The translations under genes were made by a program, and so were the position numbers. From Candidatus Moraniibacteriota bacterium (lineage in GTDB: Bacteria; Patescibacteriota; Minisyncoccia; Moranbacterales; GWC2-37-73), in assembly GCA_013336225.1 (NCBI GenBank), contig JAAXUC010000004.1, forward strand, positions 32,421 through 96,420: a stretch of 64,000 nucleotides of DNA. The letters run 5' to 3'. Positions 1 through 64,000 of this stretch are shown here, piece by piece (positions within the stretch are counted from its first letter, which is position 1; every line of letters begins with the position of its first letter). The notes beneath the pieces were generated by a model. It had not been told where the DNA came from, ran no database searches, and saw only the letters and a list, made by a program, of their open reading frames with translations.

Positions 1-225
1 TTCTATTGGGATAGTAGTGCGCTATTTTTGTCGCCGGATGCAAAGGCAATTTTCTTTGTGGATGAGTTGGATGAAATTGTGGATGAAACAGTTTTGGCCA
101 ATGCGGAAAATTCAACAGATGAGCCGACTGTTACATATGTCAACATGCTCAAAAAAATTGATCTTGAAAATGGCAAAGTGGTGAGTCAAATAACTTCCGG
201 CAATGGTTTGAGTCTGAAGAAATAG
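1..225 (+). CDS. hypothetical protein, C-terminal fragment (ORF open to window start)
   Basis: Frame of the 28..225 ORF has no stop back to nt 1, so the gene likely starts upstream of the window; acidic C-terminus; no recognisable motif. Confidence 0.3.
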   Translation, partial: FYWDSSALFLSPDAKAIFFVDELDEIVDETVLANAENSTDEPTVTYVNMLKKIDLENGKVVSQITSGNGLSLKK

Positions 226-244
226 CTAATAGTTAAAGTTAGCC

Positions 245-280
245 AATAAAAAAAGAAGTCCTTTGGGGACTTCTTTTTGA
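245..280. terminator. bidirectional rho-independent terminator (hairpin agaagtcc-tttgg-ggacttct, A-run before and T-run after)
   Basis: Stem 254-261 / 267-274 flanked by A-run 243-253 and T-run 275-278, lying between converging genes. Confidence 0.6.
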
Positions 281-295
281 ATATTTTGGCAAAAT

Positions 296-550
296 TTACT
301 TCACTTCTTTTTTCACACGTTCTTTCTTGGGAGCAACTTTCTTGGCTGCAGATTTCTCAGCCAATTTTTTGAAGCGATCAACTCGTCCAGTGGTGTCGAG
401 AACTTTCTTCTTACCAGTGTAAAAAGGATGACAGGCTGAGCAAATTTCAACGCTCATTTCTTTGATTGTTGCGCCAGTCTCAAGGACTGCTCCGCAAGAA
501 CATTTGATTTTTGCGTCGCTGTGATATTCTGGGTGAATTTTCTTTTTCAT
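296..550 (-). CDS. rpmE: 50S ribosomal protein L31 (Zn-ribbon type)
   Basis: [10 protein letters not shown]...CSCG...[19 protein letters not shown] matches the L31 signature with its two Cys pairs. Confidence 0.9.
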
Positions 551-826
551 ATAGTCTAGGAATTACAAATGTGTAAATTAAGTACCTAAATACTCTATCA
601 TAGTGTTTGGAAATTGACAAGGGGCAGGGCCTACGCTATAATAACTCTTGTATTACTAATTAACAAAAAAGCATACTTTTTCTGACCAGTCCTGTCCTGA
701 TAAATTGGGATTTCTGGCCATTTTAAAGGAAAAGTAGGTGATCAGGTCACTATTTGTGGTTTGATATAAAGGAAACGCCGGAAGCCAAATTGCCTCATTT
801 CGGGGAGGTTTGGTGGGCAAAAAAAC

Positions 827-1588
827 ATGCAAAACGACGAAACAAAGGTTGCCGGCGAGGCAATCGTGGAAAAAGAAGGGCGAGAAAGCTATTTCGCTTC
901 TGTTGATGTGTCCAAAATTGAACAAAGCTTGGAAGAAATGATGAAAGCTGGTGTGCATTTTGGTCATCAAAAAGCTCGCAGAAACCCAAAAATGGATGAA
1001 TACATCTTCACCACCCGCAAAGGAATCAACATTATTGATCTTCAAAAGACTCAAGAAAAAATCCAAGAAGCTCTTGATTTTCTTGTGAGTGTGAAAAAAA
1101 GCGGTAAAAGCATCTTGTTTGTGGGGACAAAAATTCAAGCCAAGGAACTTGTGCGAGATGTGGCTGAAACTTTGCAAATGCCGTTTGTTTGCGAAAGATG
1201 GCTTGGTGGAACATTTACAAACTTCAAAGTTATTCGCGGACGCACACGTTATTTAGTTGACAGTGAAGGAATGCTTGCACGCGGAGAATTCAAGAAATAT
1301 ACCAAATTTGAGCAAATGAAGAAAATGGAAGAATTGGAGAAAATGGAAAAACGCATGGGAGGAATCAAGAATATGGCAGATCTTCCAGGAGTTGTGTTTG
1401 CTGCCAGCATCAAGGAAGACAATTTGGCCATCACTGAAGCCAAGAAAATGGGGATTCCTGTGATCGCAATTGCTGATACCAACATTGATCCATCGCAAAT
1501 TGATTTTCCAATCCCAGCTAATGATGATGCAATCTCATCTCTTAAACTTATCCTAACTTATATCTTCAAGGCAATTAAAGAAGCATAA
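827..1588 (+). CDS. rpsB: 30S ribosomal protein S2
   Basis: GVHFGHQKARRNPKM, IFVGTK and LPGVVF..D motifs typical of S2; followed by tsf as in the canonical rpsB-tsf operon. Confidence 0.95.
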   Translation: MQNDETKVAGEAIVEKEGRESYFASVDVSKIEQSLEEMMKAGVHFGHQKARRNPKMDEYIFTTRKGINIIDLQKTQEKIQEALDFLVSVKKSGKSILFVGTKIQAKELVRDVAETLQMPFVCERWLGGTFTNFKVIRGRTRYLVDSEGMLARGEFKKYTKFEQMKKMEELEKMEKRMGGIKNMADLPGVVFAASIKEDNLAITEAKKMGIPVIAIADTNIDPSQIDFPIPANDDAISSLKLILTYIFKAIKEA

Positions 1589-1596
1589 TAAAAATA

Positions 1597-1705
1597 AATT
1601 TTTAATTTTTAATTTTTAATTTTTAATCAAATCTGAATGTCTCAATGTTTAATGATTTAAGCATTTGAAAATTCATTTCAAATTTCAAATTTCAAATTTC
1701 AAATT
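1597..1705. repeat. AT-rich intergenic element: 4x ATTTTTA heptamers, a conserved ~55-nt core (aatcaaatctgaatg..aatgttta..aaacatt hairpin), then 4x AAATTTC heptamers
   Basis: Direct reading; the core recurs at 34119-34172 and 60241-60288, and related modules at 3908-4020 and 41400-41550. Confidence 0.6.
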
Positions 1706-1717
1706 ATTGGTATTACT

Positions 1718-2296
1718 ATGTTTGAACTAGTAAAAAAAATCAGAGAGCGCACTGGTGCTGGTATGGTTGCAATCAAAAAAGCAGTTGATGAAGCTGGTGG
1801 CGATGAAGAAAAAGCCATTGAAATTCTGCGCAAGCAAGGACAAAGCAAAGCAGCCAAAAAGGCTGATCGCGCTGCAAATGAAGGAGTTGTGGTTTCATAT
1901 GTTCATTCCAACAACAAAGTTGGGGCATTAGTGAAAGTTCTTTGCGAAACTGATTTTGTTGCTCGCAATGAGGAATTCATTGCTTTTGCTAAAGATATCG
2001 CAATGCACATCACTGCTATGAGTCCAAAATTCATCAAACCTGAAGATATGCCAATAGAGGTTGTTGAAAAAGAAAAGGAAATTTGGCGCGCGCTTTTGGC
2101 TAGTGAAGGAAAACCTGCTGACATGGTTGAAAAAATCATGGCAGGAAAGGAAAAGAAATTCAGAGAGGAATCAGCTTTGCTCACTCAACCTTTTGTCAAA
2201 AATCCCGAAATTACGATCGGTGAAATGATTGTGGAGAAGATTGGAAAGATGGGAGAGAACATTCAGATTGGTGAAATTTCTCGCATCGAATTGTAA
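1718..2296 (+). CDS. tsf: elongation factor Ts (short form)
   Basis: N-terminal UBA-like MVAIKKAVDEAGGDEEKAIEILRKQG and the LCETDFVARNEEF dimerisation motif. Confidence 0.9.
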   Translation: MFELVKKIRERTGAGMVAIKKAVDEAGGDEEKAIEILRKQGQSKAAKKADRAANEGVVVSYVHSNNKVGALVKVLCETDFVARNEEFIAFAKDIAMHITAMSPKFIKPEDMPIEVVEKEKEIWRALLASEGKPADMVEKIMAGKEKKFREESALLTQPFVKNPEITIGEMIVEKIGKMGENIQIGEISRIEL

Positions 2297-2346
2297 TTTA
2301 GTGGTGGATTGTTGATCAAGAGAAATTAACTATAGGCAAAAGCAAT

Positions 2347-3123
2347 ATGTATAAATATTCAGTTCGTGTGTATAGTTGGGAACCGGCAAGGATTTGCAAG
2401 AGTGATCTTGAATTGCACCCTGGCGACGCTATTGTTGTGAAAGAAGATATGTGCAATGAAATTGCATATATTGAAGATGGTGGAGGAATTGTGATGAAGG
2501 AGAGAAATACAACAATTGCACGCCGAGCAACCGAAAGGGATCTGGAAATGCTTGCAAAAAATATTGAGAAAAAGAATGAAATCTTGAAATTGAGCAAGAT
2601 TGAAATCAAGCGTCTTTTGCTCAACATGAAGCTGGTTGATGTGCATATCAGTCTTGATGGGAGTAATGCTGTGATTCTTTTCACGGCAGATGAGCGCGTG
2701 GATTTTAGAGAGTTGGTGAAGAACCTTTCCAAGATTTTTCATCGAAGCGTGCGCATGCATCAAGTTGGTTCTCGCGATGAGGCCAGGAAGCTTGGTGGTT
2801 GTGGAGTTTGCGGACGGGATCTTTGCTGCTTGCGTTTCCCAGGCAGTTTGCCGAGCATCTCAATTGACATGGCACGCGTGCAGCAAGTCGCACACAGAGG
2901 CAGTGAGAGGATCTCTGGCGTCTGTGGACGTTTAATGTGCTGTCTTTCATATGAAGCTGCTCAATATCAGCAGATGTCAGTAGGCATGCCGGAAGTGCGA
3001 AGTCATGTAAAGATGCGTGAAGGAAAAGGCGAGGTCATTGAATTGAACATATTAACTGGAGATGTTAAGATAAGAATGGCTGATGGGACAATTGTGGTTG
3101 TGAAGAAAGAAGCCCTACTCTAA
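2347..3123 (+). CDS. ricT: PSP1-domain protein RicT/YaaT homolog
   Basis: C-terminal KLGGCGVCGRDLCCLRF...ISGVCGRLMCCLSYE closely parallels the B. subtilis YaaT GPCGRMLCC...GLCGRLMCCLKYE PSP1 motifs. Confidence 0.75.
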   Translation: MYKYSVRVYSWEPARICKSDLELHPGDAIVVKEDMCNEIAYIEDGGGIVMKERNTTIARRATERDLEMLAKNIEKKNEILKLSKIEIKRLLLNMKLVDVHISLDGSNAVILFTADERVDFRELVKNLSKIFHRSVRMHQVGSRDEARKLGGCGVCGRDLCCLRFPGSLPSISIDMARVQQVAHRGSERISGVCGRLMCCLSYEAAQYQQMSVGMPEVRSHVKMREGKGEVIELNILTGDVKIRMADGTIVVVKKEALL

Positions 3124-3151
3124 ATTTTTTTCAAAATTATCCTCAAACAGA

Positions 3152-3811
3152 ATGTTGAATTATATTTTGCCGCCAATCATAATTGTTATCAGCATTTCAA
3201 TTTTGATAATGTTTCTTTTTCGCAAGGCTGCGCAAATTCCAGCGGGGGAGTTTGCCGTTGATGAGGACAATGGAAGAAATCATGAAAAAAATGCCACCAA
3301 GATGATGTCAGGGCTTGGGCAATTCGGCTTGAAAATCTTGGAAAGATTAATGCATCATTCGAAACTGCTTTCACTCAAATTTCACAATGTGAGCAATGTG
3401 TGGTTTCAGACAATTCGCGAAAAAAGAAAGCAAAGCGCGCAATTGCAAAAGGACAGGCAAGCTCAGCAGGAGGAGCAAGTAGCATTTTCTCGAAAGAGCA
3501 ATCTCAATGTTGATGTGCAAGCCGACAGCCTTGTTTTGCAAGAAAGGCAAACATTGAGGCCAATGGTGCGATCAACCATGACAATGCCGCAAAAGAATAA
3601 TGCCAAAGAAAAGAATCAGTTGGAGGACACTTTGATAAAAAGAATCGCCATCAATCCTAAGGATATTGAAGCTTATGAGCGATTAGGGGATTATTATCTG
3701 GAAAGTGAGAATTTTGGCGATTCATTGGAATGCTTTAAGCAAGTGCTGAAATTGAGCCCAGCTCATCACAAAGCCAGGCTGCGAATTAGAAGACTTGAAA
3801 AATTGAAATAG
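3152..3811 (+). CDS. hypothetical membrane-anchored protein with C-terminal TPR-like helix pair
   Basis: N-terminal TM helix (ILPPIIIVISISILIMFLF), Q/K-rich middle, C-terminal AYERLGDYYLESENFGDSLECFKQVLKLSP TPR-like region. Confidence 0.4.
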   Translation: MLNYILPPIIIVISISILIMFLFRKAAQIPAGEFAVDEDNGRNHEKNATKMMSGLGQFGLKILERLMHHSKLLSLKFHNVSNVWFQTIREKRKQSAQLQKDRQAQQEEQVAFSRKSNLNVDVQADSLVLQERQTLRPMVRSTMTMPQKNNAKEKNQLEDTLIKRIAINPKDIEAYERLGDYYLESENFGDSLECFKQVLKLSPAHHKARLRIRRLEKLK

Positions 3812-3834
3812 ATAGTATAGAATAAAAAGATATT

Positions 3835-3907
3835 GCCACCCTAGCTCAACGGTAGAGCTACTGTTTTGTAAACAGTAGGTTATCGGTTCAAATCCGGTGG
3901 GTGGCTC
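3835..3907 (+). tRNA. tRNA-Thr (anticodon UGU)
   Basis: Manual cloverleaf: acceptor GCCACCC/GGGTGGC, D-stem GCTC/GAGC, anticodon stem ACTGT/ACAGT with loop TTTGTAA, T-loop TTCAAAT. Confidence 0.85.
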
Positions 3908-4020
3908 ATAAATGGAAAATTTCGAATTATGAATTTTGAATTTCGAATGAATTGTTGATGTTTTAAACATTTTGTCATTGGAAATTTTTTAAAAATTAAA
4001 AATTGGAAATTGAAAATTTG
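3908..4020. repeat. AT-rich intergenic repeat module (cgaattatgaattttgaatttcgaat ... ttttaaacatt)
   Basis: The cgaattatgaattttgaatttcgaat block is shared with 60212-60245; the spacer between the two tRNAs also contains aaaatt/gaaatt repeats. Confidence 0.5.
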
Positions 4021-4043
4021 AGCCCGTAAGGGCGATGCATTTC

Positions 4044-4126
4044 GGGTAGTTACCAAAGCGGTCAACTGGATCTGGCTGTAAACCAGACGGCGTAAGCCTT
4101 CGGGGGTTCGAGTCCCTCACTGCCCA
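4044..4126 (+). tRNA. tRNA-Tyr (anticodon GUA, long variable arm)
   Basis: Acceptor GGGTAGT/ACTGCCC, anticodon stem TCTGG/CCAGA with loop CTGTAAA, long variable arm CGGCGTAAGCCTTCG, T-arm GGGGG-TTCGAGT-CCCTC. Confidence 0.85.
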
Positions 4127-4139
4127 CATATGATATTTT

Positions 4140-4170
4140 AAAGACACCCTTTTGGGTGTCTTTAAAATTT
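4140..4170 (+). terminator. rho-independent terminator (aaagacaccc-tttt-gggtgtcttt + A/T tail)
   Basis: Perfect 10-bp stem immediately 3' of tRNA-Tyr. Confidence 0.6.
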
Positions 4171-4178
4171 TATTTGTA

Positions 4179-4400
4179 GTGGGCAGTGAGGGACTCGAAC
4201 GGGTCGAAGTGAGCTAGAAATTTTCAGTAGAAAATTCGCAGCGAACGCCGATGAATGAGAGCGTGCGAGCATTCAGCGCGACCCTGGGCAAGGAGCGAAG
4301 GCGACGCGTAAATCCCTCACTCTTTGTGCAGTGAGGAACTCGAACCGGCAGAAGCGAGCATTAAGCAAAGGCGAGATGGGTGCAGGAATATGACTTAAAT
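4179..4400. repeat. tRNA-Tyr-linked repeat: two inverted copies of the tRNA-Tyr 3' end (4179-4200 and 4332-4356) flanking a conserved core (cgatgaatgagagcgtgcgagcattcagcgc...ggcaaggagcg)
   Basis: 4179-4200 gtgggcagtgagggactcgaac is the exact reverse complement of the tRNA-Tyr T-arm/acceptor 3' end; the core is near-identical to cores at 57657-57700 and 57846-57890. Confidence 0.7.
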
Positions 4401-4494
4401 ACGTGATATTTCAGCTATGGACAAAAATCCAATAAAGCCTTATACTGCTTGATAGTTGCTGATTTCAGTATCTAATCCATATCGCTACCAAAAT

Positions 4495-4567
4495 GCCGTT
4501 GTAGCTCAGTTGGTAGAGCACATCCTTGGTAGGGATGAGGTCTGCGGTCCGATTCCGCACAACGGCT
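4495..4567 (+). tRNA. tRNA-Thr (anticodon GGU)
   Basis: Acceptor GCCGTTG/CAACGGC, anticodon stem CATCC/GGATG with loop TTGGTAG, T-stem TGCGG/CCGCA with atypical T-loop TCCGATT. Confidence 0.8.
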
Positions 4568-4686
4568 CAGGTTTGATAAATTAAAAGATTTTAAAATAAG
4601 TTTCTATTTTCATTGTTTTAAGCCAGAAACAAATGAACATATGAACTAATGACAATTGTATGGCAACAAAGACAAAGGAGAATTTA

Positions 4687-4824
4687 GTGAAACTTAAATG
4701 CAGTGAATGCAAAGAGATCAACTATTACACTTCAAGAAATAAGAAGAAGATCAAAGAAAAGCTTGAGCTCAACAAGTATTGCAAAAAATGTCGCAAGCAC
4801 ACTGAACATAAGGAAATGAAATAA
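4687..4824 (+). CDS. rpmG: 50S ribosomal protein L33
   Basis: Below the 60-aa ORF-track cutoff. [45 protein letters not shown] aligns with B. subtilis L33 (CTECGERNYISKKNK...KKYC). GTG start at 4687 sits 6 nt after AAGGAG; an in-frame ATG at 4660 would add 9 aa. Confidence 0.85.
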
Positions 4825-4832
4825 CCTTTAAA

Positions 4833-4858
4833 GGGGCGGGTTTTCCCCGCCCCTTTAT
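4833..4858 (+). terminator. rho-independent terminator (aaaggggcggg-tttt-cccgcccctttat)
   Basis: GC-rich 10-bp stem plus T-rich tail directly after the rpmG stop. Confidence 0.6.
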
Positions 4859-4862
4859 ATTT

Positions 4863-4933
4863 GCGGGATTCGTATAGTGGTAGTACGTCGGTCTCCAAAA
4901 CCGTTGGCGTAGGTTCGATTCCTACATCCCGTG
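4863..4933 (+). tRNA. tRNA-Trp (anticodon CCA)
   Basis: Acceptor GCGGGAT/ATCCCGT (G1-U72 wobble), anticodon loop CTCCAAA, T-arm GTAGG-TTCGATT-CCTAC. Confidence 0.8.
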
Positions 4934-5096
4934 CATGCAGCAATAAAAACAGATACTTAATTAAATTAGGTACCTGTTTTTATTTATTGTTAACATTCTT
5001 TTTTTGTATCAGTTTATTTTGATTATATTTTGTTTGGATAATATGCTAGGATGAATTTTGGGTGAATTATTCTAAGAAAATATCAAAATAAAAATA

Positions 5097-6455
5097 ATGA
5101 AAAAAATATTGGCAATCGGTTGTGGAGGAGCTGGCATGTTCAGCGGCATTGTTGCAACTCAGCTCAAAAAAGAAAAATTTGAGGCCATTGCACTTTCTGA
5201 GGAAGCTGACATCTATTGTCGTTGCAGCACCCCTTATGTTTTGACGGGGGAAGCCAAGCTGGCAGATGCGATTCAATCTGACAGCATGGCTGGAGATTAT
5301 GGTGTCAAGGTTGTGCATGAAAAAGCCTTGAAAATAAACACTAATAAGAAAGAGGTCTATACCGACAAGGGAAATACTTTCGAGTATGATTATTTGGTTA
5401 TCTCCACTGGTGCAACTCCCGTTAGCCCAAAAATAAAGGGTATAAATCTTGAAAAAATATATACAGTCAGAACCAGCAACGACGTTGAAAAAATCAAAGC
5501 GACACTTGGAAAAGCCAAAAGCGCTCTTGTTATTGGCGCTGGTGTTATTGGAATTGAAATGGCTGGATCTCTTGCCGCCAATGGTTTGGAAGTGGTTTTG
5601 GTTGAAGCAAATTCTTCGATTTCAAATAGTCTTGCTGATTTGGAATTTTCTGAAAAAATCACTAAGCATCTGCAGGCAAATAAAATTGAAGTTCTTTTTA
5701 ATACCAAGGTTTCTGAAATAAAGGAAAATAAAACGAAACAAAAAGAGATTGCTGTGGTGACCAATCGCAAAAAAAGAATCATTACAGCTGATTTGATTGT
5801 TGTGGCGGCAGGCGTGAGGCCTAATTTAGATGTAATTGCTGGCACGAAAATCAAAGCCAATGAAAAGGGAATCATTGTGGATGACAGAATGCGAACTAAT
5901 ATTGCCGATGTCTATGCCTGTGGAGATTGCTGTGTGTCTCCCTCGGCAATTACGGGAGAACTGAGACCTAGTCCATTGGCCAGTACTGCCATTCAGCAAG
6001 CCAAGATTGTTGGATTTCAAATTGCTGGTTTTCCGATAAAATATAACGGCTCAACAGGAGCTTTTGCTTTTCAAACGCTGGGCAAAGAATTTGCAGGTGT
6101 GGGACTCACTGAAACAGAAGCGCGCAAAAAATTCAAATGGGTGATAACTGGAACAGCCATGACCACTGATATTTATAAGGATTTGACGGTGGCAAAAGAT
6201 CTTGAAGTTAAACTCATCTTTGCAGGACCAATGATGAGATTGGTTGGATATCAAGCCTTTGGAAATGGGGTGATTGCTTCGGCTGAGGTTGCAAGTTTTG
6301 CAATTGGGCTGCGTTTGAACATTTTGAAAATGCTGAAATTTAATTATATCGCACATCCCAGTATGACAGCTTGGCCTTTTATGAATCCAATCATCATGGC
6401 CACGGAAGATGCGATGAGCAAGATTATGGAAAAAGTGAAAAGATTTTTCAAGTAA
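5097..6455 (+). CDS. FAD-dependent pyridine nucleotide-disulfide oxidoreductase, NADH oxidase/CoA-disulfide reductase-like (single active-site Cys type)
   Basis: N-terminal FAD Rossmann KILAIGCGGAGMFSG, Cys42-like YCRCSTPYV, second Rossmann ALVIGAGVIGIEMAG, C-terminal FAD motif DVYACGDC. Confidence 0.75.
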   Translation: MKKILAIGCGGAGMFSGIVATQLKKEKFEAIALSEEADIYCRCSTPYVLTGEAKLADAIQSDSMAGDYGVKVVHEKALKINTNKKEVYTDKGNTFEYDYLVISTGATPVSPKIKGINLEKIYTVRTSNDVEKIKATLGKAKSALVIGAGVIGIEMAGSLAANGLEVVLVEANSSISNSLADLEFSEKITKHLQANKIEVLFNTKVSEIKENKTKQKEIAVVTNRKKRIITADLIVVAAGVRPNLDVIAGTKIKANEKGIIVDDRMRTNIADVYACGDCCVSPSAITGELRPSPLASTAIQQAKIVGFQIAGFPIKYNGSTGAFAFQTLGKEFAGVGLTETEARKKFKWVITGTAMTTDIYKDLTVAKDLEVKLIFAGPMMRLVGYQAFGNGVIASAEVASFAIGLRLNILKMLKFNYIAHPSMTAWPFMNPIIMATEDAMSKIMEKVKRFFK

Positions 6456-6480
6456 ACATTTCATTTTAAATGCAAAATTA

Positions 6481-6510
6481 AAAGCGCTTGAATTTTTCAA
6501 GCGCTTTTTG
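6481..6510 (+). terminator. rho-independent terminator (aaaagcgcttgaa-tttt-tcaagcgcttttt)
   Basis: Perfect 11-bp stem between A-run and T-run, 25 nt after the oxidoreductase stop. Confidence 0.65.
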
Positions 6511-6531
6511 TTGTGAGAGTGTCTTTTGTGA

Positions 6532-6669
6532 TTATATTGCTTTTTGCAACAGTGTTTCAATGTAATCAGTGGTGAAGCAGCAACCATCGCACATGATTTT
6601 GCCAAGAAGGCACTTGTTTACATGTGAGATTATCTCCTTGGCTTCTCTGGCTGACTGCACTCCGACCAT
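6532..6669 (-). CDS. possible small Cys-containing protein (45 aa; MVGVQ...KCLLGKIMCDGCCFTTDYIETLLQKAI)
   Basis: Only non-shadow ORF in the 297-bp gap between two convergent genes. Start trimmed to an internal Met because the longer ORF overlaps the LT gene end. C-terminal CxGCC motif; weak call. Confidence 0.2.
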   Translation of the reverse strand: MVGVQSAREAKEIISHVNKCLLGKIMCDGCCFTTDYIETLLQKAI

Positions 6670-6751
6670 AGCATCGACATTTTCGATTTTGGTTTGATCG
6701 ATGTCGACCTTGCCTCGAAAACCCAATGGGTTCAGGGCTTGCCCTGGGGTA

Positions 6752-7960
6752 TTAAGACTCTTTGATTTCAGCAATGCGTTCAAAAATGGCATTGCAGCGG
6801 GCAGCATAATTCAGATTTTCTCCAATGCCGGCAATTTTTTGAGCAAAGATTTTGCGCTTGTTTTCTTCATTAATAGGAATAAGTAGTGATTTGCCTTTCA
6901 TGATTTTGCTTTTTTCATTCAGGTGATTGTGCGCAAGCAAAGCAGGCAAATTCATATGATATTTCTCAGCAATTTTTCCCAGCGTTTCTCCTGCCTTGAT
7001 GGTGTGCAAAAGATTTTTGCTGTTTTTGATTTCACTGCGCGTGTCATTGGCAAGATCGGAAAGATGAGACAAAAAACCTTCAAAAGTGATCACTTCTCCA
7101 TGCTTATATGCTCCATTGAGATATTTCCAAGCAAAGCCACCATTATAGGCTGAAAGCGCAATGTTCCAATCCTGGGAAACTTTGTAGAGATCTTTGAGTA
7201 GCTTGGCCGCAGCTTGGCCGCTGCGCAAAGCGTTGGTGCGCTCATCATTTTTTCCATTGACTTTCAAGCCATATTTTTTTCCAGTGTCGGCAGTGATTTG
7301 ATACGGTCCCACAGCGCCCACGGGGGAATGCGCATCAAGCTTGAAATGCGATTCAGGAATGGCAAGATAGGCCAGATGCGCTGGGATTCCTTCTTTGATG
7401 AAAATATCTTTAAGTTTATTTTCCCAAGGCGCCATTCTTTTGAGTCCAGAGCTGAGCGAATCTTTTAAGTTGGGATTTTCTTTATATCCATCTTTCCAAT
7501 ATTTTTTCAAACTCGCCGTGGTTTCCTGATCAAAAGCAAATTTTCCTGGATGATCATAATCCAGCACTTGAGCAATTGAAAGACTTTGTTGTTCTTGCTT
7601 GGGTGTCGTTTCAACCTCACTTTTTTCAACTGCTGCGGCACTTTCTTTCGTTTGCTCTGAAGTTACTTCTTTGGCGGCTGTAAATTTTTGAAACAATTTC
7701 AAAAGTTGCGATGCTGGCTTGGTTTGACTGGCAATGGCGGTGCCCAAAATGGCAGCGCCACCCAGCAGAAACATCCGCCTTTGCTTGTCAGCAACTTCAT
7801 CATCCAAATCAATGACATCATCCTCAATTGAATTATATGAATTGCTTTGTTGCTCCTTTTTGCCTAACCATTTCAAAAGATTGAATGATTTTTCTTGAGC
7901 GTTGTTTTGATTTTTGATTGAAGATATCTTGGGCGCAAAATCTTTTTCCATGATGTTCAT
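6752..7960 (-). CDS. lytic transglycosylase (SLT domain) with C-terminal LysM domain; N-terminal TM anchor
   Basis: SLT-like HSPVGAVGPYQI...LSAYNGG block; LysM-like IKAGETLGKIAEKYHMNLPALLAHNHL...LLIP; TM helix MFLLGGAAILGTAIA. Confidence 0.75.
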   Translation of the reverse strand: MNIMEKDFAPKISSIKNQNNAQEKSFNLLKWLGKKEQQSNSYNSIEDDVIDLDDEVADKQRRMFLLGGAAILGTAIASQTKPASQLLKLFQKFTAAKEVTSEQTKESAAAVEKSEVETTPKQEQQSLSIAQVLDYDHPGKFAFDQETTASLKKYWKDGYKENPNLKDSLSSGLKRMAPWENKLKDIFIKEGIPAHLAYLAIPESHFKLDAHSPVGAVGPYQITADTGKKYGLKVNGKNDERTNALRSGQAAAKLLKDLYKVSQDWNIALSAYNGGFAWKYLNGAYKHGEVITFEGFLSHLSDLANDTRSEIKNSKNLLHTIKAGETLGKIAEKYHMNLPALLAHNHLNEKSKIMKGKSLLIPINEENKRKIFAQKIAGIGENLNYAARCNAIFERIAEIKES

Positions 7961-8021
7961 TTAAGTAGGTTAATTTCTTTCTCTGATTATAGCAGGATAA
8001 TCAATTTCCTGCGATGCAATT

Positions 8022-8082
8022 TGTCATTCCCGTGAAAACGGGAATCCAGGGCTAGGCATCACTCTGGATCCCCAGTCAAGCT
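8022..8082. repeat. foldback (MITE-like) element with TGTCAT termini, internal ATTCCCG-N7-CGGGAAT palindrome and GGATCC motifs
   Basis: tgtcattcccgtgaaaacgggaatccaggg... arm pairs with rc arm tgtcatcctcagcttgactggggatccagag; related copies at 54041-54093 and 54967-55051. Confidence 0.55.
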
Positions 8083-8121
8083 GAGGATGACAAAAAATAT
8101 TTAGTGTCATATGAATTTTGC

Positions 8122-8157
8122 AAAAAAAAGAGATTGCAATCAAGCAATCTCTTTTTG
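8122..8157. terminator. bidirectional terminator (agagattgc-aatcaa-gcaatctct, A-run / T-run)
   Basis: 9-bp stem with flanking A8 and T5; serves the minus-strand helicase gene. Confidence 0.6.
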
Positions 8158-8176
8158 AAAATTTGGCAAAAGTTTT

Positions 8177-9439
8177 TTAGACAAAAGTCAGAGCTGTTCC
8201 GGTTTTGCCGGCGCGGCCTGTTCGTCCGATGCGATGCACATAATCATCATATGTTGCAGGCACATCAAAGTTGATCACATGTGAAACATCAGGGATGTCC
8301 AAACCGCGAGCGGCCACATCAGTTGCAACCAAAATTTCCACGTAGTTTTCTTTGAAAAGTTTCAAAGCTTTCTGACGTTTGGCGTGTGATTTGTCTCCAT
8401 GAATTGATTGAGCTTTGAATCCATTTTTACTCAAAATGATGGAAAGTTTTTCAGCGCCATGCTTGGTGCGTGAGAAAATTAAAACTTTTGAGAAATTTGC
8501 TTTGCGCAAAAGATCTTGCAAAACCTCGATTTTGTCTTCACCTTGTTTCACGCGCACAACATCTTGATCGATGTTTGAAGATGTTTCGCGAGTTTTGATG
8601 GAAATCTTAATCGGTTCAACTAAGAATTCCTGAATCAATCTTTCAATTTCGGGAGCCAAGGTGGCTGAGAAAAACAAAGTCTGTCTTTTTGGAGCAACCA
8701 ATGAAAGAAGATATCGCACGTCAGGCATGAATCCCATGTCGAGCATGCGGTCAGCTTCATCAAGCACCACGTTGGCAAAAGAATTGAGATGCAAATTTTT
8801 ACGTTGAATCAAATCCTTAAGTCGTCCTGGTGTTCCAATCACAACATTGTAGCGTGAACGCAGACATTCGATTTGAGTTCGGATGTTTGCTCCGCCAACC
8901 ACAACCACTGAGCCAATGCGAAGACCGGCTGCAAAAGCGCGGAATTCTTCTTGAATCTGAATGGCCAATTCGCGAGTCGGCACAACCACGAGCAATTTTT
9001 CACTTGGGTTTTTGATGATTTTATCAAGCATCGGAAGCAAGAATGCTCCAGTTTTCCCAGTTCCAGTGTTAGCCAAACCAATCAAATCTTTGCCCTCAAG
9101 AATGTGGGGGATGGTTTTGTCTTGAATTGGAGTTGGATGTTCAAAGCCACGAGCTGCAATGTTTTTCTTAATTGATTCCTCAATTTTGAAATCAGCAAAA
9201 ATGGTGTCAGGAACATATTTTTCCTCAACAGTTTGTGGAGTTGCTTTGTTGATAAAGCGATTTACATCAATAAAATTGCCAGTGAAGCGCTTTTTGCGAC
9301 CACCACCATTGTTATTGAATGAATTCTTTTGTCCACCTTGGAATGGCGCTCTTGAGCGCGTAGGGCGTGAACTGCCCGCCTTAAAGTTTCTGCTATGCAT
9401 GTATATTTTAAACAAAACAAACTGGGAAGAAGCTTCCAA
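8177..9439 (-). CDS. DEAD-box ATP-dependent RNA helicase with N-terminal R/G-rich tail
   Basis: Q-motif FEHPTPIQ, Walker A ANTGTGKTGAF, PTRELA, DEAD (VLDEADRMLD), SAT, HRIGRTGRAG. Start may instead be the Met at ~9400 (MHSRNF). Confidence 0.9.
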   Translation of the reverse strand: MEASSQFVLFKIYMHSRNFKAGSSRPTRSRAPFQGGQKNSFNNNGGGRKKRFTGNFIDVNRFINKATPQTVEEKYVPDTIFADFKIEESIKKNIAARGFEHPTPIQDKTIPHILEGKDLIGLANTGTGKTGAFLLPMLDKIIKNPSEKLLVVVPTRELAIQIQEEFRAFAAGLRIGSVVVVGGANIRTQIECLRSRYNVVIGTPGRLKDLIQRKNLHLNSFANVVLDEADRMLDMGFMPDVRYLLSLVAPKRQTLFFSATLAPEIERLIQEFLVEPIKISIKTRETSSNIDQDVVRVKQGEDKIEVLQDLLRKANFSKVLIFSRTKHGAEKLSIILSKNGFKAQSIHGDKSHAKRQKALKLFKENYVEILVATDVAARGLDIPDVSHVINFDVPATYDDYVHRIGRTGRAGKTGTALTFV

Positions 9440-9610
9440 GCAAGAATCGTATACATAAAAAATTAAATTTTCATTTTCAAATCACTAGCAGGTGAAAAGA
9501 AAACTAGTTTTATGTATAGATACGCTTGATGACTAAACAACTGAAGGTATTAACATAAAAGTCAATTGTAATACGTTTAGGCTGGCTTGTCAAGTGTTTG
9601 GAGGCATATA

Positions 9611-9639
9611 TTGACTTTTGACTTTAAAAGGAGTATAAT
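9611..9639 (+). promoter_or_regulatory. sigma70-like promoter (TTGACT -17- TATAAT) driving the glyQS T-box leader
   Basis: -35 at 9611-9616, -10 at 9634-9639, 17-nt spacer. Confidence 0.55.
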
Positions 9640-9818
9640 AGAGCTATGTGAGGTTGAGAAGAGGGTGGCTCCTTTTTGCCCTAATTGAGGGAAAATCGAA
9701 CTTGCATGCAAAAGAGATGTCCACCAGAAAAGGTGGAAAGTCGGGTGGAACCGCGAGTCAAGACTCGTCCCGTGCATATCAAACACTTGTTTGGTTTGTG
9801 CAGGATGGGTCTTTTTTA
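9640..9818 (+). promoter_or_regulatory. T-box riboswitch leader (Gly-specific expected) with terminator
   Basis: Canonical T-box sequence AGTCGGGTGGAACCGCGAG at 9738-9756, followed by terminator gtgcaggatgggtc + T7 (9799-9817). Confidence 0.6.
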
Positions 9819-9843
9819 TTTTATGAAAATTATTTATTATAAA

Positions 9844-9910
9844 TTAACGAATTGCGAATTAACGAATTAAAAAATGCATAACAAATCCGTTAATGCGTTA
9901 ATACGTTAAT
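9844..9910. repeat. tandem NCGTTAAT octamers (ttaacgaattgcgaattaacgaattaa ... ccgttaat gcgttaat acgttaat) between the T-box terminator and the glyQS start
   Basis: Direct reading; the same octamer triplet lies upstream of proS at 20831-20855. Confidence 0.65.
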
Positions 9911-9926
9911 AAGTAATTTAAATCAT

Positions 9927-11297
9927 ATGGAAGAAAAAAAGGTGACAAAAATGGAAGACATTGTTTCATTTTGCAAACGCAGGGGATTTGTTTTTCCAAC
10001 TTCAGAAATTTATGGAGGATTGGCAAATTCATATAGCTATGGTCCGTATGGGGCAGAGTTGAAAAATAACATCAAGAAAATGTGGTGGAAAAAATTCGTG
10101 CAAAAGCGCGAAGATGTGGTGGGCATGGATGGTCCAATTTTGCTCAACACGAAACTTTGGGAAGCTTCTGGTCACATTGGAGGTTTCAATGATGCTTCAG
10201 TTGATTGCAAAAAGTGCAACAAAAGATTTCGAGCTGATCATGTGGTGAAGGAACTGACTGGAGAAGACATGGAAGGTGAACTGGAAAAGATGACCGCAAC
10301 TTTGCAGGCTGGGCTTAAATGTCCTGAATGCGGAAAATCTGATTGGACCGAGGTGCGCAACATGAGTCAGATGTTTCAAACAGAAATGAATGGGGTGGAT
10401 GGACCGATCTATCTTCGTCCGGAAACAGCCGGAGCAATTTTTTCTGACTACAAGAACGTGGTTGATTCAATGCGCGTGAAAATTCCTTTTGGAATTGCGC
10501 AAATTGGAAAAGCTTTTCGCAATGAAATTGTGGCGAGAAATTTCATTTTCAGAATTCGAGAATTTGAACAAATGGAAATTGAATATTTCATCGAGCCAGA
10601 AGCGAAGTGGGAAGCAATGTTTGAAAAGTGGTTGGATGAGCAGGAAGAATTCGCACTTTCGCTTGGTGCTAAAAAAGAAGATTTGAGGCGCTATGAACAT
10701 CCTAAAGCAAAGCTCTCACATTATTCCAGAAAAACTGTGGATACTGAATATAATTTCCCCTTTGGATTTGGCGAATTGTTTGGCTTGGCGCATCGTGGTG
10801 ATTTTGATTTGACACAACATTCGAAATTTTCAGGACAAAAACTTGATTATTTTGATGCAGCTGCCAACAAGAGATATGTTCCACACGTGCTTGAGCCAAC
10901 CGTTGGTTTGGATCGTTTAATTTTGACAACCATCTGCGCAGGTTATACTGAGGAAAAATTGGAAGATGGTGAGCGCATTGTGATGAAGTTTCCCAATGCA
11001 GTGGCGCCAATCAAAGTGGCGGTTTTCCCACTGATGAAAAACAAGCCAGAACTTGTTTCCAAGGCCAAAGAAATTTTTGGAAATTTGAGTGAAGATTTCA
11101 TGTGCGAGTTTGATGATAATGGAAATGTTGGAAAACGTTATCGTCGCCAAGATGAAATTGGAACTCCATATTGCGTGACTGTTGATTTTGAAACACTTGA
11201 AGATGGCGCCGTCACCGTGCGCGACCGCGACACCATGAAACAGGAGCGAATCAAAATTTCCGAGCTGCAAACATTCTTCGCAGAGAAATTGCGATAA
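9927..11297 (+). CDS. glyQS: glycyl-tRNA synthetase, alpha2 dimeric type
   Basis: MEDIVSFCKRRGFVFPTSEIYGG...YGPYG N-terminus, class II motifs (FRNEI, GLDR), anticodon-binding C-terminus. The second ATG at 9951 has the better SD. Confidence 0.9.
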   Translation: MEEKKVTKMEDIVSFCKRRGFVFPTSEIYGGLANSYSYGPYGAELKNNIKKMWWKKFVQKREDVVGMDGPILLNTKLWEASGHIGGFNDASVDCKKCNKRFRADHVVKELTGEDMEGELEKMTATLQAGLKCPECGKSDWTEVRNMSQMFQTEMNGVDGPIYLRPETAGAIFSDYKNVVDSMRVKIPFGIAQIGKAFRNEIVARNFIFRIREFEQMEIEYFIEPEAKWEAMFEKWLDEQEEFALSLGAKKEDLRRYEHPKAKLSHYSRKTVDTEYNFPFGFGELFGLAHRGDFDLTQHSKFSGQKLDYFDAAANKRYVPHVLEPTVGLDRLILTTICAGYTEEKLEDGERIVMKFPNAVAPIKVAVFPLMKNKPELVSKAKEIFGNLSEDFMCEFDDNGNVGKRYRRQDEIGTPYCVTVDFETLEDGAVTVRDRDTMKQERIKISELQTFFAEKLR

Positions 11298-11396
11298 AGT
11301 TGTCTCACTTTTTTAAAGCGTTCCACGTTGTTGGAACGCTTTTTGCATAAAAATCCATCCCTTTTATTAAAAATGATTGTGCTTGGAAAAATTAAA

Positions 11397-11430
11397 ACCC
11401 GGTATAGACTCTGTCTATACCGGGTTTAGA
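11397..11430. terminator. bidirectional terminator (aaaacccggtatagac-tctg-tctataccgggttt)
   Basis: 13-bp near-perfect stem between convergent glyQS and the PEP-CTERM gene. Confidence 0.65.
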
Positions 11431-11452
11431 ATCACACTTTGCAATTCTTTTT

Positions 11453-12082
11453 TTATGCAGTCATTTTGTTTGTGCGGCGTTTCCCGTACACTGCAATCCC
11501 AAGCAGGCCAACTGAAAACAGTGCCATGGTTCCTGGTTCAGGAACGGGTGCAACCGAAGTCATGTTTATGCCAATTTCGTTTAAACTGAAATCATTCCAG
11601 CAGAGATCTCCAGCCAGGACACTTACTTGAATCAGGCCATCCTTGAGATATTCTTCAAGTCCAGCTTGCTTGAGGTCAATGGTGAATATTTTGCTGGCAG
11701 GACTCATTTGAAACCAGGAAAAATTTCCCAAAAATAGAGTCTTGTCCAGGAGTTTCGTGTCTCCATCCATTGCTCCGGAAGAAATCACAATTCTTTCTGG
11801 CAAAAGATCTGCAGAAGAAATTGTGACTCCCAGGAGCGCAGACGTGATGCTTGAGCCTGGCAAAAATCCAAGAGCATCAGTTGTGGCTCCATTGGTTTGG
11901 TTTACGAAGTCAAAGTTAAAGACCGCGGACTGACCCTGCGATAGTGTTACACTTTGATTGCCATTTAAAAAAGCTTCCTGTTGAGTCATTGGCAGTGCGA
12001 ATGCCATCCCAGCTGTCATCAACATCATCAACATTACAATTAAAAAGTTTTTCATTAAAAATCTCCTTTTCGGTTGAACCAC
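11453..12082 (-). CDS. secreted protein with C-terminal PEP-CTERM sorting signal
   Basis: Signal peptide with basic n-region (KRRFLMKNFLIVMLMMLMTAGMAFA); C-terminus VPEPGTMALFSVGLLGIAVYGKRRTNKMTA = PEP motif + TM helix + basic cluster. Confidence 0.65.
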   Translation of the reverse strand: MVQPKRRFLMKNFLIVMLMMLMTAGMAFALPMTQQEAFLNGNQSVTLSQGQSAVFNFDFVNQTNGATTDALGFLPGSSITSALLGVTISSADLLPERIVISSGAMDGDTKLLDKTLFLGNFSWFQMSPASKIFTIDLKQAGLEEYLKDGLIQVSVLAGDLCWNDFSLNEIGINMTSVAPVPEPGTMALFSVGLLGIAVYGKRRTNKMTA

Positions 12083-12261
12083 GTAATTGTCAATAGAAAC
12101 GGCTGCAATAATCTCCTTTCTGCCCCCAATGGGCGTATTTAACTCATTAAAGAACGAAAGACAAGTGTAACACGAAACATCAATCTTGGAAAGTGTTTAG
12201 ATTTATTGACTTATATCCTGAATTCACTGCTGAAATATTTTTTTCAAAAAAAGACAAGAAA

Positions 12262-12294
12262 AAAGGAATTATACGTTTGTGTAATTCCTTTTTG
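12262..12294. terminator. terminator hairpin (aaaaaaggaatta-tacgtttgtg-taattccttttt)
   Basis: Stem ggaatta/taattcc with A-run and T-run; lies downstream of the minus-strand 12317..12829 gene. Confidence 0.45.
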
Positions 12295-12316
12295 GAATTT
12301 TGCGATACACCCTTTG

Positions 12317-12829
12317 TCACCGTGCTCGAAATGAAGTCCTATTGGTTCTCTTCATTAGGTTATATTGCTTGCCATTGAAAATGTAATATTCTGTTATTCC
12401 TGGCTGGAAGTTTCCATCAGGATATTCCATTATCATGTCATTTATTCCATTGTGCTTGCCTGGCATGAAAATAAGTTGGTCAGGATATTCTGGGCCAAAT
12501 ATTTTTGAAAAACTTTTTTTGTCATCGCTTCTTTTGTAAACCCATACATCACATCTTTTTGCTCCAGTGCAACAGCCCTCGGTTGATTCGGCTTCCACTT
12601 GAAACAGATTGTTGTTTTCATTGTCATCACCAAGATGCAAGGCTTCGACTTTGATCATCTTATTTATGTTGCCACCGGCATTTTTGATGCATGTTTTGCT
12701 AAGTTCCTTGCTGTGAATCATCTGCTGGGCGATTTTCTTGATGATTGCCTCATTTTCTGCTGCAAGGCAGTTGCTGGACAGAATATTGAGGCCAAACAAC
12801 GCAATAAGGATGGTGATAATTTTTCTCAT
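12317..12829 (-). CDS. hypothetical secreted protein
   Basis: Cleavable signal peptide MRKIITILIALFGLNILSSNCLAAE; four Cys; no recognisable domain. Confidence 0.45.
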   Translation of the reverse strand: MRKIITILIALFGLNILSSNCLAAENEAIIKKIAQQMIHSKELSKTCIKNAGGNINKMIKVEALHLGDDNENNNLFQVEAESTEGCCTGAKRCDVWVYKRSDDKKSFSKIFGPEYPDQLIFMPGKHNGINDMIMEYPDGNFQPGITEYYIFNGKQYNLMKRTNRTSFRAR

Positions 12830-12967
12830 GGCAAACTCCTTTTCTGAGGGGGGGGATTTGACGCAAGGCGTCTATTGAATTGACAAACAGCTATCTCGAG
12901 ATCACCTGACAATATAATACGATATAAGAACAATGTAAAGGGTTTGAATTCAGGCGGTTTTTTCTTT

Positions 12968-12997
12968 GTTTGACAGGATTGATGGTGCGTGGTAATG
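12968..12997 (+). promoter_or_regulatory. candidate promoter (TTGACA -17- TAATGT) for the small Gly-rich ORF
   Basis: gtttgacaggattgatggtgcgtggtaatgttac. Confidence 0.35.
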
Positions 12998-13059
12998 TTA
13001 CACGTCAAGCACAGTGTGTTTGATTGATGGAAAATCCAGAAAGAAAGGGGGTGAGTTCA

Positions 13060-13173
13060 ATGGGTAAGGGCAGCGGTTCAGGAGGTCATGGAGGCGGCAA
13101 TGCTGGTTCTGGCGGTCAAAGTGGCGGCGGTGGCGGAAGTGCAGGCGGCGGAAGTGGCAGTCGTGGAAAATAG
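13060..13173 (+). CDS. small glycine-rich peptide (37 aa: MGKGSGSGGHGGGNAGSGGQSGGGGGSAGGGSGSRGK)
   Basis: Below the ORF-track cutoff. Strong SD aaagaaagggggtga 7 nt upstream of ATG, and a rho-independent terminator 30 nt downstream. The leader is identical over 15 nt to the leader of the 32839 small ORF. Confidence 0.5.
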   Translation: MGKGSGSGGHGGGNAGSGGQSGGGGGSAGGGSGSRGK

Positions 13174-13202
13174 TAAAAAAGTTGAATGTTCCATGATATG
13201 CA

Positions 13203-13236
13203 AAAAAGAAGCTCTTTTCGAAACCGAAAAGAGCTT
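13203..13236 (+). terminator. rho-independent terminator (aagaagctcttttcg-aaac-cgaaaagagcttc + T)
   Basis: 14-bp stem after the Gly-rich ORF. Confidence 0.6.
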
Positions 13237-13310
13237 CACTTTATTTACGAATGAGTAATAGTAGAAAAGACTTGATATTCTTTTGTATTAAACAGTGGTA
13301 TGATTAAGAT

Positions 13311-14579
13311 ATGAAACATAAGATTGAAAAATTGAAACTTGCCAATGGGGCAATGCTTGTGAATGTGATTGTGAAGAATTTGCCAATTACGATTGTTTCA
13401 GCTTGGTTTAGAGCTGGATCAAGATTTGATCAAAATGGCAAAGAGGGAACAGCACACTTGCTTGAACATCTTTTAATAAAAAGAACAAAAAAATATACAG
13501 ATACCATTGAAAGACTCAAGGACATTGAGTCTAATGGTATTAAATTCAATGCTTTTACAAGTTATGAGACCGCGCATTACTATTACACTCAGCCAAAAGC
13601 AGAGACATGTGGAGCCTTGGATTTTCTGATAGATGGCTTGGAAAATTATGCATTTAATGATGTTGATATTGAAGAAGAAAAAAAAGCCGTGATCAATGAA
13701 TTGATGGAAAACAGAGCAAATCCACGCGAATATATTTGGGAATTGTCCAATGGTTCTTTGTGGAATGGGTTGTCTATGGGAAAACAATTTTTTGGAAACA
13801 AAAAAAGCATAAAATCGATAAACAGAAAAGATTTGCAGGGCTTTATCGATAAATATTATACATCTGAAAATTGTTCATTTTTGGTTGTCGGTGATGGCAA
13901 TACTGAAAAAATCGGGAAATATTTGAATGCGAAACTTATACTTAATGATTCCAAAAAACCAAAACTAATAAAAGAAAAATCCGGCAAACCGAAAAAAATA
14001 TCAATCATTAATAATGATGAATCTCAGGCGATGATTTCAGTTGCTTTTAAAACACTTTCAATGGATGCTGATCCTTTGGAAATTGCTGTGATTGATTTTA
14101 TCCGAGATTATTTGGCAAACAATTGGACGTCAAAACTGATTGAAGAACTTCGCCTCAAGAAGAATGTGACATATTGGGTGGATGGGGCGTCAATTAATTT
14201 TTCAGATACTGGCATGCTCCGATTCACTTTTGCTTGCAATAAGAAAAATGTCACTGAATCCATAAAAATAGTGCTAGATGAGATTGAAAAGTTAAAAATA
14301 AATTCTTTTGATGATGGGGAACTTGCAATGCATAAAAAATCATTTTTGTCTTCAATGATCATGCGATTTGTTGATCCGTATGAATATTTGTGGTGGTATG
14401 GTTGGCAAGTCGTTGTTTCTGATGGAAAAAATGTGGTTAACGTTGAGGAATATTTAAAAATAATTCAGAAAATTAAAGGTGAGGACATTGCTCGCATTGC
14501 TTTGAAATATTTGAATAGAGAAAATATGTCCATTTCCATTATTGGCGATGTTGAAAAAGCTGATGTTATTCTTGCATAA
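13311..14579 (+). CDS. M16-family zinc metallopeptidase (pitrilysin/insulinase-like)
   Basis: Inverted zinc motif HxxEH in GTAHLLEHLLIKRT plus a downstream Glu region; ~420 aa two-domain layout. Confidence 0.8.
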   Translation: MKHKIEKLKLANGAMLVNVIVKNLPITIVSAWFRAGSRFDQNGKEGTAHLLEHLLIKRTKKYTDTIERLKDIESNGIKFNAFTSYETAHYYYTQPKAETCGALDFLIDGLENYAFNDVDIEEEKKAVINELMENRANPREYIWELSNGSLWNGLSMGKQFFGNKKSIKSINRKDLQGFIDKYYTSENCSFLVVGDGNTEKIGKYLNAKLILNDSKKPKLIKEKSGKPKKISIINNDESQAMISVAFKTLSMDADPLEIAVIDFIRDYLANNWTSKLIEELRLKKNVTYWVDGASINFSDTGMLRFTFACNKKNVTESIKIVLDEIEKLKINSFDDGELAMHKKSFLSSMIMRFVDPYEYLWWYGWQVVVSDGKNVVNVEEYLKIIQKIKGEDIARIALKYLNRENMSISIIGDVEKADVILA

Positions 14580-14689
14580 AAATTCATAAAATGCGCTATT
14601 TAAATTTAAGAAGGGATTGAATGATGATGTGAATGTGGAAAATGAGATTTTGTGATATAATAAAAACATCAATTAAAAAAATTTTTATT

Positions 14690-15307
14690 ATGGATAAAAA
14701 ATCAAAAATATTGCTTTGGGTGATTGCTCTTTTGATTGTTGGCAGTGTTGGTGCAACTTATTGGCGCATCATGATTAAAAAAGATTACATCATTGAGTCT
14801 CAGATTGATTGTGATCCATATGAAAACAAATGTTTCGTGTGGGAGTGTGATCCTGAGTCGTCAGTGGAAGGAGAAGCTTGCACGGGCGACCCTGAAAGTG
14901 ACATTTGGTATTTTCAAGTGGCGAAAAGAAATGCAGCAAACATTTCGCTTTGTGATCCTGAAACTGATGAAAATTGTGATCCGTGGACTTGCGCTGAAGA
15001 TGAAAAGGATTGTAGTGAAATTTTTTGCGATGAGGCAAATATGGAAGAGCAATTTGCCGCATCTTGCAATGATCCTGCTCAATATGTGATTGACAATCCA
15101 ATTGAAGAAGAAGGCGATTGCGCTGAAGATGATGAAGAATGCTTGGCTATTGAAGAGGAGTCTGCCTGTGAGGAGGGTGATGAGGAATGCTTGGCAGCAG
15201 AGGAGGAGGCTGTCTGTGAAGAAGGTGACGAGGAATGTGTCAATGCTGAATCTGCCACAGATGAAGATGTCGCGGCTGATGTTGTTGATGAAGATATAGC
15301 TCAATAG
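14690..15307 (+). CDS. membrane-anchored, highly acidic Cys-rich repeat protein
   Basis: N-terminal TM helix ILLWVIALLIVGSVGATYW, then an ectodomain with 18 Cys and repeated E-rich units (EEECLAIEEESACEEGDEECLAAEEEAVCEEGDEEC). Start taken at Met20 of the track ORF. Confidence 0.5.
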   Translation: MDKKSKILLWVIALLIVGSVGATYWRIMIKKDYIIESQIDCDPYENKCFVWECDPESSVEGEACTGDPESDIWYFQVAKRNAANISLCDPETDENCDPWTCAEDEKDCSEIFCDEANMEEQFAASCNDPAQYVIDNPIEEEGDCAEDDEECLAIEEESACEEGDEECLAAEEEAVCEEGDEECVNAESATDEDVAADVVDEDIAQ

Positions 15308-15405
15308 CAATAAAATACCCACGTGAAAAGATGGATTAAAACCCGTCTTTTTTGTGTAATAATTTCATAAAATGCTTTATTTAAGCTAAAAAGCAGTGCT
15401 TGCAT

Positions 15406-15434
15406 TTGACAAGAACTGTTTTTAGGTGTATAAT
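15406..15434 (+). promoter_or_regulatory. sigma70-like promoter (TTGACA -17- TATAAT)
   Basis: Consensus hexamers with 17-nt spacer, 42 nt upstream of a strong SD (GGGAGGTG) and the TTG start of the 15476 gene. Confidence 0.6.
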
Positions 15435-15475
15435 AGAAAATCAGTTAATTTAAAAATCGAATAGGGAGGTGCACT

Positions 15476-16240
15476 TTGAAAAATGCACTAGTGGATGGAT
15501 TCAGAGCCTTCCTTGATATCAAGGAAGAAGAGGAGATCGTGTCAGCAGCAGTTGCAAAAAAAGCTTCTTTTTTGGCAGCTGGCAGAGCAGTGTTTGCTTT
15601 TACTGATTGGATCATTGCAGCTGGACTTGGCGCATTTGTTTTTTGGATGCAGTCAAAAAACTTTTCCTCTGTAAATGTTTGGCTGGCAACATTTTTGTAT
15701 GATCTTGTTGCCTCGGCTGCATTTTTCTTTTTGAGTGACATGACAAAGTGTGATTTCACATTTGGTCAATCATTCAGAAGAGTCGCTGACAGTCTTTCCG
15801 GAAATGGATTTTTTGGGAAAATTTTTGCTGGCATGCTCCTTTTGGGAGTATCAGCAAAGGCCATCATCTGGGAAGGTCCGGAAGTTATCTGCTTTCTTTT
15901 TCAAAAAGAATTGAAAAGTAGGCGTAACATCTGGCTGGCATTGATTGTCTTGTCGGCACTGCAGGGATTGTTTGGTGCTTGGCTCTATTCTACAGGCTAT
16001 GAATTATGGAGAGCATTTGCACCAAAGTTGGTTGATTCCCATCTTGTTTTAATGGGAATAGCAACGTTTGCCATTGTTGCAATCATTGTTGCGCTGGCAA
16101 AGAAGATTGTGAAATTAGTAACAAAAGCGATTCGTTTTTTCTTTGAATGTTCAAAAAAACAGCAGTTAATGATGGTCTTTCAATTGGCAGTATTTATATT
16201 TTGCACAATGCTGCTTTTACGGAAAATTATATTTACTTGA
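15476..16240 (+). CDS. hypothetical polytopic membrane protein
   Basis: TTG start after GGGAGGTG; 6-7 predicted TM helices; no motif recognised. Confidence 0.4.
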   Translation: MKNALVDGFRAFLDIKEEEEIVSAAVAKKASFLAAGRAVFAFTDWIIAAGLGAFVFWMQSKNFSSVNVWLATFLYDLVASAAFFFLSDMTKCDFTFGQSFRRVADSLSGNGFFGKIFAGMLLLGVSAKAIIWEGPEVICFLFQKELKSRRNIWLALIVLSALQGLFGAWLYSTGYELWRAFAPKLVDSHLVLMGIATFAIVAIIVALAKKIVKLVTKAIRFFFECSKKQQLMMVFQLAVFIFCTMLLLRKIIFT

Positions 16241-16332
16241 ATCGTATCAGGCGTGAATCTTATAAAGTAAGATTCACGCCTTTTTTCTTTTGCATTTTCA
16301 TCATCTTGCAAAAATAATAAAATTAGCCTAAT

Positions 16333-17706
16333 ATGAACATAATGAATATATTATTAGTTTCACTGGATCTTTCAGGCGCTGATTTGGCGCACCGCTTCAA
16401 AAAAGAAGGACATGACGTCCGTCTTTTTATTGAGGATAAAGATCAAAAAAATAATTACGACGGAATCGTTGCCAAAGTTTCTGATTGGAAAAATGAGCTT
16501 GCTTGGGTTGGAAAAAATGGACTCATCGTTTTTGACAGTTGTGGATATGGAAAAGAGCAAGATGATCTTCGAAGAGAAGGTTTTTCCGTGGTTGGTGGCT
16601 GCGAATTGGGTGATAAGCTTGAACATGACAGGCAATATGGTCAAAAAATATTTTCTGTTTGTGGAATACCTATCGTTGACTCTCAAAGCTTCACAAATAT
16701 GCAGGAAGCCATTGAATTTGTTCGTGGCAATAAAGGACCTTGGGTCATAAAACAAAATGGACATGCTGATAAGATGTTCAATTATGTGGGAAGCCTTGAG
16801 GACGGAAGAGATGTCATTGACGTGCTTAATAATTATTGTGAATATGAAAAAGATGAATGTGCAGTCATCGACCTTCAAAAGAAAATAGAAGGCATCGAAA
16901 TCGGCGTGGCTAGATATTTCAATGGAAATGATTGGGTTGGACCAATTGAGATAAATATTGAACATAAAGATTTGTTTGCTGGGGGCGTGGGTCCAAAAAC
17001 TTTCGAAATGGGGACTTTGATGTGGTTTGATGATGATGAAAACAATAAACTTTTTCTAATGACCCTGGCAAAGCTTAAGGATTATTTAAAAAAAATAAAT
17101 TTCATAGGAGATGTTGACATTAATTGTATTGTAAATGATCAAGAGGTATATCCGCTTGAAGTTACAACTCGTTTTGGATGGCCTTCAACTCACCTGCACT
17201 GCGAATTGATTGAATCTCCAATGAGTGATTTCCTGAAAGCGGTGGCTGATGGAAAACAATATGACTTGAAATATAAAAAAGAGTTTGGCATTGTGGTGCT
17301 TGTGGCAACCCCGCCATTTCCATATCAGCTGCAGTTGAAAAAATATTCAGCTCAAGACGAGAAGATTTATTTTGGTGCTGGGATTTTACAAGATGATTTT
17401 GATCACATTCATTTGGAGGAAATTTCAAAAAACAATGATGGAGAATATTATATTTCAGGCGATTCTGGTTTCATTTTGCATGTGACAAGCACTGGGGGCA
17501 CTGTTGAGAAAGCAAGAGCAAATGGAATTGAAATTATAGATAAAATAATAATACCAAAAAAATTCTATCGTAATGATATCGGTCTTAAATTTGAGCAGAC
17601 AGATGGTGATAAATTGAGGCAATGGGGGTGGATATCAAAAATGAATGCAAAAAAGCAAAATCGCATCATAACTTTTTTTAAATCTTTTCATGAGAAGCGA
17701 AAATAA
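16333..17706 (+). CDS. ATP-grasp enzyme of the phosphoribosylamine-glycine ligase (PurD) family, divergent
   Basis: Collinear with E. coli PurD: GPWVIKQNGHADKMF ~ APIVIKADGLAAGKG; DLFAGGVGPKTFEMG ~ GDKDTGPNTGGMG; YPLEVTTRFGWP ~ VIEFNCRFGDPE; C-terminal domain GFILHVTSTGGTVEKAR ~ RVLCVTALGHTVAEAQ. The conserved N->T and D->W substitutions suggest altered chemistry. Confidence 0.7.
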   Translation: MNIMNILLVSLDLSGADLAHRFKKEGHDVRLFIEDKDQKNNYDGIVAKVSDWKNELAWVGKNGLIVFDSCGYGKEQDDLRREGFSVVGGCELGDKLEHDRQYGQKIFSVCGIPIVDSQSFTNMQEAIEFVRGNKGPWVIKQNGHADKMFNYVGSLEDGRDVIDVLNNYCEYEKDECAVIDLQKKIEGIEIGVARYFNGNDWVGPIEINIEHKDLFAGGVGPKTFEMGTLMWFDDDENNKLFLMTLAKLKDYLKKINFIGDVDINCIVNDQEVYPLEVTTRFGWPSTHLHCELIESPMSDFLKAVADGKQYDLKYKKEFGIVVLVATPPFPYQLQLKKYSAQDEKIYFGAGILQDDFDHIHLEEISKNNDGEYYISGDSGFILHVTSTGGTVEKARANGIEIIDKIIIPKKFYRNDIGLKFEQTDGDKLRQWGWISKMNAKKQNRIITFFKSFHEKRK

Positions 17707-18244
17707 ACCTGAAGAAATTTTCGAATTGACCACGGTTGTTGAAAATTGTTTCAAGCAGGAATTTTTGGACGACATATTATTGCTTGAAAAAAAATGTTTT
17801 CCGTTGGAAATGCAATATGAGCGCAATGTTGCAATTGAATACTATAAAGGGGCACTGAAAAATAGTGACAATATTAATGTTTTCTTAAAAGAAGGCGCTG
17901 AAACAATCGGATATGTTTTGGCGGTTTTTCATGATAATGGATTCGATGAAATTCATGAATATGACAAGGAGTTTAAAAAACAAAAAGATTTTTTCTACAT
18001 TGAAACAATTCAAGTTTTGCCTGAAAAAGGTGGCAGAGGTGGTGCAAAAAAGTTGCTTATGGCTGCTTGCAAAGAAGCTCAAAAAAGAGGAATCAACAAA
18101 TTTTCAATACATGCTCGAAAAACCAATGGTCTCAGTGAAACAGTCAAAAAGCTTTTTGAAGGAAAAACAATCACAGTGCGAGAAATTGAAAGTTGGAATC
18201 CAGCAAATGGAGAGCCTTATGAATATATTGAGTGGAGATGCTAG
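17690..18244 (+). CDS. GNAT-family N-acetyltransferase
   Basis: GNAT motif A IQVLPEKGGRGGAKKLLMAACKEAQKRG (Q/RxxGxG/A); overlaps the upstream gene by 17 nt. Confidence 0.6.
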   Translation: MRSENKPEEIFELTTVVENCFKQEFLDDILLLEKKCFPLEMQYERNVAIEYYKGALKNSDNINVFLKEGAETIGYVLAVFHDNGFDEIHEYDKEFKKQKDFFYIETIQVLPEKGGRGGAKKLLMAACKEAQKRGINKFSIHARKTNGLSETVKKLFEGKTITVREIESWNPANGEPYEYIEWRC

Positions 18245-18449
18245 GGATTATCATTTGAAAATGCGTTTTTTACTGTGTGACAATGTTTCATCTTCTTGTT
18301 GATCTGCAAAAATTGTTATTTCTTGTGCATGAAAATGGAATTGTTTTCCTTTCTCAAAAGTTTGTTTTAGTGTATAATTTGATTAGTAAATGTTTTTTTA
18401 TTTGAACTTAATTGATGATGATAAATTTGAATTAATAGCAGCTAATATT

Positions 18450-19001
18450 ATGAAAAAGACAAAAGAAGGGAGAAGTGTTTTTTCATGGATGAATCCTTGT
18501 TTGGAGGTTAGATCAATATCTAAGTATGGCAATAATGGAAAAGGAATTTTTACATTAAAAGAAATAAAAAAAGGTGAGGAGTTGGCTGTCTTTGGTGGTT
18601 ATATTGTAGCAGTTAAAGATCTGATTGATTTACCAGAGAAATACAGAGATCTCGGATTTCAGATATCTGATAAATTTTCAATAACTAGTAAGAATATAAA
18701 TGAAGACTCTGATAATTTTAATCATAGTTGTGATCCTAATGCTGGGATATGTGGACAAATATTTTTAGTTTCAATGAGGGATATTAAAAAAGGAGAGGAA
18801 GTTGTTTTTGATTATGCTATGGTTTTAAGTAAAAGTACTGGTGCTGAAAAATATGAAATTAAATGTTTATGTGGATCAGTAAAATGTAGAGGTAAGATAA
18901 CTGAGAATGATTGGAAGATGCCAGAATTACAAAAAAAATACAATGGATACTTCCAACATTTCTTGCAGGAAAAAATTAATAAAATAAATACAAAAAAATG
19001 A
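18450..19001 (+). CDS. SET-domain protein (putative protein lysine methyltransferase) with post-SET Cys cluster
   Basis: SET signature FNHSCDPNA, EEVVFDY, and post-SET CLCGSVKCRG. Start taken at internal ATG 18450; stop overlaps the HK start (ATGA). Confidence 0.8.
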   Translation: MKKTKEGRSVFSWMNPCLEVRSISKYGNNGKGIFTLKEIKKGEELAVFGGYIVAVKDLIDLPEKYRDLGFQISDKFSITSKNINEDSDNFNHSCDPNAGICGQIFLVSMRDIKKGEEVVFDYAMVLSKSTGAEKYEIKCLCGSVKCRGKITENDWKMPELQKKYNGYFQHFLQEKINKINTKK

Positions 19002-20719
19002 TTTGTCCAAGCTTCGCAGATCCAAAGTTTTTGATCATTGCCACTGATGTTCCAGCTTTGCTTTATTATTCACACATTCCAGCAATCATAATATCATTGT
19101 TGATTGGTTTCTTTGTTTTTTTGAAGGACAGATCGTCTTTGGCTGGTAGACTTTTATTGTTTATTTCATTGAGTTTCTCCCTGTGGACTTTCTTTAGCTT
19201 GATAACATGGACAAATAATAATAGTGAGTTAATTATGCTTGTCTGGTCTTTTTTTGGCGCCCTATATGTATTGCTTTGTATATTATCCTTATACTTCGTG
19301 TATGTATTTATAGATAAGAGAGACGTTTCATTTAAGATAAAAATTATTCTGGGTCTCATATTTTTACCTGCAATTATTTTAGTTTCAACTGCTTTTAATA
19401 TTTTTAATTTCAACTTAACACTCTGTGGCGTTACAAATGAAGGTGTTTATTATACCAATTATTATTACGGAGTTGGCTTTCTGATGTTTCTATGGATTCT
19501 CTTCTTGTTGATTGCTCGTTATAGAAAGGCTGAGAAAGAAATGAAAAAACAAATCATTCTGCTTGGGTTTGGTATTGAATTTTTTCTACTTTCTTTTTTT
19601 GCCAGCGGATATATTGCAAGTCTCTTGACTGAGAATTCATATGATCTTGAATTCTATGGTCTTTTTGGGATGACTTTTTTTATGGCAGTGTTGGCTTTCT
19701 TGATTGTCAAATATAAAGCTTTTGAAATCAAGCTCATTGGCGCTCAAGCATTGGTGGTGTCTCTGATAATTTTGGTTGGCTCTCAATTTTTCTTTGCAAA
19801 AAATCAAACCAGCATCATTTTGACAGGCGTGACAATGGCACTTTCACTCGGATTTGGATACTATTTGATTCGCTCTGTTAAGCATGAAGTTGAGCGCAAA
19901 GAAGAATTGCAGCTTATGGCGGACAAGTTGGCGCAGGCCAATGATGCGCTGCGGAAATTGGACAATGCCAAGACGGAATTCATTTCGATTGCTTCTCATC
20001 AACTCAGAACTCCGATCACAGCCATCAAGGGTTTTGCTTCACTTTTGCTTGAGGGTGCATATGGAGAACTTTCTGAAGGTGTGCATGGAGCCTTGGAAAA
20101 AGTGTATTCTTCCAGTGAACGTTTGGTTTCCCTTATTGAAGATCTGCTCAATGTTTCGCGCATTGAATCTGGACGTATGGTTTTTGCTTTTGAAAAAGCA
20201 ACAGTTGAAAAATTGATCAAAGAGTTGTATGACAACTTCATTTTGATTGCCAAGACCAAGAAATTCTATCTTGATTTGAAGCTGCCGGAAACTCCACTGC
20301 CTGAAGTTATGATGGACTATTCCAAAATTCGCGAATTGGTTTCCAATTTCATTGACAATGCGCTCAAGTATACAGAAAAAGGTGGCGTGACTGTCAAAGC
20401 TGAGCTCAGGGATGAAGGTGTGGTGATTGATGAAAGTGGTTTTGTGATTGAGGGCAAGAAATCTGAATTTGGCAAAGTGGTGCGGGTCACAGTTTCCGAC
20501 ACCGGAATCGGAATTCCGCGCGAAGAAATTCCATATCTTTTCAAAAAGTTTTCACGCGGCAAAGATGTGTCGCGCCTTCATGTTGGTGGAACCGGCCTTG
20601 GGCTCTATGTGGGCAAGGCCATCGCTGAAAACCATCATGGCGCAGTCTGGATCGAATCCGAAGGTGCCGACAAGGGAAGTCGCTTCATCATTGAAATCCC
20701 AGTGGAACACGTCGGGTAG
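18998..20719 (+). CDS. sensor histidine kinase with N-terminal 7TM sensing domain
   Basis: ~280-aa polytopic N-terminus; H-box SIASHQLRTPITAIKGF; N/G1/G2 boxes (NALKYT, DTGIGIP, GGTGLGLYV). Confidence 0.85.
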   Translation: MICPSFADPKFLIIATDVPALLYYSHIPAIIISLLIGFFVFLKDRSSLAGRLLLFISLSFSLWTFFSLITWTNNNSELIMLVWSFFGALYVLLCILSLYFVYVFIDKRDVSFKIKIILGLIFLPAIILVSTAFNIFNFNLTLCGVTNEGVYYTNYYYGVGFLMFLWILFLLIARYRKAEKEMKKQIILLGFGIEFFLLSFFASGYIASLLTENSYDLEFYGLFGMTFFMAVLAFLIVKYKAFEIKLIGAQALVVSLIILVGSQFFFAKNQTSIILTGVTMALSLGFGYYLIRSVKHEVERKEELQLMADKLAQANDALRKLDNAKTEFISIASHQLRTPITAIKGFASLLLEGAYGELSEGVHGALEKVYSSSERLVSLIEDLLNVSRIESGRMVFAFEKATVEKLIKELYDNFILIAKTKKFYLDLKLPETPLPEVMMDYSKIRELVSNFIDNALKYTEKGGVTVKAELRDEGVVIDESGFVIEGKKSEFGKVVRVTVSDTGIGIPREEIPYLFKKFSRGKDVSRLHVGGTGLGLYVGKAIAENHHGAVWIESEGADKGSRFIIEIPVEHVG

Positions 20720-20743
20720 ACTTGCGAAATTAAGAATTAAAAC

Positions 20744-20768
20744 AAAAACAGCTTCTTTAGCTGTTTTT
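20744..20768 (+). terminator. rho-independent terminator (aaaacagcttc-ttta-gctgttttt)
   Basis: Follows the HK stop. Confidence 0.55.
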
Positions 20769-20770
20769 GT

Positions 20771-20799
20771 TTGCAAAAGGCTGAAAATTTGCTATTATA
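20771..20799 (+). promoter_or_regulatory. candidate promoter (TTGCAA -17- TATTAT) for proS
   Basis: Hexamers at 20771-20776 and 20794-20799. Confidence 0.45.
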
Positions 20800-20830
20800 T
20801 CTATATTAAATTGAATTTAGATTTTATAAT

Positions 20831-20855
20831 GCGTTAATTCGTTAATGCGTTAATG
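20831..20855. repeat. tandem NCGTTAAT octamers (gcgttaat tcgttaat gcgttaat) immediately upstream of proS
   Basis: Same motif family as 9844-9910 upstream of glyQS. Confidence 0.65.
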
Positions 20856-20868
20856 AATAATAAGAACA

Positions 20869-22110
20869 ATGAAACAATCACAACTATTCACCAAAACTAA
20901 AAAAGAAGCTCCATCAGATGAGGTGGCCAAGAACGCGCAACTTTTGATTCGCGCCGGTTTTATTCACAAAGAAATGGCTGGAGTGTATGCATATATGCCG
21001 CTTGGTCTGCGAGTGCTGGAAAACATTAAGCGTATTGTTCGCGAAGAAATGAATGCTGTCGGCGGTCAGGAATTGATGATGACAACCTTGCAACCCAAAG
21101 AAATTTGGGAGAAGACTGGTCGTTGGGATGATGCCAAGGTGGATAATTGGTTCAAGACTAAATTGGTTAATGGCACAGAACTTGGAGTGGGACTGACTCA
21201 TGAAGAACCAATTGTTGATGCTGTTAGCAACTATCTCAATTCATACAAGGGCATGCCATTTTCAGTGTATCAAATTCAGAATAAATTTAGAAATGAAAAA
21301 CGGGCCAAGAGCGGAATTTTGCGTGGACGCGAATTTTTGATGAAAGATATGTACACATTTTGCAAAGATCAAGAGCAGCATGAGCAGGAATATGAAAAGA
21401 TTGTGGCTGCATATCATCGTGTTTATGCGCGCCTAGGGTTGGGGGAAATCACATATCGCACCTATGCTGATGGAGGAATTTTCACGCCTCGTTTTAGCGA
21501 TGAATTCCAAACACTCACTGAGGTGGGAGAAGATACGATTTATGTTGATGAGAAAAAACGAATTGCAATCAATGAGGAAATTTTGACGGATGAGAACTTG
21601 AAAAAACTCGGCCTTGATCGCAATGATCTTGTGGCGAAAAAAGGCGTTGAAGTCGGAAACACTTTTCATTTGGAAAGCAAATATACTGACGCATTGGATT
21701 TGTTCTATATTGATGAAAAAGGTGAAAAGCAATCAATTTTGATGGGATGCTATGGAATTGGAGTTAGTCGCTTGATGGGAGTTGTTGCGGAACTTTTTTC
21801 TGATGACAAGGGCTTGGTGTGGCCGGAAAATGTTGCGCCGTTTGCTGTGCATCTTTTGAGTCTTGGACAAGATGAAGAAACTGAAAAAATTTGCATCGAA
21901 CTTGAAAAAAACGGAATTGAAGTTTTGTTTGATGATCGCGACGCACAGGCTGGTGCAAAATTTGCCGACTCAGATTTGATTGGAATTCCATGTCGAGTGG
22001 TTGTTAGTAAAAAATCTTTGGCTGCTGGGGGACTTGAAGTGAAAATGCGAAATGAAAGTGAAAGCAAGATTATGACAGTGGAGGAATTGTTGCAAATGCT
22101 AAAAAAGTAA
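20869..22110 (+). CDS. proS: prolyl-tRNA synthetase, short form lacking the INS editing domain
   Basis: N-terminus MKQSQLFTKTKKEAPSDEVAKNAQLLIRAGFIHK...GVYAYMPLG parallels bacterial ProRS; class II motifs and anticodon-binding C-terminus present. At 413 aa there is no room for the ~180-aa insertion domain. Confidence 0.85.
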   Translation: MKQSQLFTKTKKEAPSDEVAKNAQLLIRAGFIHKEMAGVYAYMPLGLRVLENIKRIVREEMNAVGGQELMMTTLQPKEIWEKTGRWDDAKVDNWFKTKLVNGTELGVGLTHEEPIVDAVSNYLNSYKGMPFSVYQIQNKFRNEKRAKSGILRGREFLMKDMYTFCKDQEQHEQEYEKIVAAYHRVYARLGLGEITYRTYADGGIFTPRFSDEFQTLTEVGEDTIYVDEKKRIAINEEILTDENLKKLGLDRNDLVAKKGVEVGNTFHLESKYTDALDLFYIDEKGEKQSILMGCYGIGVSRLMGVVAELFSDDKGLVWPENVAPFAVHLLSLGQDEETEKICIELEKNGIEVLFDDRDAQAGAKFADSDLIGIPCRVVVSKKSLAAGGLEVKMRNESESKIMTVEELLQMLKK

Positions 22111-22149
22111 TACGTATTGATTTGCGAAAATGTGCTAATATTTAATCAG

Positions 22150-22270
22150 TTATGGGTTAAATTCCCCTCGGCTTGCCGGGTGGAAAGTATCAAGAGAAAT
22201 TCCTCTTGATACCTCGTGCGCTTGCCACGAGGTAATTCATTGTTGTATTGATTGTACACATTTGCTTAAT
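22150..22270 (+). other. three consecutive stem-loops of unknown role (cggcttgccg; atcaagag-aaattc-ctcttgat; cctcgtg-cgcttgc-cacgagg)
   Basis: Direct reading; may be the 5' part (Stem I with AUC specifier) of the ileS T-box leader or a separate structured RNA. Confidence 0.3.
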
Positions 22271-22279
22271 TAAATAAAT

Positions 22280-22510
22280 AATGCTAGTATTATTTTAATA
22301 AAAAGATGAATTAAAAGCGTTTGAGGGAATATCAATCCCGAGCTGCAGGAAGAAATGTTTCAGTATATATGATACTTGTGACAAAATAGAACCTGTCGGA
22401 TAAGTCCGTTATAGCCGTTTGAGTCTGGTTGATATGAGAAATAACCAGAAAATTAAGGTGGCACCACGTTTCCAAGACGTCCTTATATCAAGGGATGTTT
22501 TTATTTTATT
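22280..22510 (+). promoter_or_regulatory. T-box riboswitch leader upstream of ileS
   Basis: T-box consensus AAATTAAGGTGGCACCACG at 22450-22468, followed by a terminator-like hairpin and T-run (22470-22508). An AUC Ile codon sits in a candidate specifier loop (gtATCaagaga). Confidence 0.6.
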
Positions 22511-22543
22511 TAAAATATTTTTAATTGTTTAATTTTAAATTTT

Positions 22544-25483
22544 ATGCAATTCAAGAAAGTAGATGCAAGAAAAAAATATTCAGAAATGGAGAAAGAAATA
22601 ATTCAATTTTGGAAAGATGATGGAACTTTCCAAAAATCCATTGAGCAAAAAAAAAATAATAAATATTTTAGTTTTTATGATGGTCCACCATTTATTACTG
22701 GTGTTCCACATTATGGAACATTGTTATCCTCTATCGTGAAGGATGCTGTTCCTAGATATTGGACAATGAAGGGATATCGTGTTGAGCGTCGATGGGGATG
22801 GGACTGTCATGGTCTTCCAGCTGAAAATATGGTGGAGAAGAAATTGGGAATCAAAAATAAACGTGAAATTGAGGAAAAAGTTGGTATTGCTACCTTTGTC
22901 GAGGAATGCATTAAGGAAACATCTCAAATTGCCTCTGAATGGGAAACTGTTATTGATAGAGTTGGTCGCTGGGTGGAGTTTAAAAATGCATACAAGACGA
23001 TGGATAAGAATTATATGGAATCCGTATGGTGGGCATTTTCGCAGCTTCACAAAAAAGGATTGATTTATGAAGATGTGAGAGTATCGCTATATTGTCCTAG
23101 ATGTTCAACGCCTTTATCAAATTTTGAAATTGCGATGGATAATAGCTATGAGATGGATAGTGATCCTTCAGTATATGTAAAAATGAAGATAAATGGTCAA
23201 GAAAATTCATATTTCTTGGTTTGGACAACAACTCCATGGACACTACTTGCTAATGTGGCCTTGGCTGTTGGCGGCGATATTGACTATGTTAAAGTTAGAT
23301 ATAATGATAAAAATGGCAATCCTGAATTTTTTATACTAGCTAAGAATGTATATGAGAAAAGAAGAGACGATTTTTTCCCTGGTGTTAAGAATCTTGGGCC
23401 AGATGAAGTTCCTCCAGTTGCATCAGAAATAGTTGAAGAATTTAAGGGCAATGATTTATTGATTAAGGAGTATGAATCAATATTCCCACATGAAATCGAA
23501 AACGGATATAAAGTAATTGCGGCAGATTTTGTTACAACTGATGATGGTTCGGGGATTGTGCATATCGCTCCAGCATTTGGAGAGGATGATTTTCAAGTTA
23601 GAAAGTCCAATGATTTACCAATAATCATGAATGTTAATGAAGAAGGTCAATTTACTGATGGACTATGGAGTGGACAGAAAGTTTGGGATGCTAATAATGA
23701 GATAGTTAAATGGCTCAAGGAAAACAATATACTTTTTAAGCGCGAACAGATTACACATAGTTACCCCCATTGTCATAGGTGTCATACAAAGCTTATTTAC
23801 AAAGCACAACCAGCTTGGTATGTGAATGTTTCAAAAATTCGTAAAGATTTGATTGCGGAAAACGAAAAAATAAATTGGTTTCCTGAATTTTTAAAACATG
23901 GTCGTTTTCAAAATGGTATTGAAGGTGCTCCAGATTGGAACATTTCTCGTGATCGTTATTTTGGAACAGCAATTCCAGTTTGGAAATGTGATGAATGTGA
24001 TGAAATGAAAGTTTTTGGGTCCTATGAAGAATTGAAAAATGCCTCTGGTATTGAGCTTGACGACTATCATCGTCCAAAGGTTGACGATGTTACTTTTGCT
24101 TGTGAAAAATGTCACGGTAAAATGAAGAGAATACCGCAAGTTTTTGATTCTTGGATTGAATCAGGCTCAATGCCGTTTGCTCAATTTCATTATCCATTTG
24201 AAAATAAAGAGGTTTTTGAAAAGAGTTTTCCTACGGACTTTATTTCAGAATATATTGCCCAAACAAGAGCTTGGTTTTATGTGCTGCACGTTCTTTCTGT
24301 GGGAATTTTTGGAAAAATAAGTTTCAAAAATGTTGTAACAACAGGAACAATTGCTGGAAATGATGGAAAAAAGATGTCAAAATCACTGGGGAATTATACG
24401 CTGCCCGATGTCGTTTTAGAGCAATACAGCGCTGATGCACTTCGACTTTATCTTTTGTCTTCACCGCTACTCAATGCTCAAAATATTAGTTTTTCAGAGA
24501 AATCCATACAAGATATTCAAAGAAAGGTATTGTCAACGCTTTGGAACAGCTATGCTTTCTTTACTCTCTATGCTGATGTTGATAAGTGGACGCCAAAAAA
24601 TAATGCTGGTTCTCCAGCCGATTCTGATAATCTTTTGGATCTTTGGATCGTGTCTGAGCTAAACAAGCTTATTAGAGAGGTTGATACTAATATGGAAGCA
24701 TACGAATTAGTAAAAGCAATCAGACCCTTTGAGAATTTTGTTGATAACTTATCAAACTGGTATATTCGTCGAAGTCGTAAACGTTTTTGGCGAAGTGAGA
24801 ATGATGATGATAAAGGCAATGCGTATCAAACCTTGCACTATGTGTTAGTTACTCTTTCAAAAATAATGGCGCCATTTGCACCATTTATATCTGAAGAGAT
24901 TTATAAGAATTTAACCGGATTGGAATCTGTTCACTTGGAAGATTTTCCTATTGCTGATGCAAAAAGAATAGATGAGGAACTGAACAACAATATGAGTGAT
25001 TTGCGTGAAATTATAACAATAGGTTTGCAAGATCGCGCAAAAAACAAAATTAAGGTTAGACAACCGTTGAGTGGAGTTTTTCTTGGTCAGAAATATAGTA
25101 AAGTCTTCAATGAAACTATAAACAAGCCAGAGTGGAGTATTATTTTAACAGAAGAGTTAAATGTGAAAGGTGCAACACTTGGAACCGAAACGGAAACTGT
25201 AGCAATTGATTCAAATATTACTGCAGAGCTTAAGCTTGAGGGTCAGGCAAGGGAAATCGTTCGTTATATCCAAGAAATGCGTAAGGAGGCTGGTTATGAA
25301 GTTGATAACCATATTATTGTGGGTTATTCCGGGGTAGAGGAAGTCTTTAATGAATTTGGAGATCTTATATCTAGGGAAATATTAGCGGATAAAATACAAT
25401 CTAATAATTTGCCCGAATATGACTTACAAAAAGAGTTCACATTTGATGAGAAAGTGTTTTCAATTACAATAAAAAAACTGTAA
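22544..25483 (+). CDS. ileS: isoleucyl-tRNA synthetase
   Basis: Class I HIGH-region variant PHYGT, KMSKS (KKMSKSLGN), CP1 editing domain and Zn-binding C-terminus; 979 aa. Confidence 0.95.
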   Translation: MQFKKVDARKKYSEMEKEIIQFWKDDGTFQKSIEQKKNNKYFSFYDGPPFITGVPHYGTLLSSIVKDAVPRYWTMKGYRVERRWGWDCHGLPAENMVEKKLGIKNKREIEEKVGIATFVEECIKETSQIASEWETVIDRVGRWVEFKNAYKTMDKNYMESVWWAFSQLHKKGLIYEDVRVSLYCPRCSTPLSNFEIAMDNSYEMDSDPSVYVKMKINGQENSYFLVWTTTPWTLLANVALAVGGDIDYVKVRYNDKNGNPEFFILAKNVYEKRRDDFFPGVKNLGPDEVPPVASEIVEEFKGNDLLIKEYESIFPHEIENGYKVIAADFVTTDDGSGIVHIAPAFGEDDFQVRKSNDLPIIMNVNEEGQFTDGLWSGQKVWDANNEIVKWLKENNILFKREQITHSYPHCHRCHTKLIYKAQPAWYVNVSKIRKDLIAENEKINWFPEFLKHGRFQNGIEGAPDWNISRDRYFGTAIPVWKCDECDEMKVFGSYEELKNASGIELDDYHRPKVDDVTFACEKCHGKMKRIPQVFDSWIESGSMPFAQFHYPFENKEVFEKSFPTDFISEYIAQTRAWFYVLHVLSVGIFGKISFKNVVTTGTIAGNDGKKMSKSLGNYTLPDVVLEQYSADALRLYLLSSPLLNAQNISFSEKSIQDIQRKVLSTLWNSYAFFTLYADVDKWTPKNNAGSPADSDNLLDLWIVSELNKLIREVDTNMEAYELVKAIRPFENFVDNLSNWYIRRSRKRFWRSENDDDKGNAYQTLHYVLVTLSKIMAPFAPFISEEIYKNLTGLESVHLEDFPIADAKRIDEELNNNMSDLREIITIGLQDRAKNKIKVRQPLSGVFLGQKYSKVFNETINKPEWSIILTEELNVKGATLGTETETVAIDSNITAELKLEGQAREIVRYIQEMRKEAGYEVDNHIIVGYSGVEEVFNEFGDLISREILADKIQSNNLPEYDLQKEFTFDEKVFSITIKKL

Positions 25484-25526
25484 ATGTGCATATAGGAGCA
25501 ATCTTTAATGATTATAACCTCGTCTT

Positions 25527-25558
25527 AAAAAGTAGCCACTAAGTGGCTACTTTTTTTT
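25527..25558 (+). terminator. rho-independent terminator (aaaaagtagccac-taa-gtggctacttttttttt)
   Basis: Perfect 11-bp stem plus T9 after ileS. Confidence 0.7.
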
Positions 25559-25608
25559 GCGCCTTTTGGGGCGTTGATGTATGTCATTATGGGATATATT
25601 ATCATTAC

Positions 25609-25672
25609 TTGACATTAATTAGCGATAGCAATAGAATAAGATCATATTAAAGGTTAACTTATAGGTTAACTA
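25609..25672 (+). promoter_or_regulatory. promoter (TTGACA -17- TAGAAT) followed by a tandem GGTTAACT palindromic pair (candidate operator) upstream of the HTH-XRE gene
   Basis: -35 at 25609-25614, -10 at 25632-25637; ggttaact at 25652-25659 and 25664-25671 (GTTAAC is self-complementary). Confidence 0.5.
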
Positions 25673-25678
25673 CTATGT

Positions 25679-26707
25679 ATGCTTATTGAATCAAAAATTA
25701 TTGGTATAAATATTAAAAAGCAAAGGCTTTTGAATAAGATGTCACAAGTTGATGTTGGAAATCTTTTAAGTACTACAAAATCTTATATATGTAGCTTGGA
25801 GCGTGGTAATAGGAACCCTTCTTTGAAAACTTTAAAAAAAATAGCACTTATCTTCAATGTACCCGTAGAAATTCTTTTGAGGGGTAATGATATAGCTGAT
25901 TCAAAATATCAAAAGATAAGGGATGATAAATTTCAGCAATTTGAGAAGAAGATAAAAAATTGGAATATTACTTCACAGAAAAAATGGTGCAATTTTTTCA
26001 TCGATGAAGAAAGTATGTTTTTCAATAAAAATAGAATTAATCAGATAAAGACTATAGTGAAAAGATATGCTGATAATAAAAACTTATCAGTTATAGATTC
26101 GTCATGTGGAACTGGAAGACTTACGGAATTACTTGCAAAAGATGGCTTTAAAAAAATATATGGAATTGATGCCAATCCATATGTTGTAGAGATAGCAAGA
26201 GAGCAAGCAATACAAAAAGCATTAATGATAAACTATGATATATCTATTCCGCCAAGTTTTGAAAAAAAAGTATTTGATGTGGTTTTTAACATAGGAACAT
26301 CGATAGGGTATTTGCAAAGTGAGGAGGATAATTTTGAGAATATCAGAAGAATAAGTTGTTTAGTCAGTAGGGGTGGAAAAATAATAATTGAGGCAGTTAA
26401 TCCTATTGGGATATTGCGTAATTTTAGTTCAAGCGAAACACTTAAATTGGATGGAAAGAAGCGATCATATCAACGTTTTTTTGATGTAAGGAGTTCAACA
26501 AGTATTGAAAATGTTATTGATACTTATGATAATAAAAAACAAATTGAATATTTTAGCAGTATTCGATTATTTTTTCCCCACGAATTAATATCTATTTTTT
26601 TGAATAGTGGGTTTATTTTAGTTGATCTGCTTGATAATAATTTAACCAGGAAAAATACCGTTAATTCACCTAGGCTATGGTATATTTTTCAGAAAAAAAA
26701 TGTTTAA
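25679..26707 (+). CDS. HTH-XRE (Cro/C1-type) DNA-binding domain fused to a class I SAM-dependent methyltransferase domain
   Basis: N-terminus QVDVGNLLSTTKSYICSLERGNRNPSLKTLKKIALIFNVPVEILL = XRE HTH; C-terminal motif I VIDSSCGTGRLT, post-I GIDANP, motif II FDVVFN. Confidence 0.7.
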   Translation: MLIESKIIGINIKKQRLLNKMSQVDVGNLLSTTKSYICSLERGNRNPSLKTLKKIALIFNVPVEILLRGNDIADSKYQKIRDDKFQQFEKKIKNWNITSQKKWCNFFIDEESMFFNKNRINQIKTIVKRYADNKNLSVIDSSCGTGRLTELLAKDGFKKIYGIDANPYVVEIAREQAIQKALMINYDISIPPSFEKKVFDVVFNIGTSIGYLQSEEDNFENIRRISCLVSRGGKIIIEAVNPIGILRNFSSSETLKLDGKKRSYQRFFDVRSSTSIENVIDTYDNKKQIEYFSSIRLFFPHELISIFLNSGFILVDLLDNNLTRKNTVNSPRLWYIFQKKNV

Positions 26708-27797
26708 TTTTATTGGTAAAATGCAATTTCATCAGAATAAAATAAATTCTCTCCTTGAGGATAGAATTGAAAATTCACTAACTACTGTCTTTATTGATCT
26801 GGTTAGCGGTGTTTGTAATCATAAGTGTGTGTTTTGTGATGGAAATTTTAATCCAATAAAAAAGCTAATTTTTTCCAAGAGTAAGTTGCTTGAAATAGCT
26901 AATGATCTTGGTGATATGAATGTTGATTCCGTGATTATGGTTGGCGAGGGTGGAGAATCATTATTGAATCCCAATTTTTGTTTTTTTTCAAAGAAATTGT
27001 TGGATAAAAAAATTCATCTTGGAATGTATACGAACGGTGGCATGTTGAATAAGAAAAATCTCGGTGTTATTTCAAGGTTTGATTTTATTAGAATTTCTTT
27101 GGACTCTGGATCATCGATAACTCATCAGCAAGTGCATGGGTATGAGGATAGAGATGATTTTAATAAGATATTTGAATCAATTGAATATTTAAGAAAAAGA
27201 AGCAAAATACAAATAGGATCATCATTCTTGCTATTACCACAGAACGTAGATGATTTATATGAGGCTGCAAAGAGATTAAAGGAGGCTGGTGCGAATTATA
27301 TAGAGGTTAGGCCAGCATATTTAAGGGATTACGGCTTTGATTTAAAGGCTTTTAAATCGATAAAGGATCGTTTCTTATACCAATTGGATAAAATGGACGT
27401 CCTAAATGATGATAGCTTTAAGGTGATTATTAATAATCAGTTAAAGGAGATAATTAAAAATAAAAAAACAATTCGTGGTGATGTTACAAGGTTGAAAAGA
27501 TCAAGAAATTGTTTAACTTGTAGGTTGAGATTAGTTGTGAGTCCAACGGGATGTTATATTTGTCCACCAAATAGAAGTAAAGAAGATTTTCGCATAGGTG
27601 ATATTTGGAATAATCCTTTACGTAGCATTTGGAATAATAGGGAACATTTGGATAAGATTAATAAAAAATGTGATTTAAAATGTCCTTACCATAAGCAAAA
27701 TAATTTTTTAATTAAATTAAAGAAAAATAATTTAATTTTTGATGATAAGTGCTTGCTGCCAGCTGGCAAATTAATTACTCAGAAAAATTTTCTATAA
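26700..27797 (+). CDS. radical SAM enzyme with C-terminal SPASM/twitch-like Cys-rich domain
   Basis: CX3CX2C (VSGVCNHKCVFCDG); C-terminal CLTCRLRL...GCYICPP...GDIWNNPLRSIWNN...CDLKCPYH resembles SPASM auxiliary-cluster motifs; overlaps the upstream gene by 8 nt. Confidence 0.8.
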   Translation: MFNFIGKMQFHQNKINSLLEDRIENSLTTVFIDLVSGVCNHKCVFCDGNFNPIKKLIFSKSKLLEIANDLGDMNVDSVIMVGEGGESLLNPNFCFFSKKLLDKKIHLGMYTNGGMLNKKNLGVISRFDFIRISLDSGSSITHQQVHGYEDRDDFNKIFESIEYLRKRSKIQIGSSFLLLPQNVDDLYEAAKRLKEAGANYIEVRPAYLRDYGFDLKAFKSIKDRFLYQLDKMDVLNDDSFKVIINNQLKEIIKNKKTIRGDVTRLKRSRNCLTCRLRLVVSPTGCYICPPNRSKEDFRIGDIWNNPLRSIWNNREHLDKINKKCDLKCPYHKQNNFLIKLKKNNLIFDDKCLLPAGKLITQKNFL

Positions 27798-27801
27798 AAA
27801 T

Positions 27802-28899
27802 ATGATAAAACCTATAAACTTTACAAAATATTATAAAGAAATTTTATCAGAATTGATGCTAGCATTTAGCGAGTTTATTTTAAGTGGGCAATATATCGGA
27901 GGTAAATTGGTGGAAAAATTTGAAGATAAAGTTAAAAAATATTTGGGTGCTAAACATGCAATAGGATGTAAGAGCGGAACACATGCTCTTCAGCTTGCGC
28001 TTTTAGCTGCTGGTGTTGAGAAAGGTGATGAAGTTATTACGGTTGCTAATACATATTACGCAACGGTATATGCAATTACTGCTGTAGGAGCAACGCCAAT
28101 TTTTTGTGATATTTTACCAGAAAATGGGCAAATTGATCATAATAAAATTGAAGCTAAAATTACTAAAAAAACAAAGGTTATTTTGCCAGTTCATTTGTAT
28201 GGGATACCTGTTAATTTGGGGGAAATTAGAAAAATTTGCAAAAAATATAAGTTAATATTAATTGAGGATTGTTCTCATGCATTTGGAACAAGGTTAAATG
28301 GTGAATATATAGGAAGTGATTCAGATTTTGGATGCTTTAGTATGTATCCAACAAAAAATCTCGGTGCTTTTGGTGATGCTGGATTTATAACAACAAAAAA
28401 TAAGAAATATGAAAGCAAGATTCGCGAATTGATTTATTTGACAGATGCTAAGCGGGTAAAATTTAATCCAAAAGCTATTCATGCTATGCTGGATCCTCTT
28501 CAGGCAGCCTTGCTTTTGGTAATGCTAGATAAGATGGATCAAGCACGCAAAGATAGAATTGAGAGAGCGGATGAATATAGGAAAAATCTAGAGGAATATA
28601 TCAGGATAAGTAAGGTTGGAAGTGATAGTGTTGTGAATCCTCACATGTTCCCAATTTTTATTAAAAATAGGAACAAGTTGATAAAATTTTTGGCAGATTC
28701 CTCTGTGCATGTGCAAGTTCATTATCCAACCAATCTGCATTGTCTGTCACAGTTTGGATCATACGCCAAAGGGTATCTCCCAGAAACGGAGAGGCACAAT
28801 AGAGAAGAGGTCAGTCTTTCTGTTCATCCATCTGTTTCAATATCTGAAGTTAAGAAAATATGTAAATTAATTAAGCAGTATGTCGAAATTAACAAATAG
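27802..28899 (+). CDS. DegT/DnrJ/EryC1/StrS-family PLP-dependent (sugar) aminotransferase
   Basis: Family N-terminus GGKLVEKFEDKVKKYLGAKHAIGCKSGTHALQLAL; PLP-Lys motif FSMYPTKNLGAFGDAGFI. Confidence 0.8.
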   Translation: MIKPINFTKYYKEILSELMLAFSEFILSGQYIGGKLVEKFEDKVKKYLGAKHAIGCKSGTHALQLALLAAGVEKGDEVITVANTYYATVYAITAVGATPIFCDILPENGQIDHNKIEAKITKKTKVILPVHLYGIPVNLGEIRKICKKYKLILIEDCSHAFGTRLNGEYIGSDSDFGCFSMYPTKNLGAFGDAGFITTKNKKYESKIRELIYLTDAKRVKFNPKAIHAMLDPLQAALLLVMLDKMDQARKDRIERADEYRKNLEEYIRISKVGSDSVVNPHMFPIFIKNRNKLIKFLADSSVHVQVHYPTNLHCLSQFGSYAKGYLPETERHNREEVSLSVHPSVSISEVKKICKLIKQYVEINK

Positions 28900-29884
28900 A
28901 AAGAAAATTGTTGTTTTGGTTCTTGGATTTAGGGCGCTTTCTTTTATTAAGAAGGGTTATTTAGCGTCAATTATTAAGGCTGCCGATAAAATAAAAAATG
29001 CAAAAGTTGATATTGTTTATCTTGATAATTATTCAAGAGATGGATCAGTACCATACATCATGAAAAATTATAAAAATATCGATCTATTATCTGCGACTGA
29101 AAATTATTTTTACTGTAAGGGTGTAAATGTCGGTTTGCAATTTTCATATCAAAAATATAGACCAGATTACTTTATGCTTGTAGATGCTGATAATCCATGT
29201 GAAGAGAGCGCTTATGGTAAGTTGATTGATTTTGCAAATAAAAATGCAAAAGTGGGAATTGTTCAGCCGCTAGTTAAGGGTCTAAGTGATTCAAATAGAG
29301 TATATTCATGTGGGCACGTATATGAAAATGGTATTTCATGTAGGCCATTAAGAGAAATCCCAAAAAACAAAAAAATATTATTAAATCTTCAAAGTTGTTC
29401 AATATCATCAACACTTGTCAAAACAAAGGTTTTTGAAAAATGTGGTTTGCTTGATCCTATTTTCAAGATTTATTATGAAAGTAGCGACTTATCATTCAGA
29501 GCAAGAAAAGCGGGCTTCTTGTGTGCTTGCCATGTTGAGGCTGTGTGTTTTAATGAGGGTGCAAAAGTTTCAAAAACTGATAATTTTCATGAGGGTTATT
29601 TTAGAAATAGAAACAATTTAATTTTCTGGAAAAAACATGATAATGAAAAATATGAAATTTTAAAAAAGATATATCAAGAAAGGCATAAGCAATTAAATGT
29701 AAAATTGGCTAATTTGAAATATGTCACAGACATGGAAGAGGAGAGTGAGCGAAGGGGGATTGAGGACGGCATAAAAATTACTAAAAAAATGGTTGCAGGT
29801 ATCAAGAATGAAGAGAGGATAGATAAATTTGATAAAACTGATGCTATTGTGATTCAGGAAGCATGCAAAAATAATGAAAAATAA
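28880..29884 (+). CDS. family 2 glycosyltransferase
   Basis: GT2 motifs DIVYLDNYSRDGS, DxD (LVDADN), and YESSDLSFRARKAGF (ED-DLS-R-R-AG). Confidence 0.65.
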   Translation: MSKLTNRKKIVVLVLGFRALSFIKKGYLASIIKAADKIKNAKVDIVYLDNYSRDGSVPYIMKNYKNIDLLSATENYFYCKGVNVGLQFSYQKYRPDYFMLVDADNPCEESAYGKLIDFANKNAKVGIVQPLVKGLSDSNRVYSCGHVYENGISCRPLREIPKNKKILLNLQSCSISSTLVKTKVFEKCGLLDPIFKIYYESSDLSFRARKAGFLCACHVEAVCFNEGAKVSKTDNFHEGYFRNRNNLIFWKKHDNEKYEILKKIYQERHKQLNVKLANLKYVTDMEEESERRGIEDGIKITKKMVAGIKNEERIDKFDKTDAIVIQEACKNNEK

Positions 29885-32150
29885 CATGTCAAAATCATTT
29901 CATCTTTTCTTATTGAAATTTTTCTATTCCATGTTATGCATTAAGGATTATTTCATGATGGGTTTTGAAATCAAAAAGCTTAAGAAGATAGCCAGCAAAT
30001 CAGTAGACACATTGCAATTTAATGATAAATTGAATGAAAATATCGTTGTTGGTGTGGACGAAAAAGAAGGATATTATATTGATTCAAAAAAGCCATCTTA
30101 TTACAAGAAGCACTTTAATGATTTTTTTCATAATGATTTGTATGGTAAATATAGATCAGATGAAAATATTATTTTAAGTACTGGTGCTCTTAATCAGGAT
30201 GAATTTTGTCTTCCGCGTTCGTTGAAATTTGCCATAAGCTATGCTCTTACGAGAAATTGGTATGGTTATTCTTGCAGCTTAGGTAGGGAATCAGCTCGCT
30301 TGGCTATAGCTGATCTGGAAAACCATAAAATTAATAGCAATATCTACAATGAAAATAATGTAGCATTGATACAGGGTGTTACGGCCGGATTATTTCACTT
30401 ATTATCATTTTTGAAAGAGAGAGAGGAAGATGGTAACTTCGGCATTTTGACGCATTATCCAACTTACGTGCCTTTTGCAGCAACTTGCGAAAAAATCGCA
30501 CCCACAAAAATAATAAATTTTTTTGGTGATAAAAAATTTAGCATCGAAGCGTTTAAGCGAAATATAGATAAAACAACAAAGGTGATTTTATTGCTTGGAG
30601 ATTTTAATCCATTAGGAAAACTTATGGATGTTTCTTTTGTTAATGAATTGATTGATATTTGTGATGAGAAGTCGATATATCTTATTATTGATGAGGCTGG
30701 TTCAAAATATCCGGAAAATAATTGGAATAATTTGAAAAATAGTGATTTCTTAATCAGGATGGATAGCTTATCTAAAAAAGTTTCAGTTCCTGGTATGAAA
30801 TTGGGATATTTTATTGCAAATGAGGAGATAATCTCTGAATTTTATGAGCGAGCATCAACAACCTATGGTGGCCCATCATCTTTTTTTTACATCCTACAAG
30901 AACTTGATGCAAGGTTCGATCTTTTTTTCCGCAAGGGTTTGCTTAAGATTGGATCAGGAGAGTTGGCATTATTTGATAAAAATTACAATCTAGGATTATT
31001 TTTTTTGAATATTCTCTATGGTCAATATATTAAAAATAAACATTTTTTTGAGTTAAAAATAAAACAGCATCGCAGTATCGTTATTGATAAGCTTATCAGT
31101 CATCATCCTCAATTGGTGAAAAAAATAATCATGCCAGAAACTGGTATTAATATTTTTTTGCAATTAGATGTCGATTACGGCAGTTATGAATTTTTCAGAA
31201 AATTGATAGTTGAAAAAAGGACAGCAGTTTTTCCGGGACTTTGTTCTGCTACAGATAAAGAATGCTGGATAAGAATAACATGTGGTGTTGATAAAAAAAC
31301 TTTGCAAACTGGTTTGGATAATTTGGTTGATTTTCTTAAGACTGAGTGGATCAAGAAACAAATACAAAAAGAGCCATTTTTTGAAAAATTACTTCTTGAT
31401 TTTGGTCAGTATGGGAGTTATGGTTACTTGTCATTTTTTGAACACATTTATGATGTTCAAAAAAATGGAATGAAAATATTGGATATTTTTGAGCTGAAAA
31501 CTAGAAGAAAGTTGGATCGTGATTTACTTAGGGAGGTGATATTTTGTCATGATGCTGGGAAAGTTGTGAGTGTGATAGTGTTTCGAATTATGAGAATTTT
31601 GCAACTTCAAAAAAAATATGGAAAAATCCCATTTTCAGTTTTTTCTAAATTGAGAGACGAGGATTTACTGTTTTTGCGAAAGGAAATAGTGGATTGTTTT
31701 GTTTTTACAAAAGAATATTTTTACGAAATGTTTCCATTTTTGCATGATTATTCTGAATTAATGAATTTAGATAGTGATAAATATCTTAAAGATACCGTCT
31801 TTACTGAGAAGATGCTTCAGCTTGCTCTGGATAAATATCCAAATTATGAGAAAAAAATAGAAGAAATGAAATTTATAATATTGAACAATTCCGCAAAAAT
31901 TAATATCAATAATTTAATGATTGGATATAATCCGTATATTTTCATTTTGGATTTTGCAGATAAAATTGCTGATTATAATCTTCCAGAAGAACCAACTCTG
32001 GCAAAAATAGATGAACTTTTGAGAAAAAAGAAAAAATATGTAATTAAACGATATTGTCATAATAATCGATCCATGGAAGCTATTGTCCATTGCGAGTTTA
32101 GTCATCTGTATGAGCTAATTAGGGAATCAAGAGTTTTTCATAAATGTTAA
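29874..32150 (+). CDS. fusion protein: class I/II PLP aminotransferase domain + C-terminal putative HD-type phosphohydrolase domain
   Basis: Aminotransferase PLP-Lys motif SLSKKVSVPGMKLGYFIAN (cf. SFSKxxxxxGxRxGY); C-terminal H...HDAGK (FEHIYD...VIFCHDAGKV) resembles HD-domain motifs I and II. Confidence 0.55.
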   Translation: MKNNMSKSFHLFLLKFFYSMLCIKDYFMMGFEIKKLKKIASKSVDTLQFNDKLNENIVVGVDEKEGYYIDSKKPSYYKKHFNDFFHNDLYGKYRSDENIILSTGALNQDEFCLPRSLKFAISYALTRNWYGYSCSLGRESARLAIADLENHKINSNIYNENNVALIQGVTAGLFHLLSFLKEREEDGNFGILTHYPTYVPFAATCEKIAPTKIINFFGDKKFSIEAFKRNIDKTTKVILLLGDFNPLGKLMDVSFVNELIDICDEKSIYLIIDEAGSKYPENNWNNLKNSDFLIRMDSLSKKVSVPGMKLGYFIANEEIISEFYERASTTYGGPSSFFYILQELDARFDLFFRKGLLKIGSGELALFDKNYNLGLFFLNILYGQYIKNKHFFELKIKQHRSIVIDKLISHHPQLVKKIIMPETGINIFLQLDVDYGSYEFFRKLIVEKRTAVFPGLCSATDKECWIRITCGVDKKTLQTGLDNLVDFLKTEWIKKQIQKEPFFEKLLLDFGQYGSYGYLSFFEHIYDVQKNGMKILDIFELKTRRKLDRDLLREVIFCHDAGKVVSVIVFRIMRILQLQKKYGKIPFSVFSKLRDEDLLFLRKEIVDCFVFTKEYFYEMFPFLHDYSELMNLDSDKYLKDTVFTEKMLQLALDKYPNYEKKIEEMKFIILNNSAKININNLMIGYNPYIFILDFADKIADYNLPEEPTLAKIDELLRKKKKYVIKRYCHNNRSMEAIVHCEFSHLYELIRESRVFHKC

Positions 32151-32166
32151 TATAATTTTAAAAAGT

Positions 32167-32748
32167 ATGATCAAGATGGAATATTTTATTAAAAAAATTG
32201 TTGATATATTAAGCAAAAAAGGCTTGGAAGATAAGGAAATTTCCAATATCATGCTTACTTCCAATGAAACACTTATTAATGAGATAGCTGATGTCATTTT
32301 TGATTTTATGAATCGTGGAAAAAAAATAATATACAATGTGCAAGTTGATTATTCTAAAAATGTGGAGGAGATGGTTGAGATTACAATGCATGAATGGGCT
32401 AATGAAGACATCACCTCGGAACATTTCCTTAATATCAGGGGTAAATCCGCAGAAGTGAGTGTTGAGCTTATACATTTCAATCGAAGCATCCTAAGCGATG
32501 ATGCACTTCTTGAGATGAGTGCTATGGGTTATCGTGCGGCTAATATGCAGGAATTCTTGGCATTTGGTGCGAAATATCCTGATCTGCAACGCAAATTTCC
32601 AATTGTGGGATTGGGGTCAGTTTGGCACAGTGAAGACAGTCATCTTGTTGCATATATGAGCTGGGGAGCTTCTGGCCGTTACCTCCATTTGTGGCATCTT
32701 GATCTTGTTTGGGGTGACGGTTGTCGTTTTGCTGCCGTTAAAGAATAA
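32167..32748 (+). CDS. hypothetical protein (193 aa), last gene of the AT-rich operon
   Basis: No motif recognised; distinctive HLWHLDLVWGDGC C-terminus. Confidence 0.35.
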   Translation: MIKMEYFIKKIVDILSKKGLEDKEISNIMLTSNETLINEIADVIFDFMNRGKKIIYNVQVDYSKNVEEMVEITMHEWANEDITSEHFLNIRGKSAEVSVELIHFNRSILSDDALLEMSAMGYRAANMQEFLAFGAKYPDLQRKFPIVGLGSVWHSEDSHLVAYMSWGASGRYLHLWHLDLVWGDGCRFAAVKE

Positions 32749-32838
32749 TTATTTTTAATGGCATATGAGGTTGTGGATATTCTGAAAAGGTAATATATAT
32801 TGAAAGCAGAATAAATCAAAAAGAAAGGGGGTGATGAT

Positions 32839-32985
32839 ATGCTAGATGGAAATCCTTGGGTTGGGGCAGCTATGAGTGGACACTACAATTACAAAGAAGC
32901 AGCGCCTATGTTTATATTTGCTGTAGTTATTGTTTGTGTGTTGCTTGTTATTGGTGTGGTAGTTTTTTTAAAAGAAAGAAAATAA
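32839..32985 (+). CDS. small membrane peptide (48 aa: MLDGNPWVGAAMSGHYNYKEAAPMFIFAVVIVCVLLVIGVVVFLKERK)
   Basis: Below the ORF-track cutoff. SD aaagaaagggggtga identical to the 13060 ORF leader. Single TM helix followed by KERK; hairpins follow (32990-33015 and 33079-33122). Confidence 0.5.
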   Translation: MLDGNPWVGAAMSGHYNYKEAAPMFIFAVVIVCVLLVIGVVVFLKERK

Positions 32986-33078
32986 CTATTATTATCATCT
33001 TTGATGATAATAATAAGGCAGTAGGCCCTTGTTGACAGTGATGGGTGAAAATTATTATTGCGCTGCATTTTGAAAAAT

Positions 33079-33122
33079 TGAAAACCGATATTTGGCTATT
33101 ATGCAAAATATCGGTTTTATTT
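33079..33122 (+). terminator. rho-independent terminator (gaaaaccgatattt-ggctattatgca-aaatatcggttttatttttt)
   Basis: 14-bp stem plus T-run; closes the AT-rich operon. Confidence 0.6.
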
Positions 33123-33138
33123 TTTCATATTGCATGGG

Positions 33139-33167
33139 TTGCTTTTTTTGCTGATGCTGGATATAAT
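33139..33167 (+). promoter_or_regulatory. candidate promoter (TTGCTT -17- TATAAT) for ispH
   Basis: Hexamers at 33139-33144 and 33162-33167. Confidence 0.45.
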
Positions 33168-33196
33168 TGGGCGAATAAGCAGTGTCGAAAAAAATA

Positions 33197-34069
33197 ATGA
33201 AAATTACATTAAGTGCGTATGCTGGTTTTTGCGAAGGTGTGGAGCGGGCATATGATATTGTGGAAAAAATCGCCAAAGACCCGCTGGTAAAGCGGCCTAT
33301 TTTTGTGTTGGGCTCCTTGGTGCATAACGACGATGTGGTGCAGCGAATTGAGGACATGGGTGTCAGGAAAGTGCACGTGGAAGGTCCACTGGAAGAGTTC
33401 TTTGAGAAAATAAAAGGGGAGGTGGGAACTTTGGTCATCACGGCTCATGGCATTGGACCAAAAATATATGAGTTGGCCAAAAAATATGAAGTTGATTTGG
33501 TAGACACAACTTGTCCGCGCGTTATCAAGGTGCAAAGATTGGCCAAAGCTTTTTTTGATCGCAATACACAAATTGTGATTATTGGCGAAAGAAATCATAA
33601 GGAAGTTAAGGGAATTTATGAATGGGCCAATAAGCAAGCAATTTTCATTGAAACTGATGAAGATCTTTGTGGTTTCGATGTTGATCCAAAAAAGAAATTG
33701 GCAGTGATTTCTCAGACCACACAAGATCAGGAATTTGTCGATCGCGCAGCTGCGCAAATTTCCAAAAAATATCCGCACGCCCAAGTGGTGGATTCAATTT
33801 GCCTCACCACTCATCATCGTCAAACCGAAATCAAGCAGCTTGCCAAAGAAAATGATGTGGTAATTGCGATTGGTTCGCCTGAAAGTGCCAATTCCACGCG
33901 TCTTTGGGAAATTGCTCAAAGGGTTAATCCTTCCTCATATTTCATTCAGCGGGCGGCTGATCTTGAAAATGCTTGGTTTCTTGATTGCAAAAGTGTGGCA
34001 GTTACTGCGGGTGCAAGTACGCCAAAATGGATTATAGATGAGGTTATAAACAGATTGGAGACCTTATAG
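33197..34069 (+). CDS. ispH: 4-hydroxy-3-methylbut-2-enyl diphosphate reductase (IspH/LytB)
   Basis: MKITLSAYAGFCEGVERA (cf. MKIxLAxPRGFCAGVDRA) and conserved Cys/His positions. ATG 33197 is preferred over the GTG at 33182. Confidence 0.8.
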   Translation: MKITLSAYAGFCEGVERAYDIVEKIAKDPLVKRPIFVLGSLVHNDDVVQRIEDMGVRKVHVEGPLEEFFEKIKGEVGTLVITAHGIGPKIYELAKKYEVDLVDTTCPRVIKVQRLAKAFFDRNTQIVIIGERNHKEVKGIYEWANKQAIFIETDEDLCGFDVDPKKKLAVISQTTQDQEFVDRAAAQISKKYPHAQVVDSICLTTHHRQTEIKQLAKENDVVIAIGSPESANSTRLWEIAQRVNPSSYFIQRAADLENAWFLDCKSVAVTAGASTPKWIIDEVINRLETL

Positions 34070-34118
34070 TGTTTACTGTCGTATTTGGGTTTTCGTGTTT
34101 TATATTACTTCTAATTTT

Positions 34119-34200
34119 GAATCAAATCTGAATGACATAATGTTTAAAAATTAAAACATTAAAAATTCATTCAAAATTCAAAATTGGAAATTCAAAATTT
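34119..34200. repeat. conserved AT-rich intergenic element (aatcaaatctgaatgacataatgtttaaaaattaaaacattaaaaattcattc + aaaattc repeats)
   Basis: Near-identical core to 1625-1680 and 60241-60288. Confidence 0.6.
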
Positions 34201-34277
34201 CCCTGTAGTGGCTTGATATTTATTACTATCTTAGATATACTGGATATATTGAAAAATCATAATAAAATGTAAAGATT

Positions 34278-35078
34278 ATGGCTAAAATAATGCTAGTTGA
34301 AGACGATCCGATGATCGCCGAAATATATCAAAAAAAATTCGAATTGGCAGGATTTGAGGTTGTTAATGCTGTGACTGGAAAAGAGGTTTTGAAATATGCG
34401 CTTGAGCAGAAATTCGACCTCATTTTGTTGGATTTGGTTTTGCCTGAGATGAGCGGGATGGATGTGCTTAAAGAGCTGCGCAGCAATGTTGCATATGACA
34501 GTGAATTAAAGGTGATAGTGCTTAGCAATTTGGATAAAACTGAAAATGAAAAAAAGGCCAAGGATTTGGGGGCAAATGATTTTATTGGAAAAACTCAATA
34601 CAGTCCGTCCGAACTTGCAATTGAGGTGCAACGACGCTTGAATGAATATGACGAACAAAAGAAAAATAAGGAACGCTTGAGTAATGGAGGAGGTGCTGGC
34701 ATCGTGTGCGCTGGCAAGAAAATTCTTTTCATTGAAGATGAGGAAATTTTCCTGGAAATGTTTGGTGGGAAATTGGAAAACGAGGGATATTGCGTGGAAT
34801 ATGCCAAAAATGGTGTTTGGGGTAGCAAGCTTGCAACTGAAAAAGATTTTGATTTGATAATCACTGATATGGTCATGCCGGCTATGGGCGGCGAAGAAAT
34901 TGTCAGACGGCTCAAGCTGGATGATAGAACAAAAAACTTGCCGATTATTGTGCTTTCCGCCTCGCTGATCGAAGAAGATATTCAGCCGGTGCGAGAATTG
35001 GGAGTGACTGATTTTTTTGAAAAAACACATTTAGTCCCAAGTGATCTTGCCCGGCGAGTCGGAGAAATATTGAATTAA
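34278..35078 (+). CDS. response regulator with two tandem receiver (REC) domains and no output domain
   Basis: REC1: MLVEDDPMIAEIY...DLILLDLVLPEMSGMDVLKELR; REC2: KILFIEDEEIFLEMF...DLIITDMVMPAMGGEEIVRRLK; conserved Asp/Lys positions present. Confidence 0.75.
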   Translation: MAKIMLVEDDPMIAEIYQKKFELAGFEVVNAVTGKEVLKYALEQKFDLILLDLVLPEMSGMDVLKELRSNVAYDSELKVIVLSNLDKTENEKKAKDLGANDFIGKTQYSPSELAIEVQRRLNEYDEQKKNKERLSNGGGAGIVCAGKKILFIEDEEIFLEMFGGKLENEGYCVEYAKNGVWGSKLATEKDFDLIITDMVMPAMGGEEIVRRLKLDDRTKNLPIIVLSASLIEEDIQPVRELGVTDFFEKTHLVPSDLARRVGEILN

Positions 35079-35095
35079 CATTAATTTTAAAATAT

Positions 35096-36511
35096 ATGCA
35101 GCGAACAAATATTGTCGACACACCTAAGTTTATTGGACAAACTGTCAAATTAGCAGGCTGGGTTCACATTCGTCGTGATCACGGAAAGTTGATCTTTGTG
35201 GATTTGCGCGATCGCAGTGGAATCATCCAAACCGTGATCATTCCTGATCACGTGGAAGCGCATGACAATGCTAAAAGACTGCGCAGTGAGTTTGTGATTG
35301 AAATGGAAGGATTGGTCAAAGAACGTCCCATGAGTGCTAAGAATGAAAAATCAGTCACTGGGGGAGTTGAGCTGGAAGTGACTTCAATCAACATTTTGAA
35401 TGAAGCAAAAAACACCCCATTTGAAATTTCCAAAGACACTAAGGAGGTTGATGAGAAATTGCGTTTGAAATATCGCTATCTCGATTTGCGCAGCGAACGA
35501 ATGCGAGATAATATTTTGACTCGCTATAATGTGATTAAATTCTTCCGAGATTTCTTGGGGGAGCAAGGTTTTATTGAAGTTGAAACTCCAATTTTGGGCA
35601 AAACCACTGCTGAAGGTTCAAGGGATTATGTGGTGCCATCACGAATTTATAAGGGAAAGTTTTATGCGCTTCCACAATCACCGCAACAATACAAACAATT
35701 GTTGATGGTGGCTGGAATTGAAAAATATTTTCAAATTGCCAGATGTTTTCGCGACGAAGACACTCGCGGTGATCGTCAACCAGAATTCACTCAATTGGAC
35801 ATGGAAATGAGTTTTGTGGAGCAAGAAGATGTGATGAATGTGGTGGAAGAAATGCTCATTAAGCTTGTGCAAACTCAATTTCCTGAAAAGAGAATTCAGT
35901 CCATTCCATTTCCACGCCTCACCTACAAGGAATCCATGGAAAAATATGGCAATGATAAACCAGATATTCGCGAAGACAAGAATGATCCAAATCTGCTCGC
36001 TTTTTGTTGGGTGGTGGACTTTCCGTTCTTTGAAAAAGATGAAGAATCTTCAACTGGTTGGACATTCACTCACAATCCTTTTTCTCGTCCAAAACCAGAA
36101 TTCATGGAGCAATTGATGAACAAAGAAAACATCGCTGAGATTTTGACCACACAATATGACATCGTGCTGAATGGTTATGAAGCTGGCGGGGGAAGCATTC
36201 GAAATCATGAGCCGAAAGCGCTGCGCAAGGTTTTGGAAATCATGGGAATTTCAGAAGAAAATGTGCAACGAGATTATGGACATATGTTGGAAGCTTTCAA
36301 ATATGGCGCTCCACCGCACGGAGGAATTGCGCCAGGAGTTGATCGCTTGGTGATGATTCTGCGCAATGAGCCAAACATTCGCGAAGTGATTGCTTTTGCA
36401 AAAACAGGGGAAGCTGAAGATCCGATGATGGAAGCTCCAAGTGTGCTGGATGAAAAACAACTCATTGAGGCTGGCATTAAAATTGTCACCAAAAAGAAAA
36501 AAGTTGTCTAA
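35096..36511 (+). CDS. aspS: aspartyl-tRNA synthetase, short form without the GAD insertion
   Basis: N-terminal OB fold; class II motif 2 FRDEDTRGDRQPEFTQLDMEMSF; motif 3 GGGSIRNH; C-terminus GAPPHGGIAPGVDRLVMIL. Confidence 0.85.
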   Translation: MQRTNIVDTPKFIGQTVKLAGWVHIRRDHGKLIFVDLRDRSGIIQTVIIPDHVEAHDNAKRLRSEFVIEMEGLVKERPMSAKNEKSVTGGVELEVTSINILNEAKNTPFEISKDTKEVDEKLRLKYRYLDLRSERMRDNILTRYNVIKFFRDFLGEQGFIEVETPILGKTTAEGSRDYVVPSRIYKGKFYALPQSPQQYKQLLMVAGIEKYFQIARCFRDEDTRGDRQPEFTQLDMEMSFVEQEDVMNVVEEMLIKLVQTQFPEKRIQSIPFPRLTYKESMEKYGNDKPDIREDKNDPNLLAFCWVVDFPFFEKDEESSTGWTFTHNPFSRPKPEFMEQLMNKENIAEILTTQYDIVLNGYEAGGGSIRNHEPKALRKVLEIMGISEENVQRDYGHMLEAFKYGAPPHGGIAPGVDRLVMILRNEPNIREVIAFAKTGEAEDPMMEAPSVLDEKQLIEAGIKIVTKKKKVV

Positions 36512-36592
36512 CTCTTTGTTTCTCTAACAAAAAACAAATATAAACCCCCGTTAAATGTTCGCAAAAAAGCGAATTTAACGGGGCAAGAATCA

Positions 36593-37810
36593 ATGGCAAA
36601 TAAAAAACATAAAGAAAAGCTCAATGATGGAAAATTGAGATTGATAACCTTCATCTCTTTCCTACTTGGTTTTTCACAATCCTTATTGGTCTATGTTGAG
36701 TCGTCATATTTCAAATTGTCATTGGGTAGTGAAAATGTGAGTGTTTTTTATTTCCTAGCTTATAGTGTGGCACTGATAGGTCTTTTAAATATGCATAAGA
36801 TCATCAAATGGTTGGGGAAATCGACGACCTTCTTCCTGTTTTTTTTCCTGCAAATCTGCGCCATGGCGGTGCTGATTATGGTGCCACCATCAATTTTGGG
36901 AATATTTTTACTGATGATAAATATTGTCACAGCCTATTTGATGTATGTGATTTTGGATATCATCATGGAGTCATATTCTGAAGATAAGAAATCTGGCAGA
37001 ATCAGGGGATTGCACTTGATGATCATCAGTGCTGGTTTCATGTTGGGTCCGATTCTTTCCACGCGTATTTTGGAAAAATATGATTATTCTGGATTGTTCT
37101 TTTTATCAATGATCATCAGCATGTTGATTTTCATCATTGGTTTGGTTGGCTTGCGCGGTGGCAACAATAAATTCAATGGAAACATCACTATCAGGGATTT
37201 GGTGAAGAAGATTTTTGTGAATAAAAATCTGATGCGCATCTATTGGGTGTCTTTTGTGTTGGAATTTTTCTATGCCTTAATGACTGTCTATACACCACTT
37301 TACTTGCTTGATCTAGGAATGGATTGGGGAAAAATCGGAGTTATTTTCACTATCATGCTCATTCCGTTCATCGTGGTTAACTATCCAGTGGGATTAATTG
37401 CTGACAAAAAACTGGGTGAAAAGGAGATGATAATCTTCGCGTTATTTGTGATGGCTCTTTCAACTCTCAGTATTTTCTTTGTCACCACAACCTCGATTAT
37501 GGTTTGGGGATTCGTACTGTTCATGACCAGGGTTGGTGCGGCCATGATTGAAACTTTGCGCGATTCATATTTTTACAAAAGAATTGATGGCGACGATATG
37601 GATATCATCAGTTTTTTCAGAACCTCTCGAAGCGTGGCATATATCGCAGCCACAGCTGTTTCAGCCATGATTCTGGCAGTTTTTTCAATTAAAATTCTGT
37701 TTCTATTCCTCACTGTCGTGATTTTGCTGGCATTATATCCTGCTTTCATGTTGGTTGACAATAAAAGCGAGGCCGAGCTTAATTTAAAGAAGAAATATTT
37801 GCGGGCATAA
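36593..37810 (+). CDS. MFS-type polytopic membrane transporter
   Basis: ~12 predicted TM helices in two 6-helix halves with a central basic loop. Confidence 0.5.
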   Translation: MANKKHKEKLNDGKLRLITFISFLLGFSQSLLVYVESSYFKLSLGSENVSVFYFLAYSVALIGLLNMHKIIKWLGKSTTFFLFFFLQICAMAVLIMVPPSILGIFLLMINIVTAYLMYVILDIIMESYSEDKKSGRIRGLHLMIISAGFMLGPILSTRILEKYDYSGLFFLSMIISMLIFIIGLVGLRGGNNKFNGNITIRDLVKKIFVNKNLMRIYWVSFVLEFFYALMTVYTPLYLLDLGMDWGKIGVIFTIMLIPFIVVNYPVGLIADKKLGEKEMIIFALFVMALSTLSIFFVTTTSIMVWGFVLFMTRVGAAMIETLRDSYFYKRIDGDDMDIISFFRTSRSVAYIAATAVSAMILAVFSIKILFLFLTVVILLALYPAFMLVDNKSEAELNLKKKYLRA

Positions 37811-37847
37811 GCTTGGATTTTTTCGGTTATTGATTATTGAAATTATT

Positions 37848-38564
37848 ATGGCCTATCACATTAAAATTGAACAATTTGAAGGGCCACTTGATTTGCTTTT
37901 GCAACTCACTGAGCAGGAAAAGTTGGACATCACTCGCGTGAGTTTGGCTAAAATCGCTGATCAGTATTTGGCATATATTTCCGAAACCAAGAATATTACC
38001 TTGGCGCATCTGGCTGATTTTTTAACTGTAGCTTCGCGTCTTATTTTGATCAAGTCCAAGGCATTGCTTCCAATGCTGGAATTCACCGAGGAAGAGGAAG
38101 AAGAAATCAAGGATTTGGAATATCAATTGGCTGAATACAAGAAATTCAAAGATGCTTCAGCAAAGTTGGCGCTTGTTTTTGATGCGCCGCAAATGAATTT
38201 TTCGCGCGAAGGATTTCTGGGTTTTGGCACAGTTTTCTATCCACCTGAAAAAATTGTAGCTGAGGATTTGCAAAAAGCTTTTGCGAAAGTTTTGGGTGAA
38301 ATTCCGGTGGTGGAAAAATTGGAAGAAGAAATGGTCAAGGAAATCCTGACTTTGGAGGACAAAATTTTGCATTTACAGGAGACATTGAGAGAAAAAGTGC
38401 AGACATCGTTTGCGGAATTGGTGGCCAATGCGAAAGATAAGGTTGAAGTGGTGGTTTCATTTTTGGCTATGCTGGAACTGGTCAAACAACGAATCATTCA
38501 TGTGGAGCAAGGTGAATTATTTTCGGAAATACGTTTGAAACATAAAGAAGTTAAAAATTTGTAA
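37848..38564 (+). CDS. scpA: segregation and condensation protein A
   Basis: MAYHIKIEQFEGPLDLLLQLTEQEKLDITRVSLAKIADQYL matches the ScpA N-terminus; followed by scpB. Confidence 0.8.
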   Translation: MAYHIKIEQFEGPLDLLLQLTEQEKLDITRVSLAKIADQYLAYISETKNITLAHLADFLTVASRLILIKSKALLPMLEFTEEEEEEIKDLEYQLAEYKKFKDASAKLALVFDAPQMNFSREGFLGFGTVFYPPEKIVAEDLQKAFAKVLGEIPVVEKLEEEMVKEILTLEDKILHLQETLREKVQTSFAELVANAKDKVEVVVSFLAMLELVKQRIIHVEQGELFSEIRLKHKEVKNL

Positions 38565-38585
38565 AGTTTTAAAGTTTATAAAGTT

Positions 38586-39134
38586 ATGGAAAAAGATAAA
38601 TTGATTTCAGCCATTGAGAGCGTGTTGTTTGTGAGTGGTGAGCCGATCAAAAAAGTCAAAATTGCAAATGTCACAGATGAGACATTGGAAGATGTTGAAT
38701 TGGCATTGGCGGAACTTTCAAAAAAATATGCTGATTGTCAAAGTGGATTGGCACTGCTTTCAAAGGGTGAGGAAGTGCAATTGGTGAGCAGAGCTGAAAA
38801 TGCTGAGTTTGTTGAAGGCTTGGTCAAAGGCGAGCTGCAAGATTCGCTTTCAAACGCGGCGATGGAAGTGGTTTCTATCATTGCTTATCGCGGTCCAATT
38901 TCAAAGACAGAAATTGAGGCAATCAGAGGCGTCAATTGTGCATATACGCTGAGGAATCTTTCATTGCGCGGACTCATTGAGCGCAATGATAATCCGAAAG
39001 ATTCACGAGGATATGTTTATGCGATTTCATTTGATTTCCTCAAAAAACTCGGAATAGATAATGTGAAAAATCTGCCAGAATATGGTATACTTTCAGTGGA
39101 TGAGAGAATTAATTCCATAATCGAAAAAGAGTAA
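38586..39134 (+). CDS. scpB: segregation and condensation protein B
   Basis: Winged-helix N-terminus LISAIESVLFVSGEPIKKVKIA and second wHTH (ISKTEIEAIRGV). Confidence 0.8.
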   Translation: MEKDKLISAIESVLFVSGEPIKKVKIANVTDETLEDVELALAELSKKYADCQSGLALLSKGEEVQLVSRAENAEFVEGLVKGELQDSLSNAAMEVVSIIAYRGPISKTEIEAIRGVNCAYTLRNLSLRGLIERNDNPKDSRGYVYAISFDFLKKLGIDNVKNLPEYGILSVDERINSIIEKE

Positions 39135-40174
39135 TGAGTATAGGGGCAACCATTTTAATGATTGTGTTTTTTCCACTCAATTCTTTCTTGTTTTTGCATG
39201 AAAGCTGGATTGGTGGAAATCAAGTTCAGGCTGATTCTTCTGTTGGCAGTGAGAGCATTGTTGGATTGGTTAAAGGTGTGGAAATTCAAAAACAAATTGA
39301 GCTTCCCAAGCCAAAAGCTCAGGCTTCAGATGATCCTCAGTTTTTGCCGGCCAGAAAAAATGGAATCGATGATCTTGTCGTTTCAAATGCGCATGCCTCA
39401 GTGGTGATTGATGCTGACAGTGGAACAATCTTGCATTATGCTGACGGCCGCACTCATCGGCAGATAGCTTCTCTCACGAAGCTCATGACTGCAGTTTTGA
39501 CAATGGAAAAGGTGAAAGATCTCGATGAGGTTGTGACTATTGATGAAGAAGCTGTCTATGCGGAAGGCACGAAAATAGGTTGTCCACGCTCCGGTTATTG
39601 CATAAGTCCACGACTTAAGGTTGGAGAAAAAATTACTGTGAGAAGTTTGCTTCAAGCCATGCTTATGAATAGTGCCAATGATGCAGCAATTGCATTGGCA
39701 AATCATATGGCAGGTTCGCAAGATGCCTTTGCGAAAATGATGAACAAAAAAGCTGATGACCTGGGATTGGTTGATACGAATTTTTGCACATCATCAGGCC
39801 TTGATCTGGATGATGAGAATGCTGCGGCAGGATGTTATTCTTCAGCCTATGATATTGCTCGCATTGCAGCCTATTCACTGCGCTATGACACTATCTGGAA
39901 AATTGCGCGCTTGCCGAGCAACACGATCGTAACTTCCGTCGATGGAAAAATTGAACATACGATTTTGAACACTGATCAATTGCTTGATCAAATGCCAAAC
40001 ATTATTGGCGCAAAAACCGGCTTCACCCCATTGGCTGGATATTCATTGTTGATGGTGGTGGCTGATCCCAGCACGAAACACAGAATTGTCGGTGTGGTTC
40101 TGGATGATCCTCAGCGATGGCAGGACATCAAAACCATGGTCAGTTGGACTTTCAATTCATATACTTGGAACTAG
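39134..40174 (+). CDS. D-alanyl-D-alanine carboxypeptidase (S11 peptidase / low-MW PBP)
   Basis: SxxK (ASLTKLMT), SxN (MNSANDAA), KTG (GAKTGFT); N-terminal signal/TM. Confidence 0.8.
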   Translation: MSIGATILMIVFFPLNSFLFLHESWIGGNQVQADSSVGSESIVGLVKGVEIQKQIELPKPKAQASDDPQFLPARKNGIDDLVVSNAHASVVIDADSGTILHYADGRTHRQIASLTKLMTAVLTMEKVKDLDEVVTIDEEAVYAEGTKIGCPRSGYCISPRLKVGEKITVRSLLQAMLMNSANDAAIALANHMAGSQDAFAKMMNKKADDLGLVDTNFCTSSGLDLDDENAAAGCYSSAYDIARIAAYSLRYDTIWKIARLPSNTIVTSVDGKIEHTILNTDQLLDQMPNIIGAKTGFTPLAGYSLLMVVADPSTKHRIVGVVLDDPQRWQDIKTMVSWTFNSYTWN

Positions 40175-40275
40175 CGCGCAAGTGTGAGTTGGGAAGTTTC
40201 TAAAGCAGCTGGAAAAGAATGTTTTGTGTGATACTGGAAGGCTGATAGTTTTATAAATTTATTAAACTTATTTTT

Positions 40276-41382
40276 ATGCAATTTGCTCAAATTCAAACAA
40301 TTCCGGAAGTTGTCAATGTGCTTAAAATTCTTGTCACAGGACTGGCTGCTTTTATTTTGGCTTTCGCAATCACGCCTCTTTGGACGCATCTGCTATATAA
40401 ATATAAGATTGGAATTAAAATTAAAAGCACTGATGTAAATGGTGAGCAATTAAATTTTGTCAACAAATTGCATGCTGTTAAAGCTGGAACACCAACTATG
40501 GGAGGTGTCATTATTTGGCTCCCAATTATTATTTTAGCCTTTGCTTCACATTTCTTGTTTCCACTGCTGGCAAATCTTTTTGGGATAGATTTTATTGCGC
40601 GACTTGATTTTCTGAGTCGCAAACAAGTGTGGTTGCCACTCTTTGCGCTTGCTGCGGCTGGAATTCTGGGTCTTTTTGATGATGTGATGAGTGTGCGCGG
40701 TTGGGGAAAAAATAAGGGTGGAGGAATGCGCTTTGCGATGCGTTTTGGCTGGCTCATTGCTATTGCCTCAGCAGGGGGATGGTGGTTTTTTTATAAGCTT
40801 GGATGGGATGTTTTACATATTCCTGCCATTGGTGACTTCTCAATTGGTTTTTGGTATATTCCGCTTTTCATTTTTGTAATTTTATTTGCAGCTGTTTCTT
40901 CAAACGAAACTGATGGTCTGGATGGCTTAAATGGAGGGGTGCTTCTATTTGCTTTCTTTTCTTTTGCAATCATTGCTTTTTTTGAAAATAAAATTGACTT
41001 GGCATCCTTTTGTAGTGCGGCTGCTGGTGCAATGCTGGCATTTCTTTGGTTCAATGTCTATCCGGCCAGATTTTTCATGGGGGACACGGGTGCCGTTTCA
41101 CTTGGCGCAACTCTAGGTGTTGTGGCAATGCTCACCAATTCAGCTGCCGTACTTTTTATCATTGTATTTTTCTATGTATTGGAATCTGGGAGTGTAGCGA
41201 TTCAATTGACCAGTAAGAAATTTTTTCACCGCAAGATTTTTTTGGCAGCGCCATTGCATCATCATTTTGAAGCTAAAGGTTGGCCGGAAACTAAGGTTAC
41301 AATGCGAGCTTGGATTTTTACGATGATTACTGCGCTTATAGGCGTGGTGGTTGCAATTTTTGGAATGGGGAGACATCAGTAA
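40276..41382 (+). CDS. mraY: phospho-N-acetylmuramoyl-pentapeptide transferase
   Basis: KAGTPTMGG, NETDGLDGL, FMGDTGAVSLG, APLHHHFE motifs; 10 TM helices. Confidence 0.9.
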   Translation: MQFAQIQTIPEVVNVLKILVTGLAAFILAFAITPLWTHLLYKYKIGIKIKSTDVNGEQLNFVNKLHAVKAGTPTMGGVIIWLPIIILAFASHFLFPLLANLFGIDFIARLDFLSRKQVWLPLFALAAAGILGLFDDVMSVRGWGKNKGGGMRFAMRFGWLIAIASAGGWWFFYKLGWDVLHIPAIGDFSIGFWYIPLFIFVILFAAVSSNETDGLDGLNGGVLLFAFFSFAIIAFFENKIDLASFCSAAAGAMLAFLWFNVYPARFFMGDTGAVSLGATLGVVAMLTNSAAVLFIIVFFYVLESGSVAIQLTSKKFFHRKIFLAAPLHHHFEAKGWPETKVTMRAWIFTMITALIGVVVAIFGMGRHQ

Positions 41383-41399
41383 TGCCGCACTGTGTGCGA

Positions 41400-41550
41400 A
41401 TTTACAATTTTTAATTTATAATTTTTAATCAATTTACAATTTTTAAATGCTCGAATTTTGAATATAATTTTTTTTATTGATGTCCAGTTTAAAACTGATG
41501 ATATTATGGGGAATATTTCAAATTTCAAATTTAAAATTTAAAATTATTTA
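41400..41550. repeat. AT-rich intergenic repeat block (aatttacaatttttaat x2, cgaattttgaat, aatttcaaatttcaaatttaaaatttaaaatt)
   Basis: Shares modules with the other AT-rich intergenic elements (1597-1705, 60205-60330). Confidence 0.45.
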
Positions 41551-41554
41551 GACT

Positions 41555-42613
41555 ATGGATGATATTCAAAAAGTTCAAGAAGGTGTTTTCTTGAATAAAA
41601 AAGTTCTGGTGCGAGCTGATTTCAATGTGGCGATTGTGAATGGAAAAGTGAAGGAGAAATTCAAGTTGGAGGCTTGCAAGAAGACAGTTGATTTTTTGTC
41701 AGCTCAAGATGGAGCAAAGATTGCGCTCATTTCACATCTTGGACGTCCTGAAGGGAAGGTGCTGAAAGAATTTTCTCTTGAACAACTCAAAGGTGAACTG
41801 GAAACTATTCTGGGCAGAAAAATTGTTTTTGTTGCTGATTGTATTGGAGGGGAAGTGAAAAAAGCTCTGGCAGCATTGAATTCAGGAGAGATTCTGCTGT
41901 TGGAAAACGTGCGTTTTCATGAAGGGGATGAAAAAAATGACAGTGAATTTTCTGCCAAACTAGCTGAAAACTTTGATGTATTTGTGAATGACGCTTTCAG
42001 TGTTTGTCATCGAAATCAAGCTTCTGTTACTGGCGTTGCAAAGTGCATCAATGGTTTTGCTGGTCTCTGGCTGCAGGAAGAACTGAAAAATCTCAACTGC
42101 GTTATCCATGAGCCGGAATATCCTGCCACTGCGATCATTGGAGGCGCAAAAATTGAAACAAAATTGCCATTGATACAAAGATTTGAAAAAATGTATACAA
42201 ATATTTTGGTTGGGGGTAGAGTTGCAAATGAGGCGATTGATCAAAAAACGGTGCTCTCTCCGAAAGTTATATTGCCATTTGATTTTGCTGATGATCGTTT
42301 GGATATTGGAGAAAAGACCATTCTGAGATTTAAGGAAATTATTGCTAATTCAAAAGTCATCATTTGGAATGGGCCGATGGGAAAATTTGAGCAACCCCCA
42401 TATGATCGTGGAACGCGTGAAATCTTGGATGCCATAATTGAAAGCGATGCCTTCACTCTTATTGGTGGTGGAGAGTCGGTGCAGGTGCTGGAAGAGCGAG
42501 GATTGATGGATAAAATATCCTTTGTTTCAACAGGTGGCGGTGCGATGTTGGAATATTTGAGTGGGAATGTGATGCCAGGAATTGAAGCTTTACGTGTTAA
42601 AGAAAAAAAGTGA
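41555..42613 (+). CDS. pgk: phosphoglycerate kinase (short form)
   Basis: VRADFNV and ISHLGRPEG N-domain motifs; C-terminal GGGA (IGGGESV) nucleotide-binding region. Confidence 0.85.
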   Translation: MDDIQKVQEGVFLNKKVLVRADFNVAIVNGKVKEKFKLEACKKTVDFLSAQDGAKIALISHLGRPEGKVLKEFSLEQLKGELETILGRKIVFVADCIGGEVKKALAALNSGEILLLENVRFHEGDEKNDSEFSAKLAENFDVFVNDAFSVCHRNQASVTGVAKCINGFAGLWLQEELKNLNCVIHEPEYPATAIIGGAKIETKLPLIQRFEKMYTNILVGGRVANEAIDQKTVLSPKVILPFDFADDRLDIGEKTILRFKEIIANSKVIIWNGPMGKFEQPPYDRGTREILDAIIESDAFTLIGGGESVQVLEERGLMDKISFVSTGGGAMLEYLSGNVMPGIEALRVKEKK

Positions 42614-42702
42614 TAAATTGATGCAATCCAGATAATTTCAATTTAGCTTCTGCTTCCAAATGTGGTATACTAAAATTGAACTTAACATTAAAATTGTGAA
42701 AT

Positions 42703-43323
42703 TTGAATTTAAATATGAATAGTCCTCAATTTAAAGGTGGAGGTGTTGCTATTTTCAACAAAAAAATAAACTTCAATGAATTTAGGGCTGTCGATGCACG
42801 TTCATTGCTTGGGCTGTATGTTTCGCAGACCTTGCTGTTCTTGGGAATTTTGTTGATATTGTTCAACAATGCGGACATTGTTGAACCAGGAAATTATCTG
42901 GGTTCATATGGTTGGCTCACTGTCACTGTTTTTTCAATCGGACTTCTGATTAATTTTGTTTCTATTCCGTTTTTATATTTTTCAAGCCTCAGTCATTTTA
43001 AAAGAGAAAATGAATTTTGGGATAAGGAGACTTTCTGGATTTTGCCGTTGTTCTTTTTTGGAACATTCTTTTTGTATAGCAGTCAGATTTACATGGCATT
43101 GATTTTGCTGGCGCTTTCAGTTTTAGTAATCATGATAATTCATGTGATATTCGTCATTGAGGCTCGTCAAATTGTCAGGAGAAATTCCGATCGCACACTT
43201 TCCAATTGTGGACAATATCTCATGACTTTGAAATATTTGAGCGCCTATTACTTTCTGTTGTTGGGACTGTTGATTTCGGTTAATCCGTTGGGATATTTTT
43301 TCAATTGGATTCATCTATATTAA
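42703..43323 (+). CDS. hypothetical polytopic membrane protein
   Basis: Five hydrophobic helices; no motif recognised. Confidence 0.3.
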   Translation: MNLNMNSPQFKGGGVAIFNKKINFNEFRAVDARSLLGLYVSQTLLFLGILLILFNNADIVEPGNYLGSYGWLTVTVFSIGLLINFVSIPFLYFSSLSHFKRENEFWDKETFWILPLFFFGTFFLYSSQIYMALILLALSVLVIMIIHVIFVIEARQIVRRNSDRTLSNCGQYLMTLKYLSAYYFLLLGLLISVNPLGYFFNWIHLY

Positions 43324-43355
43324 TAAAAAAAATTAAAAATTAAAAAGAAAAAAAT

Positions 43356-44651
43356 ATGTTGAAAATTGCAAATATTGTTGCCAGGGAAATTTTGGATTCA
43401 CGTGGAAATCCCACCGTGGAAGTCGAAGTTTTCTTGAGTGGTGGAGAAAGTGCTGTGGCTGCTGTTCCATCTGGCGCCTCAACAGGTAAGTTCGAAGCAC
43501 TTGAACTCAGGGATGGCGACGCCACGCGCTATGGCGGACTTGGCGTGCTTCAGGCTGTGAAAAATGTGAACACAAAAATCAAGGATGCGCTTATTGGAAA
43601 AGATGCAAGCTCGCAAGCGGAAATTGATGAGATCATGTTGGAGCTTGATGGGACTGAGAATAAGTCAAATTTAGGAGCAAATGCAATCTTGGGTGTTTCA
43701 TTGGCAGTTTGTCGGGTTGTTGCTAAAGCAAAAAAAATTCCACTCTATCAATATATCAATGAAATCTCTGGATTGAAGGTGAAGCCTGCCATGCCAGTGC
43801 CAATGTTTAATGTGCTCAATGGGGGAATGCATAGCGACAGTGGACTTAGTATTCAAGAATTCAAGATGATTCCAACCGGAGTCAAAACATTTACTGAGCA
43901 GCTCAGAGCTGGCAGTGAGGTTTTCCATAAACTTAAAAAAATTCTGGAAGCTGGTCATCATAGCAGTGGTGTTGGAGATGAAGGAGGGTTTTCTCCGAAG
44001 CTTGAAAGTAATACGCGAGCTTTGGAATTAATCAATCAAGCTGTCACTGAAAGTGGCTATGAGCTTGGCACCCAAATCAATCTTGGAATTGATGCCGCAG
44101 CAAGCAATTTTTTCGTGGAAGAAGAAAATCATTATTTGGTCAAGCCTGAAGGAGTGCATTTGGAAAAAGAGCGCTTGATCAGCATGTATAAAGAATGGAT
44201 TGATAAATATCACGTGGTTTCAATTGAGGATGGATTGGCAGAAGATGATTGGGAGGGTTGGAGGATGCTGACTGAAAAAGTTGCTGGTAAAAAAATCCTC
44301 CCTGGAATTCCGAAAGATGTGTTGACTGAAAATTTATTGGTGGGAGATGATCTGTTGGTGACAAATGTGAAAAGAGTGGAGCGCGCCATCAAGGAAAAAG
44401 CTTGCAACACGGTGCTGATCAAAGTTAATCAAATCGGTAGTCTTTCTGAAACTCTTGATTGCATACGCTTGGCCAAGAAAAACAAGTTGAAGATCATGAT
44501 CTCTCATCGCTCCGGGGAAACCACTGATGATTTTATTGCTGATCTTGCTGCTGGAACTGCAGCTGAATTCATCAAATCAGGATCATTGTCACGCGGAGAA
44601 AGACTTTGCAAATATAATCGTTTGATGAAGATTGAGCAGGAAATAAAATAA
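43356..44651 (+). CDS. eno: enolase
   Basis: ILDSRGNPTVEVEV N-terminus; active-site SHRSGETTD. Confidence 0.95.
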   Translation: MLKIANIVAREILDSRGNPTVEVEVFLSGGESAVAAVPSGASTGKFEALELRDGDATRYGGLGVLQAVKNVNTKIKDALIGKDASSQAEIDEIMLELDGTENKSNLGANAILGVSLAVCRVVAKAKKIPLYQYINEISGLKVKPAMPVPMFNVLNGGMHSDSGLSIQEFKMIPTGVKTFTEQLRAGSEVFHKLKKILEAGHHSSGVGDEGGFSPKLESNTRALELINQAVTESGYELGTQINLGIDAAASNFFVEEENHYLVKPEGVHLEKERLISMYKEWIDKYHVVSIEDGLAEDDWEGWRMLTEKVAGKKILPGIPKDVLTENLLVGDDLLVTNVKRVERAIKEKACNTVLIKVNQIGSLSETLDCIRLAKKNKLKIMISHRSGETTDDFIADLAAGTAAEFIKSGSLSRGERLCKYNRLMKIEQEIK

Positions 44652-44738
44652 AAAAAATCTACATTTGACAATTAACAATTGACCAGGGAAAAAATAGTCA
44701 AATATCAAAGGTTAAAGGTCACATGTTATCTCGAATAA

Positions 44739-45734
44739 ATGGCGAAAATACTCACAATTGGATCGGTTTGTAAGGATATGTTTTTTCCAACAAGTGAAGG
44801 CGTTGTCTTGGAGACGCCAAGGGATCTTGTTGCGCAAAAAAAAATCATGTTTGAATTGGGCGCAAAATATCATGTCGAACAGCGATATGAAGCTCTGGGT
44901 GGAATCTCTGTTAATGTGGCTGCTGGCTTAGTGAAGCTTGGAGAAAATGTTTCATGCTATACTAGAATAGGTGATGATGAAATTGGAAAATGGATTGTGC
45001 GGGAATTGAAAAAGATCGGCGTCAATCATAGTATGGATATTATTGAAAAAGATTGCCAAAGCGATCTCTCAACTATTTTGATTGACATGAAAAGTGCTGA
45101 TCGGGTTATTTTTTCCAATCAGATTGCGAATCAGAAACTCGTCATTGAAACTGAGAAGATTGGACATCATGACTGGATTTTCATTGGTGATTTGAGCGGT
45201 GCTTGGCAACAAAATATTGACACAGTGCTGGCTTTTGCGAAAAAACATAATATGCCGATAGTTTTCAATCCTCGCCAAAAAACAATTCATGATGATGTGA
45301 AGAAGATAATAGAAACAGTTTCCAAATGCGAGCTATTTTTTGCAAATAAAGATGAAGCAATTGAAATTATCAGCGGTTGTGATAAGCACGTGTTGCATGA
45401 ATTGCTGAATGAGGAAGAATATTTAGTTAAGACTTTGCATCAAATTGGGGCAAAGGTGGTGGCAATCACTGATGGAGCCAGGGGAGCATGGGCATATGAT
45501 GGCGTGGCTGTTTTGCATGTGAATGCTTTGATGCAGCAAGCAGTTGACACAACTGGAGCGGGAGACGCCTTTACTAGTGGATTTTTTGCAGCTCATCTCA
45601 AAGGGAAGAATCTGATGACAGCTTTGAAATGGGGAGTTGCAAATAGCAGCAGTTCGGTTACTGAGTATGGTGGGCAAAAAGGACTGCTGACTCAAGTGGA
45701 AATAGAATCAATGATATTGAAAAAGAAAATTTAG
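44739..45734 (+). CDS. PfkB-family carbohydrate/nucleoside kinase
   Basis: C-terminal DTTGAGDAFTSGF anion-hole motif; N-terminal GG dipeptide region. Confidence 0.8.
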   Translation: MAKILTIGSVCKDMFFPTSEGVVLETPRDLVAQKKIMFELGAKYHVEQRYEALGGISVNVAAGLVKLGENVSCYTRIGDDEIGKWIVRELKKIGVNHSMDIIEKDCQSDLSTILIDMKSADRVIFSNQIANQKLVIETEKIGHHDWIFIGDLSGAWQQNIDTVLAFAKKHNMPIVFNPRQKTIHDDVKKIIETVSKCELFFANKDEAIEIISGCDKHVLHELLNEEEYLVKTLHQIGAKVVAITDGARGAWAYDGVAVLHVNALMQQAVDTTGAGDAFTSGFFAAHLKGKNLMTALKWGVANSSSSVTEYGGQKGLLTQVEIESMILKKKI

Positions 45735-45753
45735 CATTATAATCTTTGTCGCT

Positions 45754-47013
45754 ATGGGAATTTTTTCAAAAATTTTTGCAAAAAGCAGTGGTGAATACTA
45801 CTTAGCTCTTGATATTGGGACGGAAGTTGCCAAGGCTTTAGTTTTCCAAATAGATCCGGACGGAAAAACTGGACACATTATTGGGGTTGGAAAAGAAAGA
45901 CAGAAGCGGGGCAACATGCAAAGTGGTGCAGTCTCGGATATTTCCGGGGTTATTGAGACTTGCAAGATATCTATTGGCAAGGCACTGGAAAAGGCTCAGA
46001 TAAAAAAAGTCAAAAAGGCTATTGTGGGTATTGCTGGCGAATTGGTTAAGGGCACAACGACCACTGTTCATTATGAACGTGGAAATCCTGATGCGCGCAT
46101 CGATTTCCCTGAACTTAAGAATATCATTCAAAAAGTTCAAACCAAGGCTTATGAAAGAATTCAGGAACAGATTGCTTGGGAAACCGGACAAGATATTGAT
46201 GTGAAGCTTATCAATGCGGCAATTGTGGATGTGCGAATCGATGGATATCAGGTCACCAATCCAGTTGGATTTCAAGGTAAGGATGTTTCAGTCAGCATCT
46301 TCAACGCTTATGCTCCCATGATTCATCTGGGTGCGCTGCAGGCCATTGCTGATGAGCTTAACATCGATTTGCTTAGTATTGCTGCAGAACCATATGCTGT
46401 TGCACGCTCTGTGGACTATGACGACGCCTTGGATTTTAGTGCAATCTTCATTGATATAGGTGGTGGTACAACTGATATTGCAGTGGTGCGAAATGGCGGT
46501 CTTGAAGGAACAAAGATGTTTGCTTTTGGTGGGCGAGCCTTCACTAAAAAATTGGCGCAAGAATTGCGAATTGAATTTGAAGAAGCGGAAGAGTTGAAAA
46601 TAAAATATGCCGAAGGAAAATTGAGCGCGGATGTGAGTGGCAAGATTGAGCAAATCCTGCAGAACGATGCTTCGGTTTGGCTTAGTGGCGTGGAACTTTC
46701 GCTTTCGGAATTTGCAGGATCAGACGTTTTGCCGTCAAAAATATTGCTATGCGGCGGAGGTTCCGGTTTGCCAGATATTAAGAATATATTGTTGACAACG
46801 GACTGGGTGCGCAGTTTGCCTTTTTCAAAAACTCCTACGGTGAATTATTTGCAACCGCGCGACGTGGTGCGCATCATTGATGAAACGAATGAGCTCAAAA
46901 ATCCACAAGATGTGACTCCGATGGGCTTGGCAAATTTGGTCATGGATGTGACTGGTGAAGAGAAAGTTATGGCTGGAATTCTGCGCAGAGTTCTGCAGAC
47001 AATGCAAGACTAA
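45754..47013 (+). CDS. actin-like ATPase of the FtsA/PilM family
   Basis: LALDIGTE phosphate-1, IDIGGGTTDIAV phosphate-2, ILLCGGGSGLPDI adenosine motif. No ftsZ follows, so an FtsA vs PilM assignment is open. Confidence 0.6.
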   Translation: MGIFSKIFAKSSGEYYLALDIGTEVAKALVFQIDPDGKTGHIIGVGKERQKRGNMQSGAVSDISGVIETCKISIGKALEKAQIKKVKKAIVGIAGELVKGTTTTVHYERGNPDARIDFPELKNIIQKVQTKAYERIQEQIAWETGQDIDVKLINAAIVDVRIDGYQVTNPVGFQGKDVSVSIFNAYAPMIHLGALQAIADELNIDLLSIAAEPYAVARSVDYDDALDFSAIFIDIGGGTTDIAVVRNGGLEGTKMFAFGGRAFTKKLAQELRIEFEEAEELKIKYAEGKLSADVSGKIEQILQNDASVWLSGVELSLSEFAGSDVLPSKILLCGGGSGLPDIKNILLTTDWVRSLPFSKTPTVNYLQPRDVVRIIDETNELKNPQDVTPMGLANLVMDVTGEEKVMAGILRRVLQTMQD

Positions 47014-47018
47014 AAAAG

Positions 47019-47125
47019 TTTATAAAGTTATAAAGTTATAAAGTTTGTAAAGTGGTTATGTTTATTGAGAAATATTTATTTTGATATTTCTTTATGAACT
47101 TTAAAAACTTTAAAAACTTGAAACT
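47019..47125. repeat. opposed tandem repeats: ATAAAGTT x3-4 (47019-47055) and AACTTTAAA x3 (47097-47125)
   Basis: Direct reading; ATAAAGTT tandem copies also at 38562-38584 and 57361-57390. Confidence 0.6.
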
Positions 47126-47131
47126 AATCGT

Positions 47132-49036
47132 ATGCACCAAACATTCTACATCGATATTGAGGAAGAGATTTCATCAGTGGTTGACCGCCTGAATAAATCC
47201 ATGTCTATTGAGAACTATTTCGTGGTGCCTAAGCGAGCTCTTTTCTTGCAAAGCATTGTAAATCTGAAATTATTGAAGCGTGAGGCTGATAAGGTTCGAA
47301 AGCAAGTCATTATTGTTACGCAAGACGAAATAGGTGCTTCGATGGCGCAGCGTTCAGGATTGGAAGTGCGAGCAACCCTCGATGGCTTGGAGCCTGCTTC
47401 TGATGCAGGTGATCAGCAAGATGAGGATGATATGGGAGAGGAAGAAGTTGTTGCTCATCAAATTCCACACAGTGAGGTTAGGGAAGAACAAATCAAGCAA
47501 GTCAGATTGAGTGGTGTTGGATCAAGTGATTTCTATACCCCTTCTGTTGGTTTCAATGAGGATGATTTCAGAACAGTTGCTCCAACTGAGCCAATCAGAA
47601 GAAGTATTCCTGTTAATTCCATGCCTCCTGTGAAAAAAGAAACTGAACCTTTGCGCAGAGCAGTTGCAAGTAATTCATTTGGCAATCCTGTCGGACAAAA
47701 TATTACCTCCTTAAATCAGCCAAGACCTATGAATATTGGGCAAGTGAAAAATGAAAGAAGTCTTGATTCGCAAAAAGAAAAAGCTTTGGAAAAAATGTAT
47801 TCACAAAGAGAATTCATGTCAGGTGCAGCAATTGAAAACAAATCAGTTCTTGATACTGGAGAAATAAGAACGGGAGGAAGAGTAAAAAAAATATTCTTTG
47901 CGTTTATTGGATTGTGTGCGTTTGCTTTTGTTGGTGTGGCTGTGTATCTGTTTTTGCCAAGTGCAAAAATAAGTGTTGAGCCTAACATCTTGAAAAGCAA
48001 AGTTGATTTGGAGCTACGTGGTAGTGCTGATCTTGTAGAAGTTGATGATCTCAATATCCCAATTCGAATAATTGACAAAAATGAAACCATCTCACTTTCA
48101 TATGATGTCAAAGGACTATCTGCGGTGGCAGGCAAAAAAGCTCATGGCAGCGTTGTCATCTATAATGAATATGATTCTTCGGTTCAAACATTGATTGCCA
48201 CCACTAGGCTTGAGTCAGCAGATGGGAAAATATTTAGACTTGTGAAAAATGTAGCTGTGCCAGGCATGACAAAAGTTGGTGGTGAAATTAAGCCTGGAGT
48301 GATTACGGCAGAAGTGATTGCTGATCAAGCAGGAACTGAATGCAACATTGAGGCAGCCGACTTTACCATTCCAGGATTTAAGGATGGGCCAAAATATGCA
48401 AAATTTTATGCAAAATCAAGTCAGGCTATGGTTGGCGGTTCGCTCGAGGGCAGTGAGCAAACAGGAGGCAAGGTTACACAAAGAGATCTTGATAGCGCTA
48501 AGCAAAAAACAGAATTGGCAATCAGGGAAAAGATAGCTCAAGCAGTTAAAGATGGCTTGAATGATGGAGAAGTGGCTCTCGAACAAGCTGAAAAAATTAC
48601 AATTTCAAGATCCAGCTCCAATGCGAAATTGAATGACATGATGAGTACTTTTGAATATAATGTGTCAGCCTCAGTTCGTGTGTTGGTTTTTGCTGAAAGT
48701 GATGTGAGAAAAATCATGGAGCAATCATTAAAAGCTAGTGATCAACTGCAGGAAGTCAAAAAAAGCATTTCGAAAGTGGAATATGGTACGGTGGATGCTG
48801 ATTTTGAGAAAAATACCTTGAAATTGAAAGTGTATGGGGAAATAACTGCAACTCCAGTGATAGATAGTGAGAAGATAAAAAAAGAACTTTTGGGAAAAGC
48901 AGATGATCAATTGGCTGCAATTTTGAGAAAATACCCAGCTATAAAGAGTGCCAATGTTGAATTTCAACCGACATTTGTTTCCCGAATTCCGCAATATGCT
49001 CAGCGCGTAACGGTGCAAATAGATGATAATGAATAA
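47132..49036 (+). CDS. hypothetical bitopic membrane protein (acidic cytoplasmic N-domain, single TM, ~360-aa extracytoplasmic domain)
   Basis: TM helix IFFAFIGLCAFAFVGVAVYLFL near residue 250; no recognisable motif; directly downstream of the FtsA/PilM-like gene. Confidence 0.4.
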   Translation: MHQTFYIDIEEEISSVVDRLNKSMSIENYFVVPKRALFLQSIVNLKLLKREADKVRKQVIIVTQDEIGASMAQRSGLEVRATLDGLEPASDAGDQQDEDDMGEEEVVAHQIPHSEVREEQIKQVRLSGVGSSDFYTPSVGFNEDDFRTVAPTEPIRRSIPVNSMPPVKKETEPLRRAVASNSFGNPVGQNITSLNQPRPMNIGQVKNERSLDSQKEKALEKMYSQREFMSGAAIENKSVLDTGEIRTGGRVKKIFFAFIGLCAFAFVGVAVYLFLPSAKISVEPNILKSKVDLELRGSADLVEVDDLNIPIRIIDKNETISLSYDVKGLSAVAGKKAHGSVVIYNEYDSSVQTLIATTRLESADGKIFRLVKNVAVPGMTKVGGEIKPGVITAEVIADQAGTECNIEAADFTIPGFKDGPKYAKFYAKSSQAMVGGSLEGSEQTGGKVTQRDLDSAKQKTELAIREKIAQAVKDGLNDGEVALEQAEKITISRSSSNAKLNDMMSTFEYNVSASVRVLVFAESDVRKIMEQSLKASDQLQEVKKSISKVEYGTVDADFEKNTLKLKVYGEITATPVIDSEKIKKELLGKADDQLAAILRKYPAIKSANVEFQPTFVSRIPQYAQRVTVQIDDNE

Positions 49037-49158
49037 AAAGGTTGATAATAAGCCAAAAAATCATGAATAATTGCTTGATTTCAGACTTTTAATTGCAAGG
49101 CTTGAAATCGCCAAATCCTCGTGAAAAAGGGGAGTGGTTTTGCTTCCACTTAAAGGGG

Positions 49159-49187
49159 TTGACAAGAAAAGAATACTTTGTTAAGAT
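49159..49187 (+). promoter_or_regulatory. sigma70-like promoter (TTGACA -17- TAAGAT) for the infA-rpmJ-rpsM-rpsK-rpsD-rpoA-rplQ operon
   Basis: Hexamers at 49159-49164 and 49182-49187; ~130-nt leader before infA. Confidence 0.55.
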
Positions 49188-49317
49188 TTATATACGTTTT
49201 TGGAAAAACTTAATAAAGTATACCAATTAGAGGAACTTACTATTTGAATTTCATGAATGAGGATAGTGTGTTGGAAGTAAATCCCCTCTATTTTTATGTT
49301 GTAATTGAAAGCAAAAT

Positions 49318-49542
49318 ATGGCCCCAAAACAGGAAAAAGAGTTGATAAAACTCGAAGGAACTATCATTGAAACGCTTCCTAGCACGACGTTTCGAGTGCG
49401 TTTGGATAATGGTCATGAAGTGCTGGCACATATATCAGGAAGAATGAGAGTGAATTATATACGATTGCTTCCCGGCGATCGAGTGCTCATGGAAATGAGT
49501 CCCTACGACCTTACTAAAGGACGGGTAACGCAAAGAATGTAA
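49318..49542 (+). CDS. infA: translation initiation factor IF-1
   Basis: [43 protein letters not shown] matches the IF-1 S1-like fold. Confidence 0.9.
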
Positions 49543-49632
49543 ATAACTAATAACTAAAGACTCACAACTAATGACAGTTGCCAATATGGCAACTGGAGAA
49601 AAAGTTATAAGTAATTGGTGGTAAATAAAAGT

Positions 49633-49746
49633 ATGAAAGTAAGAGCATCAGTAAAAAAAATGTGCGCCAAATGTAAAGTTGTTAGACGCAGAGGTAGAGT
49701 GTACATAGTTTGTTCCACCCCTAAGCATAAACAACGACAAGGCTAA
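49633..49746 (+). CDS. rpmJ: 50S ribosomal protein L36
   Basis: Below the ORF-track cutoff. [37 protein letters not shown] is near-identical to canonical L36. Confidence 0.9.
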
Positions 49747-49812
49747 ATAATAAATAATAATTTTCGATTTTCTTCGCCAATCGGCGGATAGAGATTAGAA
49801 ATTGAGCAAGAT

Positions 49813-50199
49813 ATGATACGTATTGCCGGAATAAATCTTCCTGATGAAAAAAGAATAGAAATCGCTTTGACTTATGTCTTTGGAATCGGACCTTCAACTA
49901 GCCGTAAGCTTTTGAAGCTTCTTGAAATTGACATGACAACTCGCACCAAAGACCTTTCAGCTGAAGATGCAAACAGACTTCGAGATGAAATCGAAAAGAA
50001 ATATAAGGTTGAAGGAGAGCTCAAGCATGAAGTTAAAATGAACATCAAACGTTTGAAAGAAATTGGAAGCTATCGTGGTTCCAGGCATCAAAAAGGACTT
50101 CCAGTGAATGGTCAACGAACAAAGACTAACAGTCGAACAGTTCGAGGAAACGTCCGAAGAACCATGGGAAGTGGACGACGAAGTGAATCAAAGACATAG
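49813..50199 (+). CDS. rpsM: 30S ribosomal protein S13
   Basis: MIRIAGINLPDEKRIEIALTYVFGIG, with K/R-rich C-terminus. Confidence 0.95.
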   Translation: MIRIAGINLPDEKRIEIALTYVFGIGPSTSRKLLKLLEIDMTTRTKDLSAEDANRLRDEIEKKYKVEGELKHEVKMNIKRLKEIGSYRGSRHQKGLPVNGQRTKTNSRTVRGNVRRTMGSGRRSESKT

Positions 50200-50201
50200 C
50201 A

Positions 50202-50320
50202 GTAGCTTATTAGGCGTTAGCTTCTTAGCTTGTTAGTCTAATAATGGGGATGATACAGATTATAAACATTTTATAAAAAGCTTAGAAGCTAAAAAGCTAA
50301 AAAGCTAAAACCTGATTAAT
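50202..50320. repeat. duplicated intergenic spacer (agcttattaggcgttagcttcttagctt ... aaaaagctaa x3) between rpsM and rpsK
   Basis: Near-identical spacer at 50797-50881 between rpsK and rpsD; an AAAAGCTAA tandem also occurs at 55065-55095. Confidence 0.6.
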
Positions 50321-50788
50321 ATGGTAGACGAAATTAAAAAAATTGAAGAACTTTTAGCTGCAGAATCTGGTGAAATTTCTGCAGAAACTGCTAGCGCAAC
50401 TGAAGCTGAAACAAAGAAGAAGAAAAAGAAGATCAAGCGACAAATCAGCAAAGGACAGGCACACATCAAATGCACCTACAACAATACAATGGTGATGATT
50501 TCTGATGCTAATGGCGCCATGCTTGGATGGTCAAGCTCTGGACTGCTTGGTTTCAAGGGAGCAAAGAAGGCAACTCCATATGCTGCAACTCAAGTTGTGC
50601 ATGATGTGACTGAGAAAGTGAAGAAATTTGGAATGCATGAGTTGGATGTTTTCGTGAGAGGAGTTGGCTCCGGACGAGAATCATCAATTCGCTCATTGGC
50701 CAACAAAGGTTTTGAACTTACTGCAATCAAAGATGTAACACCAATTCCTCATAATGGATGCAGAGCAAAGAAACCGAGACGAGTATAA
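50321..50788 (+). CDS. rpsK: 30S ribosomal protein S11 with ~25-aa acidic then K-rich N-terminal extension
   Basis: Core GQAHIKCTYNNTMVMISDANG...GFKGAKKATPYAA matches S11. Confidence 0.9.
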   Translation: MVDEIKKIEELLAAESGEISAETASATEAETKKKKKKIKRQISKGQAHIKCTYNNTMVMISDANGAMLGWSSSGLLGFKGAKKATPYAATQVVHDVTEKVKKFGMHELDVFVRGVGSGRESSIRSLANKGFELTAIKDVTPIPHNGCRAKKPRRV

Positions 50789-50796
50789 TATATAAC

Positions 50797-50881
50797 AGCT
50801 TATTAGGCGTTAGCTTCTCAGCTTCTCAGGAAAACAATTTCCTAAAAAGCTAAAAAGCTAAATAGCTAAAACCTGATTTTT
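50797..50881. repeat. second copy of the ribosomal-operon intergenic spacer (agcttattaggcgttagcttctcagctt ... aaaaagctaaaaagctaaatagctaaaacctgat)
   Basis: Paralogous to 50202-50320. Confidence 0.6.
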
Positions 50882-51517
50882 ATGGCACGAGATTTATTAG
50901 GATCAAAATGTAAAAGATGTCGCAGAGCTCAAGAAAAGCTTTTCTTGAAAGGTGATCGATGCAATAGCGCAAAATGTGCCATTTCACGTCGTCCATATGC
51001 TCCAGGTGTGCATGGCAAAAGTATTTCCAGGGGACTTAGTGAATTTGGAAAGCAATTAGCCATGAAACAACGCATTAAGCGTATGTATGGTGTGTTGGAA
51101 AGACAATTTCGCAAGCATTATGATGAAATCAGTGGAAAACCAGGTGTGACTGGTGACTTATTGATGAGTCGTCTTGAAATGCGTTTGGACAATGTGGTTC
51201 GCAAAATGGGACTTGCATCTTCTCCAATTCAGGCCAGACAACTTGTGACTCATGGAGCTTTCTTGGTTAATGGCAAAAAACTTACAATTCCTTCATGTTG
51301 GATGAAAGTTGGGGATGTGGTTTCAGTCAAAGAATCAAAGAAGGACAATGCATATTTCAAAAATCAAATTCAGACTCTCGCTAATAAGAAAGATTTTCCT
51401 CGTTGGATTAAATTTGACCAATCGAAACTAGAAGGAACAGTGATTTCACTTCCAACTCGCGAAGATGTTGGAGTGCAAGTTGATCCGCAAATGGTGGTTG
51501 AATCATATTCACGTTAA
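50882..51517 (+). CDS. rpsD: 30S ribosomal protein S4
   Basis: N-terminal Zn-ribbon-like KCKRCRR...CNSAKC; S4 domain (LESRLDNVVRKMG). Confidence 0.95.
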   Translation: MARDLLGSKCKRCRRAQEKLFLKGDRCNSAKCAISRRPYAPGVHGKSISRGLSEFGKQLAMKQRIKRMYGVLERQFRKHYDEISGKPGVTGDLLMSRLEMRLDNVVRKMGLASSPIQARQLVTHGAFLVNGKKLTIPSCWMKVGDVVSVKESKKDNAYFKNQIQTLANKKDFPRWIKFDQSKLEGTVISLPTREDVGVQVDPQMVVESYSR

Positions 51518-51610
51518 TATTATTTTTGTTTAGAGCTTTATTTAACTTTTTTAATCGAAAAACGCCTTTCTTGTGGATAATCTCCATGATTAATGTGTTA
51601 GAAAGAGGAT

Positions 51611-52576
51611 ATGCAAATAGTGTCGCTTCCTCAAAAGCCAAAATACACCCCAATTGATCAGAATAGTGGGAAATTCGAAATCATGGGATGTTATCCGGGT
51701 TATGGTATGACCCTTGGTAATGCGCTTAGGCGTGTTCTTTTAGCATCTTTGGAAGGTGCTGCAGTTACCACCGTTAAAATAAAAGGAGTTTCTCATGAAT
51801 TTTCAACTCTTGATGGAGTTATGGAAGATGCAGTGCAAATTATTTTGAATCTTAAAAAAATTCGTTTCAAAATGCATAGCGAAGAACCTGTGAAAGTGAC
51901 TCTTAAATTCAAAGGTGAAGGAAAAGTTACTGCTAAGGAAATTAAATGTCCTTCAAGCGTGGAAGTGGTGAACACCGATCAAATCATTGCAACTGTGACT
52001 GATAAAAAGGTTGAATTTGAAATGGAATTGGAAATCTCAAGAGGTTTGGGATATGTGCCAATCGATCAGCAAAACAGAACAGAAAAGGAAATCGGTGTCA
52101 TTGCAATTGATGCAGTCTACACTCCAATCCGTCGTGTGAACTATGAAGTTGAAAACATGCGAGTTGGAAAGCGAACTGACTATAACAAAATCACCCTTGA
52201 GGTTGTGACTGATGGAAGCATTACTCCAGAAGAAGCATTCAAAAAAGCTGTTACAATTTTGGTCGAACAATTTTCAGTGCTTGGTGGTATCGAACTTATT
52301 GAAGAAGTTGCTCCTGAAGAAGTTAAGGAAGCTGAAATCGTCGAGGAAAAAGTAGTTGAGGAAGCTGCTGACCCTTTGAAGATCAAAGTTACTGAACTGA
52401 AAAATCTTTCAACTCGAACACTTAATGTCCTTGAAGCAAGTAAAATTGTGAAAATCAAAGATATTGTGAAGTTCAATGAAGAAGGATTGCTTGCCTTGGA
52501 AGGAATGGGCGACAAAGGAGTCAAGGAAATTAAAAAATCAATCGGAGAATTTGGAATTACCCTTAAACAGGACTAG
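51611..52576 (+). CDS. rpoA: DNA-directed RNA polymerase subunit alpha
   Basis: GYGMTLGNALRRVLLAS N-terminal domain; C-terminal alpha-CTD (LSTRTLNVLEASKIVKIKDIV). Confidence 0.95.
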   Translation: MQIVSLPQKPKYTPIDQNSGKFEIMGCYPGYGMTLGNALRRVLLASLEGAAVTTVKIKGVSHEFSTLDGVMEDAVQIILNLKKIRFKMHSEEPVKVTLKFKGEGKVTAKEIKCPSSVEVVNTDQIIATVTDKKVEFEMELEISRGLGYVPIDQQNRTEKEIGVIAIDAVYTPIRRVNYEVENMRVGKRTDYNKITLEVVTDGSITPEEAFKKAVTILVEQFSVLGGIELIEEVAPEEVKEAEIVEEKVVEEAADPLKIKVTELKNLSTRTLNVLEASKIVKIKDIVKFNEEGLLALEGMGDKGVKEIKKSIGEFGITLKQD

Positions 52577-52589
52577 CAATTGAAAATAT

Positions 52590-52955
52590 ATGAATCATCT
52601 TGGAAGAACACGAAAATTTAGCAGAGTGAAAAAACAACGAGTAGCGCTTCTTAAAACGCTCTTGGGTAGTTTTATTATGAAGGAAAAAATCACTACAACC
52701 GAGGCGAAAGCCAAGGAAATTAAGCCAATGATGGATAAAATCATCACGAAAGTGAAGAAGATATCTAATGATGAGGCTAAAAAGGTTGCAGTTTTGCGTG
52801 ATTTAAGAAAGGGTCTTCCACTAATCGCTGTAAAAAAACTTTCTGGTGAGTTTGCCCAGAAGTTTGCAGGCCGAACAAGTGGATACACTCGTATCATGAA
52901 GATCGCTCAACGAAAAAGTGATGGAGCAGAAATGGCAATAATTGAATTTGTATAA
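52590..52955 (+). CDS. rplQ: 50S ribosomal protein L17
   Basis: MNHLGRTRKFSRVKKQRVALLKTLL...TTTEAKAKE. Confidence 0.9.
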   Translation: MNHLGRTRKFSRVKKQRVALLKTLLGSFIMKEKITTTEAKAKEIKPMMDKIITKVKKISNDEAKKVAVLRDLRKGLPLIAVKKLSGEFAQKFAGRTSGYTRIMKIAQRKSDGAEMAIIEFV

Positions 52956-52975
52956 ATTAGAGAATTATAACGCAT

Positions 52976-53365
52976 ATGAACAGACAATATCATCTCTTTG
53001 ATGCTCAGGGAAAAGTGCTTGGACGCTTGGCAACTGAAATTGCAAAGACATTAAGTGGCCGAAATAAGGTTGACTACATCCCGCACATTGACGGAGGCGA
53101 TTTCGTTACTGTTATTAACGCGGATAAAATCAAGGTTACTGGCAACAAACTTGAAGGAAAGATTTATCATAAATATAGTGGATATCCAGGTGGAATTTCA
53201 TCTATTTCTTTGAAAGATTTGCTTGCAAAAGATGCTGGTAAAGTCATCCAAAACGCAGTGTATGGAATGCTTCCGAAGAATAAGCTTAGAGATAAGATGA
53301 TGCTTCGTTTGACAGCTGTCGCTGGAATTGAGCACACAACTAAGAAGATAGATGTAACACACTAA
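52976..53365 (+). CDS. rplM: 50S ribosomal protein L13
   Basis: VLGRLATEIAKTLSGRNKVDYIPHIDGGDFVTVINADKIKVTGNK. Confidence 0.9.
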   Translation: MNRQYHLFDAQGKVLGRLATEIAKTLSGRNKVDYIPHIDGGDFVTVINADKIKVTGNKLEGKIYHKYSGYPGGISSISLKDLLAKDAGKVIQNAVYGMLPKNKLRDKMMLRLTAVAGIEHTTKKIDVTH

Positions 53366-53386
53366 TTTTCATATAACACATAAGAT

Positions 53387-53977
53387 ATGGCAGTAAAAAA
53401 AGTAGAGAAAACTGAAAAAGTTGCAAAACCTAAAGCAGCAAAAGTTGTGAAACCAAAAGCTGAAAAGGTTGTTAAGGCTGCAAAAGTTGCTAAGGTTGTG
53501 AAAACTGCTGCTCCTGCTGAAGCTAAAGAAGCAACTGTGAAAGTTGAAAAAGTGGCAAAGGTTACAAAAAAAGAAAGCGGCGTATATTTCTATGCTGTTG
53601 GACGAAGAAAAACCTCTGTTGCTCAAGTCAGATTGTATGCAGATGAGAAAGCTACTGAAAATGAACTTGTGATCAATGATAAGAAGCTTAAGGATTATTT
53701 CCCAACAGTTTCACTTCAGAATAACATGCTGACACCGTTTAAGGCTGTTGGTTTGCACAACAAATTCCGCATGACAGTGCTTGTCCGTGGTGGAGGAGTG
53801 ACCGGTCAAGTTGAAGCTGTGCGATTGGGAATTGCTCGTGCGTTGGTTGTTTTCAATCCTGAACTCAAAAAGACTTTGAAAGATCTTGGACTCATGACTC
53901 GCGATGCTCGCGAAGTTGAACGAAAGAAAGCCGGTCTCAAGAAAGCTCGAAAAGCTCCACAATGGGCAAAACGATAG
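53387..53977 (+). CDS. rpsI: 30S ribosomal protein S9 with ~65-aa Lys/Ala-rich (histone H1-like) N-terminal extension
   Basis: Core YFYAVGRRKTSVAQVRL...GGGVTGQVEAVRLGIARAL...KKARKAPQWAKR. Confidence 0.9.
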   Translation: MAVKKVEKTEKVAKPKAAKVVKPKAEKVVKAAKVAKVVKTAAPAEAKEATVKVEKVAKVTKKESGVYFYAVGRRKTSVAQVRLYADEKATENELVINDKKLKDYFPTVSLQNNMLTPFKAVGLHNKFRMTVLVRGGGVTGQVEAVRLGIARALVVFNPELKKTLKDLGLMTRDAREVERKKAGLKKARKAPQWAKR

Positions 53978-53991
53978 TTATTGCAATTTAT

Positions 53992-54024
53992 ACAAAAGAC
54001 ATCTCGAAAGAGATGTCTTTTTTT
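53992..54024 (+). terminator. rho-independent terminator (aaaagacatctc-gaaa-gagatgtcttttttt)
   Basis: Perfect 12-bp stem plus T7 after rpsI. Confidence 0.7.
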
Positions 54025-54040
54025 GTCTACATAAAACTTT

Positions 54041-54093
54041 ATCATTCCCGCACCCGCTTAAAGGCAAGCATAAACTCTGGCGGGAATCCAGGA
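54041..54093. repeat. palindromic ATTCCCGC...GCGGGAATCCAGG element (relative of the 8022 foldback element)
   Basis: atcattcccgcacccgcttaaaggcaagcataaactctggcgggaatccagga. Confidence 0.45.
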
Positions 54094-54365
54094 TTTAGCA
54101 AGATCTCCTATTTCGCATCTATATTTTTTATGCCTGATGAAGATACTGTGGCAAAGACTTCACTCTTCGCTAGAATTTACACTGCGCGTCTTCGTCTGCT
54201 GACGGACGCTACGTTTCAAAATTCCTTAACGCTCATCACTCGTCTTTCGCCTACGTACTTCATATGGCAAAAAAATATAGATACGAAATGGCTATAAAAA
54301 TGCGATAAAGCTTTAGGCGCTATTAATGCCTAAAACAAGGCATTAATAAACTTGTCCTCATTTTG

Positions 54366-54395
54366 CTTGACTTTTTGTTGAAAAAGAAGTATAAT
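54366..54395 (+). promoter_or_regulatory. candidate promoter (TTGACT -18- TATAAT)
   Basis: Upstream of the 54478 gene. Confidence 0.45.
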
Positions 54396-54477
54396 AATAG
54401 GTCAGTATAAAAACTGTCAAAAAGCAGCTGATTTAACAATCTAGAGTCGGCAGACTAAAAACGTAAAAGGAGAATAA

Positions 54478-54867
54478 ATGAGTAAAATATTAGATAAAAT
54501 TGGTTTCTTCATTTTTATGTTGACACTTTTTTCTGGAGTTCCATTGTCTGCATTTTTAATTGCTAATGCTTTTAATGAGCATGACAAAATTGCTTTGTTC
54601 TTTGGTATTATTCTTTTGATAATCACTGTATCTATTTTTGGATTTGTTCGTGGTATTAATCAATATTTTACTGGTGAGGTCGTGCAATTTGAAAGAATCA
54701 AGGAAGGGGTTTATAAACTTTTTGGTAGAATTGAAAATATAACAATTCTGAAAAAAGTTGCAGATGATGGGACAGAGAAATATTTCTCTATTATTGATTT
54801 TCCTGATAATAGTATGGAACAAGGAGTGGTATTTAGGCGAACCAAAAAAGATCTGGTTGTTATTTGA
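54478..54867 (+). CDS. hypothetical small membrane protein
   Basis: Two N-terminal TM helices; followed by terminator 54891-54929. Confidence 0.35.
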   Translation: MSKILDKIGFFIFMLTLFSGVPLSAFLIANAFNEHDKIALFFGIILLIITVSIFGFVRGINQYFTGEVVQFERIKEGVYKLFGRIENITILKKVADDGTEKYFSIIDFPDNSMEQGVVFRRTKKDLVVI

Positions 54868-54890
54868 TTGAGGATTGATGAATGTTTACG

Positions 54891-54929
54891 GCTTGTGTGT
54901 CTGGAAATTCAGACGCACAAGCCTTTTTT
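54891..54929 (+). terminator. rho-independent terminator (gcttgtgtgtc-tggaaattcaga-cgcacaagc + T6)
   Basis: Direct reading. Confidence 0.6.
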
Positions 54930-54966
54930 AATATCAAAAAACGCATTTTGCAATGCGTTCTTATCT

Positions 54967-55051
54967 TGTCATCCTGAATGCAATGAAGGATCCCGTGCTC
55001 AGTATTAGTAGCTAAGATATTTAGGGATTCTTCGCTTCACTCAGAATGACA
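54967..55051. repeat. 85-bp imperfect foldback (MITE-like) element with TGTCATYCTGA termini and internal GGATCC
   Basis: Left arm tgtcatcctgaatgcaatgaaggatccc vs rc of right arm tgtcattctgagtgaagcgaagaatccc; same family as 8022-8082. Confidence 0.55.
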
Positions 55052-55097
55052 CACTTTTGTATTTTTCTAAGAAGCTAAAAAGCTAAAGCCTGGTAAG

Positions 55098-56633
55098 CTA
55101 GTTTGTTGCAGTGGTTGTTCCGGCTGGGAAGAGGCTTTGCAGGAAGGTGGTGCGCTCAGGAAAGTAAATTGCATGGAGGGCGTTTTGCCCTTGGTCATTT
55201 TTTTCAGTGTAATAGAGTTTGCTGTCGGTGAAGTTGTTCACGAGCAGAGAAGTGTTGTCATTGAGCGACAGGATGTCTGCCATGTTGCGTTTGTCGCGGT
55301 TGTCCAATTCAATCAATTTGATCTTATTGTTATTGGTAAACAAGGCATGCTCGTAGTCTCTGGTCCATTGCACATTTCCAATTTGGTCTGAAAATTTAGT
55401 GATTGACATTAAATCATTTTCATTGCGGGTCGGTTGAACTTCCCATTTACGCACAAAATAGGCTGAGATTTCATGATCATTCCAAAAGAGCAGCTTCTTG
55501 CCATCATCGGAAAATTGGCTTCCCGTGGCATTGCTTGAGAGCTCACGGAAATATGTATCTCCATCTTCGCCCAGATTATAGATGAATAGGTCATTGCTTT
55601 TGTTTAGGAAAACAACGCGATCATCATCATAGACGATGATTTGATATGAGGCATCGCTCATGTTTGCTGGACCAGAAGTGGTGATTTGAGTTGGAAAATC
55701 AGTTGCATCAAAATTGGTCTTATAGACGATTCCTTCTGGCAATTGAAAATAGAAGAGTGCTTTTGGAGAAAGGTCATAGCTGGCGATATTTTCAGCTACC
55801 AATTTTTTGCTGGTCAAATCATTGAGGTCAAAGCGGTAGAGATTGTTGTTGGACATGTAAAAAAGAACGTCTTTGTTTTTTGGATCCCAACGTGAATGAG
55901 AAAGATTATTGTCTCCAGTGAGGTCTCTGATGTTGACGATGTCTTGAGTGTTGTCTGCTGATACAATGAAATAATTTTTTTCGCCGCCTTCATTTTTGAT
56001 TGCGGGAATGATGAGTCGATGAGCTTGGGGCGACCACTCAATGTTTTCCTTGCTGTCATTGGTGAATTTATAATCATCTGCAATAAAAACTTGCCCCATC
56101 TCGAGAGTGCCAGGATTAAAAATTTTCACCAAGAAGTTGTTTTCAATTTGCTGTGAGAAAGCTGCCAAGTTTTTGCGAGGAGAAATGAAGAATTTTCCAA
56201 TGCCAGGGGAGTCGTAATCTTCGCGAGCGTATGAATTTTGAGCTAGGGTAATGTTCCAGAATTCAGTTGAGATTCCGCTGTGCACTGATATTTTTTTTGA
56301 CCAAGCTTGATAGCCTGGAGCTTTGACTTCAACCAAATAGTTTCCTGGCACAATACCTCCGATATGATATGAATTATTGAGACGATTGAATGATTTTGAG
56401 GGCATGATCACGCCATCAATATAGACATCAACTTGTTGAGGTGTTGTTTTCAGGGAAATTGAACCGGCATAGACAAAAATTCCATTTTGAAAATTGAAAC
56501 GGTAACCGAAGGCATAGCCAATAATGGTGGCTGAGGTAAGCCAAAAAAGGACAACTAGTGTCCAAAAAAAGATCGCTTTGGGTATTTCAGGATTGTTCAT
56601 TTGGCAGTAGAAATTCGAAAGGCTCTTGGCCAA
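55098..56633 (-). CDS. membrane-anchored PEGA-domain protein with large beta-rich C-terminal region
   Basis: N-terminal TM helix; PEGA-like VDVYIDGVIMPSKSF...GNYLVEVKAPGYQAWSKKISVHSG. Confidence 0.5.
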   Translation of the reverse strand: MAKSLSNFYCQMNNPEIPKAIFFWTLVVLFWLTSATIIGYAFGYRFNFQNGIFVYAGSISLKTTPQQVDVYIDGVIMPSKSFNRLNNSYHIGGIVPGNYLVEVKAPGYQAWSKKISVHSGISTEFWNITLAQNSYAREDYDSPGIGKFFISPRKNLAAFSQQIENNFLVKIFNPGTLEMGQVFIADDYKFTNDSKENIEWSPQAHRLIIPAIKNEGGEKNYFIVSADNTQDIVNIRDLTGDNNLSHSRWDPKNKDVLFYMSNNNLYRFDLNDLTSKKLVAENIASYDLSPKALFYFQLPEGIVYKTNFDATDFPTQITTSGPANMSDASYQIIVYDDDRVVFLNKSNDLFIYNLGEDGDTYFRELSSNATGSQFSDDGKKLLFWNDHEISAYFVRKWEVQPTRNENDLMSITKFSDQIGNVQWTRDYEHALFTNNNKIKLIELDNRDKRNMADILSLNDNTSLLVNNFTDSKLYYTEKNDQGQNALHAIYFPERTTFLQSLFPAGTTTATN

Positions 56634-56851
56634 ATTGCGATTTTCTTTATTAAAAAAAGCCTTATTTAAAGCAAAAATTCATGTTAAAATTGGCGATGAA
56701 TCATTCTTGAGATTTTCACTGCAGGATTCATCCTGGTTTGTATTGTAGCCTTTATTTCAAATTTTGTCCATCTGTAATTGCGCTTGCTCACAATGTCAAA
56801 TAAGGCTAAAATATAGTAAAGGCAGTGTAATAATTCATCATATAATTCCAT

Positions 56852-57349
56852 ATGCAATTGGATAAAATCTTCATGAATTTCGGATTGGCGAGTGGCGCCG
56901 CAGAGATGGCAACATTGGCTTTGGTTTTGTTGGTGCTGAGCACTCTTTTTTGGGTTTTGATAGGCAGGTTTCGTTTGCACAATTTTTTGATAAACATCTA
57001 TATTTCACTGGCAATTTTGCAGTTTATTCCTAGTGATATCATGAGTTTTACTAGGAATTCTTCAATTTTATTTTTTCTGATCATTGTCACTTTGTTGACA
57101 CTTTTGAATCCATATTTGTTCGACATTCATCAGTCTGGCTCCGGACTGGCTCTCTGGCAAGTTTTCATGATGAGTTTTCTGGAGGTGTTACTTTTACTTA
57201 GTATCATCATATCTGCTCTTCCAGCTAAAGATGCTGCACTATACATCTCTAAAAACTCCTTGGTTTATTTCACTTATCCTTGGTGGAAATTGGCTTGGAT
57301 AATCGCACCTTTGGCATTCTTGGTGTTTGTTAAGAGACGCGATAAATAG
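56852..57349 (+). CDS. hypothetical polytopic membrane protein
   Basis: Four or five TM helices; no motif recognised. Confidence 0.35.
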   Translation: MQLDKIFMNFGLASGAAEMATLALVLLVLSTLFWVLIGRFRLHNFLINIYISLAILQFIPSDIMSFTRNSSILFFLIIVTLLTLLNPYLFDIHQSGSGLALWQVFMMSFLEVLLLLSIIISALPAKDAALYISKNSLVYFTYPWWKLAWIIAPLAFLVFVKRRDK

Positions 57350-57463
57350 GGGGAAATAGCTATAAAGTTTATAAAGTTTGAAAGTCCATAAAGCGGTCTG
57401 AATATTGTCTTGTTGACTTAATTTTCATTTCAGATATAATTAATATCGTTGACTTAATAATTC

Positions 57464-57536
57464 GGGCACATAGCTCAGTTGGTAGAGCAGCGGCCTTTTA
57501 AGCCGATGGTCGGGGGTTCGAATCCCTCTGTGCCCA
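57464..57536 (+). tRNA. tRNA-Lys (anticodon UUU)
   Basis: Acceptor GGGCACA/TGTGCCC, anticodon loop CTTTTAA, T-arm GGGGG-TTCGAAT-CCCTC. Confidence 0.85.
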
Positions 57537-57549
57537 CATATGATAATTT

Positions 57550-57580
57550 AAAAACACCCTTTGGGGTGTTTTTAAATTTT
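57550..57580 (+). terminator. rho-independent terminator (aaacaccc-tttg-gggtgttttt)
   Basis: Immediately 3' of tRNA-Lys; same architecture as the tRNA-Tyr terminator. Confidence 0.6.
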
Positions 57581-57586
57581 TATTAG

Positions 57587-57970
57587 AGGCACAGAGGGAT
57601 TCGAACGGGCAGAAGCTAAGCAAATTGTTTTTCAGCAGAAAAGCAATGCGGCGTGCGTCGATGAATGCGAGGAATACGAGCATTCAGCGCTGCCCAGGAC
57701 AAGGAGCAAGTGAGCGACGGCGAACGAGCGACGCGTGACAGACTGTGCCCACAAAGAGAAAAATCCCTATTGGGGATTTTTTTGTCTTTGTGCACAGAGG
57801 GATTCGAACCGGCAGGAGTGAGATATGAGCGAAGGCGAATAATCGAACGCCGATGAATGAGAGCGTGCGAGCATTCAGCGCTGCCGCGGGCAACGAGCTG
57901 TCAGCAGACAGTGAGGCGGAAATCCTTTGTCTAAATTGTACACACAGAGGGATTCGAACGGGCAGGAGTT
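57587..57970. repeat. tRNA-Lys-linked repeat array: three inverted copies of the tRNA-Lys 3' end (57589-57612, 57790-57815, 57939-57966) interleaved with the conserved core (cgatgaatg[a/c]gag..cgagcattcagcgctgcc)
   Basis: cacagagggattcgaac is the reverse complement of GGTTCGAATCCCTCTGTG; cores at 57657-57700 and 57846-57890 are near-identical to the core at 4247-4290 in the tRNA-Tyr locus. Confidence 0.7.
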
Positions 57971-57971
57971 T

Positions 57972-58012
57972 AGATAAAAAAAGAAGTCCATTGGATTTAC
58001 CAATAGGACTTC
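57972..58012 (-). terminator. rho-independent terminator for the minus-strand 58039..58284 gene (agaagtcc-attggatttaccaat-aggacttct, T-run on minus strand)
   Basis: A7 at 57972-57978 on the plus strand equals a T-run after the hairpin in the minus-strand sense. Confidence 0.5.
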
Positions 58013-58038
58013 TGTTTGAAATAATCTGCAGGAGAGAA

Positions 58039-58284
58039 TCAGATGAAACCAAATGTTAATTTATCTGAAACGCCAGCCTCTTTTAGCGATCCTTCCATAA
58101 AAATTAAAAGTAGTTCTCTGGGATTTTCAGTTCTGATAATCAATTCAATGTCGCGAAATTGACCGCCAGTTGAATTCATGTTGAAGTCTGATTCTCCTAC
58201 GCCGTTTTTCTTGAGTTCAGCGAGTAGTTCATCAATCTCAATTGGCTCAAGGCTGCCTGTTGCTGTCAATGTGCTTTTTAACAT
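58039..58284 (-). CDS. hypothetical small protein (81 aa)
   Basis: ORF with its own terminator; no motif recognised. Confidence 0.3.
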   Translation of the reverse strand: MLKSTLTATGSLEPIEIDELLAELKKNGVGESDFNMNSTGGQFRDIELIIRTENPRELLLIFMEGSLKEAGVSDKLTFGFI

Positions 58285-58478
58285 AGTAATTTCCTCCTGT
58301 TGTTTTAGTGGTACTGCTAATCATTTCGAGACTAAAGGATAATATGTTGAACTTGTTTTGTCAATATGATCCGGAGTTGTTGCTTGTTCATATTTTTGAA
58401 TGCACTGCTGGATTCTTTCTGATTTCTTTGATATAATACCGATATCGATTATCAATCAAAAGTAAAAAGCTGAAAAAT

Positions 58479-59540
58479 ATGACAAAAAAAATATTATCAA
58501 TTTTGCCTGTGGTTGCTGTAACTTTTTTCCTGTCAGGCTGCAGCCTCACTTCGCTGGTGCCTTCCAAGAACACCATGGCCAATGCTACTTTGATAAAAAC
58601 TGAGGATAGTGGAAGCACCTGGAATCCCAAGATGAAGATTGATGACAAAAAAACCATTGCAGGGGTGGACGTTCTGTCGATCGCAATTCATCCCACTGAT
58701 CCAAGCATCATCTATCTTGGCACAATGAGCAGCGGCTTGTTTGTTTCAAAGGATGCGGGAGATAATTGGACGGCAGTCGCATATCCAGACAAAGCATACG
58801 GACTGGTTTTCAATCCTGCCAATCCTGACATCATGTATGGCAGCGGAGTGTTTAATGGGAGAGCAAAAATTTTCAAGCGATTAGCTGAAGGTCAGGAATG
58901 GAAAGAGATTTATACTGAACCAGCTGACGGCACTACCATCTCAGCTCTTGCCATCAGCAAATTCAATCCAAATGTCATCTATGCTGGCACAAATGAAGGC
59001 GTGATTGTGAAGACTGTTGATGGAGGGCAAACTTGGGTCAACTTGAAAAAGGATCCTGGCTTGGTCGGACCAATTGTCAGCATCGGATTTGATGCAGCCA
59101 GTGATGCACATGTGTTTTTTGCAGTTTTTCAAATCGGAGTGCTTGAGACAAAAAATGCAGGAACGACTATTGAAAATATCACTGAAAAAATCGATACCGC
59201 TACGCACACTACAAGCATCTATAATTTGGTGACTGATCCATATTTAGGGGGAGTGGCCTATGTCGGAACGGATGCTGGAATTTTCAGACGTTCAGGCTCC
59301 GATGAATGGAGTCCATTGAATTTGATTCAGAGTTCCAAGGCATTTGGAATCAGAGTTATTGCAATCAATCCTAAAAATTCAAAAGAGCTTATGTATTCTT
59401 CTGCCAAGGCGATTTATAAATCAACGGATGGCGGAGCAAAATGGGCAACCTTTCAATTGGACACAGCAAAAGAAATCAGTGTTCTTAAATATGATATGAT
59501 TAATCCAGTTAAGATTTATGCGGGATTGAGAAGTTTTTAA
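58479..59540 (+). CDS. lipoprotein with BNR/Asp-box repeats (beta-propeller, sialidase/Ycf48-like fold)
   Basis: Lipobox LSGCSL; Asp-box S/TxDxGxxW repeated five times (TEDSGSTWN, SKDAGDNWT, EGQEWKE, TVDGGQTWV, STDGGAKWA). Confidence 0.6.
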   Translation: MTKKILSILPVVAVTFFLSGCSLTSLVPSKNTMANATLIKTEDSGSTWNPKMKIDDKKTIAGVDVLSIAIHPTDPSIIYLGTMSSGLFVSKDAGDNWTAVAYPDKAYGLVFNPANPDIMYGSGVFNGRAKIFKRLAEGQEWKEIYTEPADGTTISALAISKFNPNVIYAGTNEGVIVKTVDGGQTWVNLKKDPGLVGPIVSIGFDAASDAHVFFAVFQIGVLETKNAGTTIENITEKIDTATHTTSIYNLVTDPYLGGVAYVGTDAGIFRRSGSDEWSPLNLIQSSKAFGIRVIAINPKNSKELMYSSAKAIYKSTDGGAKWATFQLDTAKEISVLKYDMINPVKIYAGLRSF

Positions 59541-59641
59541 AAAGTTGAATAGTTAAGTGGCTGCTTAGTTAAATAGGCAATACACTTAAATTTATCTAAC
59601 TAATTAACTAAGAAACTAATTAACTAATTTACTACGTATCT

Positions 59642-60199
59642 ATGTATAACGAAATCATAAATTTGCACAAAGAAGATTTGGAAAAAACGATTGAACATTT
59701 TAAAAGTGAAGGCTCAAAAATAAGGACTGGCAGAGCTAATGCCTCTTTGGTGGAGGATTTGTTGGTCGACTATTATGGAGCCAAAACTCCACTCAAACAA
59801 GTCGCCAGCATCAACACGCCTGAGCCAAGAACTATTGCCATCCAACCCTGGGACAGAGGAGCATTGGCTGCAATTGAAAGTGCAATTAGAAATTCTGATT
59901 TGAACATGAATCCAACCAATGATGGAGTTTTGGTGCGAATCAACATTCCGATGCTTACTGAGGAAAGACGCAGGGAGATGGTGAAAGTTTTGAATCAAAA
60001 AGGTGAGGAAGCGCGTATTGGAATTCGCAGCGTGCGGGAAGATGTTTTGAAGGAAATTAAAGATGCGGAAAAAGCTGGTGAAATGTCTGAGGATGATGCA
60101 TTTACTGGAAAAGAAAAATTGCAGGTGATTGTGGATGAATATAATAAAAAAATTGAAGAACTCAGAGCGAAAAAAGAAGTGGAAATCATGACAGTATAA
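59642..60199 (+). CDS. frr: ribosome recycling factor
   Basis: EDLLVDYYGAKTPLKQVASINTPEPRTIAIQPWD ... LTEERRREMVK. Confidence 0.9.
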   Translation: MYNEIINLHKEDLEKTIEHFKSEGSKIRTGRANASLVEDLLVDYYGAKTPLKQVASINTPEPRTIAIQPWDRGALAAIESAIRNSDLNMNPTNDGVLVRINIPMLTEERRREMVKVLNQKGEEARIGIRSVREDVLKEIKDAEKAGEMSEDDAFTGKEKLQVIVDEYNKKIEELRAKKEVEIMTV

Positions 60200-60204
60200 A
60201 AGCC

Positions 60205-60330
60205 GCTTCGCGAATTTTGAATTATGAATTTTGAATTTCGAATAAAATCAGAATGACAAAATGTTTAAAAATTCAAACATTAAAAATTAAAAAATTGATT
60301 CAAAATTAAAAATTAAAAATTAAAAATTAT
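60205..60330. repeat. conserved AT-rich intergenic element (cgaattttgaattatgaattttgaatttcgaat + aataaaatcagaatgacaaaatgtttaaaaattcaaacatt + AAAAATT x4)
   Basis: Core matches 1625-1680 and 34119-34172; the 5' module matches 3924-3950. Confidence 0.6.
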
Positions 60331-60371
60331 ACGTCATAATTAATGACTACAGTTTTTATTTTATTTCAATC

Positions 60372-61505
60372 ATGCTTACATTAGTTGTTTTTCTAATAAT
60401 TCTCGGTATTCTCGTTTTTGTCCATGAACTAGGGCATTTCGTGGTGGCTCGTCGCAATGGTATTAAATGTGAGGAATTCGGTTTTGGATTTCCTCCACGC
60501 GCAGTCGGCTATTATTTCAATGAAAAAACAGGCAAGTGGAAATTCATCAAAGGCAACAAACATGTTGAATCGAAAAATACTATATATTCTTTGAATTGGT
60601 TTCCTTTGGGCGGCTTTGTGCGCATCAAAGGTGAAGATGGTGAGGGCAAGGCAGATAAGGACAGTTTTGCTGCCAAGTCAGCTTGGATCAGAATCAAGGT
60701 TTTGGCTGCTGGAGTGTTTATGAATTTTGTGTTGGCTTGGGTGCTATTCTCATTCTTGTTGTTTTTGGGCATCAATCAAGAAGTTGATCAAAATGACACC
60801 ACAGTTAAGGGCGCCAAGATTCAGATTGCCGCAGTCGTGCCTAAGAGTCCTGCCTATGAGATGGGAATTCGAGAAGGTGACACGGTTGTCAGATGCGTGG
60901 GAGTTGACCAGCTTTGCAATGAATCTTTTTCCAACAGTGCTCAGTTGCAAGCATTTGTGAATGCAAACAAGGGTAAACAAATCACTTTGGAAATCTTGCG
61001 CGGCGACAAAACCATGAATCTGACTGGAATGCCAAGAATGGAGGCGCCAGCAGGAGAAGGTCTTTTGGGCGTCGGGCTGGCTCAAACAATTTTTGTGAAA
61101 TATTCACTATGGGAATCAATTAAGCAAGGGCCAATGGTGATGTGGAATGTTTTGCTGATGATGGGCACAGTGATTGTTGGTCTTTTTGCAGGCGACACTT
61201 CAAACATTGGTGGACCTTTAGCAATTGCACATTTCACCAAGCAAGCCACCGCGCTTGGGTTTGCCTCACTTGTGCAGCTGGCAGCGCTTCTCAGTGTCAA
61301 TCTTGGAATCGTCAATATTTTGCCAATCCCAGCTCTTGACGGTGGTCGCATCTTATTCATTTTGATTGAAAAAATTAAAGGTTCAAAAATCAGTCAAAAA
61401 ACTGAAAATGCCATGCATACAACTGGTTTTTTCTTGTTGATGATGTTGATGGCATATTTGGTCATTCATGATTTGATGCGTTATGGACTTGGTGGGATAT
61501 TTTAA
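60372..61505 (+). CDS. rseP: RIP zinc metalloprotease RseP (M50 site-2 protease) with PDZ domain
   Basis: HEXXH (VHELGHFVVAR) in TM1; PDZ region (GIREGDTVV); LDGG motif (PIPALDGGRILF). Confidence 0.85.
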   Translation: MLTLVVFLIILGILVFVHELGHFVVARRNGIKCEEFGFGFPPRAVGYYFNEKTGKWKFIKGNKHVESKNTIYSLNWFPLGGFVRIKGEDGEGKADKDSFAAKSAWIRIKVLAAGVFMNFVLAWVLFSFLLFLGINQEVDQNDTTVKGAKIQIAAVVPKSPAYEMGIREGDTVVRCVGVDQLCNESFSNSAQLQAFVNANKGKQITLEILRGDKTMNLTGMPRMEAPAGEGLLGVGLAQTIFVKYSLWESIKQGPMVMWNVLLMMGTVIVGLFAGDTSNIGGPLAIAHFTKQATALGFASLVQLAALLSVNLGIVNILPIPALDGGRILFILIEKIKGSKISQKTENAMHTTGFFLLMMLMAYLVIHDLMRYGLGGIF

Positions 61506-61599
61506 ATTTTTGCAAATATTTCAATGAAGTATAGACCCTTGACAGGGTCTTATTTTATAGCTATTATAGACGTGCTAACAAATCATGAAAAGCATGATT

Positions 61600-61735
61600 T
61601 CTGCCGTTGTTAAACGGTATTTTTTAATCACTAAGCCCCCACACCCATGAACTCATACTTCTGGCGGTGGGTAAAATCTATCCCGTATTTCCATGCAATA
61701 TTATTTCGTGGGTGTGGGGGTAAACTAAAAACACA
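61600..61735 (+). promoter_or_regulatory. long imperfect inverted repeat in the greA leader (gcccccacacccatgaa ... ttcgtgggtgtggggg)
   Basis: 16-nt arms separated by ~50 nt directly upstream of the greA ATG. Confidence 0.35.
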
Positions 61736-62191
61736 ATGGTACGATTTATCACAAAGGAAGGATTGAAGAAGCTTCATGATGAAGTTGAAGATCGCAAAAC
61801 TCGTCTTCGACAAGAAATCGCACAAGCAATCAAGGAAGCCAAGGAGCAGGGTGATTTGAGTGAAAATGCTGAATATGCTGAAGCCAAGTCTCAACAAAAT
61901 GAAAATGAATCTCGCATTGGCGAACTTGAAATGATCATCAAAAATTCTCAAGTTGTTGAGAGAGATGATTCTCAAAAGGGCGCACAAATGAGCTCAGTGG
62001 TGGCCGTTGAATCAAATGGCAGCAAAATGGAATTTACAATTGTCGGTTCCAATGAAGCTGATCCTGCAAATTTCAAAATTTCAAATGAATCTCCACTTGG
62101 AAAATCTTTCATGGGGAAAAATGGCGGAGAGACTGTTGATGTGACAACTCCAAGAGGCGTGATCACCTACAAAATTCTTTCTGTAAAATAG
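61736..62191 (+). CDS. greA: transcription elongation factor GreA
   Basis: N-terminal coiled coil with acidic tip (KEQGDLSENAEYAEAKSQQ), C-terminal FKBP-like domain. Confidence 0.9.
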   Translation: MVRFITKEGLKKLHDEVEDRKTRLRQEIAQAIKEAKEQGDLSENAEYAEAKSQQNENESRIGELEMIIKNSQVVERDDSQKGAQMSSVVAVESNGSKMEFTIVGSNEADPANFKISNESPLGKSFMGKNGGETVDVTTPRGVITYKILSVK

Positions 62192-62371
62192 TTCAGCACT
62201 ATAAAAACGCGTAAACATCTAAGCATTAAAACAGGGGCAACCTTGTTTTTTTGTTGTGCATAAATACTTATATTTAAGTTGCTTGTTTTATGGTATAATA
62301 AAAGCAATTTGAATTATTATTAATCAGTCCTAGTTAAATATTTTTTTATAAAATTTAACAGGATAAACAAA

Positions 62372-63589
62372 ATGAAAAATAAAAAAAATATCATCATTGC
62401 AGCATTTTTTTTGTTTACGCTTTTTTTGTTTCAATTGAGAATTGCTTCTGCTAACACCGTTCTTACTGTGGGTGCTACAAGTTTTGATGCAACCTTCAAC
62501 AAAGCGTCATATGCTGCAGGAGAAAATATTGTCTTGTCTTTGAAATATCAATCAACAGTTAATGCTTCTAGTCGATATAATATTGTAGCTGTAACGATAA
62601 ATGGTAATACGTATGAATATGTAGCAGGTGGTCTTTCCTCGACTGGTGGCGCATGGGTTTCTCTCGGTAGTCACACTTTTACAGCGCCTTCCTCCGCTGG
62701 TACGTATAATGCAAGAATCTCTCTTGATGCATATACCAATTCAAGTCGAAGCGTATCCTTTAGGGGGTATCCCTTCATTGGTAATTTTTCATATTCCGTG
62801 ACAGCTGCCTGCACTCCTTCTATTTGGACTCCTCTGGCTTCAACAGTTTGCGCTGGATCACCATTTTCCCAGACCAGTAATTGTGGCACAACTCAATCTG
62901 CCATTGGCACTAAAACTGACGGAGTTTGCTGCATCGACTCAACTTGGACTCCTGACACTTCCAATGTGTGCTCAACTCAAACAGTCACACAAGCTAGCAA
63001 TTGTGGCACAATCAGGGTTGTCATGGGTACGAAACTCGCTGGAACATTTCTTCCGATTCCAAGTGATAAATGTTTGGGAGAAGTATACAGTCAAACAGAT
63101 GGCTGCACCTCTCTAGGTGCCACAGGCACCAATCCAGCACTTTGTCCCAACATTTCCATCATTGCAGCTCCAGCTGCAATTGCAAATGGCAGCAGCTCAA
63201 TCTTATCCTGGACTTCTTCAAATACGACAACTTGCACGGCTAGTGGCGATTGGAGTGGAGCTCAAGCAGTGAATGGTTCAGCTTCAGTCAATCCAACTCC
63301 AAATGCAACTTCTTCATACAACCTGACTTGTTTGGACACTTTCAATAACAGCTCCACAAAAACTGCCAACGTGACAGCAACATGTGCTCCAAGCTCGTAC
63401 ACCTGCTTCAATCCAACTCCAAGCTGCACTGGCAAAGCTGGTCAAACTTTGACTGAAGCTGCCTCTTGTGTGGACAATTGTAGTAATTCAGCACCGTTGT
63501 CCAATTGTGGTCCATCTTGCACTGCTCAAACAATAACCTGTCCAGCACCACGCGGAATTACCAGTTGGCAGGAAGTGGCACCGAATTAA
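62372..63589 (+). CDS. secreted Cys/Ser/Thr-rich repeat protein
   Basis: Signal peptide; internal ~40-aa repeats (S/T)xWTPxxSxVC...Q(T/A)SNCGT...GTK (twice); ~30 Cys in total. Confidence 0.45.
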   Translation: MKNKKNIIIAAFFLFTLFLFQLRIASANTVLTVGATSFDATFNKASYAAGENIVLSLKYQSTVNASSRYNIVAVTINGNTYEYVAGGLSSTGGAWVSLGSHTFTAPSSAGTYNARISLDAYTNSSRSVSFRGYPFIGNFSYSVTAACTPSIWTPLASTVCAGSPFSQTSNCGTTQSAIGTKTDGVCCIDSTWTPDTSNVCSTQTVTQASNCGTIRVVMGTKLAGTFLPIPSDKCLGEVYSQTDGCTSLGATGTNPALCPNISIIAAPAAIANGSSSILSWTSSNTTTCTASGDWSGAQAVNGSASVNPTPNATSSYNLTCLDTFNNSSTKTANVTATCAPSSYTCFNPTPSCTGKAGQTLTEAASCVDNCSNSAPLSNCGPSCTAQTITCPAPRGITSWQEVAPN

Positions 63590-63637
63590 AAAGAAAATTT
63601 AAAGTATAATTTTAATAAATTTTTAAAATAAAAAAAC

Positions 63638-64000
63638 ATGACTCAAAAAACAAAAACAATCATTGTGGTGGCAATCATCTTGATGGCAACAGTTATAGTT
63701 GGCACATATTTGCTGCAAAAAAACATTCCAGTGGCTAATGCTCCACAAGAAGCTTTGAATTCCGTGCAAATCACTCAGCAGCCAGCAGAAAACATGGGAG
63801 CGCAAGAAGCAAAAAAAGTCACCTTTCCAAAAGAAATTTCAGGGCGAGTGGTTGGCATGACTTCAGCAACCTGGATTGTTGAGCAACCAACCGGAGCCAG
63901 AGAAATTGGCATCAACATCAAAACTCCAGTTTTCAAAATGGAAGGCTCTGTGAAAAAAGCCATGACCGTGTTTGATGTCAAAGCTGGAAATGAAATCATC
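63638..64000 (+). CDS. hypothetical membrane-anchored protein, N-terminal fragment (runs off window)
   Basis: ATG 63638, TM helix IIVVAIILMATVIVGTYLL; open to the window end. Confidence 0.35.
   Translation, partial: MTQKTKTIIVVAIILMATVIVGTYLLQKNIPVANAPQEALNSVQITQQPAENMGAQEAKKVTFPKEISGRVVGMTSATWIVEQPTGAREIGINIKTPVFKMEGSVKKAMTVFDVKAGNEII

Follow-up and report, generated by a model that had tools for sequence, protein, structure and literature searches.

An AT-rich gene cassette beside ileS in Candidatus Moraniibacteriota encodes a putative SbzP/PseP-type β-NAD-alkylating enzyme fused to an HD-superfamily domain

We analysed a 64-kb stretch of DNA (the window) from Candidatus Moraniibacteriota (Moranbacteria, CPR). 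ORF calling gave seven ORFs, which all run in one direction on the + strand, at positions 25679-26707, 26700-27797, 27802-28899, 28880-29884, 29874-32150, 32167-32748 and 32839-32985. This block is flanked by ileS (22544-25483) and ispH (33182-34069), and the ORF coordinates match exactly the overlaps of 8, 20 and 11 nt between neighbouring genes given in an initial annotation of this DNA. The GC content of the block is 0.310, and that of the remaining window is 0.387. The GC3 values are 0.22-0.26 in the block and 0.37-0.40 in proS, aspS and ispH, and the codons ATA, TTA and AGA are over-represented in the block. Thus, the GC, GC3 and codon analyses bear out the earlier impression of a block that is more AT-rich than its flanks and heavy in these codons. 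Horizontal acquisition had also been suggested, and this AT-rich, separately promoted, tight operon is probably foreign. Flanking direct repeats, which had been proposed as a marker of an island boundary, were looked for at the block and none was found. In Pfam and NCBIfam searches of the seven ORFs, the last two (193 and 48 aa) had no match.

The ileS gene is followed by a terminator hairpin at 25527-25555 (+), which is a perfect 14-nt inverted repeat with a subsequent T-run. Directly downstream of this hairpin lies a sigma-70-type promoter, TTGACA-17-TAGAAT (25609-25637, +; 11/12 match); promoter-like sites overall show no excess (50 in the sequence vs 44 in shuffled sequence). In the related locus L006, TTGACA-17-TATAAT is present at the equivalent relative position. 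Downstream of the -10 box and ahead of the start codon, we found an operator-like repeat, AGGTTAACTTATAGGTTAAC (25648-25673, +), which contains palindromic GTTAAC units. The GTTAAC motif is kept in L006 (TAAGTTAACCTATAAGTTAACC) and L003 (TTATAAGTTAACC), and is conserved in three lineages. The transcription unit ends at a terminator hairpin (33074-33125, +) made of a 23-nt inverted repeat, 83% complementary, and the T-run TTTTATTTTTT. Accordingly, the block's own promoter, candidate operator and terminator, as described in the initial annotation, were all found. The first gene (25679-26707, +) encodes an XRE-type HTH (approximately aa 8-72; Pfam HTH_3, 1.6e-10) and a class I SAM methyltransferase domain (approximately aa 115-320; Methyltransf_31/25/11, about 1e-10; PDB match to the methyltransferase 9ri2, 1e-13), which agrees with the unusual fusion recognised at the outset. 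This HTH-methyltransferase is present in L003 and L006. The window and L003 proteins share only 36% identity, yet the GTTAAC motif is kept. The protein is probably both an autoregulator, acting via the conserved GTTAAC operator, and a tailoring methylase.

The second gene (26700-27797, +) encodes a radical SAM enzyme (Pfam Radical_SAM, E 1.8e-16) with the CX3CX2C motif and a Cys-rich C-terminal domain of twitch/SPASM-like type. Of the C-terminal Cys residues, four are invariant, and a further two show partial conservation. Pfam SPASM is not matched by the window protein and only faintly by a relative (P0099), and SPASM-type peptide maturases match below threshold only. The SPASM-like Cys motifs of the initial annotation stand as a Cys-rich tail, but not as a canonical 7-Cys SPASM motif. 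In a PDB sequence search, no solved radical SAM enzyme was matched. The nearest structures to the predicted model are of SPASM or twitch type and include BlsE and DesII, and SkfB and anSME score nearly as high. The radical SAM core also weakly matches prokaryotic viperins. Across the loci examined, the radical SAM gene is invariably paired with the third gene (27802-28899, +), which encodes a DegT/DnrJ/EryC1-family PLP sugar aminotransferase. The Pfam DegT_DnrJ_EryC1 match (E 6.5e-90; 302 bits vs a cut-off of 19.8) and PDB matches to 7b0d (6e-73) and then to the sugar aminotransferases DesV, QdtB, WbpE and NtdA support the original call, and no NCBIfam equivalog cut-off is reached. We take SMYPTKNLG to be the motif with the PLP-binding lysine. 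The fourth gene (28880-29884, +) encodes a family 2 glycosyltransferase (GT2), as annotated (Pfam Glycos_transf_2, 3e-8). It is the best-conserved protein of the cassette (52-76% identity over 7 loci), with the invariant motifs DNYS.DGS, SCSISSTL, YYESSD.SFR and LIFWKKH; inspection of its sequence by eye revealed no evident C-terminal hydrophobic or membrane-anchor stretch. Together, the radical SAM, DegT and GT2 proteins look like a sugar-tailoring module. Relatives of the module lie near dTDP-sugar, GT4, GT2, PMT_2, cytidylyltransferase and TylF-like methyltransferase genes.

The fifth gene (29874-32150, +) encodes a 758-aa fusion protein. Its PLP domain (aa 77-482; 30102-31319, +) matches Pfam Aminotran_1_2 (E 1.3e-24), and about 270 aa beyond it have no Pfam match. 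NCBIfam and Pfam gave only generic aminotransferase matches to this domain, which fell short of their cut-offs. The best PDB match by far is PseP (8K3H; E 6.4e-57 vs 2.4e-13 for the runner-up chain), with 32.8% identity over 400 aa. SbzP and PsePQ are PLP-dependent, β-NAD-alkylating [3+2] annulation enzymes of altemicidin, SB-203207 and SB-203208 biosynthesis (PDB 8K3H). In PseP, F413 and Y418 lie on an N-terminal extension helix and stack on the nicotinamide riboside, F457, R466 and Y699 bind NAD and SAM, and D462 makes a hydrogen bond to the ribose 3′-OH but is absent from the residues reported as essential (PMC13351049, PMC13518217). PseP residues F413, Y418, F457, R466, K629 and Y699 correspond to F85, Y90, W129, R138, K301 and Y371 of the window protein. 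Five of the six functional residues are identical, the sixth is a conservative F-to-W change, and all these positions are invariant within the family. F85 and Y90, both invariant, lie within FNDFFHNDLYG, an instance of the family-specific N-terminal helix motif FNxFFxxDLYG. K301, which is aligned to the catalytic K629, lies within SLSKK and is invariant in 8 homologues. D462 is not kept: it is replaced by C134 in the window protein and by C, H or S among close homologues.

By these sequence comparisons, the PLP domain is closer to SbzP/PseP than to other PLP families, and the 758-aa protein is assigned to the SbzP/PseP family of PLP-dependent β-NAD-alkylating enzymes. It would therefore not be a second aminotransferase. 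The initial annotation had described an aminotransferase-HD fusion and counted two PLP aminotransferases; the PLP fold, the HD domain and the unusual fusion stand, but the PLP domain is SbzP/PseP-like. The predicted reaction of the 758-aa protein is NAD + SAM → azaindane dinucleotide + MTA. The C-terminal part (aa 486-758; 31329-32150, +) is an HD-superfamily phosphohydrolase domain by fold and motif. Pfam PF01966 scores it at 14.4 bits, below the gathering score of 22, but the HD fold is supported, and the H...HD...D residues (H524, H559-D560 and D693/D696/D700) are all invariant; both features uphold the putative HD phosphohydrolase proposed earlier. The all-helical HD fold and the motif are shared with nucleotide phosphohydrolases, namely the Ap4A hydrolase YqeK and OxsA of oxetanocin biosynthesis, and with unnamed hydrolases of the HD superfamily. 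The HD domain probably trims the NAD-derived dinucleotide. The fusion is rare: only 8 relatives were found among 5.8 billion proteins, and a set of 1.84 billion cluster representatives yielded 14 matches to the C-terminal domain.

Comparison of related loci shows that the seven co-directional ORFs, described initially as a seven-gene operon, contain a cassette that other uncultivated bacteria conserve as five genes (25679-32150). The cassette is kept in L003, L006 and L007. In L004/5 and the visible part of L008, it lacks the HTH-methyltransferase and radical SAM genes, and NTP-transferase and/or SDR epimerase/dehydratase genes adjoin the modules in L004 and L008. In Paenibacillus L002, the gene order is PF01663 Phosphodiest, SbzP-HD and HAD phosphatase. 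Among about 10 lineages with the sugar module, five possess an SbzP-like enzyme, and in four of these five the enzyme is fused to an HD domain. In L013, L018, L021/22, L024, L019, L020 and L023, the sugar module is present and an SbzP-like gene is not.

The two remaining genes, judged by these comparisons, are local passengers, found in no related locus. The 193-aa protein (32167-32748, +), to which no function is assigned, lies outside the conserved cassette and had no match when compared with all related loci. Its gene follows the fusion gene after a 16-nt gap and is probably co-transcribed with the cassette here. The GC3 of this gene (0.34) resembles that of host genes, and the protein belongs to a family of 66 members, in which all source-named members are from Patescibacteria groups. 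The hydrophobic 48-aa peptide (32839-32985, +), whose ATG is preceded by a strong RBS-like GGGGGTG, is likewise missing from every related locus, even from L006, whose identity is 67-81%.

Because ileS precedes the block, we considered this gene together with the cassette. A T-box leader with truncated stem I lies at 22311-22487 (+). Its Rfam RF00230 score of 57.6 bits (E 5e-12) is below the gathering score of 93, and a homologous match is present upstream of ileS in L006. The specifier is likely to be AUC within GGGAAUAUCAAUCCC. The gene itself (22544-25483, +) encodes a type 2 (eukaryote-like) isoleucyl-tRNA synthetase: the best PDB matches are IleRS2 8c8u (1e-220) and 1ILE (8e-206), and type 1 1FFY gives 3e-87. 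KMSKS is present, and alignment places an unusual HYGT signature motif at aa 56-59 (nt 22709-22720). The GC3 of ileS (0.265) is cassette-like, and an AT-shifted GC3 is common to ileS and the cassette in three lineages.

The initial annotation treated ileS as a mere flank; instead, ileS accompanies the cassette more consistently than any other gene. Of about 10 lineages with the GT2-centred sugar module, six (window/L006, L003, L004, L013/L018, L021/22 and L024) have ileS on the same strand at a distance of no more than 4.3 kb. The arrangement varies: in L003 the cassette is upstream of ileS, in L004 ileS and the first cassette gene share 4 nt at the ileS stop and a tRNA-Ile lies just upstream, and in L013/L018 the gap between ileS and the module is 26 nt. 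The outer flanks are dissimilar in the five ileS-linked lineages with annotated flanks. An SbzP-homologue cluster adjoins ileS in the window, L006, L003 and L004. In L013, L018, L021/22 and L024, however, ileS lies beside a sugar module without a visible SbzP-like gene. Therefore, the linkage is at least as much that of the sugar module as that of the NAD enzyme. No ileS was found near the SbzP-HD or SbzP genes of Paenibacillus L002, L008 and L010-L012.

SbzP joins β-NAD with a SAM-derived fragment and thereby starts altemicidin/SB-203207 biosynthesis. The sbz cluster of Streptomyces sp. NCIMB 40513 contains an IleRS paralogue, SbzA, which is the isoleucyl donor in SB-203207 biosynthesis; SB-203207 inhibits IleRS. 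Published NAD-BGCs often carry aaRS genes (PMC9516700), and genes for glycosyltransferases, radical SAM enzymes and additional PLP enzymes also occur in them. The membership of the 758-aa protein in the SbzP/PseP family would place the window cluster among the NAD-BGCs, although the initial annotation recognised no named pathway. Features common to the window cluster, sbz and the NAD-BGCs are a core enzyme of the SbzP type, a SAM methyltransferase, and an IleRS gene located within the cluster or beside it. The window PLP domain shares with SbzP/PseP the PLP fold type I, the helix motif, the catalytic Lys and the NAD/SAM contacts (F, Y, an aromatic residue, R and Y). In contrast, it is only 33% identical, D462 is absent, and the HD phosphohydrolase is fused C-terminally, whereas SbzP stands alone and PsePQ has an N-terminal α-ketoglutarate oxygenase. 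The host also differs: it is a CPR bacterium, and the phyla listed in the literature consulted are actino-, proteo-, cyano- and chloroflexi-bacteria (PMC9516700).

The tailoring enzymes differ from those of sbz. By domain, none of the SbzQ oxygenase, SbzI GNAT, SbzM cupin, SbzJ dehydrogenase, SbzN/H/O de-ADP-ribosylation and SbzF reductase enzymes was found in the seven ORFs; DegT, GT2 and radical SAM tailoring replaces them. Therefore, the end product cannot be altemicidin-like: it would lack a sulfonamide, and for the removal of the ribose there is no known route. The ileS genes differ too. Judged by its T-box leader, ileS here is probably a housekeeping gene and, unlike the sbz paralogue, it is probably the sole genomic copy in a reduced CPR genome. 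The nucleoside and sugar tailoring of blasticidin S (BlsE) and desosamine (DesI/DesII) offers a parallel to the radical SAM model, but the window enzyme has four invariant C-terminal Cys and lacks a sequence-level match among solved radical SAM enzymes. In blasticidin S tailoring, the PLP enzyme BlsH accompanies the radical SAM enzyme BlsE and a glycosyltransferase.

Taken together, the balance of evidence leans slightly towards 25679-32150 being a horizontally mobile five-gene cassette for an NAD-derived small molecule, a variant of the SbzP-type NAD-BGCs that is functionally tied to IleRS. In this pathway, the SbzP/PseP-like domain would form a 6-azatetrahydroindane amino-acid dinucleotide, as expected from PseP homology and the conservation of the NAD, SAM and PLP residues. 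The fused HD domain would then hydrolyse the ADP-ribosyl pyrophosphate and/or the 5′-phosphate to give a mononucleotide or nucleoside; we propose this step because the domain is fused to the PLP enzyme, has the HD fold and metal-binding motif, and has a Paenibacillus homologue that is flanked by a PF01663 phosphodiesterase on one side and by a HAD phosphatase on the other. Because of the structural neighbours and genomic company of their families, the radical SAM and DegT enzymes may turn a sugar hydroxyl into an amine via a keto intermediate, and GT2 may form a glycosidic link. The methyltransferase domain would methylate the product, and the XRE HTH would repress the operon at the GTTAAC operator. 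Finally, given the recurrent gene linkage and the literature precedent, the product may act on IleRS as a (resistant) target, or IleRS may be an isoleucyl donor like SbzA. We infer both the IleRS connection and the product of the cassette.

Among the alternatives, a cell-surface glycan or glycoconjugate cassette has a small but appreciable probability. Here radical SAM, DegT and GT2 would produce an amino sugar and deliver it to a wall or membrane polymer, PLP-HD would add an unusual substituent, and the ileS linkage would reflect hitch-hiking behind a well-expressed essential gene. The sugar modules without an SbzP-like gene and the sugar-related neighbours of the relatives, including those of L004 and L008, are in keeping with this idea. 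However, the cassette has no flippase, polymerase or lipid-carrier transferase, and its GT2 has no evident anchor. Moreover, the presence of an XRE regulator and a dedicated operator, the extreme rarity of the family (unexpected for envelope genes), the conserved PseP NAD-binding residues, and an ileS linkage that recurs in six lineages on either side of ileS with differing outer flanks argue against it.

A classical desosamine-type deoxy-aminosugar pathway decorating an antibiotic aglycone, proposed in the initial annotation, is very improbable. Its sugar logic is reasonable for the radical SAM and DegT enzymes (BlsE/DesII neighbours, dTDP-sugar company), but there is a single DegT enzyme, the only other PLP enzyme is SbzP-like rather than DesV-like, and the window cassette contains no nucleotidyltransferase, 4,6-dehydratase or aglycone genes. 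Macrolide sugar transferases are expected to be of GT1 type, and the enzyme here is GT2. It is likewise very improbable that the block is an XRE-controlled anti-phage defence or toxin island in which PLP-HD depletes NAD and SAM on infection. The predicted consumption of NAD and SAM, the AT-rich, island-like block with its HTH, and the weak viperin matches would fit, but PADLOC matched only the generic HTH and radical SAM core and not PLP-HD, DegT or GT2, no phage or defence neighbours were seen, and this reading does not account for a biosynthetic set that comprises DegT, GT2 and a methyltransferase. The RiPP-like alternative of the initial annotation, in which a SPASM radical SAM maturase acts on the 48-aa peptide encoded some 5 kb further down the transcription unit, can hardly be right despite the sub-threshold maturase matches, because no related locus encodes the peptide or the 193-aa protein; the radical SAM gene is, moreover, always paired with DegT, and just four auxiliary Cys are invariant.

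Returning to the NAD-derived small molecule, we tentatively suggest that the cassette may represent a previously unrecognised ileS-linked cluster family in uncultivated bacteria, among them ultra-small CPR groups like Moranbacteria and Falkowbacteria. With its radical SAM/DegT/GT2 core, this family might produce amino-sugar nucleosides that mimic isoleucyl-adenylate or are acylated by IleRS, and the type 2 IleRS (HYGT, T-box) might be the resistant target and/or the donor. If this is true, a CPR symbiont would make an aaRS inhibitor from NAD, either its own or that of its host.

The seven co-directional ORFs between ileS (22544-25483) and ispH (33182-34069) lie where the initial annotation placed them, and the stated ORF overlaps (8, 20 and 11 nt) are exact. 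The transcription unit has its own sigma-70 promoter, as had been claimed (25609-25637, forward strand, 11/12 match), which is located 3′ of the ileS terminator hairpin (25527-25555, forward strand). Between this promoter's -10 box and the start codon, on the same strand, is an operator-like repeat containing GTTAAC; a terminator hairpin with a T-run (33074-33125, forward strand) ends the unit. The window belongs to a MAG of Candidatus Moranbacteria (CPR), and its radical SAM and 193-aa proteins match NCBI entries from a 112.5-kb contig at 100% identity. The gene order is identical in an independent Logan assembly. Searches of Pfam and NCBIfam upheld most of the domain calls. ORF 1 joins an XRE-type HTH to a class I methyltransferase, the DegT/DnrJ/EryC1 aminotransferase matched its Pfam family with an E value of 6.5e-90, and the GT2 call was confirmed. 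The radical SAM call also stood, and at the family level this enzyme matched only SPASM-type maturases, all below threshold. In ORF 5, a class I/II PLP domain was found, but the approximately 270 residues that follow it, which had been called an HD domain, gave no assignment. The 193-aa and 48-aa ORFs had zero matches in these two databases. The block is as AT-rich as it had appeared by eye (GC 0.310 versus 0.387 in the remaining window), ATA, TTA and AGA codons are enriched, and the GC3 values are 0.22-0.26 as compared with 0.37-0.40 in proS, aspS and ispH. Direct repeats that would mark an island boundary were not found on the flanks of the block. Elsewhere in the window, the most AT-rich ORF is a SET-domain gene (18390-19001; GC 0.279, GC3 0.191). 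This gene, which may also be of foreign origin, shares 4 nt with the start of a histidine kinase gene. A small ORF of 129 aa (54478-54867; GC3 0.208) is also AT-rich, unlike its neighbors.

The product of ORF 5 (29874-32150, 758 aa) had been taken for a second aminotransferase. When its PLP part was compared with PDB sequences, however, the single outstanding match was PseP (8K3H; E 6.4e-57, residues 77-482, 32.8% identity over 400 residues), whereas the second-best chain reached only 2.4e-13. Two papers (PMC13351049, PMC13518217) describe PsePQ as a stable fusion protein from Pseudomonas that is homologous to SbzP, and PseP as its SbzP-like portion. They also describe the 6-azatetrahydroindane dinucleotide, the product of SbzP and PseP, as the starting intermediate of altemicidin, SB-203207 and SB-203208, and state that the NAD- and SAM-binding residues of PseP were established by cryo-EM and mutagenesis. 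PseP F413, Y418, F457, R466, K629 (the PLP lysine) and Y699 correspond to F85, Y90, W129, R138, K301 and Y371 in the window protein. These six positions are invariant across eight close homologues; of the PseP residues compared, only D462 is not conserved. Because of the PDB match and the mapped residues, the PLP domain very probably belongs to the SbzP/PseP family. That it also performs the NAD/SAM chemistry is a prediction that we consider probable.

The C-terminal domain of the fusion protein gave only noise against PDB sequences. Its score against Pfam HD was below the threshold, which made a structure prediction necessary. When 1.84 billion cluster representatives were searched with a profile, only 14 proteins with the domain came up. 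Among the best 10 of these 14, which were scanned, the HD domain follows a class I/II PLP domain in seven and is stand-alone in two. Most PLP domains of those HD proteins keep the F, Y, aromatic, K and Y residues of PseP. The complete fusion protein has only eight relatives in 5.8 billion proteins. Its alignment retrieved one locus from 185,579 species genomes, a Falkowbacteria contig that was already known, and the first metagenome scan gave no match. In the sbz pathway of Streptomyces, ADP-ribose is removed by the SbzN/H/O trio; in the window cassette, the HD fusion would take that place. We infer, as the simplest reading, that pyrophosphate and/or phosphate is removed from the NAD-derived dinucleotide by the HD domain. 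The only homologue of the fusion protein from a cultured organism is that of Paenibacillus sp. T2-29 (CP178917, 4651222-4673537). It lies within an NRPS/PKS cluster, with a PF01663 phosphodiesterase on one side and a HAD phosphatase on the other, and this arrangement suggests that the NAD-derived amino acid enters peptide or polyketide assembly in that organism. The strain is also a practical one for experiments. Distant SbzP-like/HD fusions of 860-904 aa were seen in L010 (GCA_016722965.1, 10001-12715) and in two marine metagenome loci (L011 and L012). Their neighbors are an MFS transporter, a haem-oxygenase-like (PF14518) protein, NTP_transf_5 and peptidases, and the marine loci additionally carry a GNAT and an NadB-like flavoprotein. 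L010 adjoins lspA, rluD, pyrR and pyrB-type genes, the neighborhood of ileS in Bacillus, but its contig ends there.

The order HTH-methyltransferase, radical SAM, DegT, GT2 and SbzP-HD is kept in L003 and in L006; the L006 proteins are 67-81% identical to their window counterparts. The same set is cut by the contig end in L007. L004/5 has a second DegT gene followed by DegT, GT2 and SbzP-HD, and L008 has DegT, GT2 and an SbzP that lacks the HD domain. As cassette members, the 193-aa and 48-aa ORFs were considered and rejected, having no counterpart in any related locus, L006 included. The 193-aa gene (32167-32748) has host-like GC3, and in its family of 66 proteins all source-named members are from Patescibacteria (Moranbacteria, Azambacteria, Kaiserbacteria and Pacebacteria). 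Thus, the cassette consists of five genes (25679-32150), and the two small ORFs are local passengers, probably on its transcript. L006 and L003 also have the GTTAAC repeat in the corresponding position 5′ of their HTH-methyltransferase genes. Since it is kept although the window and L003 proteins share only 36% identity, this sequence pattern supports autoregulation by the XRE domain. Sequence-level relatives of the radical SAM enzyme and GT2 were not found in the PDB. One radical SAM homologue, in a Clostridia MAG, lies amid RmlB-like, dTDP-sugar isomerase and DegT genes, and another adjoins a GFO/IDH-GT2 fusion and a PMT_2 transferase. The nearest PDB relatives of DegT are sugar aminotransferases, namely a Gln:scyllo-inositol transaminase, followed by DesV, QdtB, WbpE and NtdA. 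GT2 is the best-conserved cassette protein (52-76% identity). In our reading, radical SAM and DegT would turn a hydroxyl group of a sugar into an amine via a keto intermediate, and GT2 would form a glycosidic bond.

In every long-enough contig with the fusion and the sugar module (radical SAM/DegT/GT2), ileS is close and on the same strand. It lies 5′ of the cassette in the window and L006 and 3′ of it in L003. In L004, the end of ileS shares 4 nt with the first cassette gene, while tRNA-Ile(GAU) (3806-3880) is directly 5′ of ileS; tRNA-Ile, ileS, DegT, DegT, GT2 and SbzP-HD form a single co-directional array. A second metagenome scan with the GT2 alignment and the contexts of radical SAM homologues gave three further arrangements. 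In L013/L018, the order is argS-GT4-radical SAM-DegT-GT2-ileS, with a 26-nt gap 5′ of ileS. L024 (796-11944) is a tight array that begins with ileS and goes on with a glutamine-synthetase-like ligase, three radical SAM genes, an unassigned 263-aa ORF, DegT and two GT2 genes. In L021/22 (L021, 3070-19497), ileS lies between IS66 and DDE transposases and is followed by sulfotransferase, GT2, radical SAM, DegT and B12-radical SAM genes. The linkage thus occurs in six of about ten lineages, and the outer flanks differ in all five of those six with annotated flanks. By our own rough estimate, chance would give it in well under 1% per lineage. An SbzP-like gene was not seen in L013/18, L021/22 or L024. 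Conversely, ileS was not seen at the high-GC loci L019, L020 and L023, nor near L008, the Paenibacillus locus or the distant fusions L010-L012; a partial ORF 5′ of the L008 cassette was considered and is not IleRS. Because there are ileS-linked loci without an SbzP-like gene and fusion loci without ileS, the linkage belongs to the amino-sugar module at least as much as to the NAD enzyme.

The ileS gene shares the AT-shifted GC3 of the cassette in three lineages, unlike synthetase genes of the same contig (window, 0.265 versus 0.372 for proS and 0.394 for aspS; L004, 0.286 versus 0.399 for leuS; L013, 0.247 versus 0.325 for argS). L003, L004 and L007 group at 56-72% identity in GT2 and DegT, and the IleRS proteins are 44-50% identical without this grouping. 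It is possible that ileS was co-transferred with the cassette: GC3 fits, but the IleRS identities do not follow GT2 and DegT. The window IleRS is type 2. Its signature motif (aa 56-59; 22709-22720) is HYGT in place of HXGH, and KMSKS is intact. HYGT differs from both the canonical motif and the G/AXHH variant, which gives inhibitor resistance in IleRS2 (PMC10485003). Only the window and L006 have it; L003, L004 and L013 carry HYGH, so HYGT was rejected as a feature common to IleRS proteins encoded next to such clusters. The window ileS is preceded by a T-box leader whose stem I is severely truncated (22311-22487, forward strand; 57.6 bits, E 5e-12, below the Rfam gathering score). The likely specifier is AUC within GGGAAUAUCAAUCCC, and a terminator-like hairpin lies 3′ of the T-box. 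A T-box is also present 5′ of L006 ileS (717-911) and was not found 5′ of ileS in L003, L004 and L013. In the known system, SB-203207 inhibits IleRS, and the sbz cluster was discovered via the IleRS paralogue SbzA, which moves Ile from Ile-tRNA to altemicidin (PMC6331615, PMC13518217). Several clusters of the SbzP type (NAD-BGCs) contain aaRS genes, which are presumed to be resistance genes (PMC9516700). Whether the product of the present cassette is functionally linked to IleRS is, in our judgement, evenly balanced.

We propose, as slightly more likely than not, that the cassette makes a regulated NAD-derived, amino-sugar-bearing, methylated product that acts with IleRS. The XRE-methyltransferase would repress its own promoter at the GTTAAC operator. 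Upon expression, the PLP domain would combine NAD and SAM into the azaindane dinucleotide, which the fused HD domain would trim. Radical SAM, DegT and GT2 might then install or attach an amino sugar, which could be the ribose of the NAD-derived nucleoside or come from a separate NDP-sugar, and the methyltransferase domain might methylate the product; these specific tailoring steps are tentative and less likely than not. The product would inhibit IleRS or receive isoleucyl from it. The serious alternative, to which we assign a distinctly smaller share, is a surface-glycan cassette with fortuitous ileS adjacency. It accommodates the sugar module, but the cassette contains a regulator and is without export or polymerization genes, the family is rare and the NAD-binding residues are conserved. 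Desosamine-type sugar synthesis, with which the initial annotation had drawn a loose parallel, is very improbable for an operon whose other PLP enzyme resembles PseP. Slightly less probable still is a defence island that depletes NAD; the PADLOC matches are generic only. A RiPP system, once suggested by the radical SAM enzyme and the 48-aa peptide, can practically be dismissed, since that peptide is absent from every related locus.

Only one family of NAD-derived natural products has been isolated (altemicidin, SB-203207 and SB-203208). NAD-BGCs of the SbzP type have already been published, including ones that contain aaRS genes, and so has the association of such clusters with genes for radical SAM enzymes, PLP enzymes and glycosyltransferases (PMC9516700). 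In the literature that could be searched, we did not find an HD fusion of an SbzP-type enzyme, the DegT/GT2/radical SAM/HTH-methyltransferase set, an NAD-BGC in CPR bacteria or the wider family of ileS-linked amino-sugar cassettes, although the supplementary surveys of the primary papers (Nature 2021, Nat Catal 2024) might already list such loci. If our proposal is true, the cassette represents a second, structurally different NAD-derived type, in which an HD fusion replaces SbzN/H/O and amino-sugar tailoring is added. In practical terms, the analysis provides a short, testable PLP-HD enzyme, a regulator with its conserved operator, and a search rule anchored on ileS that may lead to more such clusters and possibly to new aaRS inhibitors. 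CPR bacteria have minimal metabolism and, to our knowledge, few biosynthetic clusters are known from them. If such a cell invests NAD and SAM in a specialized metabolite, perhaps one directed against IleRS, this would bear on how episymbionts deal with their hosts and competitors.

What the first reader, a model, noticed from the sequence alone, without database searches (positions are those of the whole stretch)
25609..26707. XRE HTH fused to a SAM methyltransferase, with a tandem GTTAAC palindrome pair in its own promoter region
The first gene of the AT-rich operon combines a Cro/C1-type HTH with a complete class I SAM-MTase fold (VIDSSCGTGRLT, GIDANP, FDVVFN). Between the TTGACA-17-TAGAAT promoter and the start codon lies ggttaact-tata-ggttaact (25652-25671), two self-complementary GTTAAC sites spaced about one helical turn apart. 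That is a typical operator arrangement for a dimeric XRE repressor. The protein may autoregulate the operon, possibly with SAM/SAH sensing through the MTase domain.
Basis: partly seen in the sequence, partly recalled or inferred. Interest (0 to 1): 0.5.

Follow-up and report, generated by a model that had tools for sequence, protein, structure and literature searches.

The report
Self-regulating HTH–methyltransferase fusion with conserved operator
The first gene of a sugar-modification operon in a tiny Moranbacteria (CPR) bacterium fuses a DNA-binding switch to a methyl-adding enzyme, and a 20-base palindrome kept in front of every fused relative is very probably the site where the protein shuts off its own operon. 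This is a rare variant of a familiar kind of self-regulation.

Summary
Gene 25679-26707 encodes an XRE helix-turn-helix (aa 12-65) fused to a complete class I SAM methyltransferase. GGTTAACT-TATA-GGTTAACT (25652-25671) lies between a TTGACA-17-TAGAAT promoter and the ATG.

The palindrome is not chance. The same 20-mer (RGTTAACY-TATA-RGTTAACY) sits between the -10 and the ATG in all three other fused lineages found (35-72% identity), even though two of them head a different operon. It is absent upstream of two HTH-less relatives and of nine "split" relatives whose separate XRE gene has a different recognition helix.

Independently, 27 of 78 genomic sites carrying the 18-bp core have a related XRE gene just downstream. 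The remaining 424 kb of those loci has none.

The element is best read as one dyad operator for one XRE dimer, at about +8 to +27, giving negative autoregulation.

The methyltransferase keeps all SAM motifs and its model resembles amine N-methyltransferases (NmbA, CcbJ, TylM1). With the neighbouring DegT aminotransferase, it looks like a working pathway enzyme. SAM/SAH sensing is untested and is the weaker reading.

Verdict: a rare fusion and a new variant of a known kind, of moderate interest.

The parts
25532..25558 (+). Intrinsic terminator of the upstream ileS gene (GTAGCCAC-TAA-GTGGCTAC followed by T8). It marks the upstream boundary of the regulatory region.
   Evidence: Read directly from the sequence. 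ileS is identified by Pfam. The consensus scan did not list this hairpin.
25609..25614 (+). -35 hexamer TTGACA
   Evidence: 11 of 12 match, the best in the region. TTGACA is kept in L002 and L008.
25632..25637 (+). -10 hexamer TAGAAT, 17 nt after the -35. The inferred start site is near 25644.
   Evidence: L002 has TATAAT after 17 nt and L008 has TATCAT after 16 nt. The start site itself is inferred, not measured.
25652..25671 (.). Operator: the 20-bp quasi-palindrome GGTTAACT-TATA-GGTTAACT (16 of 20 positions symmetric; core GTTAAC-N6-GTTAAC). It lies at about +8 to +27 and ends 7 nt before the ATG.
   Evidence: - Unique in the window.
- Conserved in L002 (4066-4085), L003 (7972-7991, a perfect palindrome) and L008 (963-982, one mismatch), while the flanking intergenic DNA is unalignable.
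- Absent where the HTH is absent or has a different recognition helix.
- The same core lies upstream of related XRE genes in 27 of 78 genomic hits.
25679..26707 (+). CDS of the 342-aa HTH-methyltransferase fusion
   Evidence: The 342-aa start is supported by the 72%-identical orthologue P0002. NCBI's call starts at M21 and truncates the HTH.
25679..25888 (+). XRE/Cro-C1 type HTH domain (aa 1-70). The recognition helix is about aa 32-43, TTKSYICSLERG.
   Evidence: Pfam HTH_3, E 1.6e-10. PDB sequence hits to C.BclI, CylR2 and SinR. AF2 predicts five helices with pLDDT 87-98. It is the only XRE-like ORF in the window.
25904..26704 (+). Class I SAM methyltransferase domain with N-terminal helices and a beta-sheet cap (aa 76-342), of the amine N-methyltransferase type
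   Evidence: - Pfam.
- Motifs I-VI are retained: VIDSSCGTG 137-146, D164, D187, D200, G210-Y211 and G233 (compared with the NmbA description in PMC12719100).
- AF2 pLDDT 91.8.
- Foldseek finds CcbJ, NmbA, CypM, TylM1 and GNMT.
26700..27797 (+). Operon gene 2: radical SAM enzyme (365 aa). It overlaps gene 1 by 8 nt.
   Evidence: Pfam Radical_SAM, E 1.8e-16. NCBIfam gives only weak matches, mostly to radical SAM/SPASM maturases.
27802..28899 (+). Operon gene 3: DegT/DnrJ/EryC1-type sugar aminotransferase
   Evidence: Pfam, E 6.5e-90. Resembles PseC, DesI and WecE.
28880..29884 (+). Operon gene 4: family-2 glycosyltransferase
   Evidence: Pfam Glycos_transf_2.
29874..32150 (+). Operon gene 5: 758-aa protein with a class I/II aminotransferase domain and a C-terminal part that is not assigned
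32167..32748 (+). Operon gene 6: 193-aa protein with no family match

Best explanation
The 342-aa protein is a two-function polypeptide.

Regulatory part. Its N-terminal XRE helix-turn-helix (aa 1-70) binds, as a dimer, the single 20-bp dyad RGTTAACY-TATA-RGTTAACY. This dyad lies just downstream of the sigma-70-type promoter, at about +8 to +27 here and on the start site in the relatives. Binding blocks RNA polymerase and so negatively autoregulates the six-gene operon 25679-32748.

Enzymatic part. Its C-terminal domain is a catalytically competent SAM-dependent amine N-methyltransferase of the NmbA/CcbJ/TylM1 structural type. It most likely methylates an amino group made by the operon's DegT aminotransferase on a sugar-type intermediate, which the glycosyltransferase then uses.

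Origin of the fusion. It probably arose from, or gave rise to, an adjacent XRE-gene plus methyltransferase-gene pair, by gain or loss of a stop codon at the position of G69.

What is shown: the architecture, the motif, its conservation, its co-variation with the HTH type, and its association with XRE genes elsewhere.

What is inferred: DNA binding, the sign of regulation, the dimer stoichiometry, the enzyme's substrate, and any ligand control.
For: 1. Architecture. HTH_3 plus class I methyltransferase. The AF2 model has pLDDT 91.8.

2. Phylogenetic footprint. All four fused lineages carry the 20-mer between the -10 and the ATG, and the rest of the intergenic DNA does not align. The lineages are the window, L002 (72% identity), L003-L007 (35%) and L008-L010 (36%). 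L003 and L008 head a different operon (AMP-binding, Asn synthase, radical SAM, racemase). So the motif travels with the HTH gene, not with the pathway.

3. Negative controls.
- The HTH-less relatives L011 and L012 lack the motif.
- Nine split loci, with recognition helices ISLNTVVKIELD or IPYTTLTKIESN, also lack it (best match at least 5 mismatches).
- Some of the split loci carry a different dyad in the same position.

4. Independent association. A scan of 185,579 species genomes for GTTAACYTATARGTTAAC gave 78 loci. 27 of them have an ORF matching an HMM built from the four fused HTHs within 1 kb, against 0 hits in the remaining 424 kb of the same loci. In 27 of 28 hits the motif is upstream. 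The partners are HTH_3 proteins, many of them antitoxins of Gp49 toxins, with similar recognition helices such as TKKSYISRLENG.

5. Only candidate in cis. The fusion is the only XRE-like ORF in the 64-kb window.

6. Enzyme.
- All residues that are invariant or nearly invariant across 108 family members are kept in the window protein.
- Motifs I-VI map onto NmbA.
- Foldseek top hits are amine N-methyltransferases.
- DegT aminotransferases co-occur in three operon types.
Against: - No experiment has been done. Binding, repression and catalysis are all inferred.
- Only four fused lineages are known, so the footprint is shallow.
- The same palindrome also precedes small ArsR-type regulators in about 8 of the 78 genomic hits (three of them confirmed by Pfam). 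The sequence is therefore not exclusive to XRE proteins, and another factor could in principle bind it.
- Promoter usage in CPR bacteria is assumed to be sigma-70-like. In L003 the TTGACA-to-TATAAT spacing is only 12 nt, and NCBI labels that organism an archaeon.
- The P0003/P0160 operons contain no DegT. The methyltransferase's substrate cannot be the same everywhere, which leaves room for a non-catalytic role.
Confidence: 0.7

Rival explanations
1. Ligand-sensing regulator. The methyltransferase domain serves mainly as a SAM/SAH sensor, or an acceptor-substrate sensor, that tunes HTH binding. This is logic like that of SahR or a 'trigger enzyme', matching operon expression, including a radical SAM enzyme, to SAM supply.
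For: - There is precedent for an HTH joined to a SAM/SAH-responsive module: SahR is an ArsR-family SAH-responsive regulator (PMC4239095). That its sensor domain is methyltransferase-like is my own recollection of Novichkov et al. 2014.
- The fused proteins with sequenced contexts all head operons containing a radical SAM enzyme. The two HTH-less operons L011 and L012 show none in the called genes.
- The HTH is joined directly to N-terminal helices (aa 75-130) whose pLDDT is lower, 70-83 for aa 71-110. In my recollection of related N-methyltransferases such as TylM1 and GNMT, the N-terminal segment closes over the active site. That gives a plausible allosteric path.
Against: - Residues outside the SAM motifs (W103, E110, R266, D269, R296, P300-H301-E302, R332, W334) are invariant between fused and stand-alone members. 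This argues for conserved catalysis.
- In the split loci the XRE is a separate 65-70 aa protein, so regulation does not need covalent coupling.
- No data exist on any ligand effect.
Confidence: 0.17
2. The palindrome acts at the RNA level. A hairpin in the short 5' leader, ending 3-9 nt before the start codon, controls translation or mRNA stability independently of the HTH.
For: The 20-mer folds as an 8-bp hairpin in the window and a 9-bp hairpin in L003. It lies inside the predicted leader. No Shine-Dalgarno sequence is visible between it and the ATG.
Against: - The hairpins are weak (-3.2 to -7.9 kcal/mol) and no more stable than shuffled sequence (z = -0.69, -0.75, -1.75 and +0.84).
- The substitutions in L002 (two A.C) and L008 (A.A in mid-stem) break pairs, and there is no compensatory change.
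- No Rfam family reaches its threshold.
- In many other genomes the same 18-mer sits within or beside a TTGACA-type promoter, so at least part of it is not transcribed.
- Its presence tracks the HTH type.
Confidence: 0.05
3. The operator is real but is bound by a different, trans-encoded regulator (for example an ArsR-type or another XRE protein). The fused HTH would then have another target or be vestigial.
For: About 8 of the 78 genomic occurrences of the palindrome lie 5-6 nt upstream of ArsR-type genes rather than XRE genes (three confirmed by Pfam).
Against: - The only feature that co-occurs with the motif across four otherwise different loci is the HTH-methyltransferase gene itself.
- No other XRE-like ORF is found in the 64-kb window.
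- The HTH is well conserved, with 54 of 72 residues identical between the window and P0002. It is not decaying, unlike the remnant in L104.
Confidence: 0.05
4. The protein is a DNA methyltransferase that recognises GTTAAC (the HpaI site) through its HTH and methylates its own promoter.
For: GTTAAC is a classical restriction-modification site. N-terminal HTH plus methyltransferase is the architecture of M.SsoII and M.Ecl18kI (PMC3978073, PMC2760811).
Against: - The domain matches small-molecule methyltransferase families (Methyltransf_11/25/31), and no DNA-methyltransferase family was reported.
- All the structural neighbours listed are small-molecule or peptide methyltransferases, with a beta-sheet cap.
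- No restriction enzyme gene is adjacent.
- GTTAAC is not markedly depleted in the window.
Confidence: 0.02

Closest known systems
Autoregulatory XRE/Cro-C1 repressors, in particular HigA-type antitoxins of Gp49 (PF05973) toxin modules and R-M controller proteins (C.BclI, C.Esp1396I)
   Same: - The same HTH family (HTH_3).
- PDB sequence hits to C.BclI (E 1.3e-6), CylR2 and SinR.
- The identical 18-bp core GTTAACYTATARGTTAAC lies in the promoters of many Gp49/XRE pairs.
- The dyad operator overlaps or follows the promoter of the regulator's own operon.
   Different: - No toxin or restriction gene is present.
- The HTH is covalently joined to a 270-aa enzyme.
- The regulated operon is biosynthetic.
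M.SsoII / M.Ecl18kI type DNA methyltransferases with an N-terminal regulatory HTH
   Same: An N-terminal region of about 70 aa that binds an operator and regulates transcription, followed by a SAM-dependent methyltransferase domain (PMC3978073: residues 1-71 and 72-379; PMC2760811).
   Different: Their catalytic domain is a cytosine-C5 DNA methyltransferase inside a restriction-modification system. Here the domain is a small-molecule amine N-methyltransferase type inside a sugar/aminotransferase operon.
SahR (ArsR-family SAH-responsive regulator of the SAM cycle)
   Same: It works like one possible reading of this protein: an HTH coupled to a SAM/SAH-binding module that controls genes linked to SAM use (PMC4239095).
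   Different: - The HTH is ArsR-type, not XRE.
- The regulon is the methionine/SAM cycle.
- The sensor is not thought to be a pathway enzyme.
- Here, conservation argues for catalysis.
XRE-cupin local repressors of adjacent metabolic operons (Pseudomonas)
   Same: An XRE DNA-binding domain fused to a second domain, acting as a local inhibitor of a neighbouring metabolic gene cluster (PMC7901475, title and abstract).
   Different: The second domain there is a cupin sensor, not an enzyme of the pathway.
Bifunctional enzyme-repressors such as BirA, PutA and NadR ('trigger enzymes'; from my own knowledge, not checked here)
   Same: One polypeptide both catalyses a step and represses its own pathway genes.
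   Different: These use different DNA-binding folds and enzymes, and coupling through the ligand is demonstrated for them. Here it is only conjectured.
Amine N-methyltransferases NmbA (9RI2), CcbJ (4HGZ), CypM (7WZG), TylM1 (3PFG)
   Same: - The best PDB sequence hit is NmbA (E 8.9e-13).
- Foldseek E values are 1e-17 to 1e-13 and TM-scores (normalised to the target) are about 0.63-0.81.
- The layout is a Rossmann core plus a beta-sheet cap.
- As with TylM1, it is associated with a DegT-type aminotransferase.
   Different: - Only 13-19% identity in the structural alignments.
- None of these enzymes carries an HTH.
- The substrate here is unknown.

Membership tests
XRE / Cro-C1 HTH (Pfam HTH_3, PF01381) | Sequence match above Pfam's gathering score, and a five-helix HTH fold | tested here: met
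   41.3 bits against a cut-off of 23, covering aa 12-65 and profile positions 1-54 of 55. AF2 predicts helices 2-18, 23-29, 34-41, 49-59 and 63-68 with pLDDT 87-98.
XRE / Cro-C1 HTH autorepressors | A dyad-symmetric operator in the regulator's own promoter region, conserved with the regulator | tested here: met
   The 20-bp dyad is present in all four fused lineages, and absent when the HTH is absent or its recognition helix differs.
XRE / Cro-C1 HTH autorepressors | Demonstrated sequence-specific DNA binding and repression | not testable with these tools
   This needs EMSA, footprinting or a reporter assay.
Class I SAM-dependent methyltransferases (Methyltransf_11/25/31) | Rossmann-like seven-strand fold with motifs I-VI, including the glycine-rich motif I and the acidic residue at the end of beta-2 | tested here: met
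   - Pfam scores of 40.8, 40.3 and 39.8 bits against cut-offs of 27, 27 and 21.2.
- VIDSSCGTG, D164, D187, D200, G210-Y211 and G233 align to the NmbA motifs.
- All 14 family-wide conserved positions are kept.
- The strand order is modelled with pLDDT above 90.
NmbA (bacillithiol N-methyltransferase) | Orthology to NmbA, and bacillithiol as substrate (bacillithiol biosynthesis genes present) | tested here: inconclusive
   It is the best PDB sequence hit, but only at E 8.9e-13 over aa 137-314 and 19% identity in the structural alignment. No bacillithiol genes were seen in the operon. The substrate cannot be tested here.
TylM1/DesVI-type sugar N,N-dimethyltransferases | Sequence family membership, and action on an NDP-amino-sugar made by a DegT-type aminotransferase | tested here: inconclusive
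   Fold match at E about 1e-13 and TM (target) about 0.7, with DegT in the same operon. There is no significant sequence hit to TylM1 or DesVI. The chemistry is untested.
SahR-type SAH-responsive regulators | ArsR-family winged HTH | tested here: not met
   The HTH is HTH_3 (XRE). No ArsR, HTH_5 or HTH_20 match was found.
M.SsoII-type regulatory DNA methyltransferases | Cytosine-C5 DNA methyltransferase catalytic domain and an adjacent restriction endonuclease gene | tested here: not met
   No DNA-methyltransferase family match was reported. The neighbouring genes are a radical SAM enzyme, an aminotransferase and a glycosyltransferase.
Type II toxin-antitoxin antitoxins (HigA-like, with Gp49 toxin) | An adjacent cognate toxin gene | tested here: not met
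   No Gp49 or RelE-type ORF is next to the gene. Only the operator and the HTH type are shared.

The most novel reading that the evidence does not exclude
The fusion is a true 'trigger enzyme'. Occupancy of the N-methyltransferase active site (SAM versus SAH, or the amino-sugar acceptor) repositions the directly attached HTH. The enzyme would then report pathway flux to its own promoter.

This compact sensor-regulator-enzyme has been kept, with an almost unchanged 20-bp operator, in genome-reduced CPR bacteria and in an organism NCBI labels as a DPANN archaeon, in front of at least two unrelated radical-SAM-containing operons.
Probability: 0.17. Interest if true: 0.65.

Novelty: new variant of a known kind. 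Interest (0 to 1): 0.42.

Why it matters
CPR and DPANN organisms have very few recognisable regulators, and almost none has a known binding site. This case offers a regulator, its probable operator, its probable regulon (one operon) and a clear prediction, all testable in E. coli because the promoter is sigma-70-like.

It also supplies a natural series of the same methyltransferase: fused, split by a single stop codon, and HTH-less. That series shows how a regulator and an enzyme become one polypeptide.

The same GTTAAC-N6-GTTAAC operator serves a widespread set of XRE antitoxins. That assigns a candidate site to many uncharacterised toxin-antitoxin modules.

If ligand coupling exists, this would be a new enzyme-repressor type. 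If it does not, it is an ordinary autorepressor that happens to be fused to an enzyme.

Tried and rejected
- **Shallow structure model.** AF2 with the 2-sequence alignment gave pLDDT 33.8 and was useless. It was replaced by a 108-sequence alignment.
- **Word-indexed homologue searches.** The search for homologous proteins returned only the window protein and P0002 as close relatives, and missed P0003 and P0160. The exhaustive representative search was needed.
- **P0010.** Its contig has no DNA available and its N-terminus has no significant HTH match. It was not counted as a fusion.
- **Genome scan for the operator.** It found no further methyltransferase fusions. It was still informative about XRE genes.
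- **RNA-element reading.** Rejected as the main explanation.
- **DNA-methyltransferase / HpaI reading.** Rejected.
- **Third GGTTAACT at 37375.** It lies in coding sequence and was treated as chance.
- **The two 2-mismatch matches to GTTAAC-N6-GTTAAC (4049, 25144).** They are within chance expectation.
- **Literature search for the operator sequence.** Only irrelevant hits.
- **Search for papers on XRE-methyltransferase fusions.** None found.
- **afdb50 fold library.** Unavailable. How common the two-domain architecture is in UniProt could not be checked structurally. Among the best 150 of 1.84 billion representatives, only this small family combines both domains.
- **Concerted G/C flank changes in the window versus L002.** Considered as evidence for oriented tandem binding, but judged compatible with chance (about 1 in 9).
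Full report
**1. Observation**

- TTGACA lies at 25609-25614, followed by a 17-nt spacer and TAGAAT at 25632-25637.
- GGTTAACT (25652-25659), TATA, and GGTTAACT (25664-25671) follow.
- The ATG is at 25679, opening a 342-aa ORF whose stop codon ends at 26707.
- The promoter is the best sigma-70 match (11 of 12) in 25300-33300.

Pfam finds HTH_3 at aa 12-65 (41.3 bits, cut-off 23). It finds class I methyltransferase families at aa 133-241 (about 40 bits).

Chance was assessed as follows.
- GGTTAACT occurs three times in the window against 0.81 expected.
- The exact GTTAAC-N6-GTTAAC arrangement is unique.
- GTTAAC itself is not over-represented, with 5 sites against 8.25 expected.
- The third GGTTAACT is inside a 405-aa ORF.

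The source is a Candidatus Moranbacteria (CPR) metagenome-assembled genome. NCBI's gene call starts at M21 and removes the first helix of the HTH. The 342-aa start is supported by the orthologue.

**2. Context**

The gene opens a tightly packed six-gene operon:
- the HTH-methyltransferase;
- a radical SAM enzyme;
- a DegT-type sugar aminotransferase;
- a family-2 glycosyltransferase;
- a 758-aa protein with a class I/II aminotransferase domain;
- a 193-aa protein with no family match.

The operon lies between ileS, whose terminator hairpin is at 25532-25558, and ispH. It forms a block of about 30% GC in a background of about 39%.

**3. Relatives**

The family is small.
- A word-indexed search of 5.8 billion proteins found only one orthologue, P0002 (72% identity).
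- An exhaustive HMMER search of 1.84 billion representatives added one more full-length relative, P0003 (35% identity, labelled Nanoarchaeota by NCBI).
- That search also found a set of methyltransferase-only relatives.
- P0160, a 342-aa member of the P0004 cluster, is a fourth fused form.
- None of the other multi-stretch or longer hits checked among the best 150 combines HTH_3 with a methyltransferase domain.

P0002 has the same synteny as the window. P0003 and P0160 head a different operon: AMP-binding enzyme, asparagine-synthase-like enzyme, radical SAM enzyme, and Asp/Glu racemase.

**4. The decisive comparison**

The 20-mer sits between the -10 and the ATG in every fused lineage.

| Lineage | 20-mer | Gap after the -10 | Gap before the ATG |
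|---|---|---|---|
| Window | GGTTAACTTATAGGTTAACT | 14 nt | 7 nt |
| L002 | AGTTAACCTATAAGTTAACC | 15 nt | 3 nt |
| L003-L007 | AGTTAACTTATAAGTTAACT (perfect palindrome) | 6 nt | 9 nt |
| L008-L010 | AGTAAACTTATAAGTTAACT | 7 nt | 4 nt |

The promoter hexamers and this 20-mer are the only recognisable similarities in the upstream regions.

The controls behave as expected for a cognate operator.
- HTH-less relatives that head a methyltransferase-NUDIX-DegT-epimerase operon (L011, L012) have no such motif.
- A metagenome scan uncovered nine 'split' loci. In these a 65-70-aa XRE gene ends in TAA and, three bases later and in the same frame, the 267-aa methyltransferase gene starts.
- The stop codon in the split loci aligns with G69 of the window protein.
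- The separate XREs have different recognition helices (ISLNTVVKIELD or IPYTTLTKIESN, against TTKSYICSLERG and VSKPYISSIENG in the fusions). Their upstream regions lack the GTTAAC dyad, with at least 5 mismatches.
- Some split loci carry another inverted repeat spanning the -10 and the ATG.

So the operator co-varies with the HTH, not with the enzyme or with the operon.

**5. Independent support**

A scan of one genome from each of 185,579 species for GTTAACYTATARGTTAAC returned 78 loci in many phyla.
- None encodes the methyltransferase.
- The sites are mostly intergenic, and many abut a TTGACA.
- With an HMM built from only the four fused HTHs, 27 of the 78 loci have a matching ORF within 1 kb (28 hits in 141 kb).
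- There are no hits in the remaining 424 kb of the same loci.
- The motif is upstream in 27 of the 28 hits.

Many of these genes are the HTH_3 partners of Gp49-type toxins. Another group is an 86-aa XRE in Fibrobacteria. Their recognition helices resemble that of the window protein.

This shows that XRE domains of this type are recurrently paired with this dyad. There is one caution. About eight of the hits instead sit 5-6 nt before small ArsR-type genes (three confirmed by Pfam). The palindrome is therefore not exclusive to XRE proteins.

**6. How the operator should be read**

A 6-bp palindrome is too short for an HTH dimer. In all the other genomes the 18-mer occurs as one unit. The element is therefore best seen as a single dyad, with two GTTAAC half-sites 12 bp apart around a TATA centre, for one dimer.

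From the promoter geometry, the operator lies at about +8 to +27 in the window and L002. It lies on the start site in L003 and L008. That is a repressor position.

The flanking R and Y positions vary. The window 20-mer is the exact reverse complement of the L002 20-mer. I regard this as a curiosity compatible with chance.

**7. The methyltransferase domain**

The evidence that it is a working enzyme is as follows.
- With a 108-sequence alignment, the AF2 model reaches pLDDT 91.8.
- The window protein keeps every invariant or nearly invariant family position: D140, C143, G144, G146, R147, G156, G162, D164, A173, G210, Y211, G233, R296 and E302.
- Motifs I-VI map onto those described for NmbA.
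- In the eight-sequence alignment of close relatives (fused, methyltransferase-only and P0010), the invariant columns also include positions outside the SAM motifs.
- Foldseek's best solved matches are 3D2L, CcbJ, NmbA, CypM, TylM1, KedS8 and glycine N-methyltransferases. Most of the characterised ones methylate amines, and they have a Rossmann core plus a beta-sheet cap.
- DegT aminotransferases recur next to this subfamily.

The domain therefore looks like a working N-methyltransferase of the pathway.

**8. Rival explanations**

- **RNA hairpin.** This is weak. Free energies are -3.2 to -7.9 kcal/mol and z-scores are -0.69, -0.75, -1.75 and +0.84. The substitutions in L002 and L008 break pairs. 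No Rfam family matches.
- **DNA methyltransferase acting on GTTAAC.** This is contradicted by the domain type and by the neighbouring genes.
- **A different trans-acting regulator.** This cannot be excluded. However, the only gene that always accompanies the motif is the fusion itself, and it is the only XRE-like ORF in the window.
- **SAM/SAH or substrate sensing.** This remains possible. The fused forms head radical-SAM-containing operons, and the HTH joins N-terminal helices modelled with lower confidence. It has no direct support.

**9. Evolution**

A rough neighbour-joining tree of the methyltransferase domains gives this picture.
- The window/P0002 pair sits on a long branch, about 36% identical to the rest.
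- P0003 and P0160 nest among HTH-less forms.
- The split forms make one clade. It includes L104 and L105, where only a decayed HTH remnant ('LASLDDLI*') survives upstream.

The HTH-methyltransferase association is therefore old but labile. It appears fused, split by a single stop codon, or lost.

**10. Comparison with known systems**

The protein works like an XRE autorepressor. Its architecture recalls three known types.
- M.SsoII and M.Ecl18kI have an N-terminal HTH of about 70 aa plus a methyltransferase, but theirs is a C5 DNA methyltransferase (PMC3978073, PMC2760811).
- SahR is an SAH-responsive regulator, but it is ArsR-type (PMC4239095).
- XRE-cupin proteins are local repressors of adjacent metabolic operons (PMC7901475).

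It fails the defining tests for each of those three families. It passes those for HTH_3 and for class I methyltransferases. I found no paper describing an XRE fused to a small-molecule N-methyltransferase, or describing this operator.

**11. Verdict**

Autoregulation through the palindrome is strongly supported by comparative evidence (confidence about 0.7 for the full mechanism). SAM/SAH sensing is unsupported but not excluded (about 0.17). This is a rare fusion and a new variant of a known kind, of moderate interest (0.42).

Noticed in passing
window 25679-25741: NCBI's deposited protein (P0001, 322 aa) starts at M21. This cuts off the first helix of the HTH. The 342-aa start is conserved in the orthologue P0002.
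   Followed up: yes
L092-L097, L100, L102, L103 (for example L093 296-1300): These are 'split' versions. A 65-70-aa XRE gene ends in TAA, then after 3 nt comes the ATG of a 267-aa methyltransferase in the same frame. The stop codon aligns with G69 of the fused window protein. One substitution could fuse or split the pair.
   Followed up: yes
L104 and L105, about 3700-3995: The methyltransferase here is 89% identical to that of split locus L093. Upstream there is only a stop-riddled remnant of the XRE gene ('...QLASLDDLI*'), which suggests the regulator is decaying.
   Followed up: partly
L013-L090 (for example L077 223-900, L042 4673-5362, L076 238-913): The 18-bp core GTTAACYTATARGTTAAC is a recurrent promoter element of Gp49 (PF05973) toxin plus HTH_3 antitoxin pairs in many phyla. 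It also precedes an 86-aa XRE gene in about ten Fibrobacteria genomes, often directly after a TTGACA.
   Followed up: partly
L023 1062-1419, L030 4898-5231, L035, L038, L043, L053, L089, L090: The same palindrome, extended to TAGTTAAC-N6-GTTAACTA in most of them, lies 5-6 nt before small ArsR-type (HTH_5/HTH_20) genes in Chloroflexi, Saccharibacteria, Dormiibacterota and others. An unrelated HTH class is therefore associated with the same sequence.
   Followed up: partly
window 25652-25671 compared with L002 4066-4085: The two 20-mers are exact reverse complements of each other: G at positions 1 and 13 here, C at positions 8 and 20 there. Either there were four concerted transitions or the element was inverted. 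Both keep a 'direct-repeat' asymmetry.
   Followed up: partly
L003 8001-14623; L008 987-7744: The fused relatives P0003 and P0160 head a different conserved operon: AMP-binding enzyme, Asn-synthase-like amidotransferase, radical SAM enzyme and Asp/Glu racemase. Its product is unknown.
   Followed up: no
window 25672-25678; L002 4086-4088; L003 7992-8000; L008 983-986: Only 3-9 nt separate the operator from the start codon in all four lineages. No Shine-Dalgarno sequence is visible there.
   Followed up: no
window 29874-32150 and 32167-32748: The 758-aa protein has a class I/II aminotransferase domain (aa 99-490) and about 270 C-terminal residues with no family match. The last operon gene (193 aa) has no match in Pfam or NCBIfam.
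   Followed up: no
window 26000-32000: The operon is a block of about 30% GC in a background of about 39%, between ileS and ispH. The orthologous operon in L002 sits in the same place after ileS.
   Followed up: partly
L096 492-543, L100 150-201, L102 132-183: Some split loci carry a different 17-nt inverted repeat (ATGTTAGTATAATGATG ... CATACTTATACTATCAT). It spans the -10 and ends at the ATG, and may be the operator of their own XRE.
   Followed up: partly
window 25532-25558: A clear ileS terminator hairpin (8-bp stem, T8 tail) was not listed by the terminator scan.
   Followed up: no

Follow-up and report, generated by a model that had tools for sequence, protein, structure and literature searches.

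A gene at the end of a five-gene operon in a Candidatus Moranbacteria genome encodes a protein in which a fold-type I PLP domain is covalently linked to a C-terminal HD-superfamily domain, as the preliminary description of this DNA had proposed. The closest characterised relative of the N-terminal domain is PseP/SbzP, not an aminotransferase, and the C-terminal domain is a true but very divergent member of the HD superfamily. By analogy with PseP, the fusion may act as a rigid two-domain enzyme, in which the PLP domain makes an NAD-derived dinucleotide and the HD domain cleaves the phosphate or diphosphate of that product; we give this proposal an even chance. We infer that the locus is a compact "NAD-BGC" that probably yields a new NAD-derived metabolite. 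In our literature search, no description was found of a PLP-HD fusion in a small conserved gene cluster of candidate-phyla-radiation (CPR) bacteria, and this search, in line with the preliminary description, brought up no characterised example.

SbzP-type enzymes are the sole reported users of the NAD pyridinium ring as a carbon building block, and the altemicidin route is the only NAD-alkylating pathway worked out so far. The present locus predicts a different downstream route, with an HD phosphohydrolase fused to the gatekeeping enzyme and with steps carried out by a radical SAM enzyme, a sugar aminotransferase and a glycosyltransferase. CPR bacteria have very small genomes and are thought to be poor in secondary metabolism. 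The host is an unexpected one for such a cluster, and one of the lineages that carry it occurs in human-gut samples.

The fusion gene and its operon

The gene lies in the 64,000-nt stretch of DNA analysed here (the window) and is the last of an operon in the order HTH-methyltransferase, radical SAM, DegT, GT2 and fusion (Table 1). The ORF listing of the window and the residue positions confirmed the 758-aa frame and the two motifs noted earlier. The frame opens with an ATG, and its first 11 nt lie within the GT2 gene. This first ATG is backed by the conservation of residues 1–28 in a homologue (P0002) and by an invariant Y18. One gene caller chose the alternative start M29, which gives a 730-aa protein (P0001). 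The public annotation of the fusion family as "aspartate/methionine/tyrosine aminotransferase" is probably misleading.

Table 1. Features of the fusion locus, with positions in the window
Feature	Position	Strand	Basis
Isoleucyl-tRNA synthetase (ileS)	22544..25483	+	TIGR00392, 881 bits
Terminator-like hairpin and T-run after ileS	25527..25558	+	Read from the sequence; not listed by the terminator scan
Sigma-70-like promoter, TTGACA-17-TAGAAT, 11/12 (putative)	25609..25637	+	Consensus match only; best of the region, just 5' of the operon
XRE-type HTH and class I SAM methyltransferase, first operon gene	25679..26707	+	Pfam HTH_3, Methyltransf_31/25/11
Radical SAM enzyme with weak SPASM-like C-terminus	26700..27797	+	Pfam Radical_SAM, E=1.8e-16
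DegT/DnrJ/EryC1-type (sugar) aminotransferase	27802..28899	+	Pfam, E=6.5e-90; cassette conservation
GT2-family glycosyltransferase	28880..29884	+	Pfam Glycos_transf_2
Fusion gene, 758-aa two-domain protein	29874..32150	+	ORF list, conserved full-length homologues, full-length model
N-terminal long helix, residues ~7–42	29874..29999	+	AlphaFold secondary structure and pLDDT; Y18 invariant
SbzP/PseP-type fold-type I PLP domain, residues ~74–490	30093..31343	+	Pfam, PDB sequence search, Foldseek, residue map
Divergent HD-superfamily domain, residues 489–758	31338..32147	+	Invariant residues, family Pfam matches, domain model

The same two-domain architecture was found in at least 14 other proteins, and full-length fusions of 715–904 aa stand on independent contigs (P0002–P0006, P0009, P0010, P0012, P0014, P0015 and P0022–P0024). 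Because of this recurrence, the fusion is not a frameshift artefact. The AlphaFold model of the full-length protein had a pTM of 0.81 and contained no low-confidence linker between the PLP and HD domains; helix 474–499 continues directly into the HD domain. The N-terminal long helix is followed by a stretch at residues 42–71 that is predicted from pLDDT to be disordered.

The cassette is kept in five other loci (L002, L003, L005, L006 and L011) and in that of P0010. The GT2 gene stands directly upstream of the fusion gene, mostly overlapping it, in all loci examined except that of Paenibacillus (L001) and L008, and this position is kept in L002, L003, L005, L006, L010, L011 and the P0010 locus; by tblastn, the identity of GT2 was 54–76%. 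The radical SAM gene is retained in L002, L005, L006, L011 and the P0010 locus, and the HTH-methyltransferase gene in L002 and L006. The PDB relatives of the DegT protein include QdtB, WbpE and a scyllo-inositol transaminase. For the radical SAM protein, every NCBIfam match was far under its cut-off and the PDB sequence search gave none. PADLOC defence models did not match the fusion protein, and its neighbours gave only generic HTH and radical SAM matches. The Paenibacillus homologue is located in an NRPS/PKS cluster, between a gene of the nucleotide-pyrophosphatase family (Pfam Phosphodiest) and a HAD gene. Upstream of the operon, the hairpin behind ileS is predicted to part this gene from the operon transcriptionally.

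Identity of the two domains

Pfam Aminotran_1_2 (PF00155) matched residues 99–336 (E=1.3e-24; 87.6 bits, cut-off 19.7). The PLP motif SLSKKVSVPGMKLGY occupies residues 298–312, with K301 (nt 30774–30776) as the PLP lysine, and the class I scaffold residues K301 in SLSKK, D273 in DEAG and N245 in NPLG are invariant. In the PDB sequence search, PseP (8k3h) was the best match, with E=6.3e-57 and 33% identity over 400 aa (residues 77–482), and the next was an ordinary aminotransferase at E=4.5e-13. Foldseek with the full-length model also returned PseP with NAD first (8k3h_A; E=2.5e-26, TM 0.79), followed by aspartate aminotransferases at E=5e-17 or worse. PseP and SbzP do not transaminate; SAM loses methylthioadenosine, and two C-C bonds are formed to the nicotinamide ring of NAD (PMC13518217, PMC13351049). 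The preliminary description was therefore only partly right: neither the transaminase role that it gave to the PLP half nor the coupling of amino transfer to dephosphorylation that it drew from this role is supported, while its guess of a nucleotide-linked substrate fits the evidence.

In the alignment, F413, Y418, F457, R466, Y699 and K629 of PseP correspond to F85, Y90, W129, R138, Y371 and K301. Six of the seven key PseP residues are thus retained, and all six positions are invariant in the close family; the canonical clade, too, has W as its consensus at the position of F457. The seventh, D462, which in PseP forms a hydrogen bond to the nicotinamide-ribose 3'-OH, is replaced by C134 in the window protein. 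This position is C, H or S in the clade of the window protein, a separate branch about 30–34% identical to canonical SbzP/PseP, and D in the canonical clade. F413, Y418, F457, R466 and Y699 of PseP were validated by mutagenesis as NAD/SAM-binding residues, and conservation of the NAD site is the field's own criterion of SbzP-like function (PMC13518217). F85 and Y90, the counterparts of the nicotinamide-riboside contacts, are carried by a predicted helix (residues 74–92, pLDDT only about 60) that aligns with PseP 405–420, and they are invariant in every member examined. W129, R138 and Y371 correspond to the PseP residues in contact with adenine/SAM. The counterpart of R466 is missing from more distant fused members. 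Because D462 is replaced and R466 is lost in these distant members, the enzyme may use a second substrate other than beta-NAD.

The C-terminal domain begins at about residue 490–500 and comprises about 260–270 aa, so that the HD extension described earlier is real but shorter than the ~290 aa given for it. It carries the HD motifs FEHIYD (H524) and VIFCHDAGKV (H559-D560, K563). Across 17 homologous domains with identity down to 17%, H524, H559, D560, G562, K563, D640, D696 and D700 are invariant, as are K719, Y722, R726 and Y727. H524 (nt 31443–31445), H559-D560 (nt 31548–31553), D696 (nt 31959–31961) and D700 are presumed, from this pattern, to be metal ligands. A profile search did not reproduce the HD assignment on the window domain, which scored 14–14.5 bits with Pfam HD (PF01966) against a cut-off of 22. 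The profile matched nine of the 17 family members (best E=1.3e-6), one of them, P0021, at 25.9 bits, above the gathering cut-off. The predicted structure of the domain (pLDDT 90.4) showed the all-alpha HD fold. PDB sequence searches with the HD domain gave no significant similarity (best E 0.14), and the family profile gave weak PDB matches at E 0.14–0.6 to Cas3-HD, over the HD-GK block, and to residues 29–76 of the YfbR chain.

The HD clade is new and very rare, with 14 cluster representatives among 1.84 billion proteins. Ten are fused to an SbzP-like domain or are fragments bearing its end, three are joined to a large N-terminal region containing an NAD-binding domain of the lactate/malate-dehydrogenase type, and one is a short fragment; a complete stand-alone form was not present among the 14. 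This almost exclusive fusion to NAD-related enzymes provides a concrete hypothesis for a domain that could otherwise not be annotated.

Proposed function and alternative readings

By analogy with PseP at 33% identity, SAM would be bound in the PLP domain as an external aldimine on K301, and elimination of methylthioadenosine would give a vinylglycine-type quinonoid. The domain would yield a 6-azatetrahydroindane (azaindane) dinucleotide or a near analogue of it. The HD domain would act as a metal-dependent phosphohydrolase on the nucleotide part of this product, cleaving the diphosphate with release of AMP, stripping off phosphate, or both. The other four operon genes would presumably tailor the NAD-derived core by methylation, rearrangement, amination and glycosylation. 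PsePQ is a precedent for an SbzP-type PLP domain that is naturally fused to the next enzyme of its pathway (PMC13518217).

The neighbouring ileS allows an extension of this proposal. The gene adjoins the cluster in the window and in L002, L003/L004, L006 and L011. Close relatives without the cluster exist. Its GC3 is 0.266 against a window median of 0.373, and this atypically low value is common to ileS and the cluster; in cluster-free loci the GC3 of the IleRS gene is normal, whereas in the window it matches the cluster and not the genome. The encoded IleRS is of the ordinary Moranbacteria type and is 75–76% identical to relatives with cluster-free loci. The linkage, if functional, points to an antimetabolite that targets the synthetase. 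Speculatively, and with a low probability, CPR bacteria (including Moranbacteria, Falkowbacteria and a human-gut-metagenome lineage) might carry a compact, horizontally mobile NAD and SAM pathway to an azaindane-type nucleoside, an aminoacyl-adenylate mimic directed against IleRS, in which ileS travels along and the HD domain trims the dinucleotide. The synthetase would then be the resistant target or an isoleucine-transferring partner like SbzA, and the HD domain would solve the trimming in a new, self-contained way.

A different acceptor is the alternative that survives best, and we regard it as possible but unlikely. Here, the gamma-elimination of SAM would be kept and the four-carbon amino-acid unit passed to a nucleotide-linked acceptor, such as an NDP-amino-sugar made by the DegT protein, with the HD domain hydrolysing the nucleotide handle in a module that modifies glycans or sugars. 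Other PLP enzymes that use SAM, such as Mur24, pass the same unit to nucleoside acceptors (PMC9516700). DegT and GT2 are always in the cassette, the GT2 gene is translationally coupled to the fusion gene, and epimerase and nucleotidyltransferase genes lie near the L003 and L010 loci. In cluster-free relatives, the site of the cassette beside ileS holds dTDP-sugar genes (RmlC/RmlB/RmlD-like), and the cassette could therefore serve glycan metabolism and not a diffusible natural product. The replacement of D462 and the variability of R466 in distant members point in the same direction. On the other hand, F85 and Y90, which correspond to the residues stacking on nicotinamide and ribose, do not vary in any member examined, and the literature search found no precedent in the SbzP/PseP family.

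It is improbable that the HD domain is non-hydrolytic, either as a nucleotide-binding regulatory or scaffolding unit (like HDOD or the C-terminal part of PPX/GppA) or as an HD-type di-iron oxygenase. In one relative (P0018), the HD pair is changed to ND. Another (P0007), a stand-alone PLP protein with 58% identity, manages without the domain: its 6-kb contig has the order DegT-GT2-PLP and no HD gene, so that the HD step can be dispensed with or replaced. However, the constancy of the H...HD...D set and K563 across 17 divergent sequences is the pattern of a catalytic HD domain. The six-ligand H/HD/H/H/D site of the di-iron oxygenases MIOX, PhnZ and TmpB is absent from the 17-sequence alignment, since no more than two histidines are unchanged throughout.

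A genuine class I aminotransferase joined to a phosphatase, following the logic of HisC and then histidinol-phosphate phosphatase and converting a phosphorylated keto compound to an amino alcohol or amino sugar, is still harder to accept. The Aminotran_1_2 match, the weak NCBIfam matches to many aminotransferases (hisC at 4.9e-13) and the class I scaffold with its PLP lysine, D273, N245 and R467 would agree with it. However, the NCBIfam aminotransferase scores are at most 83 bits against cut-offs of 276–650, PseP is nearer by over 40 powers of ten in sequence E and by 9 in structure E, and the family-specific N-terminal helix and NAD/SAM contacts are kept. Finally, an assembly or frameshift artefact joining two separate genes is refuted for practical purposes, since the architecture recurs in independent assemblies from NCBI, JGI, ENA and Logan, the predicted domain junction is continuous and of high confidence, and no support for an artefact was found.

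Comparison with known systems

The SbzP/PseP enzymes of altemicidin/SB-203208 (PDB 8k3h, 8k3i) have the same PLP fold as the window protein, which keeps their PLP lysine, N-terminal F/Y helix and W/F-R-Y contacts. NAD-BGCs contain genes for radical SAM enzymes, extra PLP enzymes, methyltransferases, glycosyltransferases and NRPS, and frequently one for an aminoacyl-tRNA synthetase (PMC9516700, PMC13518217). The window locus is alike in having radical SAM, PLP, methyltransferase and glycosyltransferase genes beside an aminoacyl-tRNA synthetase gene, but in comparison with the altemicidin pathway its cassette has no homologues of SbzQ, SbzI or SbzN/O/H. The fusion partner also differs, being an N-terminal alpha-ketoglutarate dioxygenase in PsePQ and a C-terminal HD domain here, and the CPR bacteria are not among the phyla named in the NAD-BGC review (PMC9516700).

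The azaindane dinucleotide needs processing, with diphosphate cleavage first (PMC9516700, PMC13518217). In the known pathway, the adenosine-diphosphate-ribose part is removed by the enzyme trio SbzN, SbzO and SbzH, and their likeness to the HD domain is a proposed functional analogy only. Their folds (sugar-isomerase-like, BtpA-like and aldose-epimerase-like) are unrelated to HD, and the HD domain could perform only the phosphoanhydride or phosphoester steps, the glycosidic cleavage being beyond it.

The HD enzyme OxsA removes phosphates from a nucleotide intermediate of a natural-product pathway. The window HD domain has its H...HD...D ligand pattern in common with OxsA and with YqeK, PgpH, YfbR and SAMHD1, which are likewise HD phosphohydrolases that act on nucleotides, but differs from them by about 100 extra residues and by the additional invariants D640, K719, Y722, R726 and Y727. 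Histidinol-phosphate aminotransferase with its phosphatase likewise pairs a PLP enzyme of class I/II fold with a phosphohydrolase that acts on the same metabolite. However, the PLP domain reached only 48.7 bits with the hisC model (cut-off 276), and the C-C bond-forming SAM/NAD enzyme is much the nearer relative.

The fused gene and its relatives

The open reading frame of the preliminary description, its PLP motif (SLSKKVSVPGMKLGY, residues 298-312) and its HD motifs (FEHIYD, residues 522-527; VIFCHDAGKV, residues 555-564) were all found in the fusion gene, and residues 99-336 of the product matched Pfam Aminotran_1_2 with an E-value of 1.3e-24. A search of 5.8 billion proteins returned relatives that span the full length (about 770 aa) and share 41-67% identity, including one in a Candidatus Falkowbacteria MAG and one in Paenibacillus sp. 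T2-29, as well as two relatives of about 500 aa from which the C-terminal domain was missing. More fused members, of 715-904 aa, were obtained by further protein searches. When genome contigs were scanned for further loci, the Falkowbacteria MAG, known beforehand, was the sole match, and metagenome scans for further loci found none. Two apparent stand-alone HD proteins, P0011 and P0013, both begin within the PLP domain and were discarded as truncated gene calls.

The full-length AlphaFold model (pTM 0.81) contains a helix of residues 474-499 that runs on into the C-terminal domain, with no floppy linker between the domains, and thus shows a rigid PLP-HD junction as modelled. A frameshift or assembly artefact is refuted by the full-length fused relatives and by the modelled junction; the fusion of the two domains is an architecture kept in other genomes. 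A role in a defence system was dismissed, as PADLOC gave no match to the fusion protein.

Resemblance of the PLP domain to PseP

The preliminary description had interpreted the protein as a transaminase coupled to a phosphohydrolase acting on a phosphorylated or nucleotide-linked substrate. Of this interpretation, the fusion and its HD domain stand and a nucleotide-linked substrate fits, but the transaminase was not borne out, because PseP is far closer than any aminotransferase both by sequence and by Foldseek. NCBIfam gave many weak aminotransferase matches to the fusion, every one far under the cut-off. When residues 77-482 were compared with PDB sequences, PseP (8k3h/8k3i) was matched at E=6.3e-57, and the best ordinary aminotransferase at 4.5e-13; the identity to PseP was 33% over 400 aligned residues. 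Foldseek with the full-length model also ranked PseP with NAD first (8k3h_A, E=2.5e-26, TM 0.79), followed by aspartate aminotransferases at 5e-17.

Reviews describe SbzP, and PseP as a stable homologue of it, as PLP enzymes that release methylthioadenosine from SAM by elimination; the 6-azatetrahydroindane dinucleotide that they form is the earliest intermediate on the way to altemicidin, SB-203207 and SB-203208 (PMC13518217, PMC13351049). Cryo-EM and mutagenesis have identified F413, Y418, F457, R466 and Y699 of PseP as important for NAD binding; three of them, Y699, F457 and R466, are critical to the binding of SAM as well, and the PLP lysine is K629 (PMC13518217, PMC13351049). F413, Y418, F457, R466, Y699 and K629 correspond to F85, Y90, W129, R138, Y371 and K301 of the fusion, all six of which are invariant in the close family. 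Canonical members of the SbzP clade, which share 42-54% identity with PseP, likewise have tryptophan at the F457 position, and the sole deviation among the key residues is D462, which is C134 in the fusion. With most of the features of the SbzP/PseP enzymes found and D462 as the exception, the fusion would, by analogy, work most like SbzP/PseP.

The C-terminal HD domain

When 1.84 billion cluster representatives were searched exhaustively with a profile, the HD clade came to only 14 proteins. In an alignment of 17 HD sequences, with identities as low as 17% (488 is added to the alignment position to give the residue number in the protein), H524, V528, H559, D560, G562, K563, D640, D696, D700, L716, K719, Y722, R726 and Y727 were invariant. 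H524, H559-D560 and D696/D700 form the canonical H...HD...D pattern and are putative metal ligands. The domain model built from six sequences was all-alpha (pLDDT 90.4, pTM 0.87). Pfam HD matched 9 of the 17 domains (best E=1.3e-6), with P0021 as the only member above the gathering score (25.9 bits), and the fusion's own tail stayed under the cut-off, at 14 bits versus 22. Neither the single sequence nor a six-sequence profile of the C-terminal part gave a meaningful match among PDB sequences, and the 17-sequence profile gave weak matches only, to Cas3-HD and YfbR (E 0.14-0.6). The HD domain proposed earlier is upheld by the motif pattern and the all-alpha model, though not by the tail's own Pfam score: judged by motif and predicted structure, the tail belongs to the HD superfamily but has diverged beyond what the Pfam model recognises.

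Because just two histidines are invariant, the domain should be of the phosphohydrolase type and not of the six-ligand di-iron oxygenase type. A PhnZ-type HD oxygenase of phosphonate catabolism, which the Phosphodiest-family and HAD genes next to the Paenibacillus fusion had suggested, was excluded since the extra histidine ligands are absent; a viperin-like combination of radical SAM and HD acting on modified CTP was also excluded (37 bits with viperin models versus a threshold of 180).

The HD clade was found at the end of only one architecture besides the SbzP-like fusions, in proteins of about 950-1005 aa (P0016, encoded at locus L009, P0017, P0019 and P0021). An NAD-binding domain of the lactate/malate-dehydrogenase type lies in the large N-terminal region of P0016 and, as a weak match, of P0019; the middle part of about 400 aa matched no family.

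The operon, its ileS neighbour and the proposed chemistry

The operon consists of five genes that overlap or follow one another closely, with the fusion gene at its end.

Coordinates of the operon and other features in the window
Feature	Position	Strand	Remarks
Four-tRNA cluster	3835-4934		Thr-TGT, Tyr-GTA, Thr-GGT, Trp-CCA
ProRS	20869-22110		413 aa
IleRS (ileS)	22544-25483		upstream of operon; TIGR00392, 881 bits
Hairpin and T-run	25527-25558		after upstream ileS
Promoter-like site	25609-25637		region's best; ahead of first operon gene
HTH_3 (XRE-type) fused to class I SAM methyltransferase	25679-26707		first operon gene
Radical SAM	26700-27797
DegT aminotransferase	27802-28899
GT2 glycosyltransferase	28880-29884
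Fusion gene	29874-32150	+	758 aa
ORF	32167-32748		193 aa; just downstream of fusion gene
Response regulator	34278-35078		two receiver-domain matches
AspRS	35096-36511		471 aa
tRNA-Lys	57464-57537

The cassette is conserved, as such or as a variant, in three other loci (L002, L005 and L006), and its first gene is kept in L002 and L006. Its order is DegT-DegT-GT2-fusion in L003/L004; L011/L012 and the locus of the homologue P0010 have two GT2 genes and up to two radical SAM genes, and L010 has a stand-alone PLP enzyme with no HD gene. In human-gut metagenome contig L012, an IS110-family transposase (224-1498) takes the place of the upstream ileS, radical SAM and DegT genes of L011, and downstream both loci have an HD_4 gene of the RelA/SpoT type as well as genes resembling those of type IV secretion.

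Among complete genomes of named strains, a fused homologue was seen only in Paenibacillus sp. T2-29 (L001, CP178917.1; the stretch concerned is 8747-12987), where it closes an NRPS/PKS cluster and has a Phosphodiest-family gene on one side and a gene for a HAD hydrolase on the other. The former is of the nucleotide pyrophosphatase type, so that three phosphohydrolase-type activities surround one PLP enzyme.

The surroundings of ileS were compared in the window and in loci L002, L003, L004, L006, L011, L013 and L014. Wherever a candidate-phyla-radiation-type locus with the cluster extends far enough, which holds for five independent loci, ileS adjoins the cluster: it precedes it in the window, L003/L004, L006 and L011 and lies downstream of it in L002. 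These loci have no other flanking gene in common. Of 33 long window genes, the six with the lowest GC3 (0.22-0.27 versus a median of 0.37) are ileS and the five cassette genes, and low GC3 is likewise common to ileS and the cluster in L003 and L011, with normal values for LeuRS in L003 and for ProRS and AspRS in the window. The window IleRS is 100% identical to a protein annotated from a Candidatus Moranbacteria MAG. It is of the usual Moranbacteria type, many of its relatives share 60-80% identity with it, and two close relatives (75-76%) have normal GC3, no adjoining cluster, and dTDP-sugar genes at that site. Weighed against these relatives, the shared low GC3 and the repeated adjacency indicate that ileS was likely co-transferred with the cluster. 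The co-transfer could mean a functional link, as with SbzA in resistance and isoleucine transfer, which is rather unlikely; ileS could also have served solely as an anchor for recombination next to a sugar locus that varies. A reading of ileS as a clear self-resistance gene was not sustained, because close relatives lack the cluster.

ProRS, AspRS and IleRS are encoded within 16 kb. The first two are unusually short, and their matches to NCBIfam profiles of about 560-590 residues are split into two separate stretches. The small ORF behind the fusion gene has an intermediate GC3 (0.34), a weak CARF-like PADLOC match (E=0.004), no Pfam or NCBIfam match and no counterpart in the other loci. The matches of the response regulator cover residues ~2-130 and ~145-260, with no DNA-binding output domain evident in these ranges.

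For the chemistry, we propose that the PLP domain would form an NAD-derived dinucleotide, that the HD domain would hydrolyse its diphosphate and/or a phosphate, and that the other four operon enzymes would tailor the NAD-derived core. The NAD-binding domain in the only other architecture of the HD clade is a supporting hint. The main alternative is that the SAM chemistry of the PLP domain would be aimed at a different nucleotide-linked acceptor, one belonging to sugar metabolism, consistent with the cassette occupying a site where related genomes have dTDP-sugar genes. A desosamine-like pathway (DesI/DesII radical SAM/DesV/DesVI) was rejected, since the radical-SAM matches included no DesII type and since, in the L003 version, the genes for radical SAM and for the methyltransferase are both missing.

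Published NAD-BGCs contain radical SAM enzymes, extra PLP enzymes, methyltransferases, glycosyltransferases, NRPS genes and often an aminoacyl-tRNA synthetase gene (PMC9516700, PMC13518217). SbzN/O/H, which remove the ADP-ribose part in Streptomyces, have no counterparts in the cassette. The searchable literature mentions no HD domain together with SbzP or azaindanes, and no accessible paper describes a gatekeeping enzyme of the SbzP family that carries a fused HD domain and is encoded in a compact candidate-phyla-radiation operon. The clade of the fusion is a distinct branch with 30-34% identity to the canonical SbzP clade, and PseP, too, occurs naturally as a fused protein, PsePQ, in which the annulase is joined to the tailoring enzyme that acts next (PMC13518217).
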